Below are positions 1 to 64,000 of a DNA stretch of 64,000 bases, piece by piece. Under the pieces are notes generated by a model. It saw only the letters and a list, made by a program, of their open reading frames with translations. It had not been told where the DNA came from and ran no database searches. The stretch's first letter is position 1, and the number at the start of each line of letters is the position of its first letter. The translations under genes were made by a program, and so were the position numbers. Source of the stretch: Deltaproteobacteria bacterium (lineage in GTDB: Bacteria > Myxococcota_A > UBA9160 > PR03); contig JAPSFT010000001.1 in NCBI GenBank assembly GCA_035063765.1, positions 7,497 to 71,496 of the forward strand. The letters are read 5' to 3'.

Positions 1-320
1 CGCAGGCGGCCCCGGCAGCGGAGCAGCGCACGCCAGCGGCCGGGCGCGCCGGCGGCCGGGCCGAGCACCAGCGCCTCGGCTGCGCCCCCGCTCGCCTTGC
101 GGCCACGCAGGCGCGCCGGCAGCACGCGCGTCGCGTTCACGACGAGCAGGTCGCCGGCGCGCAGCAGGCCGGCGAGATCCGACACCCGGTGGTGACGGAT
201 CCCCGCGCCTTCTCGCGCGAGGACGAGCAGCCGCGCCGACTCGCGCGGCTCGGCCGGGCGCTGCGCGATGCGCTCGGGCGGAAGCTCGAAGTCGAAGCCG
301 GCGAGCGGGTCCTCGCTCAC
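1..320 (-). CDS. queA: S-adenosylmethionine:tRNA ribosyltransferase-isomerase QueA, N-terminal part (gene runs off left edge)
   Basis: Hand translation of the minus strand from GTG at 320 gives VSEDPLAGFDFELPPERIAQRPAEPRESARLLVL...GDLLVVNATRVLPARLRGRKASGG. This is the canonical QueA N-terminus. It is truncated by the window edge and so is absent from the ORF track. Its start overlaps the stop of the upstream gene (GTGA). Confidence 0.85.
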   Translation of the reverse strand, partial: MSEDPLAGFDFELPPERIAQRPAEPRESARLLVLAREGAGIRHHRVSDLAGLLRAGDLLVVNATRVLPARLRGRKASGGAAEALVLGPAAGAPGRWRALLRCRGRL

Positions 321-1702
321 GGCGCCGGAGGGCCGGTGGGGGCGGCCGCCGGCTCCGGCGGGGCGCGAGGCGAGGCAGGGGGCGGCGCGGGCGGGGGCTG
401 CGGCGGACGAGACGGGGCGGGCAGCAGGCTCGCCCGGAGGGCGGGCGCCCCGGCGAGCGCGTCGTAGGAGAAGAGCGAGATCCCGGCGGGAGCGAGCGCG
501 CGCATCGCGTCGAGCTGGGCGCGCGCGCGGGCGGGATCCTTCTCGAAGAGCCACGCCCCGAGGCCCACCCACACGCGCTCGCCGCCGACACCACCGAGGG
601 CGGCGCGCGCGAGCTGGCGCAGCAGCCGGTCGTCGCGCGTGTAGGCCATCGGCACGGCGAAGTCGAGCAGCCCGTCCTCGAGCCAGCCGCGCCAGTCCTG
701 GTAGAGCGAGAGGTACGAGCGGTCCGCGTAGGCCCACACGGCCGCCGAGGTCTCGATCGAGGGCTTGGCGCCGCGCGCTGCCGAGGCGATCCGCAGCACC
801 ACCTCGCTGACCCGCTCGCGCCGCCACTCGTCCCAGCGGTCCGCATTGCCGAGGCCGTCGCCGTAGGGCGCCACGAGGCCGGTCTCGCGCTGGAAGCGGG
901 CGCGGGAGGCCGCGCCGTAGCCGAAGTCCATTCCCACGCCGAAGCGCGAGCCGGGGATGAAAGGCAACACGTCGGGGTGACGGATGTAGTCGAGGTGGAC
1001 CCCGTCGAGCGCCGGGTAGCGCCCGACGAGCTCGCCGACCAGCGCCGCCAGCGTCTCGCCGACGACCGGCACGGCGGGGTCGAGCCACACCTGGGGCGTC
1101 CCCATCCGGTACCAGCGCCGGTCGGGCTCCGGGAAGTCGAGGTCCGGATAGCCGAGAACGCTGCGCCCGCGACGGTCGACCATGACGGCGTCGGGCCCGA
1201 GCTTCGCGAGCAGCGCGGCATCACGGCGCGTGGAGAGGGAGAGCGCGTTGACCCAGGCGTGGACGCGGAGCCCCGCACCGTGCGCCTGTGCGAGCAGCAC
1301 CGCGAAGGGGTCGACGCCCGAACGCTCGCGCGCCGCGCGGTGCGGCCCGGCATCGACCACCGAGGAGCTGAACCAGGCGCGCCCGCCGCGGTAGACCTGC
1401 ACGAACAGGTCGGTGGCGCCGAGGGCGCGGGCGTCGGCGACGAGCGCCGGGATCCGCGCCGGATCGTCGAGCACGCGCACCGCCCCTTCGCAGGGCACCC
1501 AGAGCGCGAGGCGCGGGGCCGGCGCGGTCGAGGTCGCGGCGGCGGTGATGGCGCTAGGCGTGGCTCCCGGGGGCGCCGCGGCGGCCGGGGCGAGCGGGCC
1601 GGGCAGGGTCTTCTCGGCGGCGACGGCATCCGCACCGCCGACGGCGGTCAGCAGGCCGAGCGCGACGAGGAGCCGCCATCCGATGGAGCGCGCCCGCTGC
1701 AA
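317..1702 (-). CDS. glycoside-hydrolase-like (GHL10 / DUF187, YngK-YddW type) secreted lipoprotein
   Basis: 461-aa ORF with an N-terminal signal peptide (WRLLVALGLLTAVGGADA). TIM-barrel-like motifs are present: LFVQVYRGGRAWF, GLRVHAWVNAL, HLDYIRHP. The C-terminal tail is Pro/Ala-rich. Confidence 0.8.
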   Translation of the reverse strand: MQRARSIGWRLLVALGLLTAVGGADAVAAEKTLPGPLAPAAAAPPGATPSAITAAATSTAPAPRLALWVPCEGAVRVLDDPARIPALVADARALGATDLFVQVYRGGRAWFSSSVVDAGPHRAARERSGVDPFAVLLAQAHGAGLRVHAWVNALSLSTRRDAALLAKLGPDAVMVDRRGRSVLGYPDLDFPEPDRRWYRMGTPQVWLDPAVPVVGETLAALVGELVGRYPALDGVHLDYIRHPDVLPFIPGSRFGVGMDFGYGAASRARFQRETGLVAPYGDGLGNADRWDEWRRERVSEVVLRIASAARGAKPSIETSAAVWAYADRSYLSLYQDWRGWLEDGLLDFAVPMAYTRDDRLLRQLARAALGGVGGERVWVGLGAWLFEKDPARARAQLDAMRALAPAGISLFSYDALAGAPALRASLLPAPSRPPQPPPAPPPASPRAPPEPAAAPTGPPAP

Positions 1703-1765
1703 GGTGGCGCGAACCTAGTGGAGAGCCCCGGGCGTCACAACGAGCATCTGGCACACTGCGCGGCG

Positions 1766-3796
1766 ATGGGAGGCCTGCTCGCGCGGATCGTGCTCGTCGC
1801 GCTCGGGGCGGGTGCCGCCGGCGCCATCCCGGCCGGGCCGGTGGAGCCGGTCCGGGCGATCGAGGTTGCCGGAGCGCATCTGCCCGAGCCGGCCGTCCGG
1901 GCCGCGAACGCGCTGCGCGCCGGCGCCTCCGCCCGCGAGCCCGCCGGCGCGGCCGAGCGCTACGCCGCGGCGGCCCTCGCCGAGCCCGCCGTGGCCGCGC
2001 GCGCCCGGCGGCTCGAGGCCCGGGCCTGGCTCGCCGCGGGTCGGCCGGCCGAGGCCGAGCGCGCCGCGCGGAGCGGGCTCGCGGCGAGTCCGGCATCCGC
2101 GGACGTCCTGGCGGGCCTGTACGAAGCGCTTGGCGCTGCGCGACGCGCCGCGGGCGACGAGGCCGGTGCGCGCAGCGCGTGGGCCGAGGCGCTGCAAAGC
2201 GGGCCCGACGCGGAGCTCCGTGCGACGCTGCGCCTGCGCCTCGGGGAGTCGCTCCTCGCGGCCGGCGCGACGGAGGCTGCGATCGTCCCGCTCCGTGCGC
2301 TCTGGATCGAGGCGCCGGAGCGCGAGGAGGCGCGGGTCGCCGGCGAGCGGCTGGCGGCGCTCGGGCCGGAGCCCGCAGCGCCGCTCGGCAGCGCCGCCGA
2401 TCGCCGCGCGCGCGCCGATCGGCTCTACGCGCTCCAGCGTAGCGAGGCGGCGCTCGCCGAGTACGACGCCGCGCTCGCGATCGGGGCGAGCGGCTCCGAG
2501 CAAGCGCATGCCCGGCGCCGCCGTGCCGACTGCCTCTTCCGGCTGCGTCGCTATGCCGAGGCGGAGGCGGCCTTCGCCGCGCTCGGCGACGATCCCGAGG
2601 CGCGCCTGTGGCGCGCGCGCGCGCAGGCGCGGCGGGGAGCGGTCGAGGGGGCGGTGGCGGCGCTCGAGGCGCTCGGCCGCGAGCAGGACGAGGGCACCTC
2701 GGCCTGGGCGCGGCAGCTCGCCGGGCAGCTCCACGCCGGGCGCGGGCGCAGCGATCGCGCGCGCACGCTCTTCGCGTCGGTCGCGGGCGACCCGAGCGCC
2801 AGCGACGCGATCGCCAGCGACGCGCTCCGGCAGCTCGCCTGGTCGGCCTGGCGCGCCGGCGATCCGCGCGAGGCGCAGGCGCGCTTCGCAGCGCTCGCCG
2901 CGCGCCAGCGCGACCCGATCGAGCAGCTCGAGGCGCGCTACTGGGAGGCGCGGGCGCGGGGAGGGGAGGGGGGGGCGCGCGCGCTCGCGGCCCTCGCGGG
3001 CGAATACCCCTTCAGCTACTACGGCTGGCGCGCCGCGCAGCAGGGCGAGACGGCCCCCGTCACGCCGCCCCCGGTGCCGCCGGGCACGCGCGCGCTCGAC
3101 GGCGCAGCCCTGCTCGCCGCCCGCATCCTCGTCGCAGCGGGCCTCACGGACGAGGCGCGTGCGGAGCTGCGTGCGCTCGACGGCCGTGCAGCCGGCCTCG
3201 ACGACCGGCTGGCCCTCGCCACCCTCCACGCGGCGGCGGGCGACTGGAGCGGGGCGCAGGGCCTCGTCGTCTCGGCCTACGGGGAGCGGCTCGCGCGCGG
3301 GCCGGTCAACGGGCCGCCGGCGCTCTGGCGGCTCGCCTGGCCCGAGGCGTACCCCGAGGCGCTGGCCGCCGCGCAGCTCGCAGACGGCGCCGAGCCCGCG
3401 CTCGTGCGCGCCCTCATGCGCGAGGAGAGCCGCTACGAGCCCGGCGCGATCTCGGTCACCGGCGCGCTCGGGCTCCTCCAGGTCATGCCCGACACCGGCG
3501 CGCGTCTGGCCCGCGAGCTCGGCATGGCGGACTTCGCGGCGCCGCAGCTCCTCGACCCGCCCACGAACCTGCGCCTCGGAAGCGCCTACCTCGCGAGCCT
3601 GCTGCGGCGCTTCGACGGCGCGCTCGCGCCCGCCGTGGCCAGCTACAACGCGGGCCCGGGCCCGGTCGCCGAGTGGCTCGCTGCCGGCCCCCGCGCGGAG
3701 GACGAGTGGGTGGACGCGATCCCCTACACCGAGACACGCGCCTACGTGAAGCGCGTCCTGCGCAGCCGCCACGCGTACCGGACGCTCGCGCCGTGA
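1766..3796 (+). CDS. slt: soluble lytic murein transglycosylase (Slt70-like)
   Basis: An in-frame ATG at 1766 lies inside ORF 977..3796. The protein has an N-terminal hydrophobic signal and a long Ala/Arg-rich helical repeat region. The C-terminal SLT catalytic domain reads LMREESRYEPGAISVTGALGLLQVMP ... SYNAGPG. Confidence 0.9.
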   Translation: MGGLLARIVLVALGAGAAGAIPAGPVEPVRAIEVAGAHLPEPAVRAANALRAGASAREPAGAAERYAAAALAEPAVAARARRLEARAWLAAGRPAEAERAARSGLAASPASADVLAGLYEALGAARRAAGDEAGARSAWAEALQSGPDAELRATLRLRLGESLLAAGATEAAIVPLRALWIEAPEREEARVAGERLAALGPEPAAPLGSAADRRARADRLYALQRSEAALAEYDAALAIGASGSEQAHARRRRADCLFRLRRYAEAEAAFAALGDDPEARLWRARAQARRGAVEGAVAALEALGREQDEGTSAWARQLAGQLHAGRGRSDRARTLFASVAGDPSASDAIASDALRQLAWSAWRAGDPREAQARFAALAARQRDPIEQLEARYWEARARGGEGGARALAALAGEYPFSYYGWRAAQQGETAPVTPPPVPPGTRALDGAALLAARILVAAGLTDEARAELRALDGRAAGLDDRLALATLHAAAGDWSGAQGLVVSAYGERLARGPVNGPPALWRLAWPEAYPEALAAAQLADGAEPALVRALMREESRYEPGAISVTGALGLLQVMPDTGARLARELGMADFAAPQLLDPPTNLRLGSAYLASLLRRFDGALAPAVASYNAGPGPVAEWLAAGPRAEDEWVDAIPYTETRAYVKRVLRSRHAYRTLAP

Positions 3797-4761
3797 GCAC
3801 CCCGCTCCTCCGCGAGCGCGCGGGTCCCTTCGAGCTCGACCTCCTCGGGATGGGCCAGTGCTCGATCGACCACGTCTGCACGGTCGAGGGCCTGCCGCCG
3901 CTCGGGGGCAAGCTCGCGATGCTGGCCTACGAGGTGCTGCCGGGCGGGCAGGTGGCGACGGCGCTGGTCGCGGCCGCCCGGCTCGGGCTGCGGGGCGCCT
4001 TCGTCGGCAGCACGGGCAGCGACATCGGTGCCACCGTGGCGCTGGCCCCGCTCGAGGCGGCCGGCGTCGACGTGGCCGGGGTGCGCCGCGTGGCGGGCGC
4101 CGCGACGCGGCTCGCGGTGATCCTCGTCGACCGCGCGAGCGGCGAGCGCACGGTGCTCGGCTATCGCGATCCGCGCCTGCGCCTGCACGCCGCGGACCTG
4201 CCGGCGGCGCGGCTTGCGAGCGCGCGCTGCCTGCTCCTGGACGGCGAGGATCCGGCGGCCGCGACCCACGCCGCGCGGGCGGCACGGCAGCTCGGCGTGC
4301 CGGTCGTTCTCGACGTCGACGCCGGGGGGCCAGAGCTCGAGCCGCTGCTCGCGGCGGCCGACTTCCCCGTGGTGTCGCGCGGCTTCGCCGAGGCGCTCGG
4401 CGGCGCGGGCGGGGTGCGCGGGGGCCTCGCGCGGCTGGTCGCGCTCGGGGCGCGGATGGCGGTCGCGACGCTCGGCGAGCACGGCTGTCTCGCGCGCCTC
4501 GGCGAGCGCGAGATCGCGAGCCCCGCATTCGCGATCACGCCCCGCGACACGACCGGCGCCGGCGACGTCTTCCACGCCGCCTTCGCCTGGGGTCTGCTCG
4601 AGGGGCTCGCGCCGGAGGCGCTCCTGCAGGCGGCCAACGCCGCGGCCGCGATCAGCTGCCGGGCGCTCGGCGCCCAGGGCGGGCTTCCGACCCGCGCCGA
4701 GCTCGCGGTCTTCCTGCGCGACCACGAGCCCGGCCCCTGGCGCGAGCCCGCACCGCACTGA
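3793..4761 (+). CDS. PfkB-family carbohydrate kinase (ribokinase-like)
   Basis: GTG at 3793 overlaps the slt stop (GTGA) and is in frame with ORF 2608..4761. It carries the ribokinase-fold glycine motif (LPGGQVATALVAAARLG) and the C-terminal PfkB signature DTTGAGDVFHAAF. Confidence 0.85.
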   Translation: MSTPLLRERAGPFELDLLGMGQCSIDHVCTVEGLPPLGGKLAMLAYEVLPGGQVATALVAAARLGLRGAFVGSTGSDIGATVALAPLEAAGVDVAGVRRVAGAATRLAVILVDRASGERTVLGYRDPRLRLHAADLPAARLASARCLLLDGEDPAAATHAARAARQLGVPVVLDVDAGGPELEPLLAAADFPVVSRGFAEALGGAGGVRGGLARLVALGARMAVATLGEHGCLARLGEREIASPAFAITPRDTTGAGDVFHAAFAWGLLEGLAPEALLQAANAAAAISCRALGAQGGLPTRAELAVFLRDHEPGPWREPAPH

Positions 4762-4805
4762 AGGCCGCCGGCCGGCGCGCCGATGCAGGGCGCCGGGAGG
4801 GCACC

Positions 4806-5249
4806 ATGACGAGGATGCGCCGCGACGGGCGCGTGAGCGCCGGCCTGCTGCTCGGGATCCTCCTGGTCCTCGCCGCGGCCGGCGCGTGGAACTACCGGCG
4901 CAATCTCGCTGCCGAGCAGGCCGAGCGCGCGAAGCGCCCGCTCGCAGGCTACACGACGGCGGATCTCGAAGCCCTGGCCGAGGCCTATCGTGCCGAGGTG
5001 GCCGAGCTCTCGAGCCGCTACGACGCGGCGCGCGGCCAGCGCGTTGCGACCGAGGAGCAGGGCTTCTTCGGCGAGCAGATCGACGAGTACGAGCGCGTGC
5101 GCCGCCGGAGCGGCCAGCGCCGCGAGGCCGGGGCCGAGCTCGGGCAGGGCGAGGCGGCGCTGCGCGACGTGGAGGCCGAGCTGCGCGCGCGCGGCGGCGA
5201 GGGCGGCTCCGCCTGGAGCGTGCACCTGCGCCGGCTCACGAGCTTCTAG
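4806..5249 (+). CDS. hypothetical membrane-anchored coiled-coil protein
   Basis: ATG at 4806 is in frame with ORF 3858..5249. It has one N-terminal TM helix (SAGLLLGILLVLAAAGAW) followed by a charged helical region. I recognise no family. Confidence 0.6.
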   Translation: MTRMRRDGRVSAGLLLGILLVLAAAGAWNYRRNLAAEQAERAKRPLAGYTTADLEALAEAYRAEVAELSSRYDAARGQRVATEEQGFFGEQIDEYERVRRRSGQRREAGAELGQGEAALRDVEAELRARGGEGGSAWSVHLRRLTSF

Positions 5250-5250
5250 C

Positions 5251-5949
5251 CTACTCCTCCTCGGGCCCCCCGAAGGGCTCCTCGTCCTCGACCTCGCCGG
5301 TCGGGAAGAGGTCCTCTTCGGCGTCGTCGATATCGGTGCGCACGCCGAGGTCGAACTCCTCGTCGTAGCGGACCGTCCCGTCGTCCTCGTCGTCGAGCAG
5401 CGGGGCCATCGGACGCGGCTGCTTCTTCGGCGGCGGCGGGGCCGGAGCGGACTGCAGGCTGACCTTCGGGCGCTGGCGCTGGTCGGCGCCGCACTTCGGG
5501 CACAGCGGCTCGGGCCTGTGCAGGTCGTAGAAGCGCGAGCCGCACTGGTAGCAGCTCCACTTGGTCCCGAGCTTCGAGCCGACGCCGCTGCCCACCGTGA
5601 CGGCAACGGTCCGCGGCGGACCCGAGCGCTTCCGTGCGGGCGCAGGCGGCGGCGGCGGCGCAGCCTCGCGCCGGCGCGACGCCGGCGACGGCGTCGCCGC
5701 CTTCGTCTCCTTGGCGGGCGGCGTCGTGGCGCGGGCCGCTCGATCACCCGTCCGGGTGGGCTTCTGCGGCTTCACCGGCGCCGGCGCGGACGCGGGCGTG
5801 CGCGCCTTCCCCGCGTCCTTCGTCTTCGCCGCCGGCTTCTTCGCCTCCGCCTTCCGCGTGTCCGCCGGCTTGCGCTTCGTGGCCGCCTTCTTCTCGGGGC
5901 GGGCCGGCTTCCTGGCGGTGGCCTTCGAGCTGCTCTTCTTCGTCGCCAT
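5251..5949 (-). CDS. FYDLN_acid (TIGR02300-type) zinc-ribbon protein with basic Lys/Ala/Pro-rich N-terminal extension
   Basis: The core reads WSCYQCGSRFYDLHRPEPLCPKCG (CxxC ... FYDL ... CxxC) and is followed by an acidic tail (DDEDD..., EVEDEEPFGGPEEE). ATG at 5949 overlaps the stop of the upstream gene (TGATG). An alternative short form could start at GTG 5595. Confidence 0.8.
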   Translation of the reverse strand: MATKKSSSKATARKPARPEKKAATKRKPADTRKAEAKKPAAKTKDAGKARTPASAPAPVKPQKPTRTGDRAARATTPPAKETKAATPSPASRRREAAPPPPPAPARKRSGPPRTVAVTVGSGVGSKLGTKWSCYQCGSRFYDLHRPEPLCPKCGADQRQRPKVSLQSAPAPPPPKKQPRPMAPLLDDEDDGTVRYDEEFDLGVRTDIDDAEEDLFPTGEVEDEEPFGGPEEE

Positions 5950-7349
5950 CACCCCCCCTTCGGTGCGAGGCGGATCGCCTCGTGCGGCAGGCTGCAAACG
6001 CCGAGCGCGCGCAGGTCGTCCTCTCCGTCGATGCGGGCGTGGTCGAGCTCCACCCATGCGTCGCGCGGGACCTCGATGCCCGCCGCCGCGAGCCAGCGGC
6101 GCGCGAGCGCGTCGAGCGCGCTCCGCGAGGTCTCGGGCGAGTCGCCACCCTCGGCGTTCTTCACGGGCGCGTACTCGTCCACGCGCTCGATCTCGAGGAT
6201 GGCCACGCGCGAGGCCGCGGGCAGGGCGTCGAAGAGGAAGCGCTCGAGCTTGTAGCCGTTCGGCTCGGCGGGTCGCACGCGGTGGCCGGCCGGATCCACG
6301 AACGGGATCTTCTTCGCCGACGCGTGATAGGGGAGCAGGTGTTCCGCGTCGGCGGCGACGCGCCGGGCGAACGACACGTCGAGCGCGTGGATCGCGATGC
6401 TTCCGGCCCAGTAGACGAGCGCGCCGGTTCCATCGCGCAGGTGCCGGTGCTCGTCGTCGATCTCGGTGTACTCGACCACGCCGATCCGCCCATCGACGCG
6501 CGCCACCACACCGACCTTCTCCATCGGGTCCGCCTTGCGCACCACCTTCGCCGACATCTCGGCGCCCTCGAGCGCGTGGAGCCCCAGGAAGACCGGGTCG
6601 GCGAGCGGCACCAGGGGGTTGTCCACCTGGTAGTAGGAGATCGTGGTGATGCCGCGCCGCGCGAGCTCGGCAAGGGCGCCGGAGTCCGCGAGCGCCTGGA
6701 AGGCGCCGCCGTGGCCGTTCGGGCTCTCGACGATCCGACCGGGCGCCTCGAGCAGCAGGCGGCCCTCGAAGTCGAGCGCCGGTGCCGTCGCCTGGCACAG
6801 GAACACGACGTCCTCGGCGGGCAGCCCGAAGTGCGCCTGCTCGGCGAGGAAGGCGCGGGTGGGCGCGTCGGTGGCGGGGCTCGTCATCACGAGCCAGGGG
6901 ATCGGCGTACCCCAGCGCCGGCGCGCGGCGTGGAGCTTCTGGGCCTGGAGCTCGAAGAGCGTGCGGCCCGTCACCGGACCGAGCGGGAAGACCCCCTTGG
7001 GCGCATCGAAGCCGAGCCGGGTCCCCTGGCCGCCGGCCACCACCATCACCGCCACGCGCCCCTCGCGAAGCAGGGCCTCGCCCCGCTCGCGCGCCTCCGC
7101 CCGGCGGCCGGGATCACCCCCGTGGGAGGGAAGGGCCTCGACCTCTGCCGGCTCGAGCTTCCAGGTCCCAGGGCCCGCGAGCTGGCGGGTGTGCTCGAAG
7201 CTCCGCTGGAGCTCCCCGAGATCCAGCCGGGAGGCCTGTTCGGCGAGCGCACGGCGCTCCCCGGGCTCCAGCTCCTCCCAGAACCGGAACACGTGATCCT
7301 GCCCGAACGCTCGGAAGCGCTCGCGGAGCTGCTCGATGGATTGCGTCAC
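5949..7349 (-). CDS. UDP-N-acetylglucosamine / UDP-sugar pyrophosphorylase (UDPGP, UAP1-like)
   Basis: Family motifs are present: MVVAGGQGTRLGFDAPKG, SPNGHGG, YYQVDNPL, KLERFLFD. I prefer GTG at 7349 (VTQSIEQLRERF...) as the start. The ORF-track ATG at 7469 adds 40 residues with poorer third-position GC. Confidence 0.85.
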   Translation of the reverse strand: MTQSIEQLRERFRAFGQDHVFRFWEELEPGERRALAEQASRLDLGELQRSFEHTRQLAGPGTWKLEPAEVEALPSHGGDPGRRAEARERGEALLREGRVAVMVVAGGQGTRLGFDAPKGVFPLGPVTGRTLFELQAQKLHAARRRWGTPIPWLVMTSPATDAPTRAFLAEQAHFGLPAEDVVFLCQATAPALDFEGRLLLEAPGRIVESPNGHGGAFQALADSGALAELARRGITTISYYQVDNPLVPLADPVFLGLHALEGAEMSAKVVRKADPMEKVGVVARVDGRIGVVEYTEIDDEHRHLRDGTGALVYWAGSIAIHALDVSFARRVAADAEHLLPYHASAKKIPFVDPAGHRVRPAEPNGYKLERFLFDALPAASRVAILEIERVDEYAPVKNAEGGDSPETSRSALDALARRWLAAAGIEVPRDAWVELDHARIDGEDDLRALGVCSLPHEAIRLAPKGG

Positions 7350-7488
7350 GTCGTCTGGTCGCTGCCCGGGGGCTCGAAGGCGGCGGGCGGAGTAGCACAG
7401 AAGCCCCCCGTTGCAACGACGGAGCCGGAAGCGGGAGGCCCTGAACCCGACTTCCTGGTGATTTGACATAATGAATCTTATCGGACAT

Positions 7489-7505
7489 CACACACACAGA
7501 GAGAG
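7489..7505. repeat. compound dinucleotide microsatellite (CA)5(GA)3G
   Basis: CACACACACAGAGAGAG was read directly. It lies in an AT-rich intergenic patch next to a TTGACA hexamer (7463-7468). Confidence 0.9.
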
Positions 7506-7510
7506 CAACG

Positions 7511-7528
7511 ATCCCGGTACGCCGGGAT
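7511..7528 (-). terminator. hairpin downstream of the lectin gene (weak terminator candidate)
   Basis: ATCCCGG-cgta/tacg-CCGGGAT forms a 7-bp stem. On the minus strand it is followed by CGTTGCTCTCTCTGTGTG, which is T-rich but not a clean U-tract. Confidence 0.35.
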
Positions 7529-7568
7529 GAAGGCTCCGGGTCCACGGGCATACCGATCGAGCCCCGCC

Positions 7569-8549
7569 TCAGGAGCGCCGGCGCCTCGCTGCGCGCAGCG
7601 CACCGAGCCCGGCGAGCGCGATCCAGCCGGCCTCCGCGCCGAGCTCGGGGACGACGGTGTAGTGGTAGGCGGGCGTGCCACTCGACCAGTTCTCGAAGTG
7701 GGTCGCGTAGTCGAAGCGCGCGGCGCGAACGAGGTCGAAGCCGGCCGTGACGTAGCGCTCGAGGATCACGCGACAGCCGTACCCACCGCAGGGCACCGAG
7801 TAGCCGTAGCGGATCGCGTTCTCGGCGCTCTCGGCGCTCACCAGGGTCGTCGTGATCGGGTCGAGGCCGTCGAAGCGGATCGCAAGGCCGCCGACGTCGA
7901 GGTCGAGCACGTAGGCCTGGTTCGAGAACACGCCGCTGAAGCCCGTCGCGCTGGCGGTGAGCGTCGCGCCGGCAGGGAGCGGGAAGACGAGCCCCTCGCT
8001 CGCGACCTCGAAGGTCCCGAAGGTGCCCGAGAGCACGCCGGGACCGACCGAACCATCGACCTCCGCGCTCCAGTCTACCTGCACCGTGACCGGGCCGGGC
8101 GGGACCACCTCGGCGACGGCGCGGAACACCGTGCTCCCGGAGTTGTCGTTCCAGAGGTAGTTGTTCAGCTCGACCGCGTTGCCGTCGCCGCTCGGCTGCC
8201 CGCCGGCGACCCACCAGCTCGTGTAGGCGGTGGGGCGACCGCTCGTCCAGACGAAGGTGCCCTCTTCCTCGACGTCGTTGAGCCCGATCCAGAGCGGCCC
8301 GCCGTGGATCGGGGCGAAGGTCTCCCAGACCCAGGTGTTCTCGGCCGCGTCGAGGATCGCGACCAGGTTGCCGCCGAGCGCGTTGGCCTCGGCCTCGGCA
8401 GCGGCCCAGGTGTTCGGCGAGAGCAGGTAGTAGTCGTGGCCCGTCGCCGGATTCCGGATCGGCCCGGCCTCGACCGCGGCCTGCGCGGTGGACGCGACGA
8501 GTACGGCGAGCAGCCCGAGCGAGAGTGCGCGGTGGCGGCGAGACGACAT
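7569..8549 (-). CDS. secreted C-type lectin domain protein with PEP-CTERM-type C-terminal sorting signal
   Basis: It has a signal peptide (LSLGLLAVLVASTAQA). CTLD-like motifs are YYLLSPNTWAAAEAEANALGGNLVAI ... WIGLNDVEEEGTFVWTSG. The C-terminus is VPELGAEAGWIALAGLGALRAARRRRS. Confidence 0.8.
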   Translation of the reverse strand: MSSRRHRALSLGLLAVLVASTAQAAVEAGPIRNPATGHDYYLLSPNTWAAAEAEANALGGNLVAILDAAENTWVWETFAPIHGGPLWIGLNDVEEEGTFVWTSGRPTAYTSWWVAGGQPSGDGNAVELNNYLWNDNSGSTVFRAVAEVVPPGPVTVQVDWSAEVDGSVGPGVLSGTFGTFEVASEGLVFPLPAGATLTASATGFSGVFSNQAYVLDLDVGGLAIRFDGLDPITTTLVSAESAENAIRYGYSVPCGGYGCRVILERYVTAGFDLVRAARFDYATHFENWSSGTPAYHYTVVPELGAEAGWIALAGLGALRAARRRRS

Positions 8550-8597
8550 CGATCGGGTTCCTCCGAGCGGCTTGGCACCGCGTGCGATCCGAACCGT

Positions 8598-9512
8598 TCA
8601 CGTGCGACCGCGCTCCTCGTGGGCCGCCACGGGTCGCCGGTGGGCCCGCGAGGCTCGCGGCGCACGGGCGCGGCGCGCTGCGGCGGCCGCGAGCGCGAAG
8701 GCAGCGGCCGGGGCTGCGGCGCCGGCACCCGGCTCCGGCACGAAGATCGCGAAGTCCTGCACGTCGGCCGCGACCGCCGCGATCGGCGGGCCGTTGTTCG
8801 TGGCGTGGCTCACGACGAACGCCTGGTCGGGCTCCATCGCGTCGAAGCTCGCGCTGCTCGTCGCCTCGGTCTCGAACCCCTCGCTCCCGACGGTGAGCGC
8901 GGCCTGTGCGGTGCGTGCGGTCTGGTCGAAGCGCAGCTCGATCTCGAAGGCGTCGCCGGCGCGGATCGCCTCGTCCGCGCTCTCGGTGAGGAACACGTCG
9001 TCGTAGCCGGCGAGCCCGATCGGGGAGAGGTTGCTCACCGCGAGCCGCAGCGGGCCGCCCTGGAAGTCGAGCAGGTAGCCCGCGGCGCCGTTCGCGATGG
9101 CGGTGTCGAAGAGCGTCACGCCCGTGGCCAGGAACTGCCCGGTCTCGACCACCTCGAAGCCGTCGAAGCGGCCGCGCACCCCGATCGGGACCCCTTCGGC
9201 GAAGGAGACCGGCACTGCGCCGCCGGAGAACTGCACGAGCGCGCTCGAGGATTCCGGCTCCGTGAGCCGGATCAGCATCTCGCCGCCCGTCACCGTCGGC
9301 GCAAGCGGGAGCGGATCCCCCTCGCGGCGGACGACCATGCCCCCGAAGCCCGGCGTGTCCACCTCCGGCGTCAGCGGGAATGCGCTCTCACCCGCGAAGT
9401 CCTCCAGGTAGACGGGCGCCCCGAGGTCCGCGAGGAGATCGGACGCGTGGGCGGCGCCTTCCGGAGCGCAGGCTGCCAGAACCAGGATCCACCGTGCCCA
9501 CGCCGACCCCAT
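8598..9512 (-). CDS. PEP-CTERM domain secreted protein, function unknown
   Basis: ATG at 9512 is in frame with ORF 8598..9827. It has a signal peptide (WARWILVLAACAPEGAAHA). A C-terminal FVPEPGAGAAAPAAAFALAAAAARRARAP motif is followed by about 20 extra residues. Confidence 0.7.
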   Translation of the reverse strand: MGSAWARWILVLAACAPEGAAHASDLLADLGAPVYLEDFAGESAFPLTPEVDTPGFGGMVVRREGDPLPLAPTVTGGEMLIRLTEPESSSALVQFSGGAVPVSFAEGVPIGVRGRFDGFEVVETGQFLATGVTLFDTAIANGAAGYLLDFQGGPLRLAVSNLSPIGLAGYDDVFLTESADEAIRAGDAFEIELRFDQTARTAQAALTVGSEGFETEATSSASFDAMEPDQAFVVSHATNNGPPIAAVAADVQDFAIFVPEPGAGAAAPAAAFALAAAAARRARAPRASRAHRRPVAAHEERGRT

Positions 9513-9799
9513 GCCCCCACCTCCGCCGCTACACCCGTGCCAGCGCTGCACCCGGATCGGCGGATCGCCGAACACGCCTCTCGCGGGGCCGCGCCGTCCC
9601 CGAAACGGCCGGCAATCCCGCGGGTATAGCTCGCGGGGGCGTCCGATGCCCCCGCGCGGATCGGCCGCCATCCCTGCTCGAGCGATGCGGGTATCATCGG
9701 CCGCAGGCGCCAGCAGGAGACGGTGCCCCCGACGCTGCGGTTCCTGCTCCCCCGAGCCGCGCACCCACCGCGACGTCCCGACGAGAAGGAACCGAACCG

Positions 9800-10255
9800 A
9801 TGCGGCGCTTCGCCGAGACGATCGCAATCACGGCCGCCCCCGAGCGGGTGTGGCGCGCGCTCACCGATCCAGCCGAGGTGGTGGCCTGGGACACCGGGAT
9901 CGTCGCGCCGATCGACGCGCCGCCCGACTATCCCCGACCGGGGCAGCAGGTCCGCTGGCGCTATCGGCTCGGGCCGCTGCCGCTGGTCCTGCACGATCGC
10001 CCGTCAGAGGTCGTCCCCGCCGCGACCCTGCGCTCGTCGATCGACCTCGGCCCCTTCACCTTCGACGAGACCTACACGCTCCGCGCCGAGGGCGCGACGA
10101 CGCACCTGACCGCCGACCTGTCGCTCGCGAGCACCCTGCCCCTCGCCGGTCCGTTGCTCGAGACGCTGATCGGCGCGCCCCTCGCGCGCTCGACGGTGCG
10201 ACTCTCGCTCGCCGCCATCAAACGACACTGCGAGGGAACGGGGTCGCCCGCCTGA
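9800..10255 (+). CDS. SRPBCC (START/Bet v1/AHSA1-like) family protein
   Basis: ATG at 9800 is preceded by GAAGGA. The N-terminus MRRFAETIAITAAPERVWRALTDPAEVVAW is typical of SRPBCC ligand-binding proteins. Confidence 0.75.
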   Translation: MRRFAETIAITAAPERVWRALTDPAEVVAWDTGIVAPIDAPPDYPRPGQQVRWRYRLGPLPLVLHDRPSEVVPAATLRSSIDLGPFTFDETYTLRAEGATTHLTADLSLASTLPLAGPLLETLIGAPLARSTVRLSLAAIKRHCEGTGSPA

Positions 10256-10370
10256 GATCCGTGGTGGGGGCCTCGGGGAGCCGCAATCCCCGGGATCGCG
10301 GGAAGCACGGGGACCGGCGACGATGCCGGCCCCCGCGCCCGCGATGGCGAAGGACGCTGCGCGCCGCGCG

Positions 10371-11255
10371 CTAGGGCTGGCGCGGCGTCTGGTACTCGAT
10401 GCCGATCCGGCCGAGCCGGATCTTGAACTCCTTCAGCACCGTGTCGGCCAGCACGCGCTCCATGTCCTCGGGCTGCATCGTCGCGAGGTCGACGCCCTGG
10501 TACTGCGCCTTGGCGCGCGGGAGGCCGGCCTCGGCCTCGAGGCGGTCCATCTCGGCCGCCATCGGGTTGTTCCGGAACGAGTCCGCGAAGGTGGCGAGCA
10601 TGTAGTAGGACATGTCCTTCTGCATGCGCTCGATCTCGGCCTTCTTCTCGGGCTGCTCGCGGATCAGCGACCCGATCCGGTTCTCGCCGAAGCCCACGTG
10701 GCGGCGCTCGTCGGCGATGGTGCCGGCGAGGGTGCGCGCGAACTTCGGGTTCATGTCGTTCGAGAGCGCCTGCATCATCTCGAAGACGCTGAAGGCCATG
10801 CCTTCGAGCACGATGTTCTGGCCGACCACGCCGGCCACGAAGTCCTTCTTGTCGACCTTCTCGAGCAGGACCTCGGCGAACTTCACGAGGTTCGGGTTGG
10901 CGTACTGCTTGATCACGTCCTCGAGGTCGTTCTTCTTGACCCCGAGGTCGTAGAGGCGCTGCGTGAAGATCTCGACGTGGCGGGCCTCGTCGAGGGTCTG
11001 GGTTGCGAGGAAGCGCTTGCTCGCCTCGTCGGGAGCGGCGTTGATGAGGCCCGAGGAGGCCGCGAGCGCACAGCGCTCGCCGGCGACGAGCTGCACCGTG
11101 GTGCGGATCGTCTCGGTGAGCAGCACCTCGTTGTCGAGGATCACCTCGGGCTCCTTCTGGCCCGGCTCGTGCCCGAACTCGGTGTTCGTCAGGTAGCCCT
11201 GGGGACAGGATTCGAGCCAGTGCTGGACCGAATACATCGAGAGGAAGTCGGACAT
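10371..11255 (-). CDS. ferritin-like class II di-iron carboxylate protein (two DExRH motifs)
   Basis: 294-aa ORF with LDEARHVE and ADERRHVG (DExRH twice), plus VLEGMAF. It has a duplicated AAGGAG Shine-Dalgarno and a non-junk amino-acid composition. Confidence 0.75.
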   Translation of the reverse strand: MSDFLSMYSVQHWLESCPQGYLTNTEFGHEPGQKEPEVILDNEVLLTETIRTTVQLVAGERCALAASSGLINAAPDEASKRFLATQTLDEARHVEIFTQRLYDLGVKKNDLEDVIKQYANPNLVKFAEVLLEKVDKKDFVAGVVGQNIVLEGMAFSVFEMMQALSNDMNPKFARTLAGTIADERRHVGFGENRIGSLIREQPEKKAEIERMQKDMSYYMLATFADSFRNNPMAAEMDRLEAEAGLPRAKAQYQGVDLATMQPEDMERVLADTVLKEFKIRLGRIGIEYQTPRQP

Positions 11256-11282
11256 GACGCTCCTTGCTCCTTGGGCGCTCGA

Positions 11283-11298
11283 CGGACCGATCGGTCCG
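11283..11298. promoter_or_regulatory. perfect 16-bp palindrome CGGACCGATCGGTCCG just upstream of the Shine-Dalgarno of the di-iron protein gene
   Basis: Read directly from the sequence. It lies 28 nt upstream of ATG 11255 (minus-strand gene). Confidence 0.35.
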
Positions 11299-11321
11299 CC
11301 GGTGGGCCGAATGTAGCAAGG

Positions 11322-11349
11322 AAAAAGGCCGCCGCCCGACCGGTCGGCC
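11322..11349 (-). terminator. intrinsic terminator after the cyt-b/molybdoenzyme gene
   Basis: The minus strand reads GGCCGaCCG-gtcggg-CGGCGGCC followed directly by TTTTT. That is an 8-bp GC stem with one bulge and a 6-nt loop. Confidence 0.55.
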
Positions 11350-11358
11350 GGGAGTGGA

Positions 11359-13089
11359 TCAGATCGGGGCCCGGTAGCCGTAGAACTCGTGGTCCTCGTT
11401 GTAGCCGCCCTGCCCTGCCCCGAGGTGCCGGAAGTCCGCCACCAGCTCGATCGCCTCGATCCACTTCACCTGCTTGAAGCCGAGCTCGTTCTCGCAGCGC
11501 AGCCGGAGGGGCGCCCCGTGGGTGACCCCGAGGGGCCGCCCGTTCATCTCGTAGGCGAGGAGGGTCAGGAAGTGGCCCATGTTCGCGAGCGAGTGGACGT
11601 CGTAGTAGCGGCCGCCCTCGGAGCCCAAGGCGAGGGAGTAGAAGACGGCGAAGCGGGCCCCGGGGAGGGGACGCACGAGGCGCAGGACCTCCCGGACCGG
11701 GACGCCGCCCCAGCGGGCGACGCCCGACCAGCCCTGGATGCAGAAGTGCGCGGTGATCTGCTCCTGCTTCGGCAGCGCTCGGAGCTCGGCGAGCGAGAGC
11801 TCCCGGGGAGCCTCCACGAGCCCGTCCACCCGCAGCCGGTAGCTCGCGAAGCGATCGCGCAGGAGGGCGTCGTAGGCGGGTGAGCTCGGGGGCGTGCCGT
11901 TCACCCAGAGATGGGGCGAGACCTCGGACTCGCGGTAGCGGGTCGTCACGTCCCACCACTCGCCGAGGGCCGCGAGCCACCCGACCAGCCGCTGCCCCCC
12001 CTGCTGGACCCGCCTCGGGTAGCGGAGGGTCAAGGGGGATGCTGCCAGCCAGACCAGCAGCACGGCTCCCATGGCCAGCGCGAAGAGCAAGAGGCCGGCC
12101 GGGCTCGCGTCGTTCCGCCCTGCGAACATGTGGTTCAGGTTGTGTCGCAGCCCGGTGACGAAGACCATCGTGACGTGCACGCACACGAAGAGCACGAACC
12201 AGCACAGCACCAGGAAGTGGAGCGAGCGGGCGGCCTGGCGGTTCGCGGCCCGCCCGGAGCGGCCGAGCTTGTTCGCGATGGCCGGCGCCTGGAGGAGGCC
12301 GGTCACGATCGCCAGCGGTGCGGCGACGAACACCGTCACGAAGTAGGCGAGCTTCTGGAGGGCGTTGAAGGCGACCCATCCGTCGTTGGGCGGCAGCTCG
12401 AGCGACAGGTACTGGAGGGCCGTCGAGAGCGCGTTCGGGAAGATCTCCCAGGAGGTCGGCACGAGCCGCTGCCACTGGTGGGTGGCGAAGAGGAGCAGGT
12501 AGAAGACCGCTCCGTTCACGATCCACAGCAGGTCGAAGGAGAAGTGCCACCAGCGCGCCAGCCCGATCGAGTGGCGGATGCCGGGAATGCCCAGCCAGCC
12601 GGGGAGCGTCACGGAGTCGTCCTTGGCGGTCCAGAGCCGATCCTTCGGCACCTCGTGCTGGAAGCGGAACCACTCGCTCCCGGGCGTGCAATCGCGGTTC
12701 CAGTACAGGCGCGGGTGGTCGGCCAGGATCTGGAGACCGGCGCGGGCGATGAGCGTCAGGAAGAGCAGGTTCAGGAAGTGCTGCGCGCGCAGCCACGCGG
12801 GATAGCCCGCGGAGTCGGCCCGCACCGAGCGAACGGTGCCCGGATAGCGGGCGAGGAACGCCTGCACGGGCGCGAGCTCGCGGAGCTCCTGGCCGACCGC
12901 GATCGCGACGAGGAGGACCAGGCCGCCGAGCGGGATCAGCCAGAAGACACCGAACCAGCGGCCTCCGATCCGGACGTGGGGCAGCGTGCCCGACCGGGGC
13001 GGGATCCAGCGGTCGAGCCGGAGCCGGTCGTCAGCGGGCGCGAGCGCCGCCTCGAGGGGATCGGATCGCGGGGGTCCGTCTCGTTCCAT
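11359..13089 (-). CDS. fused cytochrome b (b561/Ni-hydrogenase cyt-b type) membrane domain and molybdopterin-dependent oxidoreductase (YedY/MsrP, sulfite-oxidase fold)
   Basis: The N-terminal part is multi-TM with conserved His (HFLNLLFLTLIARAG, RWWHFSFDLLWIV, HFLVLCWFVLFVCVHV). The C-terminal part reads ITAHFCIQGWSGVARWGGVPVREVL ... HGAPLRLRCENELGFKQVKWI. Confidence 0.8.
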   Translation of the reverse strand: MERDGPPRSDPLEAALAPADDRLRLDRWIPPRSGTLPHVRIGGRWFGVFWLIPLGGLVLLVAIAVGQELRELAPVQAFLARYPGTVRSVRADSAGYPAWLRAQHFLNLLFLTLIARAGLQILADHPRLYWNRDCTPGSEWFRFQHEVPKDRLWTAKDDSVTLPGWLGIPGIRHSIGLARWWHFSFDLLWIVNGAVFYLLLFATHQWQRLVPTSWEIFPNALSTALQYLSLELPPNDGWVAFNALQKLAYFVTVFVAAPLAIVTGLLQAPAIANKLGRSGRAANRQAARSLHFLVLCWFVLFVCVHVTMVFVTGLRHNLNHMFAGRNDASPAGLLLFALAMGAVLLVWLAASPLTLRYPRRVQQGGQRLVGWLAALGEWWDVTTRYRESEVSPHLWVNGTPPSSPAYDALLRDRFASYRLRVDGLVEAPRELSLAELRALPKQEQITAHFCIQGWSGVARWGGVPVREVLRLVRPLPGARFAVFYSLALGSEGGRYYDVHSLANMGHFLTLLAYEMNGRPLGVTHGAPLRLRCENELGFKQVKWIEAIELVADFRHLGAGQGGYNEDHEFYGYRAPI

Positions 13090-14713
13090 CGGCCTGCTCG
13101 GGGGATAGCCGATGCGAGAGCCTGCGCAGGCGAGCCAGGCCGAGGAGCGCGCCCACCGCCGCGGCGGCGAGCAGGCCCCCGCCCGGCTCGGGCACGGGCG
13201 TGCAGGCGACGCCCGCGGGCGCGCGCACCGCGCTGAGCGAGGCGGCGCCGACCGCGACCGGCACGTGGAGGTCCCCGAACGCGATCGTGAGCGTCGCGGC
13301 CGGCCCCGGGTTGAGCACGATCGCCGCCGGGCGCCCCTCCGGGCTGCAGACGCCGGTCGCGATCGCCCCCGTTTCCGGGGTGACCGAGGTCTCGAGCACC
13401 GCGGAGCCCGGGGGCCCGAAGCGCGACACGATCGCCAGCACGTCCCACTCGAGCTCGCGCACCCACGAGCCGTCGCCCGGGTCGATCGTCACGACGCCCC
13501 AGCAGGTCTCGCAGCCGCCGAGATGCGGGCCGTTGTCGGGATCCAGCGCGAAGTTCCAGAGCAGCGAGGCGTTGGCCCAGTGGTTCCAGTCGTTCAGGAT
13601 CCGATGCGCGGTCGCCTGGAAGGCCTGCGCGCGCGTGCCGAGCCACTCGCCGGCGGAGCACTCGGTCTGCCAGATCTCGAGGTCGGGCCAGGCGTCGTGG
13701 ATCGCCTCGTTCGCGACGATCTGGTCGCCGCCGTAGCAGTGGAGCGCGGTGCCGGCGATCGGGAAGATGCGGCCCGTCTCGGCCATCACCTCGAAGGGGA
13801 ACGAGGGTGGGGCCGGCCCCGCGCAGGTGCCCGGGAAGCGCGCGTCGCACCAGTTGTGGTCCCAGATCAGGACGCGGGTTGCGAGCCCGGCCTCGGCGAG
13901 GGCCGGGCCCAGGTGCTCGCGCAGCAGCCGGGCCTGCTGGTCGGGAAACATCACCATCGAGGGGTAGGTGGACTGGAACGCCGCCGGCTCGTTCTGCACC
14001 GTGAGCCACCCGACCGGGATCCCCTCGTCGCCGTACGCCTCGACGAAGCGGACCAGGTAGCGTGCGAAGGCGTCCTCGAACGCCGGCACGAGCGAGCTGC
14101 CGAGGAGGAAAAAGCCCCCCTCCTTCATCCAGCCCGGCGCGCTCCACGGGCTGCCCATGATCTCGACGTCGGGCCGGATCGCCAGGATCTCCTGCAGCAC
14201 GGGGATCACCCACTGGCGGTCGCGCTCGATCGAGAAGGTCGTGAGCTCGGGATCGGGGACCGGCGACTCGGCGAGGCTCCGGTGCTCGAGCGAGAAGTCG
14301 GACGCGCCGATCGCGAGCCGCACCACCGAGACGCCCGCCTGCGCGGGATCGAAGAGCGACGCGAGCAGCGCGTGCCGCTCGGCCGCCGGGAGCCCGGCGA
14401 TCAGCCACGCCGACGACTCCGTCAGGGCCGCACCGACCCCGCGGAGGCGCTGGCGCGGCCGATCGAGCGCGATGGCCACCGCGGCACCGCCCGGCGCCAC
14501 GGGCTCCACCGGCCGCTGCGAGGCCTCGACCCGCTGCGCACCGTCCCCGCTCGACGTCACGACGTCGAGGAGCACCGGCTCCGCGCCCGCCGCGGGAGCA
14601 AGGGCACCCGAGGCGAGGAGGAGCAGCGAGGCGGCGCTCGCGACGGCGCGCGAGCGAAGCCGGCACGCCGCAACCCGCTCGCTGCGCCCGTGCTCCGAGT
14701 GCGCAGCTCGCAT
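13031..14713 (-). CDS. glycoside hydrolase family 30 (glucosylceramidase-like) with PEP-CTERM-type tail
   Basis: ATG at 14713 is in frame with ORF 13031..15085, and a signal peptide is present. GH30-like motifs are IMGSPWSAPGWMKEGG, WLTVQNEP and WQTECS. The C-terminal PVPEPGGGLLAAAAVGALLGLARLRRLS is followed by about 30 extra residues, which overlap the next gene by 59 nt. Confidence 0.8.
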   Translation of the reverse strand: MRAAHSEHGRSERVAACRLRSRAVASAASLLLLASGALAPAAGAEPVLLDVVTSSGDGAQRVEASQRPVEPVAPGGAAVAIALDRPRQRLRGVGAALTESSAWLIAGLPAAERHALLASLFDPAQAGVSVVRLAIGASDFSLEHRSLAESPVPDPELTTFSIERDRQWVIPVLQEILAIRPDVEIMGSPWSAPGWMKEGGFFLLGSSLVPAFEDAFARYLVRFVEAYGDEGIPVGWLTVQNEPAAFQSTYPSMVMFPDQQARLLREHLGPALAEAGLATRVLIWDHNWCDARFPGTCAGPAPPSFPFEVMAETGRIFPIAGTALHCYGGDQIVANEAIHDAWPDLEIWQTECSAGEWLGTRAQAFQATAHRILNDWNHWANASLLWNFALDPDNGPHLGGCETCWGVVTIDPGDGSWVRELEWDVLAIVSRFGPPGSAVLETSVTPETGAIATGVCSPEGRPAAIVLNPGPAATLTIAFGDLHVPVAVGAASLSAVRAPAGVACTPVPEPGGGLLAAAAVGALLGLARLRRLSHRLSPEQADGTRRTPAIRSPRGGARAR

Positions 14714-14738
14714 CGCGCGCCTCCTGCCTCCGGCCGCG

Positions 14739-15503
14739 CTACGGAGCCGCGGCTCCGCCTTCCGCTGGCTGCGTGCCCGCGTGGAGCTCCGCGAGCCGCG
14801 CCTGGATGTACGGCGGCATCCGGTAGTCGGGGGCCTCGACCTGCAGGCGCGCGTAGAGCGCGAGCGCCTCGTCGGGCCTGCCGGCGTCGGCCCACGTGCG
14901 GGCGGCGTCGGCCAGCGCCTCGCTGCGAAGCGGATAGCCAGGGGTGTCCGCGGCGGCGAGGTGGGCGCGCGCCGCGGCCTCGTAGTCGCCGGCCGCCTCG
15001 GCGAGCGCGGCCACCCGCTGCAGGACGACGCCCCGCATGGGCGAGTCCTCCGGGAGCGCGTCGGCGGCGGACTGCACGATCGCACGCGCGGGCTCGGGCG
15101 CGCCGAGCGCCTCGTAGATCCGGCTCGCCTCGAGCGCCGCGAGCGCCTGCGCGGGCGTTCCCTCGTGCTCGCGCGCGAAGCGCGCGAAGCGCTCCACGAA
15201 GTCGGTGCGAACCTGGCGCGCGGTCTCGGGATTCGCAGGCTCCGGCACCTCGGCGCCCAGGCTCTCGCCGCCCATCGCCGTGACGTACTCGCGCTGGATC
15301 GTCGCGAGCGCCGCCGAAGCCTCGTTCGCCGACGACGCCCGCCAGGCGCGCGCCCCGCCGAGCCCGGCTGCGATCAGCAGGATGGCGCCGGCCGTGCCGA
15401 GCACGATCAGGGGGTTCGCCGAGACCCAGTGCGCGAGGCGGTCCCCCAGCGACTCGAGCTGGGCGAGCGTGTCGGGATGGGCGTCCTTGTGGTGCTGCGC
15501 CAA
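14739..15503 (-). CDS. YfgM-like membrane-anchored TPR protein
   Basis: The only plausible start is TTG at 15503 (GGAG 9 nt upstream), in frame with ORF 14739..17216. It has one TM helix (ANPLIVLGTAGAILLIAAGLGG) followed by a TPR-like helical domain. It lies directly downstream of der, and yfgM and der are neighbours in enterobacteria. Confidence 0.65.
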   Translation of the reverse strand: MAQHHKDAHPDTLAQLESLGDRLAHWVSANPLIVLGTAGAILLIAAGLGGARAWRASSANEASAALATIQREYVTAMGGESLGAEVPEPANPETARQVRTDFVERFARFAREHEGTPAQALAALEASRIYEALGAPEPARAIVQSAADALPEDSPMRGVVLQRVAALAEAAGDYEAAARAHLAAADTPGYPLRSEALADAARTWADAGRPDEALALYARLQVEAPDYRMPPYIQARLAELHAGTQPAEGGAAAP

Positions 15504-15577
15504 GGGGTCTCCGAGGGCTCCTGGGATCTGGGAGCAGGCCGTCCTGCCGCCCGAGGAGCGGCGCAGTCTAGCCCCCC

Positions 15578-16963
15578 CTAGCCCTCCTTGCTGCGCCGTG
15601 CGCGGAGCTGGAGGCGCACCGGCGCGCCCTCGAGATCGAAGCGCTCGCGCAGCCGGTTCTCGAGGAAGCGCCGGTAGGACTCCTTCACCGCCGCCGGCTC
15701 GGTGCAGAAGAGGACGAAGGTCGGCGGGCGCTGCGCCACCTGGGTCGCGTAGAAGAACCTGAGCGGCCGCTTGCGGGGGCCGCGCTGGGCCATCGCGGGC
15801 TCGTGCGCCGCCACCGCGTCCTGGAGCCAGCGGTTCAGCTCCGGGGTCGGGATCCGCAGCCGCGTGGCGCGCGCGAGGCGGCGGGCGAGCGGGAAGATCC
15901 GCGGCAGGCGCAGGCCCGTGCGCGCCGAGACGGTCAGCACGGGGACGTCGGGGGCGAAGCGCAGCCGCTCGCGGATCGCCTCGCGGGCGCGGCGCGTGGC
16001 CTCGGCGTCGTCGCCGGCCAGGTCCCACTTGTTGACCAGGATCGCGGCCGCGCAGCCGCGCTGGCGCACGAGGCCGGCGAGCTGGACGTCGCCCTCCGTG
16101 AAGCCCTGGCTCGCGTCCGTCACGACGAGCGCCACCTCGGCGCGTTCGATCGCGCGCAGCGCCATCAGCGCGCTCGGCTTCTCGCCGACCCGGTCGCGCC
16201 GGCCCGGCCGGCGCAGGCCCGCGGTGTCCACGAGCACGTAGCGGCCGTCGGCGCGCTCGATCTCGAGGTCGATCGCGTCGCGCGTGGTGCCCGCCACGTT
16301 CGAGACCACCATCCGCTCCCTGCCGAGGAGCCGGTTGGCGAGCGAGCTCTTGCCGACGTTCGGGCGGCCGACGAGCGCGATGCGCACGGGCTCGGCGTCG
16401 CCCAGGGCTCCGCTCGCCTCCTCCTTGCCCTCGCCGGGCGACACCGGGAGGGCGCCCACCAGATCCTCGAAGGCGTCCCAGGCCCCTCTCCCGTGCTCCG
16501 CCGACACCGCTCGCACGCTCGCGAAGCCGAGCCGGTGGAACTCGCCGAGCGCGGCATCGTGGCGGGGGGCGTCGAGCTTGTTCACGACCAGCACGAGCGG
16601 GCGGCTCGTGCGCCGCAGCTCGCGCGCGATCGCCTCGTCCCCGGGCAGGAGCCCCGCCTGCCCGTCCACCACGAAGAGGACGGCGTCGGCCTCGGCGACC
16701 GCCGCGCGTGCCTGGGCCTGGACGGCGGCGTGGAGGTCCTCGCCCTCCCCGTCCCGGTCGGTGAGCGGCTCGAGGCCGGCCGTGTCCACCAGCAGCACGC
16801 GGCGATCCCCTGCCTCCACCTCCTCGACGATGCGATCGCGGGTGAGGCCGGGGTGGTCGTCTACGAGCGCGCGGCGGCGGCCGGCCAGCCGGTTGAAGAG
16901 CGTCGACTTGCCCACGTTGGGGCGGCCCACGATGGCGACGATCGGCAGCAGCGCGGAAGGCAT
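15578..16963 (-). CDS. der: ribosome-associated GTPase Der (EngA), tandem GTPase domains
   Basis: ATG at 16963 is in frame with ORF 15578..17263. There are two G domains (GRPNVGKSTLFNRL ... DTAG ... NKLD; GRPNVGKSSLANRL ... DTAG ... NKWD) and a C-terminal KH-like domain. Confidence 0.95.
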   Translation of the reverse strand: MPSALLPIVAIVGRPNVGKSTLFNRLAGRRRALVDDHPGLTRDRIVEEVEAGDRRVLLVDTAGLEPLTDRDGEGEDLHAAVQAQARAAVAEADAVLFVVDGQAGLLPGDEAIARELRRTSRPLVLVVNKLDAPRHDAALGEFHRLGFASVRAVSAEHGRGAWDAFEDLVGALPVSPGEGKEEASGALGDAEPVRIALVGRPNVGKSSLANRLLGRERMVVSNVAGTTRDAIDLEIERADGRYVLVDTAGLRRPGRRDRVGEKPSALMALRAIERAEVALVVTDASQGFTEGDVQLAGLVRQRGCAAAILVNKWDLAGDDAEATRRAREAIRERLRFAPDVPVLTVSARTGLRLPRIFPLARRLARATRLRIPTPELNRWLQDAVAAHEPAMAQRGPRKRPLRFFYATQVAQRPPTFVLFCTEPAAVKESYRRFLENRLRERFDLEGAPVRLQLRARRSKEG

Positions 16964-16994
16964 GGCGGGAATTTCCGGAAGGGGGCGGAGTTTC

Positions 16995-17024
16995 TTGACA
17001 ATCGCGCGCGCGCGCAAGTAGGCT
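16995..17024 (+). promoter_or_regulatory. sigma-70-like promoter candidate (TTGACA-N18-TAGGCT) upstream of 17174 gene
   Basis: TTGACA lies at 16995-17000, followed by an alternating CG spacer and TAGGCT at 17019-17024. This would give a leader of about 145 nt. Confidence 0.35.
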
Positions 17025-17173
17025 CGCGCGCGGGTGGCCGATGGGGCGGGCCTGCCGGGGGGGCGGGCAAGACCCATGGGCGCCAGCCCCTGGGAGCCGG
17101 ATCGCCCTCCGATCGCCTGCGATCGGAGCCGATCGGGCCCGCTCGGGCCACTCCGACCAAGAAGGAGACCGCC

Positions 17174-17638
17174 GTGCCCGTCGCCGCGCGCTGCATCCGC
17201 CTCGCCGTCCTCGCATCCGCCCTGGCCCTGCCGCTCGTCGCGGGAGCGCCGGACACCGCGCACGCGACGACCGCGACGATCAAGCGCTCGCTCCAGAACC
17301 TGTTCCTCTTCCCGTTCGACCTGGCGCTCTCGCCCTACGTCGGGACCCGCACCGTCTACAACCAGTGGCGCTCGAGCGACGACACCGACGCCGTGAAGAT
17401 CGCCTACCCCCTCCCCGGCGTCGCCTGGGCGGTGAGCGTGAACATGGGCGCCTCGGTCCTGCGCGGGGTGGCGGGCGCGATCGAGTTCCTGCCCGGCCTC
17501 GCGCTGATCCCCTTCGACGCCGATCTCGAGCCGCTCTTCGACCTCGCCGAGAAGAACAACGCGCTCTGGGACTCGGGCGAGGAGGGCTTCGCGCGCGCCC
17601 GCGTCGGTCTCGACTACATCGCACCGAGCGAGTTCTGA
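17174..17638 (+). CDS. secreted hypothetical protein
   Basis: GTG at 17174 has GAAGGAGA 6 nt upstream and is in frame with ORF 15803..17638. It has a signal peptide (RCIRLAVLASALALPLVAGAPDTAHA) and a non-junk composition. It may belong to an exosortase-associated small-protein family, but I cannot confirm that. Confidence 0.6.
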   Translation: MPVAARCIRLAVLASALALPLVAGAPDTAHATTATIKRSLQNLFLFPFDLALSPYVGTRTVYNQWRSSDDTDAVKIAYPLPGVAWAVSVNMGASVLRGVAGAIEFLPGLALIPFDADLEPLFDLAEKNNALWDSGEEGFARARVGLDYIAPSEF

Positions 17639-17656
17639 GCCGCGCCGCGCGGCTCA
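17636..17656. terminator. 21-nt hairpin TGAGCCGCG-CCG-CGCGGCTCA containing both convergent stop codons (17174 gene and miaA)
   Basis: It has a perfect 9-bp stem. TGA at 17636-17638 is the plus-strand stop and TCA at 17654-17656 is the miaA stop. There is no U-tract. Confidence 0.35.
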
Positions 17657-18619
17657 GGCGCCGGGCCCGGCTGCCAGGAACTCCTCCACCCGCTTCTCGA
17701 TCGCGGCCTGCTCGTCCGGGTGCACCCACTCGGCGCCGGGGACGGCGCGGAGCCACGTGCGCTGGCGGCGCGCGAAGCGCCGCGTGTCGCGCCGCATCTC
17801 GACGAGCGCCCCCGCGAGCGTCTCGAGGCCGTCCACGACCGGCATCAGGTGGCGATAGCCGATCGCCTGCAACGGCCGCAGCTCGGGCCCGTAGCCCTGC
17901 GCGCGCAGCCAGCGGCACTCGCGCAGGAGCCCGGCCTCGATCATCGCCTCGGCGCGCGCGTCGATGCGCGCGTCGAGCGCCGCCACGCCGGGGTCGAGGA
18001 CCAGGTGGAGCACGCGGAACGGGCGGTCCGCGAAGCGGTGCGCGGCGCGCAGCGCCGAAGGCGGCCGTCCGGTCCGCTCGAGGAGCTCGAGGCCGCGCAC
18101 CACCCGCCGCAGGTCGTGGGGATGGATCGCGCGGCCCGCCTCGGGATCGAGGGCGGCGAGCCGGCGGTGCAGGCGGTGCGGATCGCCCTGTGCCGCGGCG
18201 CGGGCGGCCTCGACCTCGAGCTCGGCGCGCAGCCCGGGATCCGCCGGCGCGTCGCGCAGCAGGCCTTCCAGGAAGGCGCGGATGTAGAGGCCGGTGCCGC
18301 CCACCAGGAACACCGCCGCTCCGCGGCCGTGGATCGCGGCCGCCGCGGCCCGGGCGTCGCTCGCGTAGCGGCCGGCGTCGTAGGGCTCGTCGGGCCGCAC
18401 CACGTCGAGCAGGTGATGGGGCACCCGCGCGCGCTCGGCGAGGCTCGGCTTGGCGGTGCCGATGTCGAGGAAGCGGTAGACCTGCACCGAGTCGGCGTTC
18501 ACGATCTCGCCGCCGAAGCGCAGGGCGAGCTCGATCGCGACGGCGGTCTTGCCGGCCGCCGTCGGGCCGGTCACGACCACGACGGGCGGCAGCGGCGCGG
18601 GCGGGGGCGGGGGCGACAT
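17654..18619 (-). CDS. miaA: tRNA dimethylallyltransferase MiaA
   Basis: ATG at 18619 is in frame with ORF 17654..18865. It carries the P-loop GPTAAGKTAVAIELA, then ADSVQVYRFLDIGTAKP and GGTGLY. Confidence 0.93.
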   Translation of the reverse strand: MSPPPPPAPLPPVVVVTGPTAAGKTAVAIELALRFGGEIVNADSVQVYRFLDIGTAKPSLAERARVPHHLLDVVRPDEPYDAGRYASDARAAAAAIHGRGAAVFLVGGTGLYIRAFLEGLLRDAPADPGLRAELEVEAARAAAQGDPHRLHRRLAALDPEAGRAIHPHDLRRVVRGLELLERTGRPPSALRAAHRFADRPFRVLHLVLDPGVAALDARIDARAEAMIEAGLLRECRWLRAQGYGPELRPLQAIGYRHLMPVVDGLETLAGALVEMRRDTRRFARRQRTWLRAVPGAEWVHPDEQAAIEKRVEEFLAAGPGA

Positions 18620-18644
18620 CGGCGCCAAGGGTAGGGGTCGGCCG

Positions 18645-20441
18645 CTAGGAGCGCGCGAAGCGGCGCTCGAGCTCGGCGCGCGAGAGGGGGACCGCGACGG
18701 GGCGGCCGTGGGGGCAGGTCGGCGCCCAAGGGATCGCGTCGAGCGCCGCGAGCAGGGCGCGCTGCTCGCGCGGGTCGAGGCGGTCGCCCGCGCGGCGGGC
18801 AGCGTGGCAGGCGAGCGAGGCGAAGAGGCGGTCCACGGCCTCGGGCGCGCGCAGGTCGCCCGCACCGGCCCCGAGCTGGTCGGCGACCTCGCGCAGGAGG
18901 GAGGCGGGATCGTGCCCGCTGAGCTCGGCGGGGATCGCCCGCACCGCGAGCACGCCCTCGCCGAAGGGCTCGACGTCGAAGCCGATCCGCTCGAGCCCGG
19001 CCTCGCTGACGCGGGCCGCCCGGCCCGGCGGGAGCTCGACCGTGACGGGCAGGAGCAGCGCCTGGCGCGGCACGGCCCGCTCGCGGAAGCCCGCGCGCAG
19101 CCGTTCGAAGAGCACCCGTTCGTGGGCGGCGTGCTGGTCGACCAGCACGAGCCCGTCGGGCGCCTCGAGCAGCAGGTAGGTCGCGAGGAGCTGTCCCAGG
19201 AGCGGGAGGTCGGTGAAGCGGAGCCGGGGCGTCCCGACAGGATCCGCAGCCGCCGGCAGCCCCACGGCTGCGGGCGGACGGCCGGCGAAGATCCAGTCGG
19301 AGGCGCCCTCCCGAACGAGCGGCGGAGCGGGCGTCGCCGCCGGAGCCGCGACGGGGCCGGCGGCCGGCGCCTCGGCGCCCTGCGCCACCGCGATCCAGCG
19401 CCGCCCGCCGAGCGCCTCGCGCACCGCGCGCGACACCAGCCGGTGGACCGCGTTCGGCTCCGCGAAGCGCACCTCCCACTTGGCCGGGTGCACGTTCACG
19501 TCGACGGCCTGGGGCGGCAGGTCGAGGAAGAGCACGGCGGAGGGGAAGCGGCCGCGCGGCAGGACGTCGCGATAGGCGTCGAGCAGGGCGTGGCGCAGCA
19601 GCCGGTCCCGCACCGGCCGGCGCTGCACGAAGAGGTACAGGCCTGCCGCGGTCGGGCGATGTGCGTCCGGCCGCGACGCGAAGCCCGTCAGACGCAGCGC
19701 GCCGTCTTGCGCCGAGAGCGCGACCAGGCCCTCGGCCTCGCGCTCCGAGAGCACCGCGGCGATGCGGTCGAGAGGCTCCGCCACGGCGGGCCAGCTCAGG
19801 GCCGGGCGCTCGTCGCGGCGCAGGTCGAAGTGGACGGCCGGGAGGGCGAGCGCCGCGCGCGCGAGCCAGTCGGCGACGTGGCTCCACTCGGTGGCCGCCG
19901 TCTTCAGGAACTTGCGCCGGGCGGGCACGTTGTAGAAGAGGTCGGCGACCTCGACGCGCGTGCCCTCGGGCACGCCGGCCGCCCGCTCGCCCGTGCGCTT
20001 GCCACCCTCGATCTCGATCTCGAACCCGGCCGGTGCGCCGCGCGCCCGCGTGCGCAGCCGCAGCCGCGAGACCGAGGCGATCGCGGGCAGCGCCTCGCCC
20101 CGGAACCCGAAGGTCGCGATGCGGGCGAGATCCTCCGCGGAGCCGATCTTGCTCGTGGCGTGGCGCTCGAGCGCGAGCCGGGCGTCCTCGGGCGTCATCC
20201 CGGCCCCGTCGTCGCTCACCGCCACCAGCGCGGCGCCCCCCTCCCGGACGTCGATCCGGAGCCGGGTCGCCCCGGCGTCGAGGGCGTTCTCGACGAGCTC
20301 CTTCACGACCGAAGCGGGCCGCTCGACCACCTCCCCGGCCGCGATCTGGTCCACCAGGGCGTCGGGCAGCCGATGGACCCGGCCCCCCTGCCCTGCCCCG
20401 GCCGGCGCCTCCCCGGGCTGCTCCTGCGGGGTTCCCGGCAA
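18645..20441 (-). CDS. mutL: DNA mismatch repair protein MutL
   Basis: The sequence LPDALVDQIAAGEVVERPASVVKELVENALDAGA ... DDGAGM ... is present, along with a C-terminal dimerisation domain. The start is uncertain: there is no ATG/GTG just upstream of the conserved N-terminus. I chose TTG at 20441 (GGGAG 7 nt upstream). Confidence 0.9.
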   Translation of the reverse strand: MPGTPQEQPGEAPAGAGQGGRVHRLPDALVDQIAAGEVVERPASVVKELVENALDAGATRLRIDVREGGAALVAVSDDGAGMTPEDARLALERHATSKIGSAEDLARIATFGFRGEALPAIASVSRLRLRTRARGAPAGFEIEIEGGKRTGERAAGVPEGTRVEVADLFYNVPARRKFLKTAATEWSHVADWLARAALALPAVHFDLRRDERPALSWPAVAEPLDRIAAVLSEREAEGLVALSAQDGALRLTGFASRPDAHRPTAAGLYLFVQRRPVRDRLLRHALLDAYRDVLPRGRFPSAVLFLDLPPQAVDVNVHPAKWEVRFAEPNAVHRLVSRAVREALGGRRWIAVAQGAEAPAAGPVAAPAATPAPPLVREGASDWIFAGRPPAAVGLPAAADPVGTPRLRFTDLPLLGQLLATYLLLEAPDGLVLVDQHAAHERVLFERLRAGFRERAVPRQALLLPVTVELPPGRAARVSEAGLERIGFDVEPFGEGVLAVRAIPAELSGHDPASLLREVADQLGAGAGDLRAPEAVDRLFASLACHAARRAGDRLDPREQRALLAALDAIPWAPTCPHGRPVAVPLSRAELERRFARS

Positions 20442-20613
20442 GCGATGGCTCCCGGCCCCACCCCGAGCGGCCTCCCTCTGCGCGGCCTCCCTTCGCGCCG
20501 GATCGCGCGGGTCCGTGGCGATCTCCCCCTCGGCAACGGGCGCATCATGGGCCGGCGGCGCGGGCCCGGTCAACCCCGGCCTCGCAAAATCAGTGCTCAA
20601 GCCCTCAAATTGA

Positions 20614-20642
20614 TTGACAAACGCCTGTGTTTCTCCATAGCC
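20614..20642 (+). promoter_or_regulatory. sigma-70-like promoter candidate (TTGACA-N17-ATAGCC) upstream of the degenerate bEBP-like gene
   Basis: TTGACA lies at 20614-20619 in the only AT-rich patch of the mutL/20686 intergenic region. Confidence 0.3.
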
Positions 20643-20685
20643 TCCCTCCGGGCACGTCCGCCTGGGGTGTGGGAGGGACCAACCG

Positions 20686-21723
20686 ATGTCCGAGGGAGCA
20701 ACCTCGCAGAACGCCGCGGCGTTCGGAGCGATCGAAGCGATCGAAGCGATCGGAACCGTGGATCGGGGTTCGGGAGCGAGCGCCGAGACGCCGGTCCTGC
20801 GGCGCTCGGGACGCCGTCGCGAGGACCGCATCGTGGTCGCGAGCGGTGCCGCGCAGCGCTCGATCGACCGCGCGATCCTCGCCGCCCGCAGCACGCAGCC
20901 CGTGCTGGTGACGGGCGCACCGGGCACTGGCAAGTCGATGCTGGCGCGCGCGATCCATGCCTGGAGCGCGGACGCCGCCGCGCCGCTCGAGACCCTCGCC
21001 TGCGCCGCGGTGCCGGAGCCGCTGCAGGCGCGCGAGCTCTTCGGCTGCACGGCGGGCACCTACCCGGCGTTGCCGGGCGCGCACCTGGGCGCCCTCGAGC
21101 GCGCCGCCGCCGGCACCCTGCTGCTGGAAGGCCTCGACGCGCTCGCGGCCGGAGTCCGCACCGCGCTCGGGCGCGCGCTCGCGCAGGGGTCGTTCCGCCC
21201 CGAAGGCGCGAGCGAGGAGCTGGCGCTGCGCACGCGCGTCATCGCCACCACCGACCGCGACCTCGGCGAGCTGCCGCTCGGCACGCCGCACCAGGCCGTG
21301 GACCTGCCGCCGCTCGCCGAGCGCCGCGAGGACGTGCTGCCGCTCGCCGCCCACTTCCTGGCGCAGGCCTCCGCCGAGGCGGGAGTCCCCGCGGTCGGCT
21401 TCACGGCGGAGGCGCGCACGGCGCTGCTCGCGGAGGCATGGCCGGGCAACGTCGCGGAGCTGCGCGAGCGGGTGCGCCAGGCCGTGCGCCTGACGGGTGG
21501 CGGCGCGATCCCGGCCGAGGCCCTGATGCTGGCGGCGCCGAGCGAACACGTCCCCTCCTTCCGCGAGGCGAAGCGCGCCTTCGAGGCCCGCTACGTGGAG
21601 ACCGTGCTGCGCCTGTGCGACGGCAACATCAGCCAGGCCGCGCGCCTCGCGCGCAAGGACCGCAAGGACTTCTACGACGTGATCCGCCGGACCGGGATCG
21701 ACCCGGCGCAGTTCCGCCGCTAG
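20686..21723 (+). CDS. sigma-54-activator-like AAA+ / Fis-HTH regulator with degenerate GAFTGA and Walker B motifs
   Basis: Walker A GAPGTGKS and a C-terminal Fis-type HTH (GNISQAARLARKDRKDFYDVIRR) are present. The GAFTGA loop reads ELFGCTAGTYPALPG. The Walker B position reads GTLLLEGLDAL instead of GGTLFLDEI. Confidence 0.8.
   Translation: MSEGATSQNAAAFGAIEAIEAIGTVDRGSGASAETPVLRRSGRRREDRIVVASGAAQRSIDRAILAARSTQPVLVTGAPGTGKSMLARAIHAWSADAAAPLETLACAAVPEPLQARELFGCTAGTYPALPGAHLGALERAAAGTLLLEGLDALAAGVRTALGRALAQGSFRPEGASEELALRTRVIATTDRDLGELPLGTPHQAVDLPPLAERREDVLPLAAHFLAQASAEAGVPAVGFTAEARTALLAEAWPGNVAELRERVRQAVRLTGGGAIPAEALMLAAPSEHVPSFREAKRAFEARYVETVLRLCDGNISQAARLARKDRKDFYDVIRRTGIDPAQFRR
20726..20752 (+). 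repeat. in-frame 9-bp tandem repeat x3 (GAGCGATCG AAGCGATCG AAGCGATCG)
   Basis: It encodes GAIEAIEAIG near the N-terminus of the 20686 gene. Confidence 0.9.
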
Positions 21724-21771
21724 CGAGCGCCGTCCGCGCCCGCGCTCGGAGGGGCGCGGTATGCTCCGCCC

Positions 21772-22575
21772 GTGCGCGTCGCCGCCGTGCAGATGACCTC
21801 GACCGACGACGTCGCGGCGAACCTCGCCGCTGCGCGCAAGCACGTCGCCGACGCAGCGGCGCTCGGCGCGGGTCTCGTGGCGCTGCCCGAGAACTTCGCG
21901 TTCCTGCGCCGTGAAGGGGAGCCGATCCCGTGCGCGCAGGGGCTCGACGGCGAGATCGCGGGCACCCTGCGCGAGCTCGCGCGCGAGCACCGGATCTGGC
22001 TGCTCGGCGGCACCTTCCCGGAGGCGGCCGGCGCGGAGGGGCGTGTCCACAACACGGCCCTCGCGATCGATCCCGAGGGCCGGGTCGCGGCGGTGTATCG
22101 CAAGATCCACCTCTTCGACGTCGACCTCTCCGCCCAGGGCGGCCTCGTCTACCGCGAGTCCGATCGCGTCGCGCCGGGTGCCGGGATCGCGCACGTCGAG
22201 ACGCCCTTCGGCGGGATCGGCCTGTCGGTCTGCTACGACCTGCGCTTCCCGGAGCTGTATCGCGCGCTCGCGGCACGCGGCGTTCGCTTCCTCGCCGTGC
22301 CCGCCGCGTTCGCGCGGGAGACCGGACGCGACCACTGGGAGGTCCTGCTCCGTGCCCGCGCGATCGAGAACCAGGCCTTCGTGATCGCCGCCGCGCAGGT
22401 CGGGGAGCACGGCGGCGGGCGCGCCAGCTACGGCCGCTCGATGATCGTGGACCCCTGGGGCCTCGTGCTGGCGCGTGCGCCCGACGTGCCGGGCCCGATC
22501 GTCGCCGAGTGCCGCCTCGAGGAGCAGGACCGCATCCGCACCGCCCTGCCCGCCCTGCGCCACCGCCGCCTGTAG
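21772..22575 (+). CDS. carbon-nitrogen hydrolase (nitrilase superfamily, Nit-type amidase)
   Basis: 267-aa ORF with the Glu-Lys-Cys catalytic context: ALPENF, VYRKIHLFD, GLSVCYDLRFPE. Confidence 0.88.
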   Translation: MRVAAVQMTSTDDVAANLAAARKHVADAAALGAGLVALPENFAFLRREGEPIPCAQGLDGEIAGTLRELAREHRIWLLGGTFPEAAGAEGRVHNTALAIDPEGRVAAVYRKIHLFDVDLSAQGGLVYRESDRVAPGAGIAHVETPFGGIGLSVCYDLRFPELYRALAARGVRFLAVPAAFARETGRDHWEVLLRARAIENQAFVIAAAQVGEHGGGRASYGRSMIVDPWGLVLARAPDVPGPIVAECRLEEQDRIRTALPALRHRRL

Positions 22576-22679
22576 CAGGCGCGCCTCGCGGCTCAAGCCC
22601 TCCGCGCCCCCGGCCGATCCAGCATGGCGCGAAGCGTCCCGCCCCCTGGATCGTGAGGCCTCGGAGGAGCGCCGCCCCC

Positions 22680-23015
22680 ATGGTCCCGCCGCAACCCGCA
22701 GCGACAGCCGCGACCGGCCGCCGGGCCGCGCTGCTGATCCGCACCGGCGACTTCGAGGGCACGCGCTACGAGCTCGGCTTCGGCGAGACGCTGATCGGCC
22801 GCAATCCCACCACCGACATCACGCTGCTCGACGAGGGCGCGAGCCGCGAGCACGCGATCGTCCTCTACGACGAGGAACAGGAGCGCTGGTCGATCGAGGA
22901 CCTCCAGTCCACCAACGGGACCAAGGTCAACGGCAAGCGCGTGCGCAGCCACCCGCTCGCCCCCGGTGACGAGATCCAGATCGGCCACACCCGCTTCGAG
23001 TTCGTCAGCGAGTAG
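22680..23015 (+). CDS. FHA domain protein
   Basis: ATG at 22680 (GGAGGAG upstream) is in frame with ORF 21930..23015. The FHA core reads LIGRNPTTDITLLDEGASREHA ... STNGTKVNGKRV. Confidence 0.85.
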   Translation: MVPPQPAATAATGRRAALLIRTGDFEGTRYELGFGETLIGRNPTTDITLLDEGASREHAIVLYDEEQERWSIEDLQSTNGTKVNGKRVRSHPLAPGDEIQIGHTRFEFVSE

Positions 23016-23670
23016 CCCCGCCCGGGACCGCAGGCGGCTGGCTGCGGAAGTGCTCCGCGACGAGGTCGGCCACCTCCTGCGGTGAGTCGGTGACGTGGAA
23101 GAGGGCGAGATCGCTCGCGGCGATCGCACCGAGCCGCACGGGCTCCTCGCTCAGCCACTCGAGCAGCCCCGCCCAGAACGAGCGGCCGAAGAGCACCACC
23201 GGGAACGGCGGCATCTTGCCGGTCTGCTTGAGCGTGATGGCCTCGAAGATCTCGTCGAGGGTGCCGAAGCCGCCGGGCAGCCCGACGAAGCCGCACGAGT
23301 ACTTCACGAACATCACCTTGCGCACGAAGAAGTAGTCGAAGAGCAGGCTGGTCCCGACGTGGTCGTTCGCGCGCTGCTCCCAGGGCAGCTTGATGTTGAG
23401 CCCGATCGACTGGCCGCCGGCCTCGCGCGCTCCCCGGTTGGCGGCCTCCATGATCCCCGGCCCGCCGCCGGTGATGACCGAGAAGCCGGCCTTGGCGAGC
23501 GCGGAGGCCACCCGCTCGGCCTCGATCGAGTAGGGGTGCTCCGGGGGCACGCGCGCGCCGCCGAAGACGCTCACCGCGGGCCAGACCGGCCGGAGGGATT
23601 CGAAGCCCTCCACGAACTCGCCCATGATCTTGAAGACCGTCCAGGTGTCCTTGGCGCGCGGATCGTGCAC
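23005..23670 (-). CDS. LOG family protein (TIGR00730; cytokinin-riboside-5'-monophosphate phosphoribohydrolase-like)
   Basis: The motifs VITGGGPGIMEAANRGA and GLPGGFGTLDEIFE (PGGxGTxxE) are present. GTG at 23670 is the nearest in-frame start upstream of DTWTVFKIMGEF. The ORF-track 5' extension is Arg/Pro junk that overlaps the next gene. Confidence 0.85.
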   Translation of the reverse strand: MHDPRAKDTWTVFKIMGEFVEGFESLRPVWPAVSVFGGARVPPEHPYSIEAERVASALAKAGFSVITGGGPGIMEAANRGAREAGGQSIGLNIKLPWEQRANDHVGTSLLFDYFFVRKVMFVKYSCGFVGLPGGFGTLDEIFEAITLKQTGKMPPFPVVLFGRSFWAGLLEWLSEEPVRLGAIAASDLALFHVTDSPQEVADLVAEHFRSQPPAVPGGATR

Positions 23671-23791
23671 GGAGTCCGGATCGGCGCGGCGCGGAGGCGC
23701 TTGAGCCCGCGGGTCCGGACGCCCCCGGCCGGGCGCGACCTGGCCGCGTCCCGGGCCGGAGCGAGCGTGGGGCGCGGGGGTGGCCCGCGGC

Positions 23792-24085
23792 TCAGCGCTT
23801 GCGGAACAGCGCGTCGAGCGCCGCCTGCGCGCCCGCGCGGGGGTCCGCCTCGCGGGCGGCGCCACCACCGGCGGCCGGCACGAACCAGTCGCAGCGGTTG
23901 GCCCGCTGGCGGTCGGCGACCCGCTCCGCCTGCGGCTCGCGGCACTCGTTGTAGGCGCCCGCGTCGTGGTGGGCGCAGTTGCGGCAGGCGTGGAGGTCGG
24001 CGCCGCAGCGCGGGCAAGCGTCGCGGAAGCCGACCCGCTCCCCGCTCGCGAGTCCGATCGCGGCACCGCACGCGAAGCACTCCAT
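23792..24085 (-). CDS. small cysteine-rich zinc-ribbon protein
   Basis: ATG at 24085 opens MECFACGAAIG ... CPRCGADLHACRNCAHH ... ECRE ... RCDWF, which carries multiple CxxC pairs. The protein is 97 aa. Confidence 0.65.
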   Translation of the reverse strand: MECFACGAAIGLASGERVGFRDACPRCGADLHACRNCAHHDAGAYNECREPQAERVADRQRANRCDWFVPAAGGGAAREADPRAGAQAALDALFRKR

Positions 24086-24183
24086 CGTGCCCGCACCCTG
24101 CGCCAGTGGCGCCCGCGCTGTCAAGCGAAGCCGGGCGAAGCCAGCGCGCGGCCCGGCGCCGGCGGTGATAGGCTGCCGAGCCG

Positions 24184-24828
24184 ATGTCGCCCTGCCCTGG
24201 CCGCCCCCTGTCCTCCCGGCTCCTCGCGCCGCTCCTCGCGCTCGCCCTCGCCGGGTCCGCCGCCCCGGCGCTGGCTGGTCCCGACGAGACCGACCTCGTG
24301 CTGCACTGGCTGCGCGGCGGCTGGCGCTCACCGCTCGTCTGCACCTTCGCGGGCGAGCCGCGGCGCGGTGTGCGCAGGGTCGTGATCGCGCCCGGGCCGC
24401 CGCAGTCGGAGCGGCGCGTGGACCGGATCACCTTCTCCTCGCTCGAAGCGCGCGACGCCGAACGCTGCCGCAACCCGCTCGGCGGCGACGCGCCGAACCT
24501 GGTCGGCAGCCTGCTGGTCGGCTACACGCCGAAGCGTCCCCATTCCGACACGCCGCAGCGCGAGTTCGAGCAGCAGCTGAGGGACGGCGCCGTCCGGCTC
24601 GACGTGGTCTCCGGGCGGCTGCGCCTGGGCGCTGCCTCCGCCGACCCCGCCTCGCTGCCCGAGATCGACTTCGCGGGCGGCCATGCCGAGGCGGGCGAGA
24701 TCCCGAAGGGCTCCGACATGGCCCGCATGCTGGTCGACTTCGGCCCGCGCCGGCGCCTGTGGCTCGTGCTCGAGGCGCCCGGCGGCACGCGCGTCGAGCT
24801 GCCCCTGGTGCAGTTCGAGCAGCGTTGA
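24184..24828 (+). CDS. secreted hypothetical protein
   Basis: 214-aa ORF with a signal peptide (RLLAPLLALALAGSAAPALAG) and a balanced composition. Confidence 0.6.
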   Translation: MSPCPGRPLSSRLLAPLLALALAGSAAPALAGPDETDLVLHWLRGGWRSPLVCTFAGEPRRGVRRVVIAPGPPQSERRVDRITFSSLEARDAERCRNPLGGDAPNLVGSLLVGYTPKRPHSDTPQREFEQQLRDGAVRLDVVSGRLRLGAASADPASLPEIDFAGGHAEAGEIPKGSDMARMLVDFGPRRRLWLVLEAPGGTRVELPLVQFEQR

Positions 24829-26150
24829 CCTCCGGCGACCTCACCCGCTGGCTCGAGGACGCGCGCTGGCGCCCGGGGCCGGGGGTCTCCCGGGCGCGCC
24901 TGCGCGAGCGGGTGGCCGCGCTGCGCACGGCGCTCGCGGCGGCTCCCCTCGCGCGCAAGGCGGGCCGGCGCAAGGCGCTCTTCGCGCTCGCCCTCGACGG
25001 CCCTGTGCCCGATCACCTCCTGAAGGTCGAGCGCTACGCGGGGGCGTCCCTTCCGCGACGCCTCGGGCGCGGCGGCGCGGCGCAGGAGCTGGCGCGCGCG
25101 GCGGCGAGCGCGGCGCGCGGCGTGCCGACGCCGCTGCCCCTGGCGGCGGGCGCGGTGCGACGCGGCGGGCGGCTCGAGGCCACCTTCCTGCTCGTTCCGC
25201 TCGTAGCGGACGCCGTGGATCTCGCGCGGGCCTGGGAGGGGGGACGCGCGCCTCGCAGGCTGCGGCGGGCGGTGGCGGGAGCGCTCGGGGCCGCGATCCG
25301 CGTGCTCCACGACGCCGGGATCGACCAGGACGACCTCGCGCCGAACAACTTCCTCTGGCGCGAGGGACCGGAGCCGCGCGTCCTCGTCATCGACTTCGAG
25401 CGGGTCCGCGTGGGGCGCCGGGTGGCCCCCGCACGCCGCGCGCTCGCGCTCGCGCGGCTCGATCGACACCTGGCCGGCGCGAGCGCGAGCGACCGCATGC
25501 GGCTCCTGCGCGGCTATGCCGGCGGCCACGCGCGCGCGTGGTGGCGCGCGGTCGCGGCCGCCCACGCGCGGCTCGCGGCCCGCGACTTCGCGCACCTGCT
25601 GCGGACGGGGACCCGGGCGAGCCGGCGCTTCGCGCCGGTCGCGAGCCCCGGCTTCCGGGGCTGGGCGCGGCGCGAGGGGCCGCTCCCCGCGGCGCTGGCC
25701 GCCCTCGACACCCCTGGCGCGGCGACCGGGCTGTGGATCACCGCGCTCGGCGCGCCCGCGGAGCCCGAGCGCGTGTGGGCCGCGGCGCTCGTGCTCGCCC
25801 AGCGTGCTGCTGCGCCCCCACCTGTCGCACTCTTGTGTCGAGGGGGGGCGTGTTTCCTCGTGGCCGAGCGGGTGAGCGGGGCCCGGCCCTTCGCGGGGGC
25901 GCCCTCCGAAGGGGCGGCGCTGGCGGGCCTGCTCTCCCGGCTGCTCGCGTTCGGCTTCGAGCCCTCGGCGCTCGCGTGCGACGCGCTCGTGCTGGCCCCC
26001 GGACCGGCCGGGGGCCTGTACGCGCAGCTCCTCGACCCGCGCGGCCTGCGCCCGGGACAGGTGCGCCGGGCGGGGCCGGACGCGCGCGCGTGGGCGGCCC
26101 GCCTGCTGGCGGGCGGCGTTCCCCCCCCTCAGAAGACGCTCCCGCGGTGA
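24825..26150 (+). CDS. lipopolysaccharide-kinase (Kdo/WaaP)-like protein kinase fold protein
   Basis: The catalytic-loop-like LHDAGIDQDDLAPNNFLW and the motif VLVIDFERV are present. There is no ATG in the N-terminal part. TTG at 24825 overlapping the upstream stop (TTGA) is my best guess for the start. Confidence 0.6.
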   Translation: MTSGDLTRWLEDARWRPGPGVSRARLRERVAALRTALAAAPLARKAGRRKALFALALDGPVPDHLLKVERYAGASLPRRLGRGGAAQELARAAASAARGVPTPLPLAAGAVRRGGRLEATFLLVPLVADAVDLARAWEGGRAPRRLRRAVAGALGAAIRVLHDAGIDQDDLAPNNFLWREGPEPRVLVIDFERVRVGRRVAPARRALALARLDRHLAGASASDRMRLLRGYAGGHARAWWRAVAAAHARLAARDFAHLLRTGTRASRRFAPVASPGFRGWARREGPLPAALAALDTPGAATGLWITALGAPAEPERVWAAALVLAQRAAAPPPVALLCRGGACFLVAERVSGARPFAGAPSEGAALAGLLSRLLAFGFEPSALACDALVLAPGPAGGLYAQLLDPRGLRPGQVRRAGPDARAWAARLLAGGVPPPQKTLPR

Positions 26151-26518
26151 CCGAGGCGCACGCGGGTCACGACCTCGGTCAGCTCGACGATCTGCGCGTG
26201 CGCGGCGCCGGCCGCGCCCAGGCGGCAGCTCGCGACGACGCGCTCGGCGGCCTCGGCGAGCGGCGGCAGGCCCAGCGCCTGCGCCTCGATCGCGAGCTCC
26301 GCCGCGCGCTTGGCCGCCTCCTCGAGCTGGCCCTCGGACTCCGCCTCCTGGATGCCGTCGATGCGCTCGCCGAGCGCGACGACGAAGACGTCGAGCTGCT
26401 CGAGCGCGTGATCGTCGACGAGCAGCGAGTGGATCGGGCCGGGGCGAGGGATCTCCACGCCGGGCCTATCGGAGCGCGCCGCAGCGAGCCTGAGGCGCTC
26501 GCGTACCATCCGGGCCAT
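26129..26518 (-). CDS. hypothetical helical protein (possibly Hpt-like but lacking the phospho-accepting His context)
   Basis: 129-aa ORF with a balanced E/L/A/V/I composition. It overlaps the convergent upstream gene by 22 nt. Its ATG shares a CATG with the divergent gene start at 26517. Confidence 0.5.
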   Translation of the reverse strand: MARMVRERLRLAAARSDRPGVEIPRPGPIHSLLVDDHALEQLDVFVVALGERIDGIQEAESEGQLEEAAKRAAELAIEAQALGLPPLAEAAERVVASCRLGAAGAAHAQIVELTEVVTRVRLGHRGSVF

Positions 26519-27215
26519 GCGCAGCGCCCGGAAGCCCAGCAGCTACTCGCTCCTGTTCACCTACGTGCTCCCCTATTTCGCCTACGTGCTCGCGCTCATG
26601 CTGCCCGAGACGCTGCTGCCCAGGCCCTGGGCCTACGCGCTCGCGATCGGCGCCAGCGCCGCCGGGATCGCCAGGGCCTGGCGCTGGTACGTGCCGCTGC
26701 GGGGGCCCCGCTCGCCGGCGGGGTCGGTCGCAGCCGGTCTCGCCGCGGGCGTCGCCGGGACGGCGCTCTGGCTCGTGATCAAGGCGCCCTTCTACGAGCC
26801 GGGCGGCGAGCCCTGGTCGCCGGCGGCCTTCTGGATGCGGGTGCTCGCCTCGACGACGGTCGTCGCGGTCTTCGAGGAGATGCTCTTCCGCGGCCTGCTC
26901 CTGCGCCTCGCCGTCACCTGGGACCGGCTGCGGCGCGCAGGTGCGAAGGAGCCCCTGGGCGATGCCCTCCACGAGCACGGTCCCGGCGACGTCGAGCCCG
27001 GGGGGTGGACGGTCCCCGCCCTCGTGCTCTCGTCGCTCGCCTTCGCGAGCGGTCATGCTCCCGCCGAATGGCCTGCGGCGACGGCCTACGGGCTCCTGAT
27101 GGCGGGGCTCTGGGTCTGGCGGAAGGACCTGCTCTCGTGCGTCGTCGCGCACGGGGTCACGAACTTCACTCTGGCCCTGTGGGTACGACACACGGGACAG
27201 TGGTCGGTCTGGTGA
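26517..27215 (+). CDS. CPBP-family intramembrane glutamic endopeptidase (CAAX-protease-like)
   Basis: The protein is multi-TM. It carries the signature motifs EEMLFRG, FASGH and HGVTNF. Confidence 0.85.
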   Translation: MRSARKPSSYSLLFTYVLPYFAYVLALMLPETLLPRPWAYALAIGASAAGIARAWRWYVPLRGPRSPAGSVAAGLAAGVAGTALWLVIKAPFYEPGGEPWSPAAFWMRVLASTTVVAVFEEMLFRGLLLRLAVTWDRLRRAGAKEPLGDALHEHGPGDVEPGGWTVPALVLSSLAFASGHAPAEWPAATAYGLLMAGLWVWRKDLLSCVVAHGVTNFTLALWVRHTGQWSVW

Positions 27216-27240
27216 TCCCCACGGGGCCAAACGTCATGGC

Positions 27241-27268
27241 TTTATTCATCGCTTCATTCGGATATATT
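27241..27268 (+). promoter_or_regulatory. promoter candidate (TTTATT-N16-TATATT) immediately upstream of metH
   Basis: This is an AT-rich 40-nt patch. TATATT ends 8 nt before ATG 27277, so any transcript from it would be nearly leaderless. Confidence 0.3.
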
Positions 27269-27276
27269 GATCGACC

Positions 27277-30948
<3,672 letters not shown>

Positions 30949-30967
30949 ACCCGGAGGGCGCGAGCCG

Positions 30968-31702
30968 GTGACGGCGCCGCTGGTCTTCGTGACGGGCGGC
31001 TCGAGCGGGATCGGCCGGGCGTTGATCGAGACGCTGCCCTGGCCCGCTGCGCGGGTCCTGAACCTGAGCCGGCGCGCGGGGCCCGCCGGGGCGGTGCCCG
31101 CCGAGCACGTCGCCGTGGACCTCGCGACCGCGAGCGGCTGGGATCACGCGGCGGCCTGTTTCGCGCGCGAGCTCGGGCGCTTCGGGGGGGAGCTCGCGGT
31201 CCTGGTCCAGGCGGCGGGGACGCTGACGCCGATCGCCTTCGCGGGCGAGGCGGCGGCCGGGCCGTATCGCATGAACGTGCTCCTCAACTCCGCGGCGCCC
31301 CAGATCCTCGGCGACGCCTTCCTGCGCGCGCTCGCCGCGAGCCGTGCCCGCGGCTGGATGCTCTGCATCGGCTCGGGCGCCGCGCGCAGCCCCTACGAGG
31401 GCTGGTCCGGCTACTGCGCGGGCAAGGCGGCCACCGACCACTGGGTACGCACCGCCGGCGCCGAACAGGCGCGGCGCGGCAATCGCTGCCGGATCCTGTG
31501 CGTGGCGCCGGGCGTCGTCGAGACGCCGATGCAGGCCGAGATCCGCGCGACGGCCGCGCGCGACTTCCCGCAGGTCGGGCGCTTCCGCGCGCTGCACCGG
31601 GAAGGCCAGCTCCGCGACCCGCTCGCCGTCGCGCGCGAGCTCTGGGCGCTGCGCGAGCGCGAGCTCGCGAACGGCGCCGTGATCGATCTGCGCGACGACT
31701 GA
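30968..31702 (+). CDS. short-chain dehydrogenase/reductase (SDR)
   Basis: TGGSSGIGRA (the Rossmann TGxxxGIG motif) and the catalytic YCAGKAA (YxxxK) are present. Confidence 0.85.
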   Translation: MTAPLVFVTGGSSGIGRALIETLPWPAARVLNLSRRAGPAGAVPAEHVAVDLATASGWDHAAACFARELGRFGGELAVLVQAAGTLTPIAFAGEAAAGPYRMNVLLNSAAPQILGDAFLRALAASRARGWMLCIGSGAARSPYEGWSGYCAGKAATDHWVRTAGAEQARRGNRCRILCVAPGVVETPMQAEIRATAARDFPQVGRFRALHREGQLRDPLAVARELWALRERELANGAVIDLRDD

Positions 31703-31743
31703 GCAGCGGGCGCTCCGCACCGTCTGCCCTACCCTGCGGGCCC

Positions 31744-32382
31744 GTGCCGCCCCTGCGCGCCGTGATCTTCGACCTCGGCGGGGTCGTGATGGGCTCGCCG
31801 CTCCACGCGATCGCCGCCTACGAGCGCGAGCTCGGAATCGCGCCGGGCAGCGTGAACCGGCTGGTGGTGGCGGCGGGGCCCGGCGGGGCCTGGTCGCGGC
31901 TCGAGCGGGGCGAGCTCGACCTCGAGGCCTTCTACCCCGCCTTCGACGCCGAGTGCGCGGGGGCGGGCCATCCCCTGTCGGCCCGCACGATGATGGAGCG
32001 CATCGCGCTCGCCGCGCAGCCCCGCCCGCGCATGCTCGCCGCCGTGCGCGCGATCCGGAGCCGCGGCCTGCGCACCGGCGCACTCACCAACAACTGGCAG
32101 GGCGACGGCACCCGCGAGCGCGACTGGCTCGCGACCCACTTCGACGCCGTCGTCGAGTCCGCGGTCGAAGGGCTGCGCAAGCCCGATCCTCGCATCTACG
32201 AGCGGGCGCTCGCGCGGCTCGCCGTGACGGCACGCGAGGCCGTGTTCCTCGACGACATCGGCCGCAACCTGAAGCCCGCGCGCGCGCTCGGCATGCACAC
32301 GATCAAGGTCGATGATCCGGACGCGGCGCTGGCGGCGCTCGAGGCGCTGCTCGGGTTCGCGCTCCGAGAAGAGGGCTCGTAG
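31744..32382 (+). CDS. HAD-superfamily hydrolase (epoxide-hydrolase N-terminal phosphatase-like subfamily)
   Basis: GTG at 31744 is in frame with ORF 31498..32382. Motif I is VIFDLGGVV, followed by TNN, KPDPRIY and FLDDIGRNL. Confidence 0.8.
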   Translation: MPPLRAVIFDLGGVVMGSPLHAIAAYERELGIAPGSVNRLVVAAGPGGAWSRLERGELDLEAFYPAFDAECAGAGHPLSARTMMERIALAAQPRPRMLAAVRAIRSRGLRTGALTNNWQGDGTRERDWLATHFDAVVESAVEGLRKPDPRIYERALARLAVTAREAVFLDDIGRNLKPARALGMHTIKVDDPDAALAALEALLGFALREEGS

Positions 32383-32398
32383 GTCGCTGGGGATCGCG

Positions 32399-32421
32399 AC
32401 GAGGGCCTTCGCGGCCCTCGT
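32399..32421 (+). terminator. GC-rich hairpin after the HAD gene (ACGAGGGCC-ttcgc-GGCCCTCGT)
   Basis: It has a 9-bp perfect stem and a 5-nt loop, 17 nt after the stop at 32382. There is no U-tract. Confidence 0.35.
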
Positions 32422-32530
32422 GGCGCCGACGGCGGCGAGCCTCGCAGGCCTCCTCGCGGCCTCGCTCCCGACTCGCGATTGCCGAGCGCCTTCCCTATCT
32501 TGCGCAGCCGTCTCCAACCGGAGAGGAACC

Positions 32531-33547
32531 ATGTCCCAGCTCCTGCACGTCGCGATCGCCGGCGCCACGGGCGCCGTCGGCGCGGAGTTCCTGCGCCTGC
32601 TCGAGCTGCGCGCGTACCCGATCGCGAAGCTGACGCTCCTCGCCAGCAAGCGCAGCGTCGGGCGCACGCTGCGCTTCCGCGGCGAGGAGATCCCCGTCCA
32701 GGAGCTCACGCCGCAAGCCTTCCAGGGCGTCGAGCACGCGTTCTTCAGCGCGGGGGCGAGCCAGAGCAAGGCCTTCGCCCAGGCGGCGGTCGACGCGGGC
32801 GCGGTCGTGATCGACAACTCGAGCGCGTTCCGGTACGTCGACGACATCCCGCTCGTGATCCCCGAGGTCAACCCGGACGACGCCTTCCGGCACGCCGGGA
32901 TCGTGGCCAACCCGAACTGCACGACCATCGTCGCGCTGATGGCGCTGGCGCCGCTGCATCGCGCCTTCGGCATCGAACGCGCGGTCATGTCGAGCTATCA
33001 GGCGATCAGCGGGGCGGGCGCGCAGGCGATGGCGGAGCTCGACCGGCAGGTGCACGACTGGGCCGCGGGGCGCCCGCTCGAGGTGAAGCACCAGCCGAAG
33101 CAGATCGCCTTCAACGTGATCCCCCGGATCGACGCCGTGCAGGACAACTTCTACACGAAGGAGGAGATGAAGTTCGTGTGGGAGGGCCGCAAGATCCTCC
33201 ACCACCCGGCGCTGCGCGCGACCGCCACCTGCGTCCGCGTACCGGTGTTCCGCTCCCACGCGGTGTCCTTGAATCTCGAGCTCGCGAAGCCGGCGACGCG
33301 TGCGGCCGCGCTCGCGGCGCTGCACGCCGCGCCGGGCCTGCGCGTCACCGACGACCCCGCCTCCGAGGTCTACCCGACACCGCTCGAGACCAGCGAGCAG
33401 GACGACGTCTTCGTCGGCCGCGTGCGCGAGGACGTCTCGGTGCCGGGCGGCCGCGGCCTTGCGCTCTGGGTGGTGGGCGACCAGCTCGGCAAGGGCGCGG
33501 CGCTCAACGCCGTGCAGATCGGCGAGCTCCTGATCCGCGGGCGCTGA
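32531..33547 (+). CDS. asd: aspartate-semialdehyde dehydrogenase
   Basis: ATG at 32531 (GGAGAGGA upstream) is in frame with ORF 32312..33547. The motifs GATGAVG, the active-site NPNCTT and DQLGKGAALNAVQ are present. Confidence 0.95.
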   Translation: MSQLLHVAIAGATGAVGAEFLRLLELRAYPIAKLTLLASKRSVGRTLRFRGEEIPVQELTPQAFQGVEHAFFSAGASQSKAFAQAAVDAGAVVIDNSSAFRYVDDIPLVIPEVNPDDAFRHAGIVANPNCTTIVALMALAPLHRAFGIERAVMSSYQAISGAGAQAMAELDRQVHDWAAGRPLEVKHQPKQIAFNVIPRIDAVQDNFYTKEEMKFVWEGRKILHHPALRATATCVRVPVFRSHAVSLNLELAKPATRAAALAALHAAPGLRVTDDPASEVYPTPLETSEQDDVFVGRVREDVSVPGGRGLALWVVGDQLGKGAALNAVQIGELLIRGR

Positions 33548-33639
33548 GGCCCGGCGCTCCGCCGACCTCGCGCGCCGCGGTCGAGTGGCGAAGGGGTTCG
33601 AGGGCCGTAGCGCACGGAGCTCCTCCGGGGCGCCGAGCG

Positions 33640-36168
33640 TCAGCCGGACGAAGCAGCCAGCGCGAGGGCGGCCTCGATGATCGCGAGGTGCGAGTAGGCC
33701 TGCGGCGTGTTGCCGAGCGAGAGCGTGGCGACGGGGTCGTACTGCTCGGAGAGCATGGCGGTCGGCCCCGCGCAGGCGGCCATCGCTTCGAAGAGCGCGC
33801 GGGCGTCGGAGCGGCGCCCGAGCGACAACAGGGCCTGCACGAGCCACGCGCTGCACAGGTGGAAGCCGCCCTCGCTGCCCGGCAGCCCGTCGTCCGCGCG
33901 ATAGCGGAAGACGGTCGGCCCCTCTCGCAGCCCCTGCTCCACCGCCTCCACCGTCGCGCGCCAGCGCGGGTCGGCTGCCGGCAGCAGGCCCGAGAGCCCG
34001 ACCGCGAGCGTGGCGGCGTCGAGGTCGCTGCCGTCGTAGGCCGCGGTGAAGGCGCCGGGCTGCTCCTTCCACCCGTGCTGCAGGACGTCCGCGGCGATGC
34101 GGTCCGCGAGCTCGCGCCAGTCGGCGCGCTCCCGGCCGTAGAGCTCGGCGATGCGCACGCCGCGATCGGCCGCGATCCAGCACATCACCTTCGAGTGCAG
34201 GTGGTGGCGCGGCGGGCGGCGGATCTCCCAGATCCCGTGATCCGGCTCCTGCCAGCGAGCGGCCACCGCCCCCACCAACCCCTCGACGAGCCGCCAGTGC
34301 TCCGAGGAGAGCGGCGCGTCGCGTTCGGCCAGCAGCGCCACCAGCTCGACGATCGGTCCGAACACGTCGAGCTGGAGCTGGTGGGCGGCCAGGTTCCCGA
34401 CCCGCACCGGGCGGCTGCCGCGATAGCCGGGCAGCTCGCCGATCTCGGCCTCCGAGCCGAGCGCTTCGCCCCCGACACCGTAGAGCGGCTGGAGTCGCTC
34501 GGGCGCAGCGATCCGGTCGACCACCGCGAGCACCCAGCCGAGGTAGTGGAGCGCTTCGCTCGTGCTGCCGAGCCGCACCAGCGCGGCCGCCGCGAGCGCG
34601 CCATCGCGGAGCCAGCAGTAGCGGTAGTCCCAGTTCCGGATCCCGCCCGGGTACTCGGGCAGGCTGGTCGTCGCGGCCGCGGCGATCGCGCCGGTCGGGC
34701 CGTGGCAGAGGGCCTTCAGCACGAGCGCACTGCGCCGGATCCGTTCGCCCCCCTCGCCTGGTACGACGAGGCCGCCGGCCCACGACGACCAGAACAGCTC
34801 CGTCTGGCGCTCGCGTTGCTCGGCCGGGGGCTGGCTCGCCCGCAGGCTGCCGGTTCCGTAGCGCAGCTCGAGCTCGATCGGCCCCGCGTCGAGGTCGAGC
34901 TCGGCGCGTGCAGTCTGGTGGGGGCCTTCGTCCGCGATCGTCCAGCGTACCCCCGGTGCCCGCAGCACGATCGGGTCGTTGCTCGGCTCGATCGCGAGCC
35001 CGCCGTCGAGCGCGCGCAGCCGGGTCGGGATGCGGCCGAAGTCGAGACGCGGTGCCAGCTCGACGCCGACCCGACCCTGCCCCTCGATGCGGCGCACGAG
35101 GTCGGTCCGACCCGCACGCAGATGGGGGCGACCGCCGGAGGCGTCGAGGAAGTCCACCACCCGGAAGCGTTGCCAGTGCGTCTCGAGCACGAAGGAGTCG
35201 CCGATCCAGCGCTGCCCGTGCGGGCGCTCGCCGTCGAGGGCCAGCACGGAGAAGTGTCCCGCGGCCGGGCCGCCGAGCAGCTCCGCGAAGAGTGCCGGCG
35301 AGTCGAGCCGCGGCAGACATAGCCAGGTGATCCGCGCGGCCGGCGTCACGAGCGCGAAGGTGCGCTGGTCGGAGAGGCAGGCATGGTCTTCGATCGGGAC
35401 CGCGCCAGCGCCCGCGAGCCACGCGGCGCGCAGCTCCGCGAGCTGCGCGAGCAGCCGCCCCACGGCCTCCGGATCCGGGATCCGCTGGATCGCGAGCGAG
35501 GAGCCTTCTCCGACCTTCACGGCCAGATCGGGCCCCGAGAGCGTCGCGAAGGCATCCTCGTCGGTGCGATCGTCGCCGACGAAGCAGACCGCGGTGGCGC
35601 CGACGCGCTGGCGGAGCTGGGCGAGCGCCATCCCCTTGTCGGTGGAGAGCACGGCCAGCTCGACCACCTTCTTGCCGTGGCGCGTGAACACGCCCTCGAG
35701 GGCGCCGGGGCCCTCCCGGACGGCGCGCAGCGCCTCCTGGGCGAGATCCTCGGGCGCCTCGCGGTAGTGGAAGGCCACGCTCGCGGGCTTCTCCTCGAGG
35801 CGTGCGCCCGGCAGGCGCGCGGCGATCCCCGCCAGGTCCTCGCGCACCCGCTGGCGCAGCGCGCGCGCCTCGTCCGGCAGCGAGCCCACGAAGTCCGGGT
35901 CGAACTCGCTGCCGTGGCTCCCGACCAGGTGCACGTCCTCGGGCTCACCGATCATGCCGGCCAGGTCGCGCAGCGCGCGGCCCGAGATCACCGCGACGTG
36001 GGTGTTGGCGAGACCCGCGAGCTGGCGCAGCGCCACCACCGACTCGCGCAGCGGCTGTGCCGCCGCCGGGTCCGGGACGATCGGCGCGAGCGTCCCGTCG
36101 TAGTCGGTCGCCACGAGGAGCACCGGCGTGCGGGCCAGCGCGGCGAGCCGGCGCTCGAGGTCGCTCAT
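33640..36168 (-). CDS. otsB: bifunctional trehalose-6-phosphate phosphatase (OtsB, HAD) fused to glycoside hydrolase family 15 (glucoamylase/trehalase-like) domain
   Basis: ATG at 36168 is in frame with ORF 33640..37470. The N-terminus reads LLVATDYDGTLAPIV ... GDDRTDEDAF. The C-terminal roughly 600 aa carry the GH15 pattern (NWDYRYCWLRDGA, LQLDVFG, WEIR, LSEQYDP). ATGA overlap with otsA. Confidence 0.88.
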   Translation of the reverse strand: MSDLERRLAALARTPVLLVATDYDGTLAPIVPDPAAAQPLRESVVALRQLAGLANTHVAVISGRALRDLAGMIGEPEDVHLVGSHGSEFDPDFVGSLPDEARALRQRVREDLAGIAARLPGARLEEKPASVAFHYREAPEDLAQEALRAVREGPGALEGVFTRHGKKVVELAVLSTDKGMALAQLRQRVGATAVCFVGDDRTDEDAFATLSGPDLAVKVGEGSSLAIQRIPDPEAVGRLLAQLAELRAAWLAGAGAVPIEDHACLSDQRTFALVTPAARITWLCLPRLDSPALFAELLGGPAAGHFSVLALDGERPHGQRWIGDSFVLETHWQRFRVVDFLDASGGRPHLRAGRTDLVRRIEGQGRVGVELAPRLDFGRIPTRLRALDGGLAIEPSNDPIVLRAPGVRWTIADEGPHQTARAELDLDAGPIELELRYGTGSLRASQPPAEQRERQTELFWSSWAGGLVVPGEGGERIRRSALVLKALCHGPTGAIAAAATTSLPEYPGGIRNWDYRYCWLRDGALAAAALVRLGSTSEALHYLGWVLAVVDRIAAPERLQPLYGVGGEALGSEAEIGELPGYRGSRPVRVGNLAAHQLQLDVFGPIVELVALLAERDAPLSSEHWRLVEGLVGAVAARWQEPDHGIWEIRRPPRHHLHSKVMCWIAADRGVRIAELYGRERADWRELADRIAADVLQHGWKEQPGAFTAAYDGSDLDAATLAVGLSGLLPAADPRWRATVEAVEQGLREGPTVFRYRADDGLPGSEGGFHLCSAWLVQALLSLGRRSDARALFEAMAACAGPTAMLSEQYDPVATLSLGNTPQAYSHLAIIEAALALAASSG

Positions 36169-37550
36169 CGCTCGAGCCCGGCCAGGAAGGAGCGCGCCCA
36201 GGCGTGGACGTCGTGCCGCGCGACGATCCGGCGCAGCGCCACCATGCGCCGCTCCTGCTCCGCCTCGGGCATCCCGACCGCCTCCACCATCGCGTCCTTG
36301 AGCCCCTCGACGTCGTAGGGGTTCACCTGGGACGCGCCGCGCAGCTCGTGCGCCGCACCCGTCATCTCCGACAGCATCAGCACGCCGCGCTCGTCGACGC
36401 GGGAGGCCACGTACTCCTTCGCGACCAGGTTCATGCCGTCGCGCACCGGTGTGACCAGCATCACGTCGGCGGTCCGGTACAGGGCGACCAGCTCGGGGAG
36501 CGAGAAGCTGCGGTGCAGATAGTGGACGGGGGCGCGGCCCACCTCGCCGAACTCCCCGTTGATCGAGCCCACCAGCCGCTCGACCTCGCTGCGCAGCGCC
36601 TGGTAGTCCTCCACCTCCTCGCGGCTCGGGACGGCCACCTGGACCAGCACGCACTGGCGCGGATCCAGGCGCTTCTCGCGCAGGAGCTCCTCGAAGGCCA
36701 GCAGCCGCACGTCGATGCCCTTCGTGTAGTCGAGCCGGTCGACGCCGAGCAGCACGCGCCGGGGGTGCCCGAGCCGGGCGCGGATCCCGGCGGCCATCCG
36801 GATCACCTCGGGGCTCTCGGCGACGCGCTCGAAGCGGGCCGTGTCGATCGAGATCGGGAAGGCCCCGAAGCGGCTCGCGTGGCCGTGGAGGCGCAGCTCG
36901 TCGCGCGCCCCCTCGGCACCCGCGTAGCGCCGGCACAGCACCGAGAAGTTGCGTGCGCCGACGACGGTCTGGAAGCCTACGACGTCGGCGCCCAGCAGAC
37001 CCTCCAGGATCTGGCGCCGCCACGGAAGCTGCGCGAAGAGCTCCTGGGGTGGGAAGGGGATGTGGAGGAAGAAGCCGATGCGCAGGTCCGGCCGCTGCTC
37101 GCGGATCATGAGGGGCACGAGCTGGAGGTGGTAGTCGTGCACCCAGACGATCGCGCCGGAGGCAGCCTCCTCGGTCGCGACCGCGGCGAAGATCCGGTTC
37201 ACCTCGACGTAGGCGGCCCACCAGGGCCGTTGGTACTGGGGAGGCCGCACGGCGTCGTGGTAGAGCGGCCAGAGCGTGCGATTGGAGAAGCCGTCGTAGT
37301 AGCGCTCGACCTGGCTGCGCGAGAGCGCTACCGGACGGAGCTGGATCCCCTGGCTCTCGAGTCGGCGCGGCGCGCTCGCGCCGCGGCCGGGCCAGCCGAC
37401 CCAGGTGCTCGAACGCTTGCGGAGGACCGGTCCGAGGGCGGAGACCAGGCCGCCCGGGCTCAGGTCCCACTCGTCCTCGCGGCCGCGCTGCGCGGTCACC
37501 GGAAGCCGATTCGAGACCACCACCAGCTCGCTACCCGCTCGTTTCGGCAC
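36165..37550 (-). CDS. otsA: alpha,alpha-trehalose-phosphate synthase (UDP-forming) OtsA
   Basis: 461-aa ORF with a GTG start. GT20 motifs are present: [41 protein letters not shown]. Confidence 0.95.
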
Positions 37551-37646
37551 TCGCCCGGTACGCTCCGTCGCAGACAGCCCGTCGCGAGCCCGAGCCTAGC
37601 GCCATCGAGGCGGACGCAAAGTCGCGCGAGCGCTATCCAACCGCGC

Positions 37647-38666
37647 ATGGCCGAACCCACCCTGCACTACGCCCGCACGCGTGACGGCTGGCGGCTGGCC
37701 CTGCACCACCGCGCGCCGGCGCGCGGCGGCCACGGCGCGGCGCTCCTGCTGTGTCACGGCATGGGCTCGAACCGCTTCAACATGGACGGGCCCGGCCGGG
37801 CGAGCCTCGCGCGCCATCTCCAGGCCCTGGGCTGGGACGTGTGGGTGCTCGAGCTGCGTGGCGCGGGCCTGTCGCGGCGCCGGCTGCGCTTCCCGCGCGC
37901 GAGCTACGGCTGGACCTTCGAAGACTACGTCCAACACGACGTGCCGGCCGCGGTCTCGCTGGTGCGACAGCTCACCGGCCAGGAGCGGCTCCTGTGGGTC
38001 GGCCACTCGCTCGGCGGGATGATCGCGTACGCCGCGATGATGACGCCCCTCGCCGATGCCTTCGCCGGCGCCGTCACGCTCGCGTCGCCGGGCATGACCG
38101 ACATCGGCCACGAGGCGCTCGACCGCTGGATCGCGCTGCGCCGGCTCTTGCGCTTTGCGCCGGCGCGGCTTCCTGCGCGCTGCGCGGCGCGGGCCGGCTC
38201 GCCCCTCGCCGGCGCGATCGCCCGCACCGTACCGACGCTGGTTCGCGACTGGCTCTGGCACCCCGACAACCTCGACCTCGACGTGGTGCGCTTCATGATG
38301 CGACACGGGGTCGAGGACCTGCCCCGCTCGCTGCTGATCGAATTCGCCCGCTGGTACGACGCCAAACGCATGAGCGACCGCTACCGGATCTTCAGCTTCG
38401 GCGACCATCTCGAGCGGGTCCGCGTGCCGATGCTGGTGATCGCCGGCGCCCGGGACCGGCTGACGCCACCCGCAGATCTGGCTCGCCTGGTCGAGCGACT
38501 GGGCTCGAGCGACAAGACCTTCTGGGTGGCAGGGCACGCGTCCGGCCTCGCCCACGAGTACAGCCACGTCGATCTCGTGCTCGGCCGCCACGCGCCCGAC
38601 GAGATCTACCCCGTCGTGGCCGCCTGGCTCGCCGACCACGCACCGGGAGCCGCGGGCCGGTCCTGA
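37647..38666 (+). CDS. alpha/beta-fold hydrolase
   Basis: ATG at 37647 is in frame with ORF 35802..38666. It has the nucleophile elbow GHSLGG, and the late acid/His region reads AGARD ... SHVD. Confidence 0.8.
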   Translation: MAEPTLHYARTRDGWRLALHHRAPARGGHGAALLLCHGMGSNRFNMDGPGRASLARHLQALGWDVWVLELRGAGLSRRRLRFPRASYGWTFEDYVQHDVPAAVSLVRQLTGQERLLWVGHSLGGMIAYAAMMTPLADAFAGAVTLASPGMTDIGHEALDRWIALRRLLRFAPARLPARCAARAGSPLAGAIARTVPTLVRDWLWHPDNLDLDVVRFMMRHGVEDLPRSLLIEFARWYDAKRMSDRYRIFSFGDHLERVRVPMLVIAGARDRLTPPADLARLVERLGSSDKTFWVAGHASGLAHEYSHVDLVLGRHAPDEIYPVVAAWLADHAPGAAGRS

Positions 38667-38669
38667 TGC

Positions 38670-39350
38670 TCAGCCCGGAGCGGTCTGGTGTACCAGCTCG
38701 CGCAGGCGTTCGGGCCGCAGGAGCACGATGCGGCGGTTGTCGCGCCCGATGAGCCCCTCGGCGGAGAGCTCGCGCAGGGTCTGGTTCACGGTCTGGCGGG
38801 TGGCTCCCACCAGCGTCGCGAGCTCGCTCTGGGTGATCGGGATGTCGATCACGCGGTGACCGTTCTCGGTCTGCCCGAAGTCGGCCGCGAGCTCCCCGAG
38901 CATGCGCGCGACGCGCGTGCGCACGTTGCGGAAGACCAGGTCCTCGACCCGGCTCTCGATCTTCTTGAGCCGATCGCCGATCTGGAGGCTCACCTGGAAG
39001 GCGAGCGCGGAGCGAGCCGCGAGCACCTGCTGGAAGTTCTCGCGCGGGATCTTCCAGACCGCCGACGCGCGCACCGCCTCGGCGAAGCTCTCGCGCGGAT
39101 ACTCGCCGAAGGCCGGCAGCTCCCCGAAGACCTCACCCGGCGCCACGTAGCCGAAGCTGGTCTCACCGCCTCCCTCCGAGAGACGATAGATCCGGGCGAG
39201 GCCAGCCTGCAGCAGGTACACCGACTGGGGCTGCCGGGTGGGCGCGAAGATCAGCTCGCCGCGCGCGAAGCGGCGCAGACTGGCACCCCGCTCGAGCTCC
39301 GCCAGCTCGTCGTCTTCCATCCGCGACAGCCACTCGATGGTGCGCATCAT
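38670..39350 (-). CDS. Crp/Fnr-family transcriptional regulator
   Basis: ATG at 39350 is in frame with ORF 38670..39821. It has a cNMP-binding-like barrel (GELIF ... VYLLQAGLARIY ... GEVFGE) and a C-terminal HTH (SELATLVGATRQTVNQTLREL). There is no N-terminal Fnr Cys cluster. Confidence 0.9.
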   Translation of the reverse strand: MMRTIEWLSRMEDDELAELERGASLRRFARGELIFAPTRQPQSVYLLQAGLARIYRLSEGGGETSFGYVAPGEVFGELPAFGEYPRESFAEAVRASAVWKIPRENFQQVLAARSALAFQVSLQIGDRLKKIESRVEDLVFRNVRTRVARMLGELAADFGQTENGHRVIDIPITQSELATLVGATRQTVNQTLRELSAEGLIGRDNRRIVLLRPERLRELVHQTAPG

Positions 39351-40018
39351 CCCCCCGCTCGGGGCGCCCTCGGCGCCCCTTCCTGGGATCCGCCCTCCGG
39401 CCGTTCCCGGGGCGGCGCCTCCGCCCCGGGAGCCTCGCGAGACGCTGCGTCCGGCGACCGCCAGACCCGCTCGCGCAGCGACTCGAACTCGCGGGTCAGG
39501 AAGTCGGCCACGTCGCGGCCCGCACGCTCCACCGAGGAGCGCAGCTCGGTGAGCGTCTCCTCCATCTCCACGCGCCGGCGCTCGCGCTGCCCGCGCCGGC
39601 GTCCGCTCTCGACGGCGCGCCGCGCCGCCTCGCCGAGGTCGTCGAGCTCCCGGCCGAGCTCGACCACGAGGTCGTCGAGGGTGACCAGGCCCGAGAGGCG
39701 GCCGTCGCGCAGCACCACGATGCGGCGCACGCGGGCCGTGCGCATGCGCTCCACCACGACTTCGATCGGGTCGTCGGCGCTCACCGTGACGAGCGGGCGG
39801 CTCATCAGCTCCGCGGCGCACTGCTTCTCGGCGCCAGCGCGGGCGACCACGCGGCAGGCGAGATCGCGATCGGTGACGATGCCCACCGGATGGTCCGCCT
39901 CGTCGACGATCACCACGCTGCCGACCGCGAAGTCGCCCATCAGCCCCGCAAGCTCGGCGGCGCTCGCGTCGAGCGGCGCGGTCGCGACCTCGGTGCGGTA
40001 GTAGTCACGCGTGCGCAT
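39347..40018 (-). CDS. CBS-pair protein with charged coiled-coil C-terminal extension (CBS-2)
   Basis: 223-aa ORF with two CBS motifs (VGIVTDRDL, GLVTLDDLV) followed by an Arg/Glu-rich helical tail. ATGA overlap with the crp start. Confidence 0.85.
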   Translation of the reverse strand: MRTRDYYRTEVATAPLDASAAELAGLMGDFAVGSVVIVDEADHPVGIVTDRDLACRVVARAGAEKQCAAELMSRPLVTVSADDPIEVVVERMRTARVRRIVVLRDGRLSGLVTLDDLVVELGRELDDLGEAARRAVESGRRRGQRERRRVEMEETLTELRSSVERAGRDVADFLTREFESLRERVWRSPDAASREAPGAEAPPRERPEGGSQEGAPRAPRAGG

Positions 40019-40021
40019 GGG

Positions 40022-40483
40022 TCACTTCCCTTCCGGCGCCGGACCGGGTCTTCCGGGGGACCGCTCCACGGGGGCCTGGGCCGCGGCCGCCGCGGCGACC
40101 CCCGCGAGCTCGCTCGCCACCAGACGCAGGATGTCGTCGGAGCTCAGGATGCCGACCAGCTCCTCGTCCGCGTTCACGATCGGGATCCGCCGTACGGACC
40201 GGCGCCGCATCAGGGCCGCGGCGGCGCGGAGCGACGACGTCTCGTGCATCACCAGGGGGTCGGTGCCGAACGCATCGACCACCCGCGTCGTGTCGGGGTC
40301 GAGTCCGTCGCGCAGCACGCGTAGCGCGAGGTCGCGATCGGTGACGATCGCGCGCGGGTGCGACCCGAGCAGCCCCACGAGGCACCCGACTCCCTCCTCC
40401 GCCATGCGCACGGCGGCGGCGCGCAGCGTGTCGCGCGCGTCGATCGTGCGGACGTCGCGCTGGCAGTAGTCGGCGATCGCCAC
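40022..40483 (-). CDS. CBS-pair protein (CBS-1)
   Basis: GTG at 40483 has GAAGGAGG 4 nt upstream and is in frame with ORF 40022..40603. CBS motifs are AIVTDRDLALRV and VGILSSDDILRL. It ends 3 nt before CBS-2. Confidence 0.85.
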   Translation of the reverse strand: MAIADYCQRDVRTIDARDTLRAAAVRMAEEGVGCLVGLLGSHPRAIVTDRDLALRVLRDGLDPDTTRVVDAFGTDPLVMHETSSLRAAAALMRRRSVRRIPIVNADEELVGILSSDDILRLVASELAGVAAAAAAQAPVERSPGRPGPAPEGK

Positions 40484-40524
40484 GGCCCCTCCTTCGCGAG
40501 CTCCCCATCGACGACCCGGGCTGG

Positions 40525-40540
40525 TGCAACCGCCATGCCC
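40525..40540 (-). promoter_or_regulatory. sigma-54-type (-24/-12) promoter candidate P1 for the CBS-1/CBS-2/crp operon
   Basis: The minus strand reads GGGCATGGCGGTTGCA, against the consensus TGGCAC-N5-TTGCW, with exact GG-N10-GC spacing. The predicted +1 is near 40514, 31 nt upstream of GTG 40483, with AGGAGG in between. Confidence 0.6.
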
Positions 40541-40666
40541 GTCTGCCCGTGAGCCCCGCGACGCCCTGGGTCGGCGGTTGTGGCGTTCTGGCGCATAGGA
40601 CATTGTCGGCGGGGCGACCTGTCGCGCTGGCCCTGGCGAGCCGGGTCACCGGCTCCCTCCCGCTCC

Positions 40667-40683
40667 GGGCATGGCTCGTGCAA
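40667..40683 (+). promoter_or_regulatory. sigma-54-type promoter candidate P2 for CBS-3
   Basis: The plus strand reads GGGCATGGCTCGTGCAA with exact GG-N10-GC spacing. It shares the GGGCATGGC core with P1. The predicted +1 is near 40693, 30 nt upstream of ATG 40723. Confidence 0.55.
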
Positions 40684-40722
40684 GCTCGCGCACGCTGGAG
40701 CCGACCGGGAGCCGCCGAGCCG

Positions 40723-41160
40723 ATGCCCCTCTACGACCGTCCCGTCTCGACCATCATGCGCCGCGAGTTTGCGAGTCTGCACCCGGACGACCGCCTGGAC
40801 CTCGCGGAGCAGATGATGAAGGTCGGGCGCGTGCGCCACCTGCCGGTGCTGGGCCCGGACGGCCACGTGGTCGGCATCGTCTCGAGCCGCGACCTGCTCG
40901 AAGCCTCGCTCAGCAGCGTGCTCGATCTCGATCCCGCTTCGCGGCGCGGGTTCCTCCGCTCGGTGGCGGTCGCCGATGTGATGCGGCCGGAGGTCGAGAC
41001 GGTCGCGGAGAGCACGTCGCTGCTCGGCGCGGCGAGCCGGATGATCCGCCACAGGATCGGCTGCCTGCCGATCGTGGGCCCCGACGGTGTCATGACCGGA
41101 CTCGTCACCGAGACCGATCTGCTGATCGCGGCCTATCTCCCGGAGCCCGCTCCGCGCTAG
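40723..41160 (+). CDS. CBS-pair protein (CBS-3)
   Basis: ATG at 40723 is in frame with ORF 40549..41160. CBS motifs are VGIVSSRDLL and GLVTETDLL. Confidence 0.85.
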   Translation: MPLYDRPVSTIMRREFASLHPDDRLDLAEQMMKVGRVRHLPVLGPDGHVVGIVSSRDLLEASLSSVLDLDPASRRGFLRSVAVADVMRPEVETVAESTSLLGAASRMIRHRIGCLPIVGPDGVMTGLVTETDLLIAAYLPEPAPR

Positions 41161-41182
41161 CTAGGCGCGCGGCGCGCGAGCG

Positions 41183-41590
41183 TCAGCGATCGAGCGCGAG
41201 GCGCACGAAGTCGCCCTCGGTCAGGATGCCCACGAGCCTGCCCTTCGCGACCACCGGCAGGCAGCCGAGCTTGCGCTCCAGCATGATGCGTGCCGCCTCG
41301 ACCAACGCGGTGTCGGGCTCGACCGTCACCGGATCGTTGGTCATCACCTCCTTGACGAGCAACATGCCCATCACCTTCTGCTGCGCGTGCGCGCCGTAGC
41401 CGAGCGCACGCGCCAGCGCGCCCCGGAACAGGTCGCGCTGCGAGAGCACGCCGACCACCTCCCCCGTCGCCTCGTCGAGCACCGGCGTATGGCGGATGCG
41501 CCCGAGCCGCATCAGGTCGTCCGCGATCACGAGCTGGTCGTTGCGCAGGACGGTCGCCACCTCGGTGCTCATCACGTCACGGACCTTCAT
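41183..41590 (-). CDS. CBS-pair protein (CBS-4)
   Basis: 135-aa ORF with the strong SD GGAGGGAG. The sequence reads MKVRDVMSTEVATV ... VGVLSQRDLF ... VGILTEGDFV. Confidence 0.9.
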   Translation of the reverse strand: MKVRDVMSTEVATVLRNDQLVIADDLMRLGRIRHTPVLDEATGEVVGVLSQRDLFRGALARALGYGAHAQQKVMGMLLVKEVMTNDPVTVEPDTALVEAARIMLERKLGCLPVVAKGRLVGILTEGDFVRLALDR

Positions 41591-41661
41591 CGAACTCCCT
41601 CCTCGTGCGCGCCGGACAACCCCTTGCTGCGCCTGGAGTGCAGGAGGATACTGGCTCGCTG

Positions 41662-42939
41662 GTGAAGGAAGGGCTCGACGACCGGCTCGACTACCTGGGG
41701 CTGACCGAGGACGATCGGCAGCTGCTCGCCCGCATCGGGCCGCTGCTCGAGCGCCACGCCGACCGCTTCGTCGCCGCCTTCTACCGCCACCTGCTCTCCT
41801 TCGACGAGACCCGGCGCCTGCTCGCCGACCCCGCGGTGACGGAACGCCTGCTGGGCAAGCAACGCGAGTACCTCCTGAGCCTCGCGACCCCCGGGCTCGA
41901 CGCGACCTACCTCGAGGAACGGATCCGGATCGGTGCCGTGCACGCCCAGGTCGGACTCGGCCCGCGCTACTACCTCGGTGCCTACGCGCTCTACTTCTCG
42001 CTGCTGGCGCCGGTGATCGCCTCCGATTGCGAGGGCGACACGGAGCTCGTCCAGCGCACCTTGAGTGCCCTCGTCAAGGTGCTGTTGCTCGACGCCGAGC
42101 TCGCGATGGAGTCCTACGTGGAGCGCCACGGGGAAGGGCTCACCCACCTGAACCGGGAGCTCGCCGCCGTGAGCCGCTCGCTCTCGCGCGAGGTCGAGGT
42201 CCAGGAGCAGGAGCTCCGGCAGACCCAGAAGCGCGCACGCGCCGCCGAGGACCTGGCGTCGGTCGCGACGCTCGTGGCGGGGCTCGCCCACGAGATCGGT
42301 ACGCCGATGGGGGTGATCCGTGGCCATGCGGAGGCGCTCGGCGGCGCGGTCCAGGGCGAACGGGCGCAATGGCGGCTGCGCACGATCCTGGAGCAGATCG
42401 ACCGCATCTCGAGCATCATCCGCGCGCTGCTCGACGTCGCGCGGCCACGCGAGCGCGTCCTGGTGCCGATCGAGCTCCCACAGGTGCTGGACAACGCGCT
42501 CGCCTTCCTGTCCGAGCGGATGCGGCGCCACGGGATCGAGATCGAGCGCCGCTACGACCGGGTGCCGGTGATCCACGGGGATCCCGACAAGCTCCAGCAG
42601 CTGTTCCTGAACCTGTTCCTGAACGCGGCCGACGCGATGCCCGACGGTGGACACCTTATCGTGTCGGTCGCGGCCTCGGATGGCCAGGCGGTCGGGATCC
42701 GGATCGCCGACGACGGCGTCGGCATCCCCGCCGCCGACCTCGAGAACCTGTTCACGCCCTTCTTCACGACCAAGCCGGCAGGCCGCGGCAGCGGACTCGG
42801 GCTGGTGGTCGCCCAGGGCATCGTCGCCGATCACGGCGGGCGCATCGAGGTGCTCAGCGCCCCCGGCCGCGGCACCGAGTTCGTGATCGAGCTGCCGCTG
42901 CGCGCTCAAACCGGGCCGGAGGGGCGGATCGGATCGTAG
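41662..42939 (+). CDS. globin-coupled sensor histidine kinase (protoglobin sensor + HisKA + HATPase_c)
   Basis: The N-terminal globin-coupled-sensor pattern reads LDYLGLTEDDRQLLARIGPLLERHADRFVAAFYRHL ... RIGAVHAQVGLGPRYYLGAY, giving a distal Tyr and a proximal His context. The H-box is LAHEIGTP, and N/G boxes are present (NLFLNAADAM, DDGVGI, GSGLGL). I prefer GTG 41662 as the start; the ORF-track start is GTG 41605. Confidence 0.85.
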   Translation: MKEGLDDRLDYLGLTEDDRQLLARIGPLLERHADRFVAAFYRHLLSFDETRRLLADPAVTERLLGKQREYLLSLATPGLDATYLEERIRIGAVHAQVGLGPRYYLGAYALYFSLLAPVIASDCEGDTELVQRTLSALVKVLLLDAELAMESYVERHGEGLTHLNRELAAVSRSLSREVEVQEQELRQTQKRARAAEDLASVATLVAGLAHEIGTPMGVIRGHAEALGGAVQGERAQWRLRTILEQIDRISSIIRALLDVARPRERVLVPIELPQVLDNALAFLSERMRRHGIEIERRYDRVPVIHGDPDKLQQLFLNLFLNAADAMPDGGHLIVSVAASDGQAVGIRIADDGVGIPAADLENLFTPFFTTKPAGRGSGLGLVVAQGIVADHGGRIEVLSAPGRGTEFVIELPLRAQTGPEGRIGS

Positions 42940-43334
42940 GCGCGGCGCAGGAGGTCGCTCTCGGTGAGCAGGCCGACCAGCCGCGGGCCGTCCGGGCCGG
43001 GCTCGACGATCGGCAGGCAGCCCGTGCGCGAGCGGGCGATCCGCGCCGCCGCCTCGTCGACGCTCATCGTGGTCCCGCCCGTCTCGGTGTCCGGCGACAT
43101 CACCTCTTCGACGCGCGTGCAGCGGCCGGCAAGGGCGGCCTCGACGAGGACCGCGAACGAGAGCACGCCGCGCAGGACCCCGTCGGCCACCACCGGGAGC
43201 TGGCGCAGGCGCGCCACCCGCATCATCTGGAGCGTCTCCGCGATCGAGGCACCCGGTGCGACGGAGAGCCAATGCCGCCGCATCACCCGAGCCACTTCGG
43301 CCCCGAACGTCCCCGTGCTTCCCTCGAACCCCAT
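42906..43334 (-). CDS. CBS-pair protein (CBS-5)
   Basis: 142-aa ORF with the motifs RGVLSFAVL and VGLLTESDLL. It overlaps the 3' end of the convergent kinase gene by 34 nt. Confidence 0.8.
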   Translation of the reverse strand: MGFEGSTGTFGAEVARVMRRHWLSVAPGASIAETLQMMRVARLRQLPVVADGVLRGVLSFAVLVEAALAGRCTRVEEVMSPDTETGGTTMSVDEAAARIARSRTGCLPIVEPGPDGPRLVGLLTESDLLRRAYDPIRPSGPV

Positions 43335-43346
43335 GCCGCCCGCAGG

Positions 43347-43362
43347 TGCAGACGGCGTGCCA
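43347..43362 (-). promoter_or_regulatory. sigma-54-type promoter candidate P3 for CBS-5
   Basis: The minus strand reads TGGCACGCCGTCTGCA with exact GG-N10-GC spacing. The predicted +1 is near 43336, only about 2 nt upstream of ATG 43334. Confidence 0.5.
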
Positions 43363-43472
43363 GCACCTCCCGGCGTCCCGGAGGCGGCGCGAGATCCAGA
43401 TCCGGGGCCTGATGCCTCGCTTCGTGTGCCAGGAGGGGTGCGATGCTGAGGCTGCGCGTCGTGAGCTGATTT

Positions 43473-43507
43473 GTCACATTCGGGTCATTTTGCCCTATAC
43501 GTGTGAC
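43473..43507. promoter_or_regulatory. inverted repeat GTCACA-N23-TGTGAC in the AT-richest patch between P3 and P4 (possible activator or Crp-type site)
   Basis: The sequence is gatTTGTCACAttcgggtcattttgccctatacgTGTGACctc. The arms are exact 6-mers. Confidence 0.3.
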
Positions 43508-43535
43508 CTCATCTGCAGCGCCCGTGCGTCGCGGG

Positions 43536-43551
43536 TGGCACGTAACGTGCT
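43536..43551 (+). promoter_or_regulatory. sigma-54-type promoter candidate P4 for the bEBP/USP/APH-P-loop/CBS-6 operon
   Basis: The plus strand reads TGGCACGTAACGTGCT with exact GG-N10-GC spacing. The predicted +1 is near 43562, about 4 nt upstream of ATG 43566. Confidence 0.55.
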
Positions 43552-43565
43552 CCTGGGATACCCCG

Positions 43566-44953
<1,388 letters not shown>

Positions 44954-44957
<4 letters not shown>

Positions 44958-45865
44958 GCCGCTTCCGGACGATCCTCGTCCCGACCGACTTCTCGGCCCA
45001 CGCGCACGCCGCGATCGAGCTGGCCCGCACGCTGGCTCACACAGGCGGCGGGGCGGTCCACCTGCTGCACGCCTACGAGGTGCCGCTCGGCACGATCTCG
45101 CCCTACGGCGTCGCGCTGCCCGACGGCCTGCTGGCGCAGGTGCGCGACGCAGCCGCGCGCCGGCTCGAGAAGGCGGCCCACGGCTTCGTCGAGGCGAAGG
45201 TCTCCTGCGAGACCCACGTCGCACACGGACCTGCCGCGGACGCGATCACCGAGGCGGCACAGCGCCTGCACGCCGACCTGGTCGTGATGGGCACGCGCGG
45301 GCTGAGCGGATGGAAGCACGCCCTGCTCGGCAGCGTGGCCGAACGCACCGTACGCAGCTCGCCCTGCCCCGTGCTGACCTTCCGTACGCCCGACCGCGCC
45401 GAAGGAGGATCCGTGGGCCACTTCCGCAAGCTCCTCGTGCCCCTCGACTTCTCGAAGCACTCCGACGCCGCCCTCGCGCTCGCGGTCGAGCTCGCGAGCG
45501 AGCACGCCGCCGAGGTCCACCTGCTCCATGCCTACGAGCTGCCCGCCGCCGTGACGATGGCCTACGGCGTCGCGATCCCCCAGGCGGTCTGGGACGGGGT
45601 CCAGGAAGCCGCCCTCGCGCGCCTCGAGGAGGGACGCAAGCGCCTCGAGGCGGCCGGCATCCGCGGCACCACGCACCTCGTGACGGGGCCCGCCGCAGAT
45701 GCCATCGCGCAAGCTGCCGAGAGCGTGGCTGCGGACCTGATCGTGATGGGCACCCGCGGCCTCACGGGGCTCAAGCACGTGCTGCTCGGCAGCGTCGCGG
45801 AGCGCACGATCCGCACCGCGCCCTGTCCCGTCCTCACGCTCAAGTCGGACGCGCAGGACGCCTGA
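44954..45865 (+). CDS. tandem universal stress protein (two UspA domains)
   Basis: GTG at 44954 overlaps the upstream stop (GTGA). There are two repeats of ILVPTDFS ... LLHAYE ... DLVVMGTRGLSG..H.LLGSVAERT.R...CPVLT. Confidence 0.9.
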
Positions 45866-45877
45866 CGGAGAGGCCGC

Positions 45878-47521
45878 ATGCCTCCCCCTGTCGAGCCGCT
45901 CCCCGCCGGGCTCGCTGCGGCGCTCGCGCGGCCGGCGGCACACCCCTTCGACGCGAGCGCTGCGGCGGGCGTCGAGCACGTCCAGACCCACCTCTCGCAC
46001 GTGTACCTGACGGGAGCGCGGGCCTGGAAGCTCCGCAAGGCCGCCGCGCTCGGCTTCGTCGACTTCGCGACGCGCGCGAAGCGCAATCGCGACTGCGCCC
46101 GCGAGGTCCGGCTCAACCGCCGCCTCGCACGCGACGTGTACCTGGGCGTCGCCCCGGTCGAGGCCGATCCCGCCGGCGGCTTCCGGATCGGTGCGCTCGC
46201 CCCGGACGCGGACGAGGAGACCCTGGCGCGCGACCCGCACGAACACGTGGTCGCGATGCGCCGGCTGCCGGCGGGGCACGACGCGCTCGCGCTCCTCGAG
46301 CGCGGCGCGCTCCACGCGCGCCACCTCGACGCGGTCGCCGAGCGGCTCGCCCGCTTCCACGCCGAGCACGGCCTCGGCGTCCCCGCGCCCTTCACACCCG
46401 ACGCCTGGCGCGCCCGGATCGAGGGCCCCGTGCGCGACAACCTGCGCCTGCTCGAGCCGGCCGCGGGCCGGCTCTTCCCGCGCTCGACCTGGCGCCAGGT
46501 CGAGCAGCGGACGAGCGCCTTCGCCGACGCCCACGCCGGCCGCTTCGAGGCGCGCCGCCGCGAGGGCCGCGCCGTCGACGGCCACGGCGACGTGCACCTC
46601 CAGCACGTCTGGTTCGAGCCGGGCCGCGCCGAGCCGCTGCTCGTCGACTGCATCGAGTTCCGCGACGACCTGCGTCGGATCGACGCCGCCTCCGAGGTGG
46701 CCTTCCTCGCGATGGACCTGCGCTACCGGCGCCGGGCGCAGCTCGCGGCGCGCTTCCTGCGCCGCTACGCGGCCGCCCGCGACGACTTCGGCCTCTACGG
46801 CGTGCTCGACTACTTCGTGAGCTACCGGGCCGCGGTGCGCGCGAAGGTGGCGGCGCTCGCCGCCGACGACGGCGCGATCGAGCCCGGCCAGCGCGCCGCC
46901 GCGGCGGCGAGCGCGCGCCGCCACCTCGCGCTCGCAGCGCGCGCCCTGGCGCCGCCGCGCGCGGGCGGGCTGGTGCTGGTCGGGGGCCTCGTCGGCAGCG
47001 GCAAGAGCAGCGTCGCCGAGACGATGGCCGACACCGCCGGAGGCGTCGTCGTCGCGTCGGACCGGGTGCGCAAGGCGCTCGCGGGGCTCGCTCCCACCGC
47101 GCGCGGCGGAGCCGCACGGGGCCTCTACGACAGCGCTGCGAAGGAGCGCGTCTACCAGGCGCTGCTCGAACGGGCGGAGCCGATCACGGCCTCGGGCCGG
47201 ATCGCGATCCTCGACGCCACCTACGCCCTCGAGCGCCACCGGGCGGCCGCGCTCGCCTGGGCGCGCGGGCGTGGGATCGAGCCGGTGCTCGTCGAGGCGC
47301 GCTGCCCGCACGAGACCACCCTCGCGCGCCTTGCGGCGCGCGCCGCCGCCGGCCGGGATCCCTCCGATGCCGGCCCGGAGCTGCTCGCCTGGAGCGAGCG
47401 CCACTACCAGCCGCCGCGCGCGGGCGTCATCGTCATCGAGACCCATCAGCCGGATTGGCGGACCCGGGCGCGTTCCCTCGCCCGCCGTCTGCACCCGACC
47501 CGGGAGCCAGCGGAGGAGTGA
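45878..47521 (+). CDS. aminoglycoside-phosphotransferase-like kinase domain fused to P-loop (AAA_33-type) kinase domain
   Basis: 547-aa ORF (SD GGAGAGG). The N-terminal APH-like catalytic loop is HGDVHLQHVW ... DCIEF. The C-terminal Walker A is GGLVGSGKSS. Confidence 0.8.
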   Translation: MPPPVEPLPAGLAAALARPAAHPFDASAAAGVEHVQTHLSHVYLTGARAWKLRKAAALGFVDFATRAKRNRDCAREVRLNRRLARDVYLGVAPVEADPAGGFRIGALAPDADEETLARDPHEHVVAMRRLPAGHDALALLERGALHARHLDAVAERLARFHAEHGLGVPAPFTPDAWRARIEGPVRDNLRLLEPAAGRLFPRSTWRQVEQRTSAFADAHAGRFEARRREGRAVDGHGDVHLQHVWFEPGRAEPLLVDCIEFRDDLRRIDAASEVAFLAMDLRYRRRAQLAARFLRRYAAARDDFGLYGVLDYFVSYRAAVRAKVAALAADDGAIEPGQRAAAAASARRHLALAARALAPPRAGGLVLVGGLVGSGKSSVAETMADTAGGVVVASDRVRKALAGLAPTARGGAARGLYDSAAKERVYQALLERAEPITASGRIAILDATYALERHRAAALAWARGRGIEPVLVEARCPHETTLARLAARAAAGRDPSDAGPELLAWSERHYQPPRAGVIVIETHQPDWRTRARSLARRLHPTREPAEE

Positions 47522-47970
47522 TGCCCGAGCGATCCGTCGAGAGCGTGATGCAGCGCGACGTCGTGACCCTGCGCCCCGAGAGCAGCGCGCGCGAGGCCGA
47601 GCGCCTGCTCGCCACGCACCGCATCGGCGGCGCGCCGGTGGTGGACGAGGCCGGGCGCGTGGTGGGCGTCCTCTCCCAGAGCGACCTCGGCCGGCTCGAG
47701 GCCGAGCGCCCGAGCACAGCGGCTGCGGGCGCCTTCTTCAGCGACGTCGACGACTACCGCGACATCGGGGCGCTGCCCGCCGCGGCGAGCGTGGTGCCGG
47801 TGGCGCGCTTGATGAGCCGGGAGGTGCTCTCGGTCTCACCCGCGGCGACGCTCGCCGAGGCGGCCCGGCGCATGCGCGAGCGGCGCGTGCACCGGCTCCT
47901 GGTCGTCGAGAACGGGGCGCTGCGTGGCGTGGTCAGCGCCTTCGACCTGCTGGTCGCGATCACCGGGTGA
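47521..47970 (+). CDS. CBS-pair protein (CBS-6)
   Basis: ATG at 47521 overlaps the upstream TGA by 1 nt (GTGATG) and is in frame with ORF 45310..47970. CBS motifs are VGVLSQSDL and RGVVSAFDLL. Confidence 0.85.
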   Translation: MPERSVESVMQRDVVTLRPESSAREAERLLATHRIGGAPVVDEAGRVVGVLSQSDLGRLEAERPSTAAAGAFFSDVDDYRDIGALPAAASVVPVARLMSREVLSVSPAATLAEAARRMRERRVHRLLVVENGALRGVVSAFDLLVAITG

Positions 47971-48037
47971 TGGCCGGCCGGGCGAGCGCTCCCCCCGCCG
48001 CTCATCCCTCGCGCAGCGAACGGTAGGCGCGCAGGTG

Positions 48038-49149
48038 GCGGAGCGCGCCGGCCGGATCGCCGAGCCGGTCGTGGAGCCGCGCGTCGTGGCGGAGGTGCGC
48101 TACGCCGAGGGCACCCGCGACGGGCGCCTGCGCCAGCCCGTCCTGCTGCGCCTGCGCGAGGACAAGAGGCCCGCCGGGATCGATGCGCCGCCCGGCCCGC
48201 GAGGCGGGCGCCCGAAGGTCCCGCGAAGCCGAAGGAGAAGAGCACGAAACCGAAGCCCGGACACGAGCTTGTCCTCACGAACCTCGACAAGACCTTCTGG
48301 CCGGACGAGGGCCTCACCAAGGGCGACCTGCTCGGCTACTACCGCGCGATCGCCCCCTGGCTCCTGCCCTACCTGCGCGACCGCCCGCTCACGCTCGTCC
48401 GGCACCCGGACGGGATCACGGGCAAGGCGTTCTTCCAGAAGGACGCGCCCGCCTCGGCGCCCGCGTGGGTGCGGCGCGAGCGGCTCTGGAGCGAGCACGG
48501 CCGTCGCGAGATCCGCTTCTTCGTCGTGGACGACGTGGACGCGCTGCTCTACGTCGCGAACCTCGGCGCCATCGCGCTCCACGTGCAGGCGAGCCGGGTC
48601 GCCGACCTCGCGCATCCCGACTGGTGCATCCTCGACCTCGACCCCAAGGGCGCACCCTTCCGCGACGTCGTCACGATCGCACGTACCCTCCATGGGCTCA
48701 CCGGCGAGATCGGGCTCCCGGCCTTCCCGAAGACCAGCGGCTCGGCGGGTCTGCACGTGCTCGTGCCCCTCGGAGGGCGCCTCACCTTCGCGAAGGCGCG
48801 CACGCTCGCGGAGCTCCTCGCGCGCGAGGTGGTGGCGCGCCACCCCGGGATCGCGACGCTCGCGCGGCGCGTGGCTGCTCGCGGCGGGCGCGTCTACGTC
48901 GACACCGGCCAGAACGGGCACGGGAAGCTCCTCGTGGCGCCCTTCTCGGTGCGCGCGCTGCCCGGGGCGCCGGTCTCGATGCCGCTGCGCTGGAGCGAGC
49001 TCGGCCCGCGCCTCGACCCGCGGCGCTTCACGATCCGCAACGCGCTCGCGCGCCTGCGCCGGCTCGGCGAGGATCCCCTCGCGCCGGTCCGGGGCCCCGC
49101 GCCCGACCTGCTCGGGGCGCTCGAACGGCTGGCCCGGCGGGGCCGCTGA
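48038..49149 (+). pseudogene. ligD: LigD remnant: last ~40 codons of the ATP-dependent ligase (OB) domain, a frameshift, then an apparently intact primase-polymerase (LigD-Pol) domain lacking any ATG/GTG/TTG start
   Basis: One frame reads AEPVVEPRVVAEVRYAEGTRDGRLRQPVLLRLREDKRP, the ligase-domain C-terminus. The next frame reads PAKPKEKSTKPKPGHELVLTNLDKTFWPDEG ... CILDLDP ... SGSAGLHVLVP ... VYVDTGQNGHGKLLVAPFSVR. That frame has no canonical start between 47971 and GTG 48469. Confidence 0.6.
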
Positions 49150-49200
49150 TCCCCCCACCGCTATCCTGCCCCCCCTGCCACGCAAGAACGGGGACGTCGG

Positions 49201-50088
49201 TTGCGTCGTCTGTCTCTCCTCGCGATCGCGCTCGCCGCCCGGGTCTGCGTGGCGCACGCCGCGCCGCCGCCGCCGCTCGGCGTGGTCGCCACCATCGAGC
49301 CGATCGCGATGATCGCGCGCGAGCTCGCCGGCGCGCACTTCACCGTCTCGACCCTCGTGCCGCCCGGCGCGAGCCCCCACACCTTCGATCCGCGCCCCGG
49401 CGACGTCGTGCGGGTGGCACGAGCCGCGCTCCTGATCGCGGTCGGGGGCGGCCTCGACGGCTGGACGCAGCGCCTGCTCGGCGCGAGCGGGCGCCCGGTC
49501 GAGACGCTCGTGCTGCTCGAGCTGCCGGACCTCGCGCCGCTGCCCGCGGCGGGCGCGGCGTCGCGCGGGTCCGATCCCCACGTCTGGCTCGACCCGCTCC
49601 GGGTGCGCGACGTGCTCGCGCCCGCCATCGCCGCCCGCCTGGAACACCTCGATCCCGCGCACGCCGCCGACACGGCGGCGCGGCTCGCCGATCTCCAGGC
49701 GCGCCTCACGAGCCTCGATCGCGACCTGCGCGCCGTGCTCGCGGGCCCGCGCCGCGCCTACGTGGCCTTCCACGCCGCCTGGCGCTACTTCGGGGCGCGC
49801 TACGGGCTGGAGGAGATCGGCGTGATCGAGGAGGCCCCCGGCGAGGAGCCGGGCCCGCGCGAGCTGGCGGAGCTGGTCGCGGCGGCGCGCGCCGTTGGCG
49901 TGCGCGCGATCCTGATCGAGCCGCAGCTCGACCCGCGCGTGGCGCGCACGCTGGCCGCGGAGTTCGGCGCCACCACCATACTGGTCGATCCCAACGGCGA
50001 CCCCACGGATCCTGAACGAGCCGGCTACGAAGGGCTCCTGCGCTGGAACGCCCGGGCCTTCGCGCGAGCGCTGGGCGGGAGCTCATGA
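49201..50088 (+). CDS. znuA: zinc ABC transporter substrate-binding protein ZnuA-like
   Basis: The start is TTG and a signal peptide is present. Cluster-9 SBP motifs are GASPHTFDPRPGD, SDPHVWLDP and HAAWRYF. Confidence 0.88.
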   Translation: MRRLSLLAIALAARVCVAHAAPPPPLGVVATIEPIAMIARELAGAHFTVSTLVPPGASPHTFDPRPGDVVRVARAALLIAVGGGLDGWTQRLLGASGRPVETLVLLELPDLAPLPAAGAASRGSDPHVWLDPLRVRDVLAPAIAARLEHLDPAHAADTAARLADLQARLTSLDRDLRAVLAGPRRAYVAFHAAWRYFGARYGLEEIGVIEEAPGEEPGPRELAELVAAARAVGVRAILIEPQLDPRVARTLAAEFGATTILVDPNGDPTDPERAGYEGLLRWNARAFARALGGSS

Positions 50089-50831
50089 GCGAGGTCGCGA
50101 TCCGCTTCGAGCACGTCGACGTGCTCCGCGACGGCCGGCTCGTGCTCGAGGACGTGAGCTTCGCGGTGGGCACGGGTCAGTTCGTCGGCGTGGTGGGCCC
50201 GAACGGCGCCGGCAAGACGACGCTCCTGCGCGCGCTCCTCGGCCTCCTGCCGGTGGCGCGCGGGCGCATCGAGGTGCTGGGGCGGCCGCCGGGCGCGGCG
50301 CGCGGCGAGATCGGCTACGTGCCCCAGCGACACATGATCGCCCCGGGCTTCCCGGCGACCGTCCGCGACGTGGTGGCGATGGGCCGGCGCGGGCGCCTGC
50401 GCGCGGGCGACCGCGAGGCGGTGGAGCGCGCCCTCGCGCGCGTGGACCTGCTCGAGCGCGCGGGCCGGCCGGTGGGCCGGCTCTCGGGCGGCGAGCAGCG
50501 GCGCGTGATGCTCGCCCAGGCGCTCTGCGCGGGCGCGCGCCTGCTGGTCCTCGACGAGCCCACGATCGGCCTCGACCTGCCGGCCGAGCAGGCCTTCTAC
50601 GCGCTGCTGCGCGGCCTCGACACCACCGTGCTCGCGGTCTCCCACGACCTCCTCGCGCTCGCCTCGGTGGCCGACGAGCTGATCTGCATCAACCGCACGA
50701 TGCACGTGCACGGCAACCCGGACGACGTCGTCCACAGCCACGCGCTGCGCGCCGCCTACCACTGCGAGTTCGACTTCCTGGCGGGCGAGCTCGCGCACCA
50801 CTCGAAGCCCTCCGCGGACCCGCGCTCCTGA
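50085..50831 (+). CDS. znuC: zinc ABC transporter ATP-binding protein ZnuC-like
   Basis: [20 protein letters not shown] and LLVLDEP are present. ATGA overlap with znuA. Confidence 0.9.
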
Positions 50832-51625
50832 TGCTGGAGCTCGCCTTCATGCAGCGTGCGCTGCTGGCCGCCGCGGCGATCGGCCTGGTGTGCGGCGCCC
50901 TCGGCTTCTTCGTCGTGCTGCGCCGGCTGGCCTTCATCGGGGTCGGGATCTCGCACTCGGCGATCGGCGGCGTCGCGCTCGCCGTCGTGCTCGGCTGGCC
51001 GCCGCTCGGGACGGCGGCGGTCTTCGCCGTGGCTGTGGCGCTCGCGATCGCGCGCCTCGCGCGCAGCGGGCGCCTGTCCGAGGACGCCGTGATCGGGATC
51101 TTCTTCTCGGGCTCGCTGGCGCTCGGGGTGGTGCTCTTCAGCCTGCGCCGGGGCTACCAGCAGGACCTCTTCGGCTACCTGTTCGGCAACGTGCTCGCGA
51201 TCACGCCGGGCGAGCTCGCGCTGCTTGCGGCCGCCGGCGCGGCGGTGCTGGCGGCGCTCGCGATCAGCTTCCGCCCGCTGCTCTTCCTGGCCTTCGACGA
51301 GGAGGTGGCGCGCGCCTACGGCCACCCGGTGGCCGCGCTCGAGACGGGGCTGCTGGTGCTCCTGGCCGTGACCGTGGTGATCGGGGTGCGGCTGGTCGGC
51401 GTGATCCTGGTCGAGGCCCTGCTCGTGGTCCCCGCCGCCACCGCGACCCTCTGGGCCACCCACTACCGGGCCCAGCTCGCCCTCGCGATGGCCCTCGGGG
51501 CGAGCGCCGGCGTCCTGGGCCTCGCCGCCGCCTACGCCTTCGACCTGGCGGCCGGCGGCACGATCGTGCTGGTCTCGGTGGCGGGCTTCTTCGTGTCCCT
51601 CGTGCTCCGGCCCCGGCCGGGATGA
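50831..51625 (+). CDS. znuB: zinc ABC transporter permease ZnuB-like
   Basis: 264-aa multi-TM ABC-3 family permease. Its start overlaps the znuC stop by 1 nt. Confidence 0.9.
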
Positions 51626-51765
51626 CCCCTCCCGGTCCCGGGACCACGACCCGGCCCCGGGATCGCGTGCCGGGGCCCTGGGCCGGCGCGATCGTTTTGC
51701 TATCTACAGGCGCCCCGGCGGGACCCGTCGCGCCGGAGCCTGCTCTTCACGAGGGACGATCGCCG

Positions 51766-52071
51766 ATGGCCAAGACCTCCCAGGTGCACCGGGACCTGCG
51801 CCGCAAGGCGCTGATCCAGAAGCACGCCGGCAAGCGCGCCGAGCTGCGCCAGAAGCTCCAGGACCCGGAGGTCTCGATCGAGGAGAAGCTGGCCGCCCAG
51901 CTCGCCTTCTCGAAGCTGCCGCGCAACTCGTGCCCCACGCGCAAGAAGAATCGCTGCGCGATCACCGGCCGCGCGCGCGCCTACTACAAGAAGTTCGGGA
52001 TCTCCCGCATCGCGCTGCGCGAGCTCGCGCTGGCGGGGCAGCTCCCGGGCGTGCGCAAGTCGAGCTGGTAG
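51766..52071 (+). CDS. rpsN: 30S ribosomal protein S14, long cysteine-poor (C-minus) form, located outside any spc-type operon
   Basis: ATG at 51766 is in frame with ORF 50890..52071. The sequence reads [28 protein letters not shown] ... [40 protein letters not shown]. The protein is 101 aa and has no CxxC pairs. Confidence 0.92.
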
Positions 52072-52084
52072 GAGCGAGCGCGCC

Positions 52085-52330
52085 GTGAAGCCCGGCATCC
52101 ATCCCGACTACCACAAGGTCATCTTCGTCGACAGCGCGAGCGGGACGGAGTGGACGACGCGCTCGACGATGGGCTCGAGCGAGACGCGCGAGGTGGACGG
52201 CGAGCAGGTCCCGGTGATCCGGCTCGAGGTCTCGGCCGTGAGCCACCCGTTCTGGACCGGCCAGCTCCGCGAGGCCGCGCGCGGCGGCAAGGTCGACGAG
52301 TTCCGGCGCCGCTACGGCAAGAAGAAGTAG
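52085..52330 (+). CDS. rpmE2: 50S ribosomal protein L31 type B (no cysteines, zinc-independent form)
   Basis: The sequence reads MKPGIHPDYHKVIFVDSASGTEW ... SHPFWTGQ. The CxxC positions of zinc-binding L31 are replaced (VDSAS). Confidence 0.92.
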   Translation: MKPGIHPDYHKVIFVDSASGTEWTTRSTMGSSETREVDGEQVPVIRLEVSAVSHPFWTGQLREAARGGKVDEFRRRYGKKK

Positions 52331-52339
52331 GAGACCCCG

Positions 52340-52621
52340 ATGCCCCGCCGCTGCGAGCTCACCGGGACGCGCGTGTCGTTCGGCCACAACGTCTCGCACT
52401 CGAACCGCAAGTCGAGCCGGACGTTCGCGCCGAACCTCCAGAGCGTGTCGCTGCTCTCCGACGGCCTCGGCCGCTCCGTGCGCCTGCGCGTCTCGACGCG
52501 CGCGCTGCGCTCCGTCCAGAAGCGCGGTGGGCTCGACGCCTTCCTGCTCGGCACGCCCGACGACCGGCTTCCGCCCGAGGCCCTCGAGCTCAAGCGCCGC
52601 CTGCGCCGCGCGATCGGCTAG
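52340..52621 (+). CDS. rpmB: 50S ribosomal protein L28
   Basis: The sequence [34 protein letters not shown] is the canonical L28 N-terminus. Confidence 0.92.
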
Positions 52622-52655
52622 CGCGACGCCCGCCGCGGCGAGCGGACGCGAGGGA

Positions 52656-52994
52656 ATGACGGAGCGCGCCACACAGCGACGGCTCGCAGCCGCGCTCGCG
52701 GCGGCCGCGCTCCTCGCCCTCGGCGCGCCGCTCCACCAGCACCACGGCGTCTCCGAAGCATCGGCGCAGACGATCACCGGCCACGCCACGGCGGCGGACG
52801 TGGCCCACGGGGGCGCCGGCTGCCCCGCCTGCCAGACGAGCGCGACCCGCGCCGGGGCGGCGCCGCCCGGCATCGCCTCGCTGCCGTTCGCCCTCCCGGC
52901 GCTCCGCCTCGACGCGGCCCGCACGCCGGCGGCTCCATCCACCGAGACGCGTCTCCCGAGTCCGCCCCGCGGCCCACCGTCCCCGATCGCCTGA
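52656..52994 (+). CDS. small secreted His/Cys-containing hypothetical protein
   Basis: ATG at 52656 is in frame with ORF 52527..52994. It has a signal peptide (LAAALAAAALLALGAP), then HQHHG and HGGAGCPAC, and a Pro/Ala-rich tail. Confidence 0.5.
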   Translation: MTERATQRRLAAALAAAALLALGAPLHQHHGVSEASAQTITGHATAADVAHGGAGCPACQTSATRAGAAPPGIASLPFALPALRLDAARTPAAPSTETRLPSPPRGPPSPIA

Positions 52995-53108
52995 CTCGAA
53001 TCCCGTCACGAGTCATCCGGCGACCGCGTGCGTCGCGCCCTCGAGCGCGTGGCCGCGGCCGCCCGCATCGTGCGCGCGCCGGCATGACGGCGCGCGCCGG
53101 AGGGGACC

Positions 53109-54599
53109 ATGCGGAGCTCCGCGTTCCACCTGTCGATTGCCTTCCTGTGCCTTTCCTGTGCGACGGAGGCCGGCGCCGCCGAGCCGGTGCCGCCCACGAT
53201 CCAGCAGCAGCTCGACGCCCTCGCTCGCGAGAACGCCGAGCTGCGCCGCACCGTCGAGACGCTCGCCGACGAGGTGCGCGCGGCGCGCGACGAGGCGCGC
53301 GCGGCCGGCGCCCAGGCGCCCGCCGGGGCGGCGCCGATCGCCGGCGCCCCCCCCGACGGCGCACTGCTCTCGCTGGGCGGCGGCCGCCTCCAGCTCCTCG
53401 ACCTCTCGCTCGACGTGCTCGCCGCGGCCGGCTGGTCGGACGCCACCAACGACCAGCTCGGGCTGCTCGAGGGCGGCGGCCACGACCCGCGCCGGCGCGG
53501 CTTCACGCTGCAGCAGGCGGAGCTCTCGATGGCGGGCGCGGTCGACCCGTACTTCACGGGCGAGGCGCACCTGGTCTACTTCATCGATCCCGAGGGCGAA
53601 TCGCGCTTCGAGCTCGAGGAGGCGTTCGTCACCACCACGAGCCTGCCCTTCGGGCTCCACGAGCGCGGCGCGCAGCTCGAGATGGGGCACTTCTTCACCG
53701 AGTTCGGCCGCATCAACCCCCAGCACCCGCACCAGTGGGACTGGATGGACCAGCCCGTCGTGAGCACGCGCTTCTTCGGCGAAGACGGGCTGCGCGCGCC
53801 CGGCGTGCGGCTCGGCTGGCTGCTCCCGGTGCCGTGGTTCTCCGAGGTCCACCTCGGCGCGCAGAACGCCAACGGCGAGACGATGCTCTCGTTCCTGGCC
53901 AGCGACGAGGCCTTCGAGGAGCGCCCGATCGGGGGGCGGCCCTTCGCCGACGTCGACGTGCGCTCGCCGAAGGACCTGCTCTACCTGGCGCGCTGGGTGA
54001 ACGGCGTCGACCTCTCGGACACGACGAGCGCGCAGCTCGGCGTCTCCTACGTGACCGGCCCGAACGCGACCGGGCCGGACGGGAGGACCCACATCGTGGG
54101 GGGCGACGTCGTCGTGAAGTGGCGTCCGCTCAGCGCCGAACACGGCTGGCCCTTCGTGACCTTCCAGGCCGAGCTGATGGGCCGCCGCTACGAGGCCGAC
54201 GGCTTCGACCTGTGCCTCGACGAGGACTGCCAGGACCTGGTCGGGGTCGGCAGCGACGACCTCGAGGACTGGGGCTTCTACGCGCAGCTCCTCTACGGCT
54301 TCCGGCGCAACTGGGCCGCTGGCTTCCGCGTCGAGCACGCGGGCGGCAGCGGCCACGACTTCGACCAGGACAGCTCGCTCGACGACGGCGCGCCGGTCTT
54401 CGCCTCGCGCGAGGACGACCCGTTCCGGAGCGACCGCACCCGGATCGCGCCGCTGCTGGTCTTCCATCCCTCGGAGTTCTCGCGCCTGCGCCTGCAGGCC
54501 AACTACGACTGGACCGAAGGCCCGGAGCTCGACGACGCGCTCTCCGTGTGGGCCGGGATCGAGTTCCTGTTCGGCGCCCACGCGGCGCACGCGTACTAG
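53109..54599 (+). CDS. outer-membrane beta-barrel (porin-like) protein with N-terminal coiled coil and His-rich C-terminus
   Basis: 496-aa ORF with a signal peptide (LSIAFLCLSCATEAGAA) and a heptad-like segment (IQQQLDALARENAELRRTVETLADEV). Long stretches alternate hydrophobic and polar residues. It ends ...FLFGAHAAHAY, with the terminal aromatic typical of OMP barrels. Confidence 0.7.
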   Translation: MRSSAFHLSIAFLCLSCATEAGAAEPVPPTIQQQLDALARENAELRRTVETLADEVRAARDEARAAGAQAPAGAAPIAGAPPDGALLSLGGGRLQLLDLSLDVLAAAGWSDATNDQLGLLEGGGHDPRRRGFTLQQAELSMAGAVDPYFTGEAHLVYFIDPEGESRFELEEAFVTTTSLPFGLHERGAQLEMGHFFTEFGRINPQHPHQWDWMDQPVVSTRFFGEDGLRAPGVRLGWLLPVPWFSEVHLGAQNANGETMLSFLASDEAFEERPIGGRPFADVDVRSPKDLLYLARWVNGVDLSDTTSAQLGVSYVTGPNATGPDGRTHIVGGDVVVKWRPLSAEHGWPFVTFQAELMGRRYEADGFDLCLDEDCQDLVGVGSDDLEDWGFYAQLLYGFRRNWAAGFRVEHAGGSGHDFDQDSSLDDGAPVFASREDDPFRSDRTRIAPLLVFHPSEFSRLRLQANYDWTEGPELDDALSVWAGIEFLFGAHAAHAY

Positions 54600-54608
54600 G
54601 AGGCCGCC

Positions 54609-55622
54609 ATGACCCTGCGACAGCTCGCGCTTCCGATCCTCTTCGTCGCCATGCTCGCGCCGGGGGGCGCCCGCGCCGACGCGCTGCGGGTGGTGGCGAC
54701 CACCCCGGACCTCGCCGACCTCGCCCGGCAGGTGGGCGGCGACGCGGTCGAGGTCACCTCGCTCGCCAAGGGCCCCCAGGACGTCCACTTCGTCGAGCCG
54801 CGCCCGAGCTTCGTGAAGGAGCTGCACCGGGCGGAGCTGCTGATCCGTGTGGGCATGGGGCTCGAGAGCGGCTGGCTACCCCCCCTGCTCGGCGCAGCCC
54901 GCAACCCCCGCATCCAGCGCGGCGCCGCAGGCTCCCTCGACGCCTCGACGGCGATCGTGCCGCGCGAGGTGCCGCAGGCCCGGGTCGACCGCTCGATGGG
55001 CGACGTGCACCCGTTCGGGAACCCGCACTACCTGCCGGATCCGCTGAACGGGCTGCGCGTCGCGGGCGCGATCCGCGACCGGCTCTCGGCGCTGCGTCCG
55101 GACCAGGCGCGCGCGTTCGCCGCGCGCTACCACGCGTTCGCTGCCCGGCTCGTCGAACGGCTGGTGGGCGCGGAGCTCGCGGGGCAGCGCACGCCGGCCG
55201 AGATCGCGGCCGCCGTCGAGGCAGGCCGGCTCCCGGCGCTGGTCGCCGAGGCGGGTGCGTCGCTCGGGGGCTGGCTCGGTGCGATCGGGACCGGGCCGCC
55301 GCGCAAGGCGGTGGAGGACCATCGCGCGTGGATCTACCTGGCCGAGCGCTTCGGGCTCGAGCTGGTGGCCGCGCTCGAGCCGCTGCCGGGCATCGCGCCG
55401 ACCACGCGCCAACTCCAGGAGGTGGTCGAGCAAATGCAGGCGGAACGCGTGAATCTGATCCTGTCTACCCCGTACTTCTCGCCGCGCCACGCGGAGTTCG
55501 TCGCGGAACGCACGGGCGCGCGCATCGTCGAGCTCGCCCACCAGACCGGCAGCCGTCCGGGCACCGACGACTACCTGGCGACGGTCGACTTCAACGTGCG
55601 TGCGCTGGTCGGGGCGCGCTGA
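54609..55622 (+). CDS. second metal (Zn/Mn-type) ABC transporter substrate-binding protein
   Basis: A signal peptide is present. The motifs LRVVATTPDLADL, QDVHFVEPRPS, GDVHPFGNPHY and DHRAWIYL indicate a cluster-9 SBP of a different subtype from the znuA at 49201. Confidence 0.85.
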   Translation: MTLRQLALPILFVAMLAPGGARADALRVVATTPDLADLARQVGGDAVEVTSLAKGPQDVHFVEPRPSFVKELHRAELLIRVGMGLESGWLPPLLGAARNPRIQRGAAGSLDASTAIVPREVPQARVDRSMGDVHPFGNPHYLPDPLNGLRVAGAIRDRLSALRPDQARAFAARYHAFAARLVERLVGAELAGQRTPAEIAAAVEAGRLPALVAEAGASLGGWLGAIGTGPPRKAVEDHRAWIYLAERFGLELVAALEPLPGIAPTTRQLQEVVEQMQAERVNLILSTPYFSPRHAEFVAERTGARIVELAHQTGSRPGTDDYLATVDFNVRALVGAR

Positions 55623-56320
55623 TGCCGGTGCTCGCGTTGCGCGGCGCGCGCATCGGCCACGGCGGGCGCAGCGTGCTCGCCGGCGTGGACTGGGAGGTCC
55701 ACGCCGGCGAGAGCTGGTTCGTGCTCGGCCCGAACGGCGCCGGCAAGACCTCCCTCCTCCACACCGTGCTGGGCCTGCTGCCGCTCCAGGGCGGGCGGCT
55801 CGAACGCGACCCCGAGCGCGCGAGCCTGGCGCGGATCGGCTTCGTGCCGCAGCGCTGCGAGCTGAGCCCGACGCTGCCGACGACCGTCCGCGAGTTCGTG
55901 ACGCTCGGGCGGGTCGGCCTGCCTCGCGCGCGCGCTGGCGAGCTCGCCGAGGCCCTCGCACGCGCGGGCCTCGCGGGGCTCGAGGAGCGCAGCTACTGGT
56001 CGCTCTCGGGCGGCCAGCGGCAGCGCGCGCTGGTGGCGCGGGCGCTCGTGCGCCGGCCCGCCCTCCTGATCCTCGACGAGCCCACCGAGGGCCTCGATCC
56101 GCCCAGCGAGGACGCCTTCCTCGAGGTCGTGGACGCGCTCCAACGCGAGCGGAGGGTGACGGTGCTCTTCGTCACGCACCGGCTCGCGCTGGCCGCGCGG
56201 CGCGCGAGCCACCTCGCGCTGGTGGACGCCGGCACCGTGGTCGCCGGGCCACGCGAGGAGATGCTGGGCCGGCCCGAGCTGCGGCGCGCCTTCGGATCGG
56301 CGCTGGCGGGCCTCGCGTGA
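55622..56320 (+). CDS. metal ABC transporter ATP-binding protein
   Basis: ATG at 55622 overlaps the upstream TGA by 1 nt. [19 protein letters not shown] and LLILDEP are present. Confidence 0.9.
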   Translation: MPVLALRGARIGHGGRSVLAGVDWEVHAGESWFVLGPNGAGKTSLLHTVLGLLPLQGGRLERDPERASLARIGFVPQRCELSPTLPTTVREFVTLGRVGLPRARAGELAEALARAGLAGLEERSYWSLSGGQRQRALVARALVRRPALLILDEPTEGLDPPSEDAFLEVVDALQRERRVTVLFVTHRLALAARRASHLALVDAGTVVAGPREEMLGRPELRRAFGSALAGLA

Positions 56321-57165
56321 TCGAATCGTTCCTCGAGTCCTGGGCGCTGTTCCAGACCACGTATCTCGCGGGAACGGCGCTGGCGGCGCTGCTCGCGCTG
56401 GTGGGCGTGTGGGTGGTGGCGCGCGAGCAGGTCTTCCTCGGCGCCGCGATCGGCCAGGCCTCGACGCTCGGCATCGCAGCCCTGCTGTGGGGCGCCGGGC
56501 TCGGCGCAGCGGCGCACTGGCCGTGGCTCGAATCGCGCGCCGCCGCCGACGTCGCCGCGGTGGCGGCGTCGGTGACGACGGCGCTGCTGACCGCGAGCCC
56601 GCGGCGCGCAGGTGCGGCGGGCGCCGAGGCGCGCACGGCGTGGATCTTCCTCGCCGCTGCGAGCCTGCCGGTGCTGCTGCTCGCGCACAGCCCGCACGGG
56701 CTCGAGGAGGTGCACCGGCTGATGTTCTCGACCCTGATCGGCGCCCACGAAGGGGAACTCGCGGTGTTCGCGGCCCTGGCGGCAGCGAGCATGCTCGGGG
56801 CTGCGTGCTGGAGCGACCGGCTCCGGCTGCTCGCGATGGACCCGGAGATGGCGGCGGCGGTCGGGATCCCGGCCCGGCGCTGGCTGCGCGGCGTGGCGCT
56901 GTGGCTCGGGCTCGCGATCGGCCTCTCGATCCGCTCCTCGGGTCTCATCTACACCCTCGGATGTTTGGTGCTCCCGGCGCTCGTGGCGCGCAACCTGTGT
57001 CGCGAGGTGCGGCCGATGCTCTGGGTAGCGCCGGCCGTCGCGGCGGCATCCGCCCTCACGGCCTTCGTAGTCGCCAATGCCGCCGACGTGCCGCCGGCGC
57101 ACGCCGCGGTCGCGCTCCTTTGCGCGCTCGTGGCCCTGACCGCACCCCGGCACCGGACTGCCTGA
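56317..57165 (+). CDS. metal ABC transporter permease (ABC-3 family)
   Basis: GTG at 56317 overlaps the upstream stop (GTGA) and is in frame with ORF 55600..57165. The protein is multi-TM. Confidence 0.85.
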   Translation: MIESFLESWALFQTTYLAGTALAALLALVGVWVVAREQVFLGAAIGQASTLGIAALLWGAGLGAAAHWPWLESRAAADVAAVAASVTTALLTASPRRAGAAGAEARTAWIFLAAASLPVLLLAHSPHGLEEVHRLMFSTLIGAHEGELAVFAALAAASMLGAACWSDRLRLLAMDPEMAAAVGIPARRWLRGVALWLGLAIGLSIRSSGLIYTLGCLVLPALVARNLCREVRPMLWVAPAVAAASALTAFVVANAADVPPAHAAVALLCALVALTAPRHRTA

Positions 57166-57170
57166 GGGTT

Positions 57171-57180
57171 CCCCCCCCCC
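57171..57180. repeat. intergenic homopolymeric C10 tract
   Basis: Ten consecutive C residues lie 5 nt after the permease stop codon (TGA 57163-57165) and about 120 nt upstream of the small PEP-CTERM ORF. Confidence 0.9.
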
Positions 57181-57299
57181 GCTCGGGCCCTGCTGATCCC
57201 CTTCCGCCTCCTGCGCGCGCAGATGGCCCCCTCATCGCGCTCAGTTCCGAGCCCGTTTCCGCCGATGGGGGGAGCGGGACCGGTAGCGAGGGGAGCGTC

Positions 57300-57740
57300 G
57301 TGGCGCGTCGGATCGTCACAGGGGTCCTGCTCATCGTCTGCCTGGCGGTGGCGCCCCCCGCAGCGCACGGCCCGGCAACGCCCGCGCCCGGCTGGGACCT
57401 GTTTGCGGCGGAGGCGCAGTTCGTGAGCCTGGCGCCGCGAGCGGCTTTCGCACCGGAGAGCGCCGCGTTGACGGCCGGGCACAGGCCGCACGCGACGCCC
57501 GAACCCGCCGCGCTGTTGCTCCTCAGCCTCTGCCTGCTCGGTCTCCGCCAGCGTCAGTGGGTGCGCGCCCTCAGCCACGCGGCAGCAACCGCGCGCGGCG
57601 AGCGGCCGCCCTGGTCCACCGCGCCGTTCAGGCGCCGCATGGTCGGGGCGTCGATCGCACCCCCGAGCCCGGCGAGCGCACGCACCACCTCGGGACGCTC
57701 ACGGGCCAGCCGCGCGCCCGCCAGCACCACCGCGTCGTAG
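57300..57740 (+). CDS. small PEP-CTERM-type secreted protein (tentative)
   Basis: GTG at 57300 (GAGGGGAG upstream) is in frame with ORF 56409..57740. It has a signal peptide (RRIVTGVLLIVCLAVAPPAAHG) and the motif ATPEPAALLLLSLCLLGLRQRQ. The frame stays open about 60 codons further and overlaps the convergent gene. Confidence 0.4.
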   Translation: MARRIVTGVLLIVCLAVAPPAAHGPATPAPGWDLFAAEAQFVSLAPRAAFAPESAALTAGHRPHATPEPAALLLLSLCLLGLRQRQWVRALSHAAATARGERPPWSTAPFRRRMVGASIAPPSPASARTTSGRSRASRAPASTTAS

Positions 57741-59110
57741 GGCGGGATCACGCCCCGCTCGTCGCGCAGCAGCACGAGGCCGCGGGCTGCGATCCGGCCG
57801 TCGGTCGAGAAGGCGCTGATCACGTCGACCTGCCCGCTCGCGAGCGCGTCGTACATGAGCGAGGGGTCCATGCTGCGTTCGCTCCGGAACGCGAGCCCGT
57901 AGGCGGCGACGAGGGCACGCCACTCGGGGCGTTCCAGGAACTCGTAGTCGGCGCCGATCGCGAGCGAGGGGGCGTGGCGCGCCAGGTCCGCGATGGTCGC
58001 GATCCCGAGCGCGCGGGCGCGATCGCCGCGCATCGCGAGCGCGTAGGCGTTCTCGAAGCCGAGCGCCGCGACCAGCGTGACCCCGTCCTGCTCCGCGAGC
58101 GCGCGGCGCACCTCCGCCAGCATCGCGGCGCGGGCGGGAGGCGGCCCGCTGCGGCCGAGCACCGTGGCCCACAGGGTCCCGGTGTAGTCCACGTACGCGT
58201 CGATCTCGCCCGCGCGCAGCGCGTCGAAGAGCACCGTCGAGCCGAGGGAGCCCAGCACCCGCGCCGGGGCGCCCGTCTCGCGCGCGATCCAGCCGGCCAG
58301 CAGCTCGGCCAGCACGTACTGCTCGGTGAAGGTCTTGGCTCCGATCACGACCGGCGCCGGAGCGCTCGCGGCCGCGCCTCCCCCACCCGCGCGCGGCAGG
58401 CTCGCGGCGGCGGCGAGCAGCGCGAGGCCCGCGAGCGCGGCGGCCACGAGCCCGCGCCGGCGCCCGGCCACGCCGCGCTCGAGCAGGCGGATCGCCCGGT
58501 CGAGGGTGAAGGCCAGGGCGGCCGCGGCCCCGCAGCCGAGCGACACCGCCGCGTAGTTGCGGGTCTGGAGCCCGCTGAAGATGAAGTGGCCGAGGCTCGG
58601 CGCGCCGACCGGGGTCGCGAGGGTCGCGGTCCCCACCACCCAGACCGCCGCGGTGCGCAGGCCCGCGATCATCACCGGCAGCGCGAGCGGCAGCTCGACG
58701 CGCCAGAGCCGCTGCCGGCCGGTCATGCCCATCGCGCGGGCGGCCTCCCGCACGCCGGGATCGACGCCCGCGAGGCCGGCAACGACGTTCTGGAGGATCG
58801 GCAGCGTTCCGTAGAGCGAGAGCGCGAGCAGCGCCGGGGCGACCCCGATCGCCGGTACCGCGAAGCCGAGCACGCGCAGGCTCCAGCCCCCGAGCGCGGC
58901 GAGGACGGGCACCATGAAGGCCAGGAGCGCCAGGCTCGGGATCGTCTGGAGGGCGCCCACGAGGGCCAGGAGTACGCGCCCCCCGCGCGGCTGCCGGCTG
59001 GCCCAGACCCCGAGCGGGACGCTCGCCGCCGTCGCGATCAGAAGCGCCGCGAGCGAGAGCTGGAGGTGCGCCGCGGTGTAGCGCGGGAGCTCGCCGAGCA
59101 GCTCGCTCAC
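57554..59110 (-). CDS. osmoprotectant (glycine betaine/choline-type) ABC transporter, fused permease and substrate-binding domains
   Basis: 518-aa ORF. The N-terminal BPD permease domain carries the EAA-loop context VREAARAMGMTGRQRLWRVELPLA. The C-terminal OpuAC-type SBP reads VVIGAKTFTEQYVLAEL ... YVDYTGTLW. Confidence 0.88.
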   Translation of the reverse strand: MSELLGELPRYTAAHLQLSLAALLIATAASVPLGVWASRQPRGGRVLLALVGALQTIPSLALLAFMVPVLAALGGWSLRVLGFAVPAIGVAPALLALSLYGTLPILQNVVAGLAGVDPGVREAARAMGMTGRQRLWRVELPLALPVMIAGLRTAAVWVVGTATLATPVGAPSLGHFIFSGLQTRNYAAVSLGCGAAAALAFTLDRAIRLLERGVAGRRRGLVAAALAGLALLAAAASLPRAGGGGAAASAPAPVVIGAKTFTEQYVLAELLAGWIARETGAPARVLGSLGSTVLFDALRAGEIDAYVDYTGTLWATVLGRSGPPPARAAMLAEVRRALAEQDGVTLVAALGFENAYALAMRGDRARALGIATIADLARHAPSLAIGADYEFLERPEWRALVAAYGLAFRSERSMDPSLMYDALASGQVDVISAFSTDGRIAARGLVLLRDERGVIPPYDAVVLAGARLARERPEVVRALAGLGGAIDAPTMRRLNGAVDQGGRSPRAVAAAWLRARTH

Positions 59111-59871
59111 GCGCGGGCGTCCCCGAGCAGGGCCTCGACCGCCCGGGCCTGCCGCCGCGGCGTCGCGACGAGCTGCGCGACGACGGGATCCGCGGGCGCC
59201 CGCAGGAGCTCGCGGGGGGTCCCGAGCTGGAGCAGGCGCCCCCCGGCGAGCACCGCGATCCGGTCGGCGAGGAGGACCGCCTCCGCCAGGTCGTGGGTGA
59301 CGAAGAGCGTCGTGATCCCGAGGGTCTGGCGGATCTCCTGGAAGCGTTGCTGGAGGGTGTCGCGGGTGAGCGGATCGAGGGCTCCGAAGGGCTCGTCCAT
59401 CAGCAGCACCTCGGGCTCCCCGGCGAGCGCGCGCGCGATCCCGACCCGCTGCTGCTGGCCGCCCGAGAGCGCGGCCGGCCGGCGCCGGGCGAGCTCGGGC
59501 GGGAGCTCCATCAGCGCCAGCAGCTCGGCGACGCGCCGCCGCACCCGCGCGCGCTCCCAGCCGAGGAGCTCCGGCACCACGGCCACGTTCTCCGCGACCG
59601 AGAGGTGCGGGAAGAGCCCGATCTGCTGGAAGCAGTAGCCGATGCGGCGGCGCAGCTCGGGGGCGCGCAGGGTGCGGACGTCGCGGCCAGCGATGCGCAC
59701 CACGCCGTGGCTCGGCTCCACCAGGCGGTTCACCATCTTGAGGGTCGTCGTCTTGCCCGAGCCCGAGCCGCCGACCAGCGCCACGAGCTCGCCGGGCGCC
59801 ACGCGCAGCGTGAGCTCGTGCACCGCCACGACCTCGCCGAAGCGCCGCCCTACCCGCTCGAGCTCGATCAA
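59107..59871 (-). CDS. osmoprotectant ABC transporter ATP-binding protein
   Basis: GGSGSGKTTTLKMVNRL, LSGGQQQRVGIARAL and LLMDEPFGALD are present. ATGA-type overlap with the permease gene. Confidence 0.9.
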   Translation of the reverse strand: MIELERVGRRFGEVVAVHELTLRVAPGELVALVGGSGSGKTTTLKMVNRLVEPSHGVVRIAGRDVRTLRAPELRRRIGYCFQQIGLFPHLSVAENVAVVPELLGWERARVRRRVAELLALMELPPELARRRPAALSGGQQQRVGIARALAGEPEVLLMDEPFGALDPLTRDTLQQRFQEIRQTLGITTLFVTHDLAEAVLLADRIAVLAGGRLLQLGTPRELLRAPADPVVAQLVATPRRQARAVEALLGDARA

Positions 59872-59956
59872 GGCGCGCCTCCTCCTCGGACGGATGCCCG
59901 GGCCGATCCTATGCCGGCTGGCCCGCGCGCGCGAAGCCGGTCACCCTCGGCAGGCC

Positions 59957-60556
59957 ATGGACACGCGCGCAGAGGAGCTGCTGGCCTTCTGGCTCGGGCC
60001 GCTCGACGGGGACGGCCTGGCCGCGCCCGCCTTCGAGGCGCGCTGGTTCGCGAAGGACGCGGCCTTCGACGGCGAGCTGCGCCGCCGCTTCGGCGCGCTC
60101 CACGAGGCGGCCTGCGCCGGCCGGCTCGAGGACTGGGCCGGGAGCCCGCGCGGCCGGCTCGCGCTCGTCCTCCTCCTCGATCAGCTCTCGCGCAACCTCC
60201 AGCGCGGCCGGGCCGAGGCCTTCGCCGGCGACGCCCGTGCGCTGGCGCACGCACGCGCCGCCCTGACCCGCGGCGAGGACCTCGCGCTCGCCCTGTGCGA
60301 GCGCGTCTTCCTCTACCTGCCCTTCGAGCACGCCGAGGACCGCAAGGCGCAGGAGCTCGCGGTGGAGCGCTTCCGGCTCCTCGCCGCCGCCGCCCCGGAG
60401 CGGGCACGCGCGCGCTTCGCGAGCTTCCTCGACTACGCCATCCGGCACCGTGAGGTGATCGAGCGCTTCGGGCGCTTCCCGCACCGCAACCCGGCCCTGG
60501 GACGCGCCTCGACGCCCGAGGAGCGCGCCTGGGTCGAACGGGAGGGCGGCTTCTGA
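59957..60556 (+). CDS. DUF924 family protein
   Basis: ATG at 59957 is in frame with ORF 59642..60556. The sequence reads LLAFWLGP ... RWFAKDAAFD ... LLLDQLSRN ... IERFGRFPHRN. Confidence 0.8.
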   Translation: MDTRAEELLAFWLGPLDGDGLAAPAFEARWFAKDAAFDGELRRRFGALHEAACAGRLEDWAGSPRGRLALVLLLDQLSRNLQRGRAEAFAGDARALAHARAALTRGEDLALALCERVFLYLPFEHAEDRKAQELAVERFRLLAAAAPERARARFASFLDYAIRHREVIERFGRFPHRNPALGRASTPEERAWVEREGGF

Positions 60557-61311
60557 TCCGCGCCGTCCTGCTCGACCTCTTCGACACGCTGGTCGACCTG
60601 TCGCTCGCCGACCTGCCGCGCCTCACCGTCGCCGGGCGCGAGCTGCCGACCACCGCCGGCGCCGTCCACGCGGCGCTGCGACCCCACCTGTCGATCTCCT
60701 TCGAGGACTTCGCCGCCGCCCTCGCCGCCGTGGACCGGGACCTGCGGGCCGCGTACTGGGGCCAGGGACGCGAGCTCCCGACCCCGCTGCGCTTCGCCCA
60801 CCTGCTGGCGCGGCTCGGCGCGTCCGATCCGGAGGGCACGCTCGCGGACGCGCTGACCCGCGCGCACATGGACCTCCTGGTCGGGATCGCGCGCACGCCG
60901 GCGCACCACCCGGCCGTCCTCGACCGGCTGCGCGGGCGCGTGCGGCTCGGCCTGTGCTCGAACTGGAGCTGGAGCCCCGCGGCGCACCGGATCCTCGCCG
61001 GCACGGGCCTGCGCGAGCGCCTCGATGCGCTCGCCATCTCGCACGACGTCGGGGTCCGCAAGCCGCGCGCTGAGCTCTTCGCCGCGGCGCTCGACGCGCT
61101 CGGTGTCGCGCCCGGCGAGGCGATCCACGTCGGTGACGACCTGCGCGCCGACGTGGAGGGCGCCGCGGCGCTCGGCCTGCGCACGGTCTGGATCACGCGC
61201 CGGGTCGCGGACCCCGGCGCGGCGCGCGCGAGCACCCCCGGCGCGCGGCCCGACTGGGTGGTCCGCGATCTCGCCGAGCTCGAGGCGATCGTCGCGGGGG
61301 AGCGGGCCTGA
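60553..61311 (+). CDS. HAD-superfamily hydrolase, probable non-canonical (CTG) start
   Basis: The catalytic motif I LLDLFDTLV lies at 60568-60594, upstream of the first GTG (60730) used by the ORF track. The frame is open from 60454 with no ATG/GTG/TTG. CTG at 60553 has GGGAGGG 7 nt upstream and overlaps the DUF924 stop. Later motifs SNW, VRKP and HVGDD are present. Confidence 0.65.
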   Translation: MIRAVLLDLFDTLVDLSLADLPRLTVAGRELPTTAGAVHAALRPHLSISFEDFAAALAAVDRDLRAAYWGQGRELPTPLRFAHLLARLGASDPEGTLADALTRAHMDLLVGIARTPAHHPAVLDRLRGRVRLGLCSNWSWSPAAHRILAGTGLRERLDALAISHDVGVRKPRAELFAAALDALGVAPGEAIHVGDDLRADVEGAAALGLRTVWITRRVADPGAARASTPGARPDWVVRDLAELEAIVAGERA

Positions 61312-61312
61312 G

Positions 61313-62440
61313 TCAGGCGGCGGGCGGCACCAGGGAGGGGTCGAACCAGGTCAGGATCTCGCCGTTCACCTCGCGCGGGTAGGTGTGCGAGAGATCCTCG
61401 ATCTCGCGATAGACGAGGGCCGCACCGGCGCGCTCGAGCTCGTCGCGGGCGAGCCGCGCGAGCGCGGGCGGGAAGAGCCAGTCGAGCGCGCCGTGCACCT
61501 GGAAGACGCGGCGCCCGCGCGCGCGCCCGAGGTTGCCGCTCGCGAGGTTGAGCGGGTGGAGGACGCCCGCGACCGGTGCCAGGGCGGTGTAGGGCGCGTC
61601 CTCGTCGAGCCCGGCCAGGAGCGTGAAGGTGGCGCCGTCCGAGAGCCCCGTGAGGAGGATCCGCCCGCGGTCGACCGGCCAGCGCGCGGACACCCAGTCC
61701 ACCATCGAGCGCAGCCGCAGGGCGTCGCTCGGGGGCGCCTCGAGCGACCAGGTCGAGCCGACGGAGGTCGGCGCCAGCAGGAGGAAGCCCCGGCCGCGCG
61801 CCTCGCGCAGCCAGGTCCAGAGGAAGTCGCGGCCGTGGCCCGCGCCGCCGTGGAGCGCGACCACCAGGGGCCGCGGCGCTTCCCCGGCGAGCCACTCGGG
61901 CACGTAGAGCGAGAAGCCGCCGCGCGCCTCGGGATCGCCGTCCGAGCCCGCGCGGTGCAGGCCCACGCCCGCGCCGAAGGCCGGCGCCGGATGCGGATCG
62001 AGCGCCGCGAGCCGCCCGTGCCAGCCCGGCTCGACGAAGTGCCGGCCGATCGGAGGGAGCACGCCGCGCAGTGGATAGAAGGCCTCGAGCGCCCGGCAGC
62101 CGCGGCGCAGGCTGCCGAGCACGCGCGCCACTGCCTCCGCCGGCGGCCCCGGGTCGAGGAAGAGCGCGAGCGCGGCGAGGGTCTCGGCGGCGCCCGCCGC
62201 GAGCTGCTCGTGGAAGGGCACGAGCGCGGGCGGGACCTCGGCGGCACCGAAGGCCTCCTGCGCCTCCGCGAGCCGGTCGCGCAGCGGTCCGAGCTGCTGG
62301 CGCAGGCGCGGCGCGTCGGGCGGGTGGAGGCGGCGCTGCGCCCACTCGAGGCCCTGGAGCCCGGCGAGCGAGGCGCTGCCGACGGCGGTGAGCGCGCGCG
62401 CGTAGCCGGGCGGCAGCTCCGGATCGGGCTCGCCGCTCAT
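61313..62440 (-). CDS. alpha/beta hydrolase (phospholipase/carboxylesterase-type) with N-terminal helical domain
   Basis: ATG at 62440 is in frame with ORF 61313..63046. The motifs VVALHGGAGHG, GLSDGA (GxSxG) and VHGALD are present. Confidence 0.75.
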   Translation of the reverse strand: MSGEPDPELPPGYARALTAVGSASLAGLQGLEWAQRRLHPPDAPRLRQQLGPLRDRLAEAQEAFGAAEVPPALVPFHEQLAAGAAETLAALALFLDPGPPAEAVARVLGSLRRGCRALEAFYPLRGVLPPIGRHFVEPGWHGRLAALDPHPAPAFGAGVGLHRAGSDGDPEARGGFSLYVPEWLAGEAPRPLVVALHGGAGHGRDFLWTWLREARGRGFLLLAPTSVGSTWSLEAPPSDALRLRSMVDWVSARWPVDRGRILLTGLSDGATFTLLAGLDEDAPYTALAPVAGVLHPLNLASGNLGRARGRRVFQVHGALDWLFPPALARLARDELERAGAALVYREIEDLSHTYPREVNGEILTWFDPSLVPPAA

Positions 62441-63783
62441 CGCCCCGCGCCCTTCGCCGCCGCGACCGCCGCGCCCTCCGCCGGGGCCTCGATCACGGGC
62501 AGCTCGCGGCGCTGCCCGCGCAGCGCGGCGCGCACGGCGGGGTGTGCGACCTCGATCAGCGCGCGCGCCCGCTCGGCGACCGTGCGGCCGGCCAGCTCGG
62601 CCGCACCGTACTCGGTCACGATCACGTCCACCTGGTGGCGCGGCGTCGTGACGGACGCCCCCGGCGCGAAGCCGTGCACGATCCTCGACACCACACCGTG
62701 CCGCGTGCGGGCGCTCGACGGCAGGCAGATCAGCGAACGCCCGCCCTCCGAGAACCCCGCGCCGCTCACGAACTCCTCGTGGCCGCCGATCCCCGAGTAC
62801 TCCTCGTCCCCGATCCGGTCCGCCACCACCTGGCCGAGCAGGTCGACCGAGAGCGCGCCGTTGATCGAGATCATGCGGCGGTTGCGCGCGATCAGGGCGG
62901 GATCGTTGGTCTGGTCGATGGGCAGGAAGCGCACCGACTCGTTGCCGTCGAGCCAGTCGTAGAGCGCGCGCGAGCCCAGGGCGAAGGTCGCGGTCGAGAT
63001 CCCGTCGAAGAGACCCTTGCGGTTCGTGACCTTGCCGCTCCGGCACAGCTCCATGAGCCCGTCCGTGAACATCTCGGTGTGGATGCCGTAGTCGCCGCCG
63101 CTGCCGGCCGCGAGCAGGCGCGCGATCTGTCCCGGTACGCCGCCGATCCCGGTCTGGAGGGTGGCGCCCTCGGGCACGAAGCGGCAGGCATGCCCGGCGA
63201 TCCGGCGCTCCACCTCGTCGGGCTCCGCGACCGGCAGCGCCACCACGTCGCGATCGCTCTCGACCACGACGTCGACCTCGTCCACGTGGAGCGCATGGCG
63301 GTGGGCGGGCGGCAGCCCGAGCGTGCGCGGCAGCTTGGGGTTCACCTCGACCACCAGGAGCCGGCCCGGGTCACGGCCGCAGCGGTGCAGCTCCTCGACC
63401 GTGGCGCCGGCGTGCAGGGAGAGCGAGAGCCAGCCGCCCGCGTCGGGCGGCGCGGCGGTCGTCCCCATCACGCGCGGCGCCATCGCGCGGGCCAGGTGCG
63501 CGAAGCGCCGGAAGTCCGCGGGGATGAAGGCGACCGTGTGGCCGGCTGCGCGCAGCGCGCGCTCGACGGGGCCGAAGAACCCCGAGTGGAGCGTGACACC
63601 CGGGCGCGTGAAGAGCGGGAAGAAATCGGTCAGGAGCGCCCCGAACACCGTGAGGCCGCGCCAGTCGTCGCGCGCCGAGAGCGCGTGCAGGAACGCCGCG
63701 GGCTGGCCCGGCCCGAGCGGAACCGCCAGGGTGTCGTCGGGACGCAGCAGCGCGGCCGCCTCGGGTAGCGAGAGCATGCGCAT
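62437..63783 (-). CDS. acetyl-CoA hydrolase/transferase family protein (4-hydroxybutyrate / succinyl-CoA:acetate CoA-transferase-like)
   Basis: ATG at 63783 (GAGGAGG upstream) is in frame with ORF 62437..63867. The motifs TLQTGIGGVP, SINGALSVDLLGQV and SGIGGHEEF are present. ATGA overlap with the downstream esterase. Confidence 0.88.
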   Translation of the reverse strand: MRMLSLPEAAALLRPDDTLAVPLGPGQPAAFLHALSARDDWRGLTVFGALLTDFFPLFTRPGVTLHSGFFGPVERALRAAGHTVAFIPADFRRFAHLARAMAPRVMGTTAAPPDAGGWLSLSLHAGATVEELHRCGRDPGRLLVVEVNPKLPRTLGLPPAHRHALHVDEVDVVVESDRDVVALPVAEPDEVERRIAGHACRFVPEGATLQTGIGGVPGQIARLLAAGSGGDYGIHTEMFTDGLMELCRSGKVTNRKGLFDGISTATFALGSRALYDWLDGNESVRFLPIDQTNDPALIARNRRMISINGALSVDLLGQVVADRIGDEEYSGIGGHEEFVSGAGFSEGGRSLICLPSSARTRHGVVSRIVHGFAPGASVTTPRHQVDVIVTEYGAAELAGRTVAERARALIEVAHPAVRAALRGQRRELPVIEAPAEGAAVAAAKGAGR

Positions 63784-63914
63784 CGGGGACCTCCTCGGGG
63801 TCGTCGCAGTCTCGGGGGTCGCGGGGAGGCGGGCAATCCGGCGGCCGACGCTCGCCCTCCCTCCCATGGTCCGGGCAATGCCCGCCGCTACTCTCCGCCG
63901 CCCTGGAGGATCCC

Positions 63915-64000
63915 ATGACCCATCGCAGCCCGTTCGTGGCCGCTCTGCTGCTCGCGCTGGCGGCGGCCTTCGCCCCGCCGGCCGAGGCCGAGAAGGCGCC
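63915..64000 (+). CDS. secreted protein, N-terminal fragment (runs off right edge)
   Basis: ATG at 63915 has GGAGGA 5 nt upstream. MTHRSPFVAALLLALAAAFAPPAEAEKA is a signal peptide. Confidence 0.5.
   Translation, partial: MTHRSPFVAALLLALAAAFAPPAEAEKA

Follow-up and report, generated by a model that had tools for sequence, protein, structure and literature searches.

Gene content of the cluster

We examined a 64-kb stretch of DNA (hereafter, the window) from an uncultured Myxococcota lineage that is very GC-rich (75% GC). GC3 frame analysis and Pfam searches, together with gene calls made independently on metagenome contigs of identical sequence, showed that positions 38670-47970 hold 11 genes, which encode a Crp/Fnr-family regulator, six CBS-pair proteins, a globin-coupled histidine kinase (GcHK), an NtrC-type activator, a tandem USP and a fusion of an APH-fold domain with a P-loop kinase. 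The original prediction had counted 13 genes, a number that has to be corrected, and its own list sums to 11. The Protoglobin, HisKA/HATPase_c, Sigma54_activat, CBS, Usp, AAA_33 and cNMP_binding profiles were all matched, in agreement with the domains foreseen there. Pfam also confirmed that otsA and an otsB-TREH_N-GH15 fusion lie directly upstream of the cluster.

The GcHK (41638..42939, forward strand, 433 aa) consists of a sensor globin followed by HisKA and HATPase_c domains of the AtoS/ZraS type (Pfam Protoglobin, 7.6e-35; HisKA, 1.6e-12; HATPase_c, 4.5e-28). Its Tyr49 (B10) and His102 (F8) align with the haem ligands of HemAT and AfGcHK and are invariant across 35 homologues. The Protoglobin match of the N-terminal domain supports what had been proposed. 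The kinase core matches the NCBIfam models AtoS (4.8e-59) and ZraS (5e-53) and ZraS in the PDB (9e-40), and the H, N, G1, F and G2 boxes were all found. The activator (43566..44957, forward strand, 463 aa) is a sigma-54 enhancer-binding response regulator with REC, Sigma54_activat, AAA_lid_14 and HTH_8 domains (Pfam Response_reg, 3.3e-30; Sigma54_activat, 5e-72; HTH_8, 1.3e-10). It is intact, with Walker A at residue 173, GAFTGA at 220 and the Walker B sequence DEIG at 244, and it matches the NCBIfam models AtoC, NtrC and ZraR. Besides this pair, no further REC or kinase domain was found anywhere in the 64 kb, and rpoN was not seen within the window.

The start of the tandem USP gene (44954..45865, forward strand, 303 aa; Pfam Usp, 1.9e-66, two stretches) overlaps the activator stop (GTGA), and the whole length of its product can be aligned with Rv2623, the tandem USP of M. 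tuberculosis (2jax/3cis, E 7e-13). The next gene (45878..47521, forward strand, 547 aa) encodes an N-terminal choline-kinase/APH-like fold and a C-terminal AAA_33 P-loop kinase (Pfam, 1.6e-24). The N-terminal half had no match in Pfam, NCBIfam or PDB sequences. However, a Foldseek search with an AlphaFold model (pLDDT 92) matched this half to choline/ethanolamine kinases and APH(3')/APH(2'') at E about 1e-6, and Foldseek also gave a match to gluconokinase/APS kinase at TMt 0.69. The motifs HGDxxxxH and DCIEF of the N-terminal half are invariant in 37 homologues. Thus, of the earlier description as an APH and P-loop kinase, the AAA_33 part stands by sequence profile, whereas "APH-like" holds at the fold level only.

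The six CBS-pair proteins each contain two CBS stretches (Pfam, E 3e-18 to 2e-31), and they are mutually just 29-52% identical in local alignments. CBS_F (40022..40483, reverse strand; Pfam CBS, 2.9e-18), 153 aa long also in the independent gene call, has a GTG start behind AAGGAGG and heads an operon that continues with CBS_E (39347..40018, reverse strand, 223 aa; Pfam CBS, 6.5e-23), which carries a charged C-terminal tail of ~100 aa and agrees with the independent call. The last gene of this operon is that of the Crp/Fnr-family regulator (38670..39350, reverse strand, 226 aa); its start and the stop of CBS_E share 4 nt. This regulator matches cNMP_binding (1.6e-18) and HTH_Crp_2 (1.5e-18) in Pfam, and it scores under the cut-offs of the NCBIfam models CRP and FixK; since it contains no cysteines, it is predicted to be FixK-like rather than FNR-like. 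CBS_G (40723..41160, forward strand, 145 aa; 1.6e-26) is followed by CBS_H (41183..41590, reverse strand, 135 aa; 3e-27), which is divergent from the kinase gene. CBS_J (42906..43334, reverse strand, 142 aa; 4.2e-19) is convergent with the kinase gene and overlaps its 3' end. CBS_N (47521..47970, forward strand, 149 aa; 1.9e-31) ends the activator operon; its ATG overlaps the stop of the kinase-fusion gene, and its position is kept in the related loci L005, L085 and L086.

Candidate promoters and upstream activator sites

Four GG-N10-GC sites had been reported as sigma-54 promoters. The sites exist and are good extended -24/-12 elements; however, the GG-N10-GC criterion itself is uninformative at 75% GC: the window contains 2105 such sites, 12 of which fall in the two divergent gaps. 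TGGCAC-N5-TTGCW with at most two mismatches was likewise found at chance level window-wide (15 found against 11.1 expected). The significance of the four elements, P1 to P4, rests on extended match, position and cross-genome conservation.

The candidate element P4 (TGGCACGTAACGTGCT; 43536..43551, forward strand; one mismatch, 20.1 bits) precedes the activator's own operon, as originally stated. Such an element, 10-22 nt ahead of the NtrC start, was present in 59 of the 62 loci and in 1 of 286 control windows, and the conserved promoter preceding the NtrC gene in relatives has the form TGGCAC-N5-xTGCT. In the same gap, candidate P3 (TGGCACGCCGTCTGCA; 43347..43362, reverse strand; one mismatch, 18.0 bits) lies upstream of CBS_J, with a predicted start at about 43336, 2 nt ahead of the CBS_J ATG, and is conserved in L005, L085 and L086. 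The other gap contains P2 (GGGCATGGCTCGTGCA; 40667..40682, forward strand; 8.5 bits), a candidate sigma-54-type element directed at CBS_G that is conserved in L005 and L085 as CGGCACGGCTCATGCA (13.1 bits) and also in L086. Candidate P1 (GGGCATGGCGGTTGCA; 40525..40540, reverse strand; two mismatches), directed at CBS_F-CBS_E-Crp, is conserved in L005 as CGGCATAGCCGTTGCA and is weak, scoring 4.3 bits on a PWM trained on NtrC-gene promoters.

Upstream of the NtrC-gene promoter, related loci share a 17-bp palindrome, TGTGGCA-N3-TGCCACA, whose centres keep a constant distance of 46-48 and 65-68 nt to the promoter, in helical phase. Our model of this upstream activator site (UAS) was trained on NtrC-gene upstream regions only. 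A simple consensus search found 6 sites in the window against 6.2 expected, which is chance level; what is telling there is solely how the sites rank by PWM and where they lie. The top three PWM matches of the window all fall in the two divergent gaps. The first and second are predicted activator sites in tandem (43462..43497), TGAGCTGATTTGTCACA (43462-43478, 18.8 bits) and CGGGTCATTTTGCCCTA (43481-43497, 14.5 bits), with centre-to-promoter distances of 66 and 47 nt for P4 and of 108 and 127 nt for P3, upstream in both cases, and they occupy positions conserved across about 60 loci. The third, UAS-a (TGTGGCGTTCTGGCGCA; 40579..40595; 14.2 bits), is a predicted NtrC-type activator site common to P1, at the 47-nt spacing favoured in the family, and P2, 80 nt away; 16 of its 17 bases are identical in L005 and L085, and it is also present in L086. 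A tentative site, UAS-b (CGGGGCGACCTGTCGCG; 40610..40626; 2.5 bits), forms a conserved block in L005; its distances to UAS-a, P2 and P1 are 31 bp, 49 nt and 78 nt, which fits the spacing classes of the family. P1 and UAS-b, conserved in a few close relatives, are weak candidates.

The original view that the whole module is wired to sigma-54 is untrue, because the kinase gene and CBS_H do not have this signature. At 41500-41900, neither a sigma-54 element reaching 3 bits nor a UAS reaching 6 bits was found, and the signature was likewise not found in the CBS_H/kinase region of L005, L085 and L086. It is also absent from the otsA/otsB operon. The CBS_H orthologue of L058 does carry both elements.

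Conservation and targets in relatives

We compared 80 related Myxococcota loci, all of them on MAG contigs. Counterparts of the system exist in about 60 more genomes of uncultured Myxococcota, and in 58 of the 67 loci that could be tested the NtrC gene lies downstream of the kinase gene in the same orientation. The whole cluster is syntenic in three relatives whose kinases share 72-80% identity, and phylogenetic footprints of the promoters and UASs are visible in L005, L085 and L086. The kinase-activator pair and its CBS/USP/AAA_33 cargo are thus syntenic in many relatives, and the sigma-54 elements are conserved together with a common UAS, both as originally anticipated; the computational findings that the original prediction had named as speaking against it did not appear. 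CBS_G is the most widely conserved CBS type, its orthologues being 50-67% identical in many loci and often preceded by sigma-54 and UAS promoters. Of 58 loci, 21 have a reverse-strand CBS gene between the kinase and activator genes, and almost all of these CBS genes carry such a promoter. The USP is found downstream of NtrC in 25 of 51 loci (split into two separate genes in L085 and L086), and the kinase fusion in 10 of 34 well-flanked loci. The Crp/Fnr gene occurs in only 2 of the 34 well-flanked relatives (in L007 it has its own sigma-54 and UAS promoter) and the otsA/otsB operon is missing in all 34; neither is a conserved part of the system. [NiFe]-hydrogenase genes adjoin the cluster in L085 and L086.

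In the relatives, the sigma-54 and UAS pairing precedes about 25 CBS, 5 USP, 4 hemerythrin and 5 di-iron genes, as well as CcoN (cbb3 oxidase), WS/DGAT and HPF genes. Among other, non-training sigma-54-like sites, 24% (57/237) have an upstream UAS against 2% expected (12-fold), and these sites are phased at 10.4-10.5 bp (Rayleigh test, p about 6e-6; control, p 0.25). It could be argued that the pair regulates its own operon only, and that the CBS genes are unrelated neighbours whose motifs are chance GC-rich matches. The chance frequency of bare GG-N10-GC and loose consensus matches fits this argument, as do the low scores of P1 and UAS-b. However, the 18-bit P3 is conserved, a UAS is kept nearly base by base in the CBS_F/CBS_G gap of three relatives, and both the enrichment with helical phasing and the pairing at CBS genes of other loci argue against it. 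We regard regulation of the own operon only as extremely unlikely.

Comparison with known systems

The closest known system is the oxygen-sensing NmpRSTU of M. xanthus, in which a protoglobin kinase feeds an NtrC-like sigma-54 activator that has a CBS gene, a USP, a hemerythrin and the cbb3 oxidase in its regulon (PMC6211767, PMC11841059). The present system has the same kind of kinase on top and activator at the bottom, a predicted autoregulation from a sigma-54 promoter, and predicted CBS, USP, hemerythrin and cbb3 targets in its family; a CBS-pair gene also adjoins the kinase gene in Anaeromyxobacter Fw109-5. If it were an orthologue of the M. xanthus/Anaeromyxobacter NmpRSTU, it would already be described. 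However, the hybrid kinase NmpS and the double receiver NmpT were not found in the window or related loci, and the globin domain matched AfGcHK, an NmpU homologue, at E 5e-9, more weakly than Geobacter GCS and HemAT. The NmpR site, GCGCA-N5-TGCGC, differs from the conserved palindrome and occurred at chance level in the window and in neither promoter gap. Moreover, NmpU does not directly phosphorylate NmpR (PMC6211767). Orthology is thus very unlikely, and we regard the present system as a distinct, simpler and uncharacterised variant of the NmpRSTU idea. The original claim that such a unit had not been described consequently holds for this variant but not for the overall idea.

The suggested resemblance to the mycobacterial DosR system is found at the domain-family level, but not beyond it: CBS_H matches Rv2626c weakly (E 4e-7), behind many other CBS proteins, and, unlike that system, there is no DosR/DosS/DosT-type regulator here.

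A proposed gas-sensing circuit

The computation shows which domains are present, synteny, the conservation of promoters and UASs, and how these are spaced and phased; haem binding, phosphotransfer, binding of the activator to DNA, RpoN dependence, the inducing condition and the physiological role are inferred. We propose, with moderate confidence in the full mechanism, that the cluster is a chromosomal regulon of an uncultured Myxococcota lineage in which a two-component system senses gas and acts through sigma-54. A soluble GcHK, with haem on His102 and a distal Tyr49, would sense O2 or another diatomic gas and directly phosphorylate the adjacent activator without an NmpS/NmpT-like relay. That the two are a cognate pair is proposed from their adjacency in relatives (58/67), their AtoS/ZraS- and AtoC/ZraR-like types and their being the only REC and kinase proteins in the 64 kb. 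The activator would bind tandem 17-bp palindromes that precede the -24/-12 promoters by about 47 to 90 nt, always on the same face of the helix, and would open four promoters in the two divergent gaps. P1 would drive CBS_F-CBS_E-Crp, P2 CBS_G and P3 CBS_J, and P4 the operon of NtrC, USP, APH/P-loop kinase and CBS_N, which would amount to positive autoregulation because this is the activator's own operon. The cysteine-free Crp/Fnr may relay to a second gene tier, as FixK does, and the kinase gene and CBS_H would be expressed outside the circuit.

The sign of the response is a separate question. O2 binding is reported to raise the autophosphorylation of AfGcHK (PMC8697598), and in M. xanthus hypoxic induction requires the inverter NmpS (PMC6211767), no counterpart of which was found in the 64-kb window; a direct kinase-activator pair could therefore be induced by O2 rather than by hypoxia. 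In that case the same circuit would not serve hypoxic quiescence; it would let a mostly anaerobic or microaerophilic organism respond to an oxic shift or to oxygen stress, with hemerythrins, di-iron proteins, USPs and CBS proteins acting as a buffer against O2. The hemerythrin and ferritin-like di-iron targets suit O2 handling, and the hydrogenase genes beside two of the clusters are in keeping with such an organism. On the other hand, the family regulon also has cbb3 oxidase, WS/DGAT, HPF and USPs, which are typically induced by hypoxia or dormancy elsewhere (the NmpR and DosR regulons), and the similarity of the globin to AfGcHK is so weak that the polarity of the ligand response need not be conserved. 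We consider this opposite sign possible, but rather doubtful.

For the gas-sensing regulon as proposed, quiescence under hypoxia would be one interpretation. The output would consist mainly of small adenine-nucleotide-binding modules (CBS pairs and USPs) plus a dual kinase, to which relatives would add hemerythrins, ferritin-like di-iron proteins, cbb3 oxidase, WS/DGAT and HPF. Taken together, this output looks like a set for adaptation to oxygen or energy limitation.

Gene content of the cluster

Because the window has a G+C content of 70-80%, raw lists of open reading frames are useless here, and genes were called from codon-position GC, translations and Pfam matches; identical metagenome contigs (Logan) carried the same gene calls. 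The original prediction had placed 13 genes between 38670 and 47970, whereas 11 are counted on this evidence. On the reverse strand lie a Crp/Fnr regulator (38670-39350) and the CBS-pair proteins CBS_E (39347-40018), CBS_F (40022-40483), CBS_H (41183-41590) and CBS_J (42906-43334). On the forward strand lie CBS_G (40723-41160), a Protoglobin-HisKA-HATPase_c kinase (41638-42939), an NtrC-type activator (43566-44957), a tandem USP (44954-45865), an AAA_33 fusion (45878-47521) and CBS_N (47521-47970). Apart from the APH-like half of the fusion, the domains originally assigned to these genes all matched Pfam models with strong E-values.

The six CBS proteins have diverged from one another, with local identities of 29-52%. 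We considered whether they are orthologues of Hrp1 or Sri and rejected this, since the resemblance is of the kind that CBS domains show in general. This also applies to the best PDB match of CBS_H, the archaeal CBS hibernation factor 9znf, and most bacterial matches reported in the Sri paper fall outside the Sri clades (PMC13454478). The Crp/Fnr protein (226 aa) has no cysteine and thus lacks the N-terminal [4Fe-4S] cysteine cluster of FNR-type O2 sensors; it resembles FixK/CRP models (NCBIfam), matching the FixK model at 2.7e-16. The tandem USP is a single reading frame in the window, whereas two separate genes of 148-150 aa each, 14-27 nt apart, occupy its place in the nearest relatives with long contigs, L085 (13275-14207) and L086 (13296-14203). 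This difference points to a recent fusion or split of the gene.

A globin-coupled kinase and its probable partner

The N-terminal domain of the kinase had been called a protoglobin, and the Pfam matches bear this out: the Protoglobin model matches at 7.6e-35 over 152 of its 158 positions. The PDB matches of the sensor globin are the Geobacter GCS, HemAT, the Vibrio RsbR globin and AfGcHK. Y49, within AFYRH, and H102, within VHAQVG, fall opposite the FY and HxxxGL motifs when the sequence is aligned with HemAT and AfGcHK, and both residues are kept without exception in 35 homologues. From what is established for HemAT and AfGcHK, we take Y49 to be the distal Tyr (B10) and H102 the proximal His (F8). 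Haem binding is thus predicted, with the ligand residues conserved. Homologues of the kinase number in the thousands overall; the sensor-globin subfamily is narrow, with 33 clusters at E-values up to 1e-30 inside a superfamily of 3452.

The remainder of the kinase matches HisKA and HATPase_c (Pfam) and carries the H (AHEIGTP, 217), N (NLFLNA, 325), G1 (DDGVGI, 358), F (FTTK, 376) and G2 (GSGLGL, 384) boxes. The activator comprises REC, AAA+ (Sigma54_activat) and Fis-type HTH (HTH_8) domains in Pfam. Its receiver has the acidic pocket DDD at 11 and KPF at 105, and its central domain has Walker A at 173, GAFTGA at 220 and Walker B (DEIG) at 244. The best profile matches place the kinase core with AtoS/ZraS and the regulator with AtoC/NtrC/ZraR. 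A search of the 64-kb window turned up no further receiver or kinase domain. Together with the near-universal adjacency of the kinase and NtrC genes, this supports direct phosphotransfer from the kinase to the activator as the predicted route.

An APH-like fold in the AAA_33 fusion

Searches of Pfam, NCBIfam and the PDB sequences gave no match for the first 345 residues of the AAA_33 fusion. Homologues of the fusion are abundant and bear the JGI name 'aminoglycoside phosphotransferase family enzyme/predicted kinase'; PF01636 is recorded for a few of them, and the motifs HGDxHLxH and DCIEF are invariant in an alignment of 37 sequences. The AlphaFold model of the fusion has a pLDDT of 92.2 and a pTM of 0.91. 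When it was compared with the PDB by Foldseek, the N-terminal domain matched choline/ethanolamine kinases and APH(3')-Ia/APH(2'')-IVa (E 1e-6 to 6e-5, TMt 0.5-0.57), and the C-terminal domain matched gluconokinase and APS kinase. Judged by its modelled fold, the N-terminal half is an APH/choline-kinase (protein-kinase-like) phosphotransferase. The APH-like assignment made earlier therefore holds at the level of fold only, because the Foldseek matches are not accompanied by any sequence-profile match, including one to Pfam APH.

Conservation in related loci

We scanned one genome per species with the kinase and obtained 80 loci with full-length matches of 51-72% identity; an exact copy of the kinase sequence was found only on short Logan metagenome contigs. 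Most are labelled as Myxococcota or Deltaproteobacteria MAGs, and some as Spirochaetales, Gammaproteobacteria or Opitutales. The window proteins were then mapped onto these loci by tblastn. An NtrC gene lies 3' of the kinase gene on the same strand in 58 of 67 loci; a reverse-strand CBS gene separates the two in 21 of 58, and a USP gene directly follows the NtrC gene in 25 of 51. Among the 34 well-flanked loci (at least 8 kb on each side), CBS genes are present in 25, USP in 22, the AAA_33 fusion in 10, Crp in two and the alpha/beta hydrolase in one, and otsA, otsB or LigD in none. The kinase-NtrC pair and its CBS/USP/AAA_33 cargo thus recur, in agreement with the expected synteny.

The whole gene order is kept in three relatives, L005, L085 and L086, whose kinases are 72-80% identical. 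L085 and L086 have an extra ferritin-like gene and a 97-aa gene adjoining CBS_H, and the position taken by otsA/otsB in the window is filled in them by WS/DGAT and [NiFe]-hydrogenase genes. The ferritin-like di-iron gene lies by the kinase gene in L085 (8306-9393), L086 (8293-9377) and five further loci (L012, L014, L015, L071 and L043). Its product has two ExxH motifs, weak Phenol_Hydrox/Ald_deCOase matches and often the 97-aa partner, and in several loci the gene has its own sigma-54 promoter with an upstream activator site. The window has no such gene in its cluster, though a homologue with 38% identity is found elsewhere, at 10551-11246 (-).

Predicted sigma-54 promoters

Four sigma-54 elements had been proposed from their exact GG-N10-GC spacing. 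This spacing is uninformative: the window contains 2105 instances, 12 of them in the two divergent gaps. The four sites themselves do exist as good extended matches to TGGCAC-N5-TTGC, each directly 5' of a gene. P1 (40525-40540, reverse strand, GGGCATGGCGGTTGCA, two mismatches) precedes CBS_F-CBS_E-Crp, and P2 (40667-40682, forward strand, GGGCATGGCTCGTGCA, three mismatches) precedes CBS_G. P3 (43347-43362, reverse strand, TGGCACGCCGTCTGCA, one mismatch) precedes CBS_J, and P4 (43536-43551, forward strand, TGGCACGTAACGTGCT, one mismatch) precedes the operon of the NtrC-type activator, the USP, the kinase fusion and CBS_N.

Consensus-only tests were rejected as proof: window-wide, both TGGCAC-N5-TTGCW (15 sites with at most two mismatches against 11 expected) and TGTGNCANNNTGNCACA occur at chance level. 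We therefore relied on position weight matrices, position and conservation. The decisive evidence that the predicted motifs go beyond chance is comparative. In 59 of 62 loci, TGGCAC-N5-xTGCT with at most two mismatches occurs 10-22 nt 5' of the start of the NtrC gene, compared with one of 286 control coding windows, and P1-P4 are kept in L005, L085 and L086.

Nine of the 11 genes fall inside the four predicted sigma-54 units, since the gap between CBS_H and the kinase gene contains no sigma-54 or upstream activator element, either in the window or in close relatives. Scans for sigma-70 promoters and terminators between 38 and 49 kb, the kinase gene and CBS_H included, found nothing.

The -12 elements of P3 and P4 hug the start codons, with predicted leaders of about 2-4 nt (43336 to the CBS_J start at 43334; 43562 to the NtrC start at 43566), and the same short spacing is seen at the NtrC gene in about 59 loci (L005-L084). 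This spacing of 10-22 nt from element to start suggests that these predicted sigma-54 transcripts are leaderless. Transcripts from P1 and P2, with predicted starts near 40514 and 40693, would have longer leaders, about 30 nt, that include Shine-Dalgarno sequences. Two further sigma-54-like matches were set aside: one at 41280-41295 (-) (CGGCACGCATCATGCT, 12.5 bits), inside CBS_H and directed toward the 3' end of CBS_G with no activator site, is probably due to chance, and one at 49415 (+), just 3' of a LigD remnant and within the next coding region, was also judged a chance match. A second sigma-54 activator gene at 20641-21723 (+) (Sigma54_activat at 1e-27, AAA_lid_14, no receiver), followed by a carbon-nitrogen hydrolase gene, indicates that the genome uses sigma-54 elsewhere too. 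No rpoN gene was seen in the window.

A predicted 17-bp upstream activator site

When the upstream regions of the NtrC genes were aligned on the -24/-12 element, a 17-bp palindrome became visible, with the consensus TGTGGCA-N3-TGCCACA. It usually occurs in two copies about 20 bp apart, centred 46-48 and 65-68 nt 5' of the -24 T, and is the predicted binding site (UAS) of the NtrC-type activator. The top three matches of its weight matrix in the window, at 43470 (18.8 bits), 43489 (14.5 bits) and 40587 (14.2 bits), fall exactly in the two divergent gaps. P1 is separated from the site at 40587 by 47 nt and P2 by 80 nt; for a weaker conserved block centred at 40618, the distances are 78 nt to P1 and 49 nt to P2. 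In the alignment of the window with L005, the promoters and UAS sites stand out as conserved islands, and they are also present in L085 and L086. A UAS-like match at 52380, inside the L28 gene, is probably a chance occurrence.

Given that the UAS model was trained on the upstream regions of NtrC genes only, other promoters provide an independent test. Among 237 other sigma-54-like sites, 57 (24%) are preceded, at a distance of 38-140 nt, by a UAS scoring 10 bits or more, compared with 2% by chance, and the spacing at these sites has a period of 10.4-10.5 bp (Rayleigh p ~6e-6; control p 0.25). The genes behind such sigma-54 and UAS pairs in the relatives include about 25 CBS, five USP, one AAA_33 fusion and one Crp gene, as well as four hemerythrins, five ferritin-like di-iron proteins, CcoN, one WS/DGAT and one HPF.

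Two other stretches upstream of the activator gene, 43447-43466 (TGAGGCTGCGCGTCGTGAGC), which abuts the distal UAS, and 43516-43528 (CAGCGCCCGTGCG), just 5' of P4, are identical in the window and L005 and fit neither the UAS nor the sigma-54 model. An AGCGC-containing stretch recurs in many loci 15-30 nt 5' of the -24 box. This recurring stretch may be the site of another factor.

Flanking DNA

An otsA gene (GT20, 3e-146) and an otsB-TREH_N-GH15 fusion lie just upstream of the cluster, as originally described, with an alpha/beta hydrolase gene between them and Crp. We also considered whether otsA/otsB belong to the regulon. This was rejected, as the gap between otsA and the hydrolase gene (37500-37700) has no sigma-54 or UAS element and the genes are syntenic in none of the 34 relatives. 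Other neighbours are housekeeping genes (MetH, Asd, MutL and znuABC), and no Rfam RNA family was found anywhere in the window.

On the other side of the cluster, the stretch 48008-49107 looks like a deletion scar when compared with L086. All that is left are three fragments: the final 25 codons of a MerR-TPR gene (48008-48082, reverse strand), LigD residues 487-530 (48071-48202) and, after a frameshift, LigD residues 533-830 with the Prim-Pol domain (48214-49107). Missing are Ku, a cytochrome c gene, and the phosphoesterase and ligase portions of LigD, so that an NHEJ locus seems to have been lost at the 3' edge of the cluster in the window's lineage. Beyond it, 49201-52621 holds znuA, an ABC ATPase, an ABC-3 permease and then the L28 gene; L085 has znuA, the ABC ATPase, the ABC-3 permease, S14, L31 and L28 in the same place. 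From its gene content, this looks like a zinc-limitation (Zur-type) locus.

Comparison with known systems

The closest match among known systems is NmpRSTU of Myxococcus xanthus, which consists of the protoglobin kinase NmpU together with NmpT, NmpS and NmpR (PMC6211767, PMC11841059). Both systems occur in the myxobacterial lineage and have a haem protoglobin kinase as master sensor (predicted for the cluster) and an NtrC-like sigma-54 activator as output. In both, the activator controls its own operon through a sigma-54 promoter that has two inverted-repeat sites in tandem, again by prediction for the cluster. Both regulons include a CBS-domain gene, USP, hemerythrin and cbb3 oxidase, the last two in the relatives of the cluster. 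The original prediction knew of no description of such a unit; NmpRSTU already pairs a protoglobin kinase with a sigma-54 activator, but the present variant, which lacks NmpS and NmpT, is uncharacterised.

The differences are also clear. The cluster has a two-gene kinase-activator pair, whereas NmpRSTU adds the hybrid kinase NmpS and the phospho-sink NmpT; by Pfam, neither an NmpS-type hybrid REC-kinase nor an NmpT-type double receiver is present in the 64 kb or in the 21-kb L085 and L086 loci. The kinase core is AtoS/ZraS-like, and the globin is distant from the NmpU type, as judged against the NmpU homologue AfGcHK: the match to 5ohe (phmmer E 5e-9, 39.8 bits) is weaker than those to the sensors 2w31 and 1or4, neither of which is a kinase. 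The activator is predicted to bind TGTGGCA-N3-TGCCACA, in place of the GCGCA-N5-TGCGC of NmpR, which with at most one mismatch occurs 20 times in the window (21 expected) and not at all in 40484-40722 or 43335-43565. The cargo has far more CBS pairs, plus the APH-fold/P-loop kinase.

AfGcHK itself, from Anaeromyxobacter sp. Fw109-5, resembles the cluster kinase in being a soluble globin-coupled histidine kinase with a distal Tyr and a proximal His, and its gene is likewise adjoined by a CBS-pair gene. However, its partner is a double-receiver protein (an NmpT homologue), not an NtrC-type activator. O2 activates AfGcHK (PMC8697598), and in M. xanthus NmpS is the inverter that gives hypoxic induction (PMC6211767). 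By analogy, the sign of the response may differ from that of NmpRSTU where the inverter step is missing. The targets across the kinase family look hypoxia-like, although there is no inverter here.

In the AtoS-AtoC and ZraS-ZraR systems of Enterobacteria, whose profiles match the kinase core and the whole activator best, a kinase also acts directly on a sigma-54 enhancer-binding protein, as sequence suggests for the cluster. However, these matches are far under the equivalog cut-offs, the sensor domains of AtoS/ZraS are periplasmic or PAS and not a cytoplasmic haem globin, and the regulons are unrelated.

In the rhizobial FixL-FixJ-FixK cascade, a haem sensor kinase acts through a response regulator on a Crp/Fnr-family regulator without an Fe-S cluster. 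The cluster is similar in its Crp without cysteines and in the cbb3 oxidase downstream in relatives. Because the Crp has no cysteine and resembles FixK/CRP models, the analogy suggests a FixLJ-FixK-like second tier in the sub-lineage. This FixK-like Crp is confined to a small sub-lineage (two of the 34 well-flanked loci), the FixL sensor is a PAS-haem domain instead of a globin, and FixJ is a LuxR-type sigma-70 activator instead of a sigma-54 enhancer-binding protein.

The proposed resemblance to the DosR regulon of Mycobacterium tuberculosis survives only at the level of domain families. Both have a haem sensor kinase (predicted for the cluster) and the DosR regulon is rich in USPs, including the tandem Rv2623, with which the tandem USP aligns. 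That regulon also holds the CBS pair Rv2626c, Rv2004c, Rv2005c and the diacylglycerol acyltransferase Rv3130c (PMC5309233), and the WS/DGAT and HPF genes among the targets or neighbours in the cluster's relatives recall it. CBS_H matches Rv2626c at 4e-7, behind many generic CBS proteins. On the other hand, no DosR, DosS or DosT is present and the trehalose genes are not conserved. DosS/DosT are GAF-haem sensors and DosR is of the NarL/LuxR type, whereas the cluster has only a protoglobin kinase and an NtrC-type activator; DosR promoters combine sigma-70 with Dev boxes, whereas those of the cluster are predicted sigma-54 promoters.

Interpretation

As judged from sequence, the cluster is a conserved, uncharacterised version, pared down to the minimum, of a protoglobin/sigma-54 circuit for responding to oxygen. 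It does not amount to a categorically new system, and the trehalose operon is excluded from it. The original observation was thus largely right, and its interpretation right in part.

We also considered what the sigma-54 battery might do. It could be a haem-gated metabolic shutdown programme of uncultured Myxococcota, comprising the CBS pairs, the USPs and the APH-fold/P-loop kinase, with HPF, WS/DGAT, hemerythrins and di-iron proteins in relatives. The CBS pairs would then sense adenylates and inhibit ribosomes or key enzymes, like the archaeal CBS hibernation factors Dri/Sri/HibA (PMC13454478), and the whole would be a convergent counterpart of DosR run by a globin kinase and sigma-54. We regard this speculation, which draws on analogy, as unlikely.

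The cluster defines a full testable circuit from predicted parts: sensor, regulator, binding site, promoters and target genes. Its globin-coupled kinase family has so far been found only in uncultured Myxococcota. The Nmp-type idea, in which a protoglobin kinase controls a sigma-54 regulon of CBS, USP, hemerythrin and cbb3 genes, would thus also exist as a minimal two-component form, and the missing inverter puts the polarity of signalling in question. Stand-alone CBS pairs and an Rv2004c-like dual kinase, both poorly understood types of protein, are nominated as core effectors of an oxygen/energy response. With the models of the 17-bp site and the -24/-12 element, the full regulon can be predicted for any complete genome of the lineage.

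Follow-up and report, generated by a model that had tools for sequence, protein, structure and literature searches.

In Desulfovibrio vulgaris, OrpR (DVU2106) acts on palindromic sites between the promoters of two divergent sigma-54 operons, orp1 and orp2, and co-regulates them, an arrangement that has been described as synchronising both operons (PMC3897727). In E. coli and Salmonella, zraP and zraSR (hydHG) have diverging sigma-54 promoters, both listed as ZraR-dependent, with boxes approximately 150 bp apart (PMC3844500). The same paper cites Lutz et al. (1990) for the divergent NtrA-dependent promoters of hyc and hyp with FhlA. The NmpR regulon of M. xanthus has been defined experimentally and includes a CBS protein, Usp, a cbb3 oxidase, hemN-hemerythrin and autoregulation, and the site at the NmpR target promoters is GCGCA-N5-TGCGC (PMC11841059). 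In NmpRSTU, the kinase is encoded together with NmpS, an intermediate hybrid kinase, and NmpT, a REC-REC protein (PMC6211767).

The region described here comes from an uncultured myxobacterium and lies within the window, by which we mean the whole 64-kb stretch of DNA that was analysed. It is the gap of exactly 239 bp (40484–40722) between the diverging genes CBS-1 (GTG start codon at 40483) and CBS-3 (ATG at 40723). Gene calls made independently on public contigs of near-identical sequence agreed on both products (153 and 145 aa) and on the 239-bp gap. Judging from sequence comparison, this gap is very probably a compact bidirectional sigma-54 control region with one shared two-dyad enhancer, belonging to a putative oxygen-sensing regulon. 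The region and its two flanking gene units contain the following features:

38670–39344, minus strand: crp, a Crp/Fnr-family regulator gene (Pfam cNMP_binding and HTH_Crp_2) that closes the leftward operon
39347–40018, minus strand: CBS-2, a CBS-pair protein of 223 aa (Pfam CBS, 6.5e-23)
40022–40483, minus strand: CBS-1, a CBS-pair protein of 153 aa (Pfam CBS, 1.2e-18) that opens the leftward operon
40525–40540, minus strand: predicted sigma-54 promoter of the CBS-1/CBS-2/crp operon, GGGCATGGCGGTTGCA, read from 40540 to 40525; predicted start 40514
40579–40595, no strand: dyad A, TGTGGCGTTCTGGCGCA, centre 40587; predicted site of the activator (enhancer-binding protein)
40599–40607, no strand: palindrome GACATTGTC, in the 14-bp spacer of dyads A and B, at the centre of pseudo-symmetry
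40610–40626, no strand: dyad B, CGGGGCGACCTGTCGCG; weaker second predicted site
40667–40682, plus strand: predicted sigma-54 promoter of CBS-3, GGGCATGGCTCGTGCA; predicted start 40693
40723–41160, plus strand: CBS-3, a CBS-pair protein of 145 aa (Pfam CBS, 1.6e-26), the rightward target gene

The two outward-facing boxes had been proposed earlier, with exact -24/-12 spacing, and both were recovered in place, each with GG-N10-GC. With -12 set at the C of the GC doublet, we recomputed the starts at 40514 and 40693, which reproduced the predicted leaders of 31 nt to CBS-1 and 30 nt to CBS-3. Each leader had also been said to end in a Shine-Dalgarno sequence. The CBS-1 leader indeed ends in a strong one, GAAGGAGG (40495 to 40488), while that of CBS-3, GGGAG (40707–40711, 11 nt ahead of the ATG), is present but weaker. 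In the leftward operon, the CBS-1 stop is followed by the CBS-2 start after 3 nt; 58 homologues of CBS-1 were found. An Rfam scan of 38–46 kb detected no known RNA element in the leaders, the single sub-threshold match being attributed to chance. A scan of 39900–41700 for sigma-70 promoters and terminators found nothing, though at 75% G+C it was powerless (0 promoters found, 0.0 expected). The rpoN gene was not seen within the 64-kb window.

Compared with the consensus TGGCACG-N4-TTGCW, the minus box matched at 14 of 16 positions (2 mismatches) and the plus box at 13 of 16 (3 mismatches). Matches with up to three mismatches were not enriched in the window (58, with 72 expected). The strict form GGCAYG-N5-TGCW had five matches per 64-kb window where 0.65 were expected, an enrichment of approximately eight-fold, and none of 100 shuffles reached five. 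All five matches were clustered in approximately 3 kb (40525–43551). A strict match at 41280–41294 lay inside the CBS-4 coding sequence (codons AARIMLE), was absent from the related loci L001, L002, L037 and L042, and was set aside as a chance or non-productive intragenic site. Since this match is intragenic and unconserved, strict matches do occur by chance. The two boxes had also been reported to share a core, GGGCATGGC. This 9-mer was found at the two promoter places only. However, two or more copies arose in 22 of 100 shuffles, and orthologous boxes read GGCACGGCG, GGCACGAGC and so on in its place, with no conservation beyond the -24 box. We therefore rejected the longer core, and only the -24 box itself appears meaningful.

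The original prediction proposed aligning orthologous intergenic regions. This was done for ten copies, namely the window and nine orthologues with a CBS-1 identity of 55–90%. L110 was left out because of an over-long gene call for the CBS-3 orthologue, and L109 because it is without a diverging CBS-3. The module, in which CBS-3 diverges from CBS-1-CBS-2-crp, was kept in L001, L081 and L102–L108, and the order CBS-1/CBS-2/crp in L102–L108 and L110. All ten alignable copies retained both boxes in diverging orientation. The invariant columns formed four blocks only, one at each promoter box and one at each of two 17-bp dyads between the boxes, and the flanking intergenic sequence was otherwise unalignable, with a mean column identity of 47%. 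The minus box read GGCAYR-N3-GTTGCA throughout (invariant columns TGCAAC..T.CC), and the GGCA and TGC columns of the plus box were invariant. Dyad A read TGnGrCG-TTC-TGGCGCA in the ten copies, and the core of dyad B, G.G.C-N5-G.C.C, did not vary. Between the minus box and dyad A, seven copies have 47–49 bp, one has 58 bp and two have 69–71 bp; between dyad A and the plus box, eight have 78–81 bp and two have 89 bp. Both distances differ among orthologues in steps of about one helical turn. In a near-identical strain (L100), none of the 7 SNPs in the region affected GG, GC, TGCA or the high-information dyad positions. The retention of both boxes in ten copies, with the local enrichment of the motif, argues for the two-promoter reading as originally predicted.

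The dyad motif was found de novo in 78 regions upstream of sigma-54 boxes at other loci, with the window held out. It is 17 bp long, with a 7-N3-7 layout and the consensus TGtGgCa-N3-tGcCaCA, and reached a log-likelihood ratio of 233, against 23–28 for shuffles and 106–119 for random regions. With a matrix trained on other loci only, dyad A scored 15.6 bits and ranked second among approximately 64,000 window positions. The top two matches in the window were a dyad flanked by the promoters of CBS-5 and the activator gene (43462) and dyad A, flanked by those of CBS-1 and CBS-3 (40579). The third (52372, 11.8 bits) was inside rpmB, the gene for ribosomal protein L28, and was discarded as chance. 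Dyad B scored only 4.1 bits in the window, whereas the orthologous sites in L081 and L108 reached 13.6 and 9.5 bits, respectively. The two dyads are 31 bp apart from centre to centre, or about three helical turns. Relative to the minus start, dyad A is at -73 and dyad B at -104; relative to the plus start, they are at -106 and -75. The layout is nearly mirror-symmetric, the site proximal to one promoter (about -74) being distal to the other (about -105). Across loci, dyads peaked at -75, -85, -95 and -105 from the predicted starts, and neighbouring dyads were 18–21 or 30–33 bp apart. The room that had been noted for a shared enhancer thus appears to be occupied by two conserved dyads, whose motif recurs beside the activator gene.

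The palindrome GACATTGTC, originally put forward as the enhancer candidate, fared less well. It had been located at 40597–40605 and is in fact two positions further along. It reads GATGACAGC in L001 and CTTCGCCGG in L081, and its columns vary in the ten-way alignment. As an unconserved sequence in a variable spacer between conserved dyads, it was rejected as an enhancer.

To the right of CBS-3 are the genes of a putative signalling pathway and a second diverging promoter pair:

41605–42939, plus strand: globin-coupled histidine kinase (Pfam Protoglobin-HisKA-HATPase_c); external gene calls start at 41638
43347–43362, minus strand: predicted sigma-54 promoter of CBS-5 (42906–43334), TGGCACGCCGTCTGCA; left half of the second diverging pair
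43403–43419 and 43481–43497: weaker dyads of the second pair
43462–43478, no strand: best dyad of the window, TGAGCTGATTTGTCACA, 18.2 bits, rank 1, inside the second promoter pair
43536–43551, plus strand: predicted sigma-54 promoter of the activator gene, TGGCACGTAACGTGCT
43566–44957, plus strand: NtrC-type response regulator/enhancer-binding protein, REC-AAA+-HTH_8 (Pfam Sigma54_activat, 5e-72; Response_reg; HTH_8)
44954–45865, plus strand: tandem universal-stress protein (Usp), with a GTG start that overlaps the activator stop codon (GTGA)

The identification of the gene at 43566 as a sigma-54 activator was upheld by this domain order and by a GAFTGA motif readable in its translation. Its relatives in PDB were NtrC1/NtrC4 and ZraR (1e-81 for ZraR). 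The best PDB relative of the kinase core was ZraS (1e-39), and those of its globin were a Geobacter globin-coupled sensor (3e-11) and HemAT (1e-10); no AfGcHK globin chain was found in PDB at E <= 1e-10. The CBS-5 box was conserved in L001, L037, L042, L033 and L017, and the orthologues of the 43462–43478 dyad ranked first in L001 and L037. The activator-gene box was 14–17 nt ahead of the start codon in approximately 15 loci with alignment from residue 1, and within about 35 nt of it in approximately 30 loci. This box ahead of the activator gene implies autoregulation.

The kinase gene adjoined the activator gene in approximately 40 loci, sometimes with one CBS gene between them. In L103–L108, the CBS-1/CBS-3 module stood apart from the kinase and activator genes, which suggests that it is linked to the regulon and not to a physical neighbour. 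The families found 3′ of sigma-54 boxes in 47 loci were CBS (27), activator (22), hemerythrin (10), Usp (5), COX1 (4), Hsp20 (3) and cbb3 cytochrome c (2). Diverging sigma-54 pairs numbered 18 across the window and related loci. The original prediction considered divergent pairs with a shared enhancer uncommon. They are not rare enough to stand out, given at least 17 further diverging sigma-54 pairs in related loci besides orp1/orp2 (PMC3897727) and zraP/hydHG and hyc/hyp (PMC3844500). The shared-enhancer design is real but already known from those three systems.

The CBS-5/activator pair resembles zraP/zraSR in having the activator's own operon on one side and a small target gene on the other. 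By extension, the layout also fits CBS-1/CBS-3, whose predicted sigma-54 promoters face outward from a common intergenic region, although this pair is without an activator gene. The sensor domain here is a cytoplasmic haem-globin, whereas theirs is periplasmic and responds to metal or envelope stress. The targets here are CBS-pair proteins, and the dyad sequence is different. The likeness to orp1/orp2 is in the two divergent sigma-54 units with activator sites, here predicted, between the promoters. Unlike orp, which needs IHF sites between enhancer and promoters, the present region has no A+T-rich IHF-like tract that could be recognised by eye, and its dyads are closer, at -73 to -106. Moreover, OrpR itself is sigma-70 dependent, and the orp genes and signal are unrelated. 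The hyc/hyp region is a classic case of back-to-back sigma-54 promoters with one intergenic region and one activator, but FhlA responds to formate and is no response regulator, and the operons encode hydrogenase components.

NmpRSTU, from the same phylum, is similar in domain content, with a protoglobin histidine kinase and an NtrC-like REC-AAA+-HTH_8 regulator (PMC11841059, PMC6211767). It also shares sigma-54 promoters with two upstream dyads approximately 30 bp apart from centre to centre, autoregulation, and a regulon of CBS protein, Usp, cbb3 oxidase and hemerythrin, which here is assigned by sigma-54 boxes. However, the genes identified in the 38.6–45.9 kb cluster were crp, five CBS genes, the kinase, the activator and the Usp gene, and none encoded NmpS (hybrid kinase) or NmpT (REC-REC); the kinase is directly beside the activator. 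The dyad motif shares with the NmpR site only G..G / C..C, 5 and 7 bp from the dyad centre. The NmpR site, with up to two deviations, was absent from 40484–40722 and 43335–43565 and was not enriched in the window (220 matches, 231 expected), and it was rejected as the enhancer element. In addition, descriptions of the mxan_4235/4236 region mention no diverging double promoter.

The DosS/DosT-DosR hypoxia regulon of Mycobacterium tuberculosis also has a haem-based kinase, is rich in Usp, and includes a CBS-pair protein and alpha-crystallin. It is a functional analogy only (see also the discussion in PMC11841059), the counterparts here being Usp, CBS and Hsp20. DosR is a LuxR-type regulator that acts at sigma-70-type promoters, without sigma-54 or an AAA+ activator, and its control region has no homology to that described here.

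From the boxes, their conservation, the dyads, the geometry and the gene families, we infer a dyad-binding protein, the firing of both promoters, a signal and a sign of response. Sigma-54 holoenzyme would occupy the two outward-facing promoters, driving CBS-1/CBS-2/crp leftward and CBS-3 rightward. Dyads A and B would most likely be bound by the NtrC-type activator, whose gene is 3 kb away, in the form of dimers, an assignment suggested by co-occurrence and by the likeness to NtrC-type 17-bp layouts. The bound dimers would nucleate one ATPase oligomer that loops to either promoter, and the near mirror symmetry of the dyads suggests that one enhancer serves both. The adjacent globin-coupled (haem) histidine kinase probably controls the activator, so that O2, or some other gas or redox signal, would govern both transcription units. 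The response would also include CBS-5 and the operon of the activator itself, as well as hemerythrin, Usp, cbb3-oxidase and Hsp20 genes elsewhere.

An alternative that we consider unlikely is that the boxes are real sigma-54 promoters and the dyads bind the Crp/Fnr regulator, as feedback, or another activator, in place of the neighbouring NtrC-type protein. The Crp/Fnr gene, third in the leftward operon, accompanies the module in L102–L108, and in L103–L108 the module has no adjoining kinase/activator pair. The dyad ends also recall the TGTG...CACA of CRP half-sites. However, CRP and FNR sites are of even length, whereas NtrC-type sites have an odd-length 7-N3-7 layout of 17 bp, as the dyads do. 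In approximately 40 kinase/activator loci without crp nearby, the same motif accompanies sigma-54 boxes at distances of -75 to -105, and the two top dyad matches of the window tie the CBS-1/CBS-3 region to the activator's own promoter region. Sigma-54 promoters require an AAA+ activator in any case.

It is more improbable still that one box alone is productive and the other is non-productive or weakly used, with CBS-3 or CBS-1 transcribed mainly from a sigma-70-type promoter. The plus box is the weaker match, with its three mismatches, and non-productive and intragenic sigma-54 sites are described as common in E. coli (PMC4591121). Yet both boxes persist in 10 of 10 alignable copies at fixed, helically phased distances from the dyads on both sides, and the scan of 39900–41700 found no sigma-70-like promoter, although it had little power at this G+C content. 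We give hardly any credence to the idea that the boxes are chance matches in G+C-rich DNA without promoter function. The loose consensus is indeed no more frequent than expected and one strict match falls unconserved within CBS-4, but the strict motif is enriched and clustered, the boxes are retained amid otherwise unalignable intergenic flanks, and an activator gene is encoded nearby.

With the shared sigma-54 enhancer as the preferred reading, we tentatively suggest a “short-circuited” Nmp pathway, in which the activator would be a direct phosphorylation target of the haem-globin kinase, without NmpS and NmpT as a relay in between; we regard this as possible but rather doubtful. The O2 response could then be opposite in sign to that of M. 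xanthus. The strictly phased, mirror-symmetric enhancer (about -74 and -105 in both directions) may allow one activator ring to fire two promoters from a single assembly, and the module may be reused across the regulon. The activator mRNA may be nearly leaderless, starting 4–7 nt before the start codon.

The result is a solid one at the level of annotation and does not overturn current understanding. The region offers a clean, conserved case of one enhancer and two sigma-54 promoters in a fixed, helically phased geometry, and is a possible compact model of the choice that one AAA+ activator ring makes between two closed complexes. The NmpR regulon of oxygen utilisation, recently described in myxobacteria, is hereby extended to uncultured Myxococcota, in which the haem kinase is directly beside the activator and the DNA site is unlike that of NmpR. 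We predict that small CBS-pair proteins and a Crp/Fnr regulator would be first-line outputs of gas sensing in these organisms.

Two outward-facing sigma-54 promoters within one intergenic region, the main interpretation of the original prediction, were supported by comparative evidence that is wholly computational. The region lies between the CBS-domain genes CBS-1 and CBS-3; on public contigs of near-identical sequence, genes called independently encode the same products (153 and 145 aa) and leave the same gap of 239 bp. As the gaps between them are just 2-3 nt, CBS-1, CBS-2 and the Crp/Fnr-family regulator gene crp form one operon. The cluster runs crp, CBS-2 and CBS-1 leftward, then CBS-3 rightward, CBS-4 leftward, a histidine kinase gene rightward, CBS-5 leftward, and an NtrC-type activator gene with a tandem Usp gene rightward. 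The kinase has Protoglobin-HisKA-HATPase domains, and the activator (43566-44957) has REC, Sigma54_activat and HTH_8 domains, with GAFTGA present. The 3′ ends of the converging kinase and CBS-5 genes overlap by 34 bp (42906-42939). The GTG start of the Usp gene overlaps the TGA stop of the activator gene as GTGA (44954-44957), which indicates that the two are translationally coupled in one operon.

Features of the cluster and its neighbours (window coordinates)
36165-37550, trehalose-6-phosphate synthase (GT20), ordinary neighbour
37751-38666, ORF with an alpha/beta hydrolase counterpart in orthologous loci, conserved there beside crp
38670-39344, minus, crp, after CBS-2
39347-40018, minus, CBS-2, directly after CBS-1
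40483 to 40022, minus, CBS-1, CBS-pair protein, GTG start with GAAGGAGG upstream
40484-40722, intergenic region of 239 bp separating diverging CBS-1 and CBS-3
40540 to 40525, minus, leftward sigma-54 box GGGCATGGCGGTTGCA, GG-N10-GC spacing
40525-40539, invariant block, leftward box
40579-40595, invariant block, dyad A (17 bp), TGTGGCGTTCTGGCGCA
40611-40625, invariant block, dyad B core, G.G.C-N5-G.C.C
40667-40682, plus, rightward sigma-54 box GGGCATGGCTCGTGCA, GG-N10-GC spacing
40668-40671 (GGCA) and 40679-40681 (TGC), invariant block, rightward box
40723-41160, plus, CBS-3, CBS-pair protein
43362 to 43347, minus, sigma-54 box TGGCACGCCGTCTGCA facing CBS-5, strict match
43536-43551, plus, sigma-54 box TGGCACGTAACGTGCT facing the activator gene, strict match
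47971-49149, LigD-type primase-polymerase, ordinary neighbour
52340-52570, rpmB, ordinary neighbour, holding the third-best dyad match by chance

Re-reading the sequence placed both boxes exactly where they had been predicted, and with -12 set at the C of GC, the proposed leaders of 31 nt (predicted start 40514) and 30 nt (40693) were reproduced. A loose sigma-54 consensus (up to 3 mismatches) matched 58 times in the window against 72 expected, and was uninformative in a window this rich in G+C (74.8%). The pattern GGCAYG-N5-TGCW matched 5 times against 0.65 expected, a count reached in 0 of 100 shuffles. All five matches were confined to 40525-43551: the two boxes of the CBS-1/CBS-3 region, the second diverging pair, and one inside CBS-4. 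The shared 9-mer GGGCATGGC, proposed as a common core, was not significant in itself and was not conserved in orthologues. The box in the CBS-4 coding sequence (41280-41295, minus strand; strict match 41280-41294) scored 16 bits with a locus-derived matrix and would face CBS-3 in the antisense direction. In the related loci L001, L002, L037 and L042 it was not conserved, and it is probably a chance match or a non-productive intragenic site. A further sigma-54-like box, GGCACAGCGCCTGCA (45256-45270, plus strand), lies within the tandem Usp gene, immediately ahead of the second Usp domain.

The module, with CBS-3 diverging from CBS-1-CBS-2-crp, was also found in L001 (from the genome collection), L081 (from a metagenome scan with CBS-3) and L102-L108 (via CBS-1 homologues, 55-90% identity). 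When the orthologous regions were aligned, both boxes were present and diverging in 10 out of 10 alignable copies, with the patterns GGCAYR-N3-GTTGCA (leftward) and GGCAYR-N5-TGCA (rightward). Mean column identity was just 47%, and the invariant columns formed four blocks only, namely the two boxes, dyad A and the dyad B core, the dyads being predicted activator sites between the boxes. The 9-nt palindrome first put forward as the enhancer has its true position at 40599-40607, within the variable 14-bp stretch separating the dyads, and shows no conservation. The two conserved 17-bp dyads replace it as the candidate enhancer. The near-identical strain (L100) differed from the window by 7 SNPs in the region, none of them in GG, GC, TGCA or high-information dyad positions; this is consistent with the model, the changes being too few to serve as a test.

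The region is nearly mirror-symmetric, with one proximal and one distal dyad per promoter. Relative to the leftward and rightward starts, dyad A (centre 40587) lies at -73 and -106, respectively, and dyad B (centre 40618) at -104 and -75; in L081 the dyad positions are -72/-103 and -73/-104. The leftward box stood 47-49 bp from dyad A in 7 copies, 58 bp in 1 and 69-71 bp in 2, and dyad A stood 78-81 bp from the rightward box in 8 copies and 89 bp in 2. Among orthologues these distances change by increments of about one helical turn, as expected from face-of-the-helix constraints on DNA looping. Over all loci, adjacent dyads were spaced 18-21 or 30-33 bp apart, and dyad positions clustered at -75, -85, -95 and -105 from the predicted starts. 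This periodicity of ~10 bp spans unrelated promoters of the regulon (L001-L045).

Certain k-mers were enriched upstream of sigma-54 boxes in related loci (TGCCACA, for example, 13 observed against 1.0 expected), and a palindromic EM search yielded TGtGgCa-N3-tGcCaCA (~13 bits). Seeds came solely from 78 upstream regions, and neither the window nor its two nearest relatives were included. The search reached a log-likelihood ratio of 233; shuffled sequences gave 23-28, and random regions from the same loci 106-119. Among the ~64,000 positions of the held-out window, the best match (43462-43478, 18.2 bits) fell between the CBS-5 and activator boxes, the second (15.6 bits) was dyad A, between the CBS-1 and CBS-3 promoters, and the next (11.8 bits) lay inside rpmB. 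The corresponding intergenic regions again contained the top matches when L001, L037 and L081, likewise held out, were scanned. The dyad motif common to both regions links CBS-1/CBS-3 to the activator's promoter region, and this link is the chief reason for proposing that a single activator would serve both.

Since a sigma-54 box faces the activator gene and the best dyad lies between it and the box facing CBS-5, the sequence implies that the activator-Usp operon would be autoregulated, as in zraP/zraSR. In ~30 related loci the activator start codon has a box upstream of it, and the diverging CBS gene, wherever present, has its own box. The distance from box end to activator ATG is typically just 14-17 nt (window 43551-43566, L001, L004, L006, L011, L016, L018, L019, L023, L025, L033, L037 and L043). 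The predicted leader is therefore 4-7 nt, too short for a Shine-Dalgarno, which points to a sigma-54 transcript that is almost leaderless and conserved as such. For CBS-5 the box stands 12-13 nt from the ATG in the window and L001; its transcript may be similarly near-leaderless, or the true start may lie 13 codons further in. Next to the best dyad, and overlapping it, lies a 19-nt block, GAGGCTGCGCGTCGTGAGC (43448-43466), that is identical in L001 and shares 15 of its 19 positions with L037. The block is unexplained by the dyad matrix and may be a site of a second regulator.

A scan with the kinase (41605-42939), using one genome per species, found 79 loci, with identities of just 72-73% for the best matches; all came from MAGs of uncultured Myxococcota and of Nitrospirota type. 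The activator directly followed the kinase in ~40 loci, sometimes with one leftward CBS gene in between. These adjacent pairs are from Myxococcota MAGs (L001-L045), some depositor-labelled Spirochaetales, with more distant versions in Nitrospira. No NmpS/NmpT-like relay gene was found between kinase and activator in any of the ~40 loci. The arrangement points to a two-component pair wired directly, in contrast to M. xanthus with its four-component pathway. For 47 loci, the first plausible ORF following each strict box was compared with Pfam (97 proteins), giving CBS (27), activator (22), hemerythrin (10), Usp (5), haem-copper oxidase subunit I (4), Hsp20 (3) and cbb3-type cytochrome c (2). CBS-3 adjoins the cbb3-oxidase maturation genes FixS/CcoS and heavy-metal P-type ATPase in L103, L105, L106 and L108 (~1-840). 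In L104 and L107 its neighbour encodes a di-iron protein of ferritin-like type, with weak matches to the Pfam families Phenol_Hydrox and Ald_deCOase. Both neighbourhoods fit an oxygen-related role of the CBS module.

Diverging sigma-54 pairs with activator sites between them are already established; such pairs had originally been described as uncommon, and that claim was toned down. The orp1/orp2 promoters of Desulfovibrio vulgaris have activator (DVU2106/OrpR) sites between them (PMC3897727), zraP and hydHG (zraSR) are both ZraR-dependent and diverge with boxes ~150 bp apart in Salmonella (PMC3844500), and hyc/hyp with FhlA is a further case (Lutz et al. 1990, as cited in PMC3844500). The nearest solved structures were ZraS for the kinase core, and NtrC1/NtrC4 and ZraR for the activator. 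Biologically, the locus is closest to the NmpRSTU system of M. xanthus, which combines the protoglobin kinase NmpU with the NtrC-like NmpR, has two dyads 14-15 bp apart and is autoregulated, and whose NmpR regulon includes a CBS protein, Usp, a cbb3 oxidase and hemN-hemerythrin (PMC11841059). In M. xanthus, NmpR is not a direct phosphorylation target of NmpU (PMC6211767). The cluster was not assigned to the Nmp system, as two defining features are absent: unlike that system it has no NmpS or NmpT genes, and the NmpR consensus GCGCA-N5-TGCGC is missing from both the CBS-1/CBS-3 and CBS-5/activator regions. The locus is best described as resembling zraP/zraSR in architecture and the NmpR regulon in content. 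We infer the dyad-binding protein, the firing of both promoters and the identity of the signal. Unsurprising to a specialist, the locus is a well-defined bidirectional sigma-54 module that draws attention to a kinase-activator pair widespread among uncultured Myxococcota.

Follow-up and report, generated by a model that had tools for sequence, protein, structure and literature searches.

We propose that the 231-bp spacer at positions 43335-43565 of the window, by which we mean the whole 64,000-nt stretch of DNA analysed here, taken from an uncultured MAG labelled Deltaproteobacteria/Myxococcota, is likely to control transcription in both directions from two functional sigma-54 promoters, probably through one enhancer, and to give near-leaderless transcripts. 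Sigma-54 promoters arranged as divergent pairs, and enhancer-binding proteins that activate their own genes, are textbook material, as in zraP-zraSR and NmpR. With the divergent pair and autoregulation already known, the new part is the conserved near-leaderless geometry: both promoters are conserved 13-18 nt from start codons, which is unusual. To our knowledge the sigma-54 promoters known so far have ordinary leaders, and in the limited library of literature that was searched we found no description of leaderless messages driven by sigma-54/RpoN.

Results

The spacer separates a CBS-pair protein gene (CBS-5; 42906-43334, minus strand; 142 aa from the ATG at 43334, with two Pfam CBS stretches) from the gene for an NtrC/ZraR-type response regulator and sigma-54 activator (43566-44957, plus strand; 463 aa; Pfam REC, AAA+ and HTH_8). 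All bEBP domains are present in the activator according to Pfam, with the GAFTGA loop at 44223, and the protein shares 46% identity with E. coli ZraR over its full length. The start of a tandem universal stress protein gene (44954-45865, plus strand; two Pfam Usp stretches) overlaps the activator stop codon, and this gene is therefore probably in the activator operon; the activator-Usp arrangement is the same in orthologous loci. Beyond the CBS gene, a globin-coupled histidine kinase gene (41605-42939, plus strand; Pfam Protoglobin-HisKA-HATPase_c) is convergent with it and overlaps it at the 3′ end by 34 nt. The globin domain of the kinase matches structures 2w31, 1or4 and 5ohe, the best match of its core among solved structures is ZraS, and the synteny of its gene is kept in orthologous loci; the kinase is likely the sensor partner of the activator.

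The orthologue set comprised 12 distinct loci, nine with a divergent CBS gene and three without, and the activator orthologues showed 67-89% identity. These loci also carry Usp, cbb3 (FixO/COX1), FixS and P-type ATPase genes. Wide contig and metagenome scans with the activator protein, in which the peptide patterns were saturated by the EBP family, returned only generic EBPs with identities of at most 52%, the sole exception being an incomplete 72% match without upstream DNA. The rpoN gene is absent from the 64 kb window and present on the contig of one orthologue (L172), whilst Crp/Fnr-family genes occur both in the window (about 38670-39380) and near the orthologue in L175.

The two sigma-54 (-24/-12) promoters, first recognised in a sequence-only reading of this DNA, are TGGCACGCCGTCTGCA for the CBS-pair gene (43347-43362, minus strand; predicted +1 at about 43336) and TGGCACGTAACGTGCT for the activator gene (43536-43551, plus strand; predicted +1 at about 43562). 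Checking on the sequence placed both 16-mers at these positions with GG-N10-GC spacing in each. They face outwards within one intergenic spacer, are the only exact matches to TGGCAC-N6-TGC on either strand of the 64 kb (0.30 expected by shuffling, with at least two matches in 3 of 100 shuffles), and are the window's two best matches to TGGCACG-N4-TTGCW, each agreeing at 11 of the 12 specified positions. Loss of the motifs in orthologous loci, which that reading had named as evidence against its proposal, was not seen. The activator-side promoter is kept in 12/12 loci, where TGGCA.G...TGC is invariant (columns T21 G22 G23 C24 A25 G27 and T33 G34 C35) and the upstream flank is unalignable, and the CBS-side promoter is kept in all nine loci with a divergent CBS gene, GGCA...TGCA being invariant. 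The -24/-12 bases are thus held constant across orthologous loci amid flanks that cannot be aligned, as expected of sigma-54 promoters. Given this selective conservation together with the dinucleotide spacing, the adjacent gene for a GAFTGA AAA+ activator and a predicted candidate enhancer upstream, the sequence evidence supports the conclusion that both motifs behave as real sigma-54 promoters.

Taking the C of the GC dinucleotide as -12, the predicted +1 positions of 43336 and 43562 precede the ATGs at 43334 (minus strand) and 43566 (plus strand) by only 2 and 4 nt, as the earlier reading had calculated, and the GC-to-ATG gaps are 13 nt for the CBS gene and 15 nt for the activator gene. This short promoter-to-ATG distance is kept on both sides in orthologous loci. 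On the activator side the gap between GC and start codon is 13-18 nt in 12/12 loci, and on the CBS side the gap between GC and an in-frame ATG is 13-17 nt in 8/9 loci, the exception being L173, which lacks a promoter-proximal ATG and instead has, 37 nt downstream, a GTG start with a GAGG site. The N-terminal extension of the CBS protein varies from 7 to 26 codons across loci and the gap nonetheless stays at 13-17 nt; the ATG therefore tracks the promoter. The gap is 20-61 nt at the other intergenic sigma-54 promoters of these loci, of which several show an evident GGAGG ribosome-binding site, and the first sigma-54 pair of the window has gaps of 41-42 nt.

The choice of start codon points the same way. 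Leaderless mRNAs need an AUG, non-AUG starts being inefficient when there is no leader, and ATG was found at 19 of 20 promoter-proximal starts, whereas 62% of the 94 genes called in the neighbourhood begin with it (P about 9e-4). Pairing with the anti-Shine-Dalgarno sequence was weaker than in neighbouring genes, with medians of -5.15 and -3.7 versus -7.3 kcal/mol in 86 such genes (P=0.007). Shine-Dalgarno pairing was weak in the window and the closer relatives, at -2 to -5.8 kcal/mol in most (-2 to -5.7 kcal/mol in seven of them, and -6.6 kcal/mol in L170), and was strong on the CBS side of L161. In the more distant orthologues L171-L174, strong G-rich Shine-Dalgarno-like runs (-8.6 to -11.9 kcal/mol) lie between the -12 element and the ATG on the activator side; these could not be used by a transcript starting 11-13 nt after GC, which hints at additional longer transcripts there.

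Transcription from sigma-54 promoters normally starts 11-13 nt after the GC, and with start codons 13 and 15 nt after it some 0-6 nt would therefore be expected before the AUG. As this promoter-start layout is conserved across related uncultured Myxococcota, the messages are probably almost leaderless. It is the geometry that predicts this state, and the canonical +1 would leave 2-6 nt rather than a 5′-terminal AUG. An Rfam scan of 42800-43800 gave no credible match, so that a structured RNA is not the explanation, and a terminator scan of 42800-43700 returned nothing.

The possibility that the start codons had been misassigned was raised alongside the original observation. For the activator, whose N-terminus is MTRLRSVLVVDDD, the annotated start proved right, since 12/12 orthologues begin, immediately behind the promoter, with M/V-x(3-6)-[VI]L-VVDDD. 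A GTG further upstream, at 43503, was rejected as an activator start: it would put the promoter inside the gene, 6 of the 21 extra codons end in A or T against a gene GC3 of 0.94, and a conserved extension is missing in the orthologues. For the CBS protein, the internal Met at 43283 (Met18) is, as had been suggested, in frame and a possible alternative start, and it is the start of the 125-aa versions annotated by NCBI/PGAP in relatives at least 90% identical, whilst the window's own product is on record with 142 aa. The N-terminal extension is poorly conserved in sequence and its codon-position signal (GC1/2/3 of 0.76/0.65/0.80) is weaker than that of the gene body (0.78/0.52/0.93). In L167, the proximal ATG yields the canonical CBS N-terminus MHAVQDLM.

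Gibbs sampling identified a 17-bp dyad, TGAGCTGATTTGTCACA (43462-43478), as a candidate enhancer (UAS) for the activator, with the family consensus TGTGnC-N5-GnCACA. With the initial T of the activator-side TGGCAC as reference, its centre falls 66-69 nt upstream in 10/12 loci; in the three loci without the CBS gene it stands at 66-69 nt in two and at 78 nt in the third. Related dyads scoring at least 6.7 bits were found upstream of other intergenic sigma-54 promoters outside the matrix training, in 8 of 24 regions (7 distinct dyads; about 0.9 expected). The fixed distance to the promoter and the recurrence upstream of other sigma-54 promoters make the dyad a likely enhancer. As the matrix was trained on the same regions where it scores best and the loci are phylogenetically related, the statistics overstate independence.

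The dyad replaces the inverted repeat GTCACA-N23-TGTGAC that had originally been noted at the centre of the spacer. Its arms (43473-43478 and 43502-43507) do lie 23 nt apart and in an AT-rich patch (GC 0.59-0.60 over 43400-43549 against 0.748 for the window), but the repeat is not conserved as a unit, only the left arm GTCACA belonging to the conserved element. With 11 inverted pairs of at least 6 nt in 236 nt it is not significant alone, and the right arm was discarded, since the 17-mer starting there scores 0.2 bits and has no counterpart in orthologues. A weak second dyad-like site, CGGGTCATTTTGCCCTA (43481-43497), is called at low confidence with 3.5 bits in the window; when the best 17-mer with its centre 20-61 nt from the activator-side T was taken in each locus, it was centred at 47-50 nt in 6/12 loci, with 3.5-14.9 bits.

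The right half of the main dyad is covered on the plus strand by TGTCACATT (43472-43480), an extended -10-like string of which TGn-[CT]A...T recurs in most loci. We speculate that the activator gene may draw basal expression from it as a promoter of sigma-A type. The hexamer begins with C instead of T in nearly all loci, and a scan for the sigma-70 consensus over 42800-43700 came back empty. We also considered, and set aside, a sigma-A -10 element immediately before the ATG like the one suggested for the leaderless pexR, as no conserved hexamer stands at that place here.

Discussion

The activation pathway that we envisage would begin with the neighbouring globin-coupled kinase, which presumably phosphorylates the activator on a gas signal (O2, NO or CO). 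The activator would then bind the 17-bp dyad at 43462-43478, and perhaps the weaker site at 43481-43497, and by looping would remodel, at both -24/-12 sites, the closed complexes of RNA polymerase with sigma-54. The divergent CBS-pair gene would thereby be switched on along with the activator's own gene and the downstream Usp gene, giving positive autoregulation, and the AUG would be translated without a Shine-Dalgarno site. Autoregulation of the activator had already been suggested, and it is plausible in view of the conserved distance between the dyad and the activator's own promoter, which is seen even where the divergent CBS gene is lacking. More tentatively, with a confidence a little short of even, we propose a conserved class of sigma-54-dependent messages that are leaderless or have leaders of at most 6 nt in one gene family of the Myxococcota, namely those of the master activator of a stress regulon responsive to gas or oxygen and of its divergent CBS partner, both made from -24/-12 promoters so positioned that transcription would begin at the start codon, with other sigma-54 promoters keeping leaders and ribosome-binding sites.

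If true, leaderless expression would extend to enhancer-dependent transcription, tying the latter to translation independent of a Shine-Dalgarno site in those genes of a regulon that respond first, and such translation would possibly hold up better under energy or oxygen limitation. The occurrence of leadered and leaderless promoters in one regulon would provide a natural system in which to ask why genes dispense with ribosome-binding sites, and two start-codon annotations that are inconsistent in databases (142 versus 125 aa) would be settled. The analysis also sketches a candidate oxygen/gas stress regulon in uncultured Myxococcota, in which the globin kinase and the ZraR-like activator are joined by CBS, Usp, ferritin-like and cbb3 genes, with TGTGnC-N5-GnCACA as its candidate enhancer motif.

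It is conceivable, though we consider it unlikely, that the sigma-54 promoters are real and the genes are nonetheless not expressed from leaderless messages, in which case the CBS protein would start at Met18 behind a leader of ~50 nt and a transcript would use the G-rich stretch as a ribosome-binding site. The PGAP starts of the close relatives and the strong Shine-Dalgarno-like runs of L171-L174 would fit such an arrangement. A purely sigma-54-driven autoregulated activator moreover requires a source of basal expression; the extended -10-like string stands at the same place in most loci, and M. xanthus ahpC has tandem sigma-A and sigma-54 promoters, the UASs overlapping the sigma-A promoter (PMC12754779). 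However, the hexamer begins with C, the string is better read as the right half of the dyad, and the sigma-70 scan was empty. The window and its closer relatives appear to have no usable Shine-Dalgarno site, nor does one occur consistently before Met18. The constant position of the ATG in spite of variable extensions would be hard to explain if that codon were unused, and in L167 the canonical CBS N-terminus results from the proximal ATG.

Three further readings concern the dyad and the motifs themselves. That the dyad is the operator of some other regulator, such as the Crp/Fnr-family protein of the window, with the true enhancer elsewhere, is in our view rather improbable, and the suggestion of Crp/Fnr binding made by the sequence-only reading found no support. 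The TGTGA/TCACA half-sites do resemble CRP half-sites and genes of this family lie in the window and near the L175 orthologue, but the CRP consensus is TGTGA-N6-TCACA, with a 16-bp core (TGTG-N8-CACA), and the FNR form is TTGAT-N4-ATCAA, whereas the dyad in all 12 loci is TGTGn-N7-nCACA, 17 bp long (TGTG-N9-CACA) and hence one base longer than the CRP consensus. The dyad tracks sigma-54 promoters, both by its fixed distance in 10/12 loci and by its recurrence upstream of others, and its 5-N5-5 geometry is typical of NtrC-family sites such as the E. coli zraP-zraS dyads and the GCGCA-N5-TGCGC sites of NmpR (PMC11841059). We give very little weight to the idea that the motifs mainly bind RNA polymerase-sigma-54 as poised complexes or roadblocks, which would modulate transcription arriving from elsewhere, and do not serve the adjacent genes as promoters. 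In E. coli, sigma-54 binding that is non-productive or intragenic is reported to be widespread (PMC4591121), and here the 5′ end of either gene overlaps with such a site; yet the sites face outwards in a spacer with the correct orientation to those genes, at a typical distance from a conserved dyad that resembles an enhancer and with an activator gene next door, and in zraP-zraSR this layout is a productive one (PMC4987338). That the motifs match by chance in DNA rich in GC, for which the few shuffles with two matches somewhere in the window could be cited, is effectively refuted by the position of the pair in one spacer, outward-facing and abutting start codons, and by the invariance of exactly the consensus positions in 9-12 orthologous loci with unalignable flanks.

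The arrangement closely resembles the E. coli/Salmonella zraP-zraSR system, where ZraR (= HydG) activates a divergent pair of sigma-54 promoters, one for zraP and one for zraSR, in one short spacer and, since the zraSR operon encoding ZraR is under one of these promoters, autoregulates (PMC4987338). Here too sigma-54 promoters stand at both sides of the spacer, one of them for the activator gene and the other for the gene of a small accessory protein, transcribed in the opposite direction to the activator gene or operon. Two dyads of 17 bp, GAGTAAAAATGACTC, stand in the E. coli spacer and share the 5-N5-5 geometry of the window's dyad, although they reach only 5-8 bits on the matrix of the window's dyad family. 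The E. coli GC-to-ATG gaps are 36 and 32 nt, for leaders of ~25 and ~21 nt, and zraP is preceded by GGAGG; the corresponding gaps in the window are 13 and 15 nt. The accessory gene encodes a CBS-pair protein in place of ZraP, and the sensor is a cytoplasmic globin-coupled kinase instead of a periplasmic zinc sensor, its gene lying, unlike in zraSR, outside the activator operon, upstream and convergent with the CBS gene.

Within the same phylum, NmpR of M. xanthus exerts positive control over its own operon, whose first gene codes for a protein with a CBS domain, via a sigma-54 promoter, and its oxygen regulon includes USP, cbb3 oxidase and P-type ATPase (PMC11841059, PMC6211767). The likeness to NmpRSTU extends to the pairing of a protoglobin histidine kinase with an NtrC-like activator, and the likeness to the NmpR regulon to the Usp, cbb3 and P-type ATPase genes of the orthologous loci. 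In the NmpR regulon two GCGCA-N5-TGCGC sites, usually 14-15 bp apart, lie upstream of the sigma-54 site (PMC11841059). The window spacer has no such site with up to 2 mismatches, the GCA-N5-TGC core occurs in 0/12 spacers, and the only 2-mismatch match to the NmpR site is in L173. As regards the NmpU to NmpS to NmpR relay with NmpT, neither a hybrid kinase nor an additional receiver turned up among the locus neighbours; the locus holds only the Protoglobin-HisKA-HATPase kinase and the activator, without NmpS/NmpT-type components beside the kinase, whose globin domain is only distantly related to that of AfGcHK, the NmpU homologue (E=1.6e-8). The CBS gene is divergent from the activator gene here and first in the operon for NmpR, and the accessible text of PMC11841059 makes no mention of short leaders for the NmpR regulon.

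A second myxobacterial comparison is pexR-ahpC, in which a bEBP gene and the sigma-54-dependent gene that it targets diverge; the pexR mRNA is proposed to be leaderless (≤5 nt), with UASs overlapping a sigma-A-type promoter (PMC12754779). PexR is a GAF-domain bEBP whereas the window activator is a response regulator, and the PexR UAS, CACCG-N6-CGGTG, is unlike the window dyad.

Divergent sigma-54 promoters between the CBS-pair and activator genes

The spacer at 43335-43565 separates a gene for a CBS-pair protein of 142 aa (42906-43334, minus strand) from a gene for an NtrC/ZraR-type response regulator (43566-44957, plus strand) with REC, sigma-54-interaction AAA+ and HTH_8 domains and a GAFTGA loop. 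The activator has 463 aa, as does its own NCBI record, and a MAG carrying the label Deltaproteobacteria encodes a relative with at least 90% identity. The start of a tandem Usp gene (44954-45865, plus) overlaps the activator stop, and on the other side a Protoglobin-HisKA-HATPase kinase (41605-42939, plus) overlaps the CBS gene convergently at its 3' end; for its globin domain the matching solved structures are the globin sensors 2w31, 1or4 and 5ohe, and for its kinase core the best match is ZraS.

A sequence-only reading had placed two sigma-54 motifs with GG-N10-GC spacing in this spacer, TGGCACGCCGTCTGCA on the CBS side (43362 to 43347, minus) and TGGCACGTAACGTGCT on the activator side (43536 to 43551, plus), and both positions proved exact. 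G+C falls to 59-60% in the patch 43400-43549, vs 74.8% for the window. The motifs are the only two exact matches to TGGCAC-N6-TGC on both strands of the whole window (0.30 expected from shuffles; two or more in 3 of 100 shuffles) and no other site in it fits TGGCACG-N4-TTGCW as well, both agreeing at 11 of the 12 positions.

Since broad genome and metagenome scans with the activator were flooded by generic activators, contigs of its close homologues (67-89% identity) were retrieved singly, giving 11 distinct orthologous loci, 12 counting the window. The order kinase(+), CBS(-), activator(+), Usp is kept in 8 of the 11, the divergent CBS gene being absent from L171, L174 and L175. The neighbourhoods also carry further CBS genes, a ferritin-like di-iron operon, an AAA_33 kinase, a cbb3 oxidase, FixS, a P-type ATPase and, at L172, rpoN, which shows that the lineage encodes sigma-54. 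This rpoN (Sigma54_AID/CBD/DBD; 11217-11422) follows the activator orthologue at a distance of ~5 kb, with lptC, lptA-like and lptB-like genes between them.

The activator-side motif is present in 12/12 loci, its invariant columns being exactly TGGCA.G and TGC while the 20 nt upstream are unalignable, and the CBS-side motif in all nine loci with a CBS gene, window included, where GGCA and TGCA do not vary. The refuting outcome named beforehand, orthologous loci without the motifs, was thus not seen. Fixed -24/-12 blocks with free spacer and flanks are what a sigma-54 promoter would be expected to leave, a reading well supported by this alignment; a palindromic operator would not produce that pattern. 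At orthologous locus L170 the sequence CATGGCA-N7-TGCCATG (4901-4921), perfectly palindromic in its 7-bp arms, overlaps the right end of the dyad described below and by itself fits GG-N10-GC on both strands, a caution against calling sigma-54 sites from that pattern alone. Elsewhere in the window TGGCACGGGTGTAGCG (9527-9542, minus) stands 15 nt upstream of an ATG, with GGAGG within the gap, that begins a 304-codon ORF with a signal-peptide-like start; its poor -12 element and lack of an upstream dyad (best -3.8 bits) suggest that it is probably a chance match.

Promoter-to-start distances and start codons

Counted from the C of the promoter GC to the start codon, the activator-side gaps across the 12 loci are 15, 15, 16, 17, 17, 17, 16, 14, 13, 17, 14 and 16 nt, and those on the CBS side 13, 14, 17, 14, 13, 14, 15 and 15 nt, so that the near-leaderless geometry proposed earlier is real and conserved on both sides. 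The CBS-side proximal codon is an in-frame ATG in every locus but L173, which uses a GTG with GAGG before it, 37 nt downstream. Ahead of the conserved ...VMRRHW the CBS genes carry N-terminal extensions of 7 to 26 codons, yet the ATG-promoter distance is held: the start codon goes with the promoter, not with the body of the protein. At other sigma-54-like promoters before genes of these loci the gap is 20-61 nt, in several cases with an evident GGAGG, and the window's first divergent pair (40540, minus, with GTG 40483; 40667, plus, with ATG 40723) has gaps of 42 and 41 nt; the short geometry is thus particular to the 43335-43565 pair and not a general habit of the lineage. We predict leaderless or near-leaderless transcripts from this pair, of a kind for which no sigma-54 description was found in the literature searched. 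An Rfam scan of 42800-43800 gave nothing credible, so structured RNA is not involved.

The annotated activator N-terminus holds, since all orthologues begin M/V-x(3-6)-[VI]L-VVDDD immediately past the promoter; the Pfam receiver model begins at residue 7. No start further downstream would keep the acidic pocket, and an upstream in-frame GTG (43503) was rejected, as 6 of its 21 added codons end in A/T against a gene GC3 of 0.94. For the CBS gene, the proximal ATG is favoured by its conserved in-frame position, by the canonical N-terminus MHAVQDLM at L167 and by the codon-position bias of the extensions, which is modest (GC1/2/3 0.76/0.65/0.80 over 127 codons). Against it, the gene body shows this bias more strongly (0.78/0.52/0.93), the extension sequence is poorly conserved, and relatives at least 90% identical (e.g. 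MEB2343154.1) are annotated from Met18 (43283, the internal Met suggested earlier) with 125 aa; the window protein itself is on record with 142 aa (start 43334), so the records are inconsistent.

Promoter-proximal starts are ATG in 19/20 cases vs 62% of 94 neighbouring called genes, and anti-Shine-Dalgarno pairing of the upstream 20 nt is weaker than in 86 neighbouring genes (P=0.007), and both observations fit translation without a ribosome-binding site. In the distant orthologues L171 (4988-5000), L172 (4989-5000), L173 (4973-4988) and L174 (5084-5096), strong G-rich Shine-Dalgarno-like runs (GGAGGGAAGGAGGA, AGGAGAGG, GAGGGGGG) lie between the -12 and the activator ATG; to a message beginning 11-13 nt past the GC they would be of no use, a caveat to this fit, and they suggest additional longer transcripts in these genomes.

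A 17-bp dyad as candidate enhancer

The central repeat GTCACA-N23-TGTGAC of the sequence-only reading is present, but inverted 6-nt pairs of this kind number 11 within the 236 nt, and it is better replaced by a 17-bp dyad, TGTGnC-N5-GnCACA, recovered by Gibbs sampling of the 12 spacers. The window copy, TGAGCTGATTTGTCACA (43462-43478), has the former left arm GTCACA as its right half, whereas the right arm TGTGAC scores 0.2 bits. In 10/12 loci, including 2 of the 3 without the divergent CBS gene, 66-69 nt separate the dyad centre from the T of the activator-side TGGCAC downstream of it; on the CBS side the spacing to the promoter is anything between 47 and 119 nt. Past the primary dyad, the best 17-mer is 47-50 nt from that T in 6 loci, with an additional weak one at L169 (0.8 bits, 48 nt), pointing to a possible second, weaker dyad-like site.

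The matrix trained on the 12 primary sites was tested on sigma-54 promoters outside the training set, and scored at least 6.7 bits at 8/24 sites (7 distinct dyads) vs ~0.9 expected, the dyads including window 40579-40595 (11.1 bits), two at L161 (787, 15.3; 1416, 13.0), one at L165 (11.7) and two at L167 (9.7 and 8.0); sigma-54-like strings within genes gave -3.8 to 3.7. The dyad has the 5-N5-5 geometry of NtrC-family sites and the half-sites of the CRP consensus are one base closer together, for which reasons we read it as the activator's candidate enhancer, making autoregulation plausible. The string TGTCACATT is in addition similar to an extended -10 element, and a basal sigma-A promoter may overlap the enhancer at this place, exactly such an arrangement being found at M. 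xanthus ahpC (PMC12754779). Nearly all loci, however, have C as the first base of this hexamer, and a sigma-70 consensus scan of 42800-43700 was negative.

The first divergent pair, GGGCATGGCGGTTGCA (40540 to 40525, minus) and GGGCATGGCTCGTGCA (40667 to 40682, plus), lies between two CBS genes (40483-40723) and encloses a dyad of the same kind, TGTGGCGTTCTGGCGCA (40579-40595), with 47 and 80 nt to the respective -24 positions, a spacing matched by that at L161 (48 and 79 nt). The likely starts of the pair are GTG 40483, behind GAAGGAGG, and ATG 40723; at gaps of 42 and 41 nt the leaders would be conventional, and the longest-ORF starts 40603 and 40549 are probably wrong.

Comparison with known systems and neighbouring genes

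In E. coli, zraP and zraSR are transcribed divergently from sigma-54 promoters under ZraR (PMC4987338). Two inverted 17-bp dyads lie between the K-12 promoters, TGGCACGGAAGATGCA and TGGCATGATTTCTGCT, and the window activator is 46% identical to ZraR, but there the start codons follow at gaps of 36 and 32 nt and zraP has a clear GGAGG ahead of it. In M. xanthus NmpRSTU, a protoglobin kinase is coupled to an NtrC-like activator that switches on its own operon, the first gene of which is a CBS gene, as well as USP and cbb3 oxidase (PMC11841059); the NmpR site GCGCA-N5-TGCGC is absent from the window spacer and the relay components are not at the window locus. M. xanthus pexR, a gene for a sigma-54 activator protein, has been proposed to be leaderless from a sigma-A promoter (PMC12754779), whereas the window pair has sigma-54 motifs. 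The window system works like all three and is a strict member of none.

The activator stop and Usp start overlap as ATGA (44954-44957), and an AAA_33 kinase-like gene follows (45878-47521). Activator-Usp order is common to all orthologous loci, with AAA_33 next in most, and this conserved order suggests a single autoregulated operon.

The convergent kinase/CBS overlap measures 34 nt (42906-42939), is retained at 22-40 nt in L161, L163, L165, L169, L170 and L172, and a scan of 42800-43700 found no terminator-like site; induced CBS transcription would read antisense into the kinase gene, a possible feedback. The longest-ORF starts of the kinase and of another CBS gene (41183-41590, minus) are 14 nt apart (41590-41605); given orthologous kinases of 420-463 aa and spacers of 25-176 nt, translation of the window kinase probably begins downstream of 41605. 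As no strong sigma-54 motif stands out here, the kinase promoter may be ordinary. Further along, a Crp/Fnr-family regulator gene (cNMP_binding and HTH_Crp_2; 38670-39380, minus) adjoins another CBS gene (39347-40018), and a trehalose-6-phosphate synthase gene lies at 36165-37595; the same gene pair occurs near the activator at L175.
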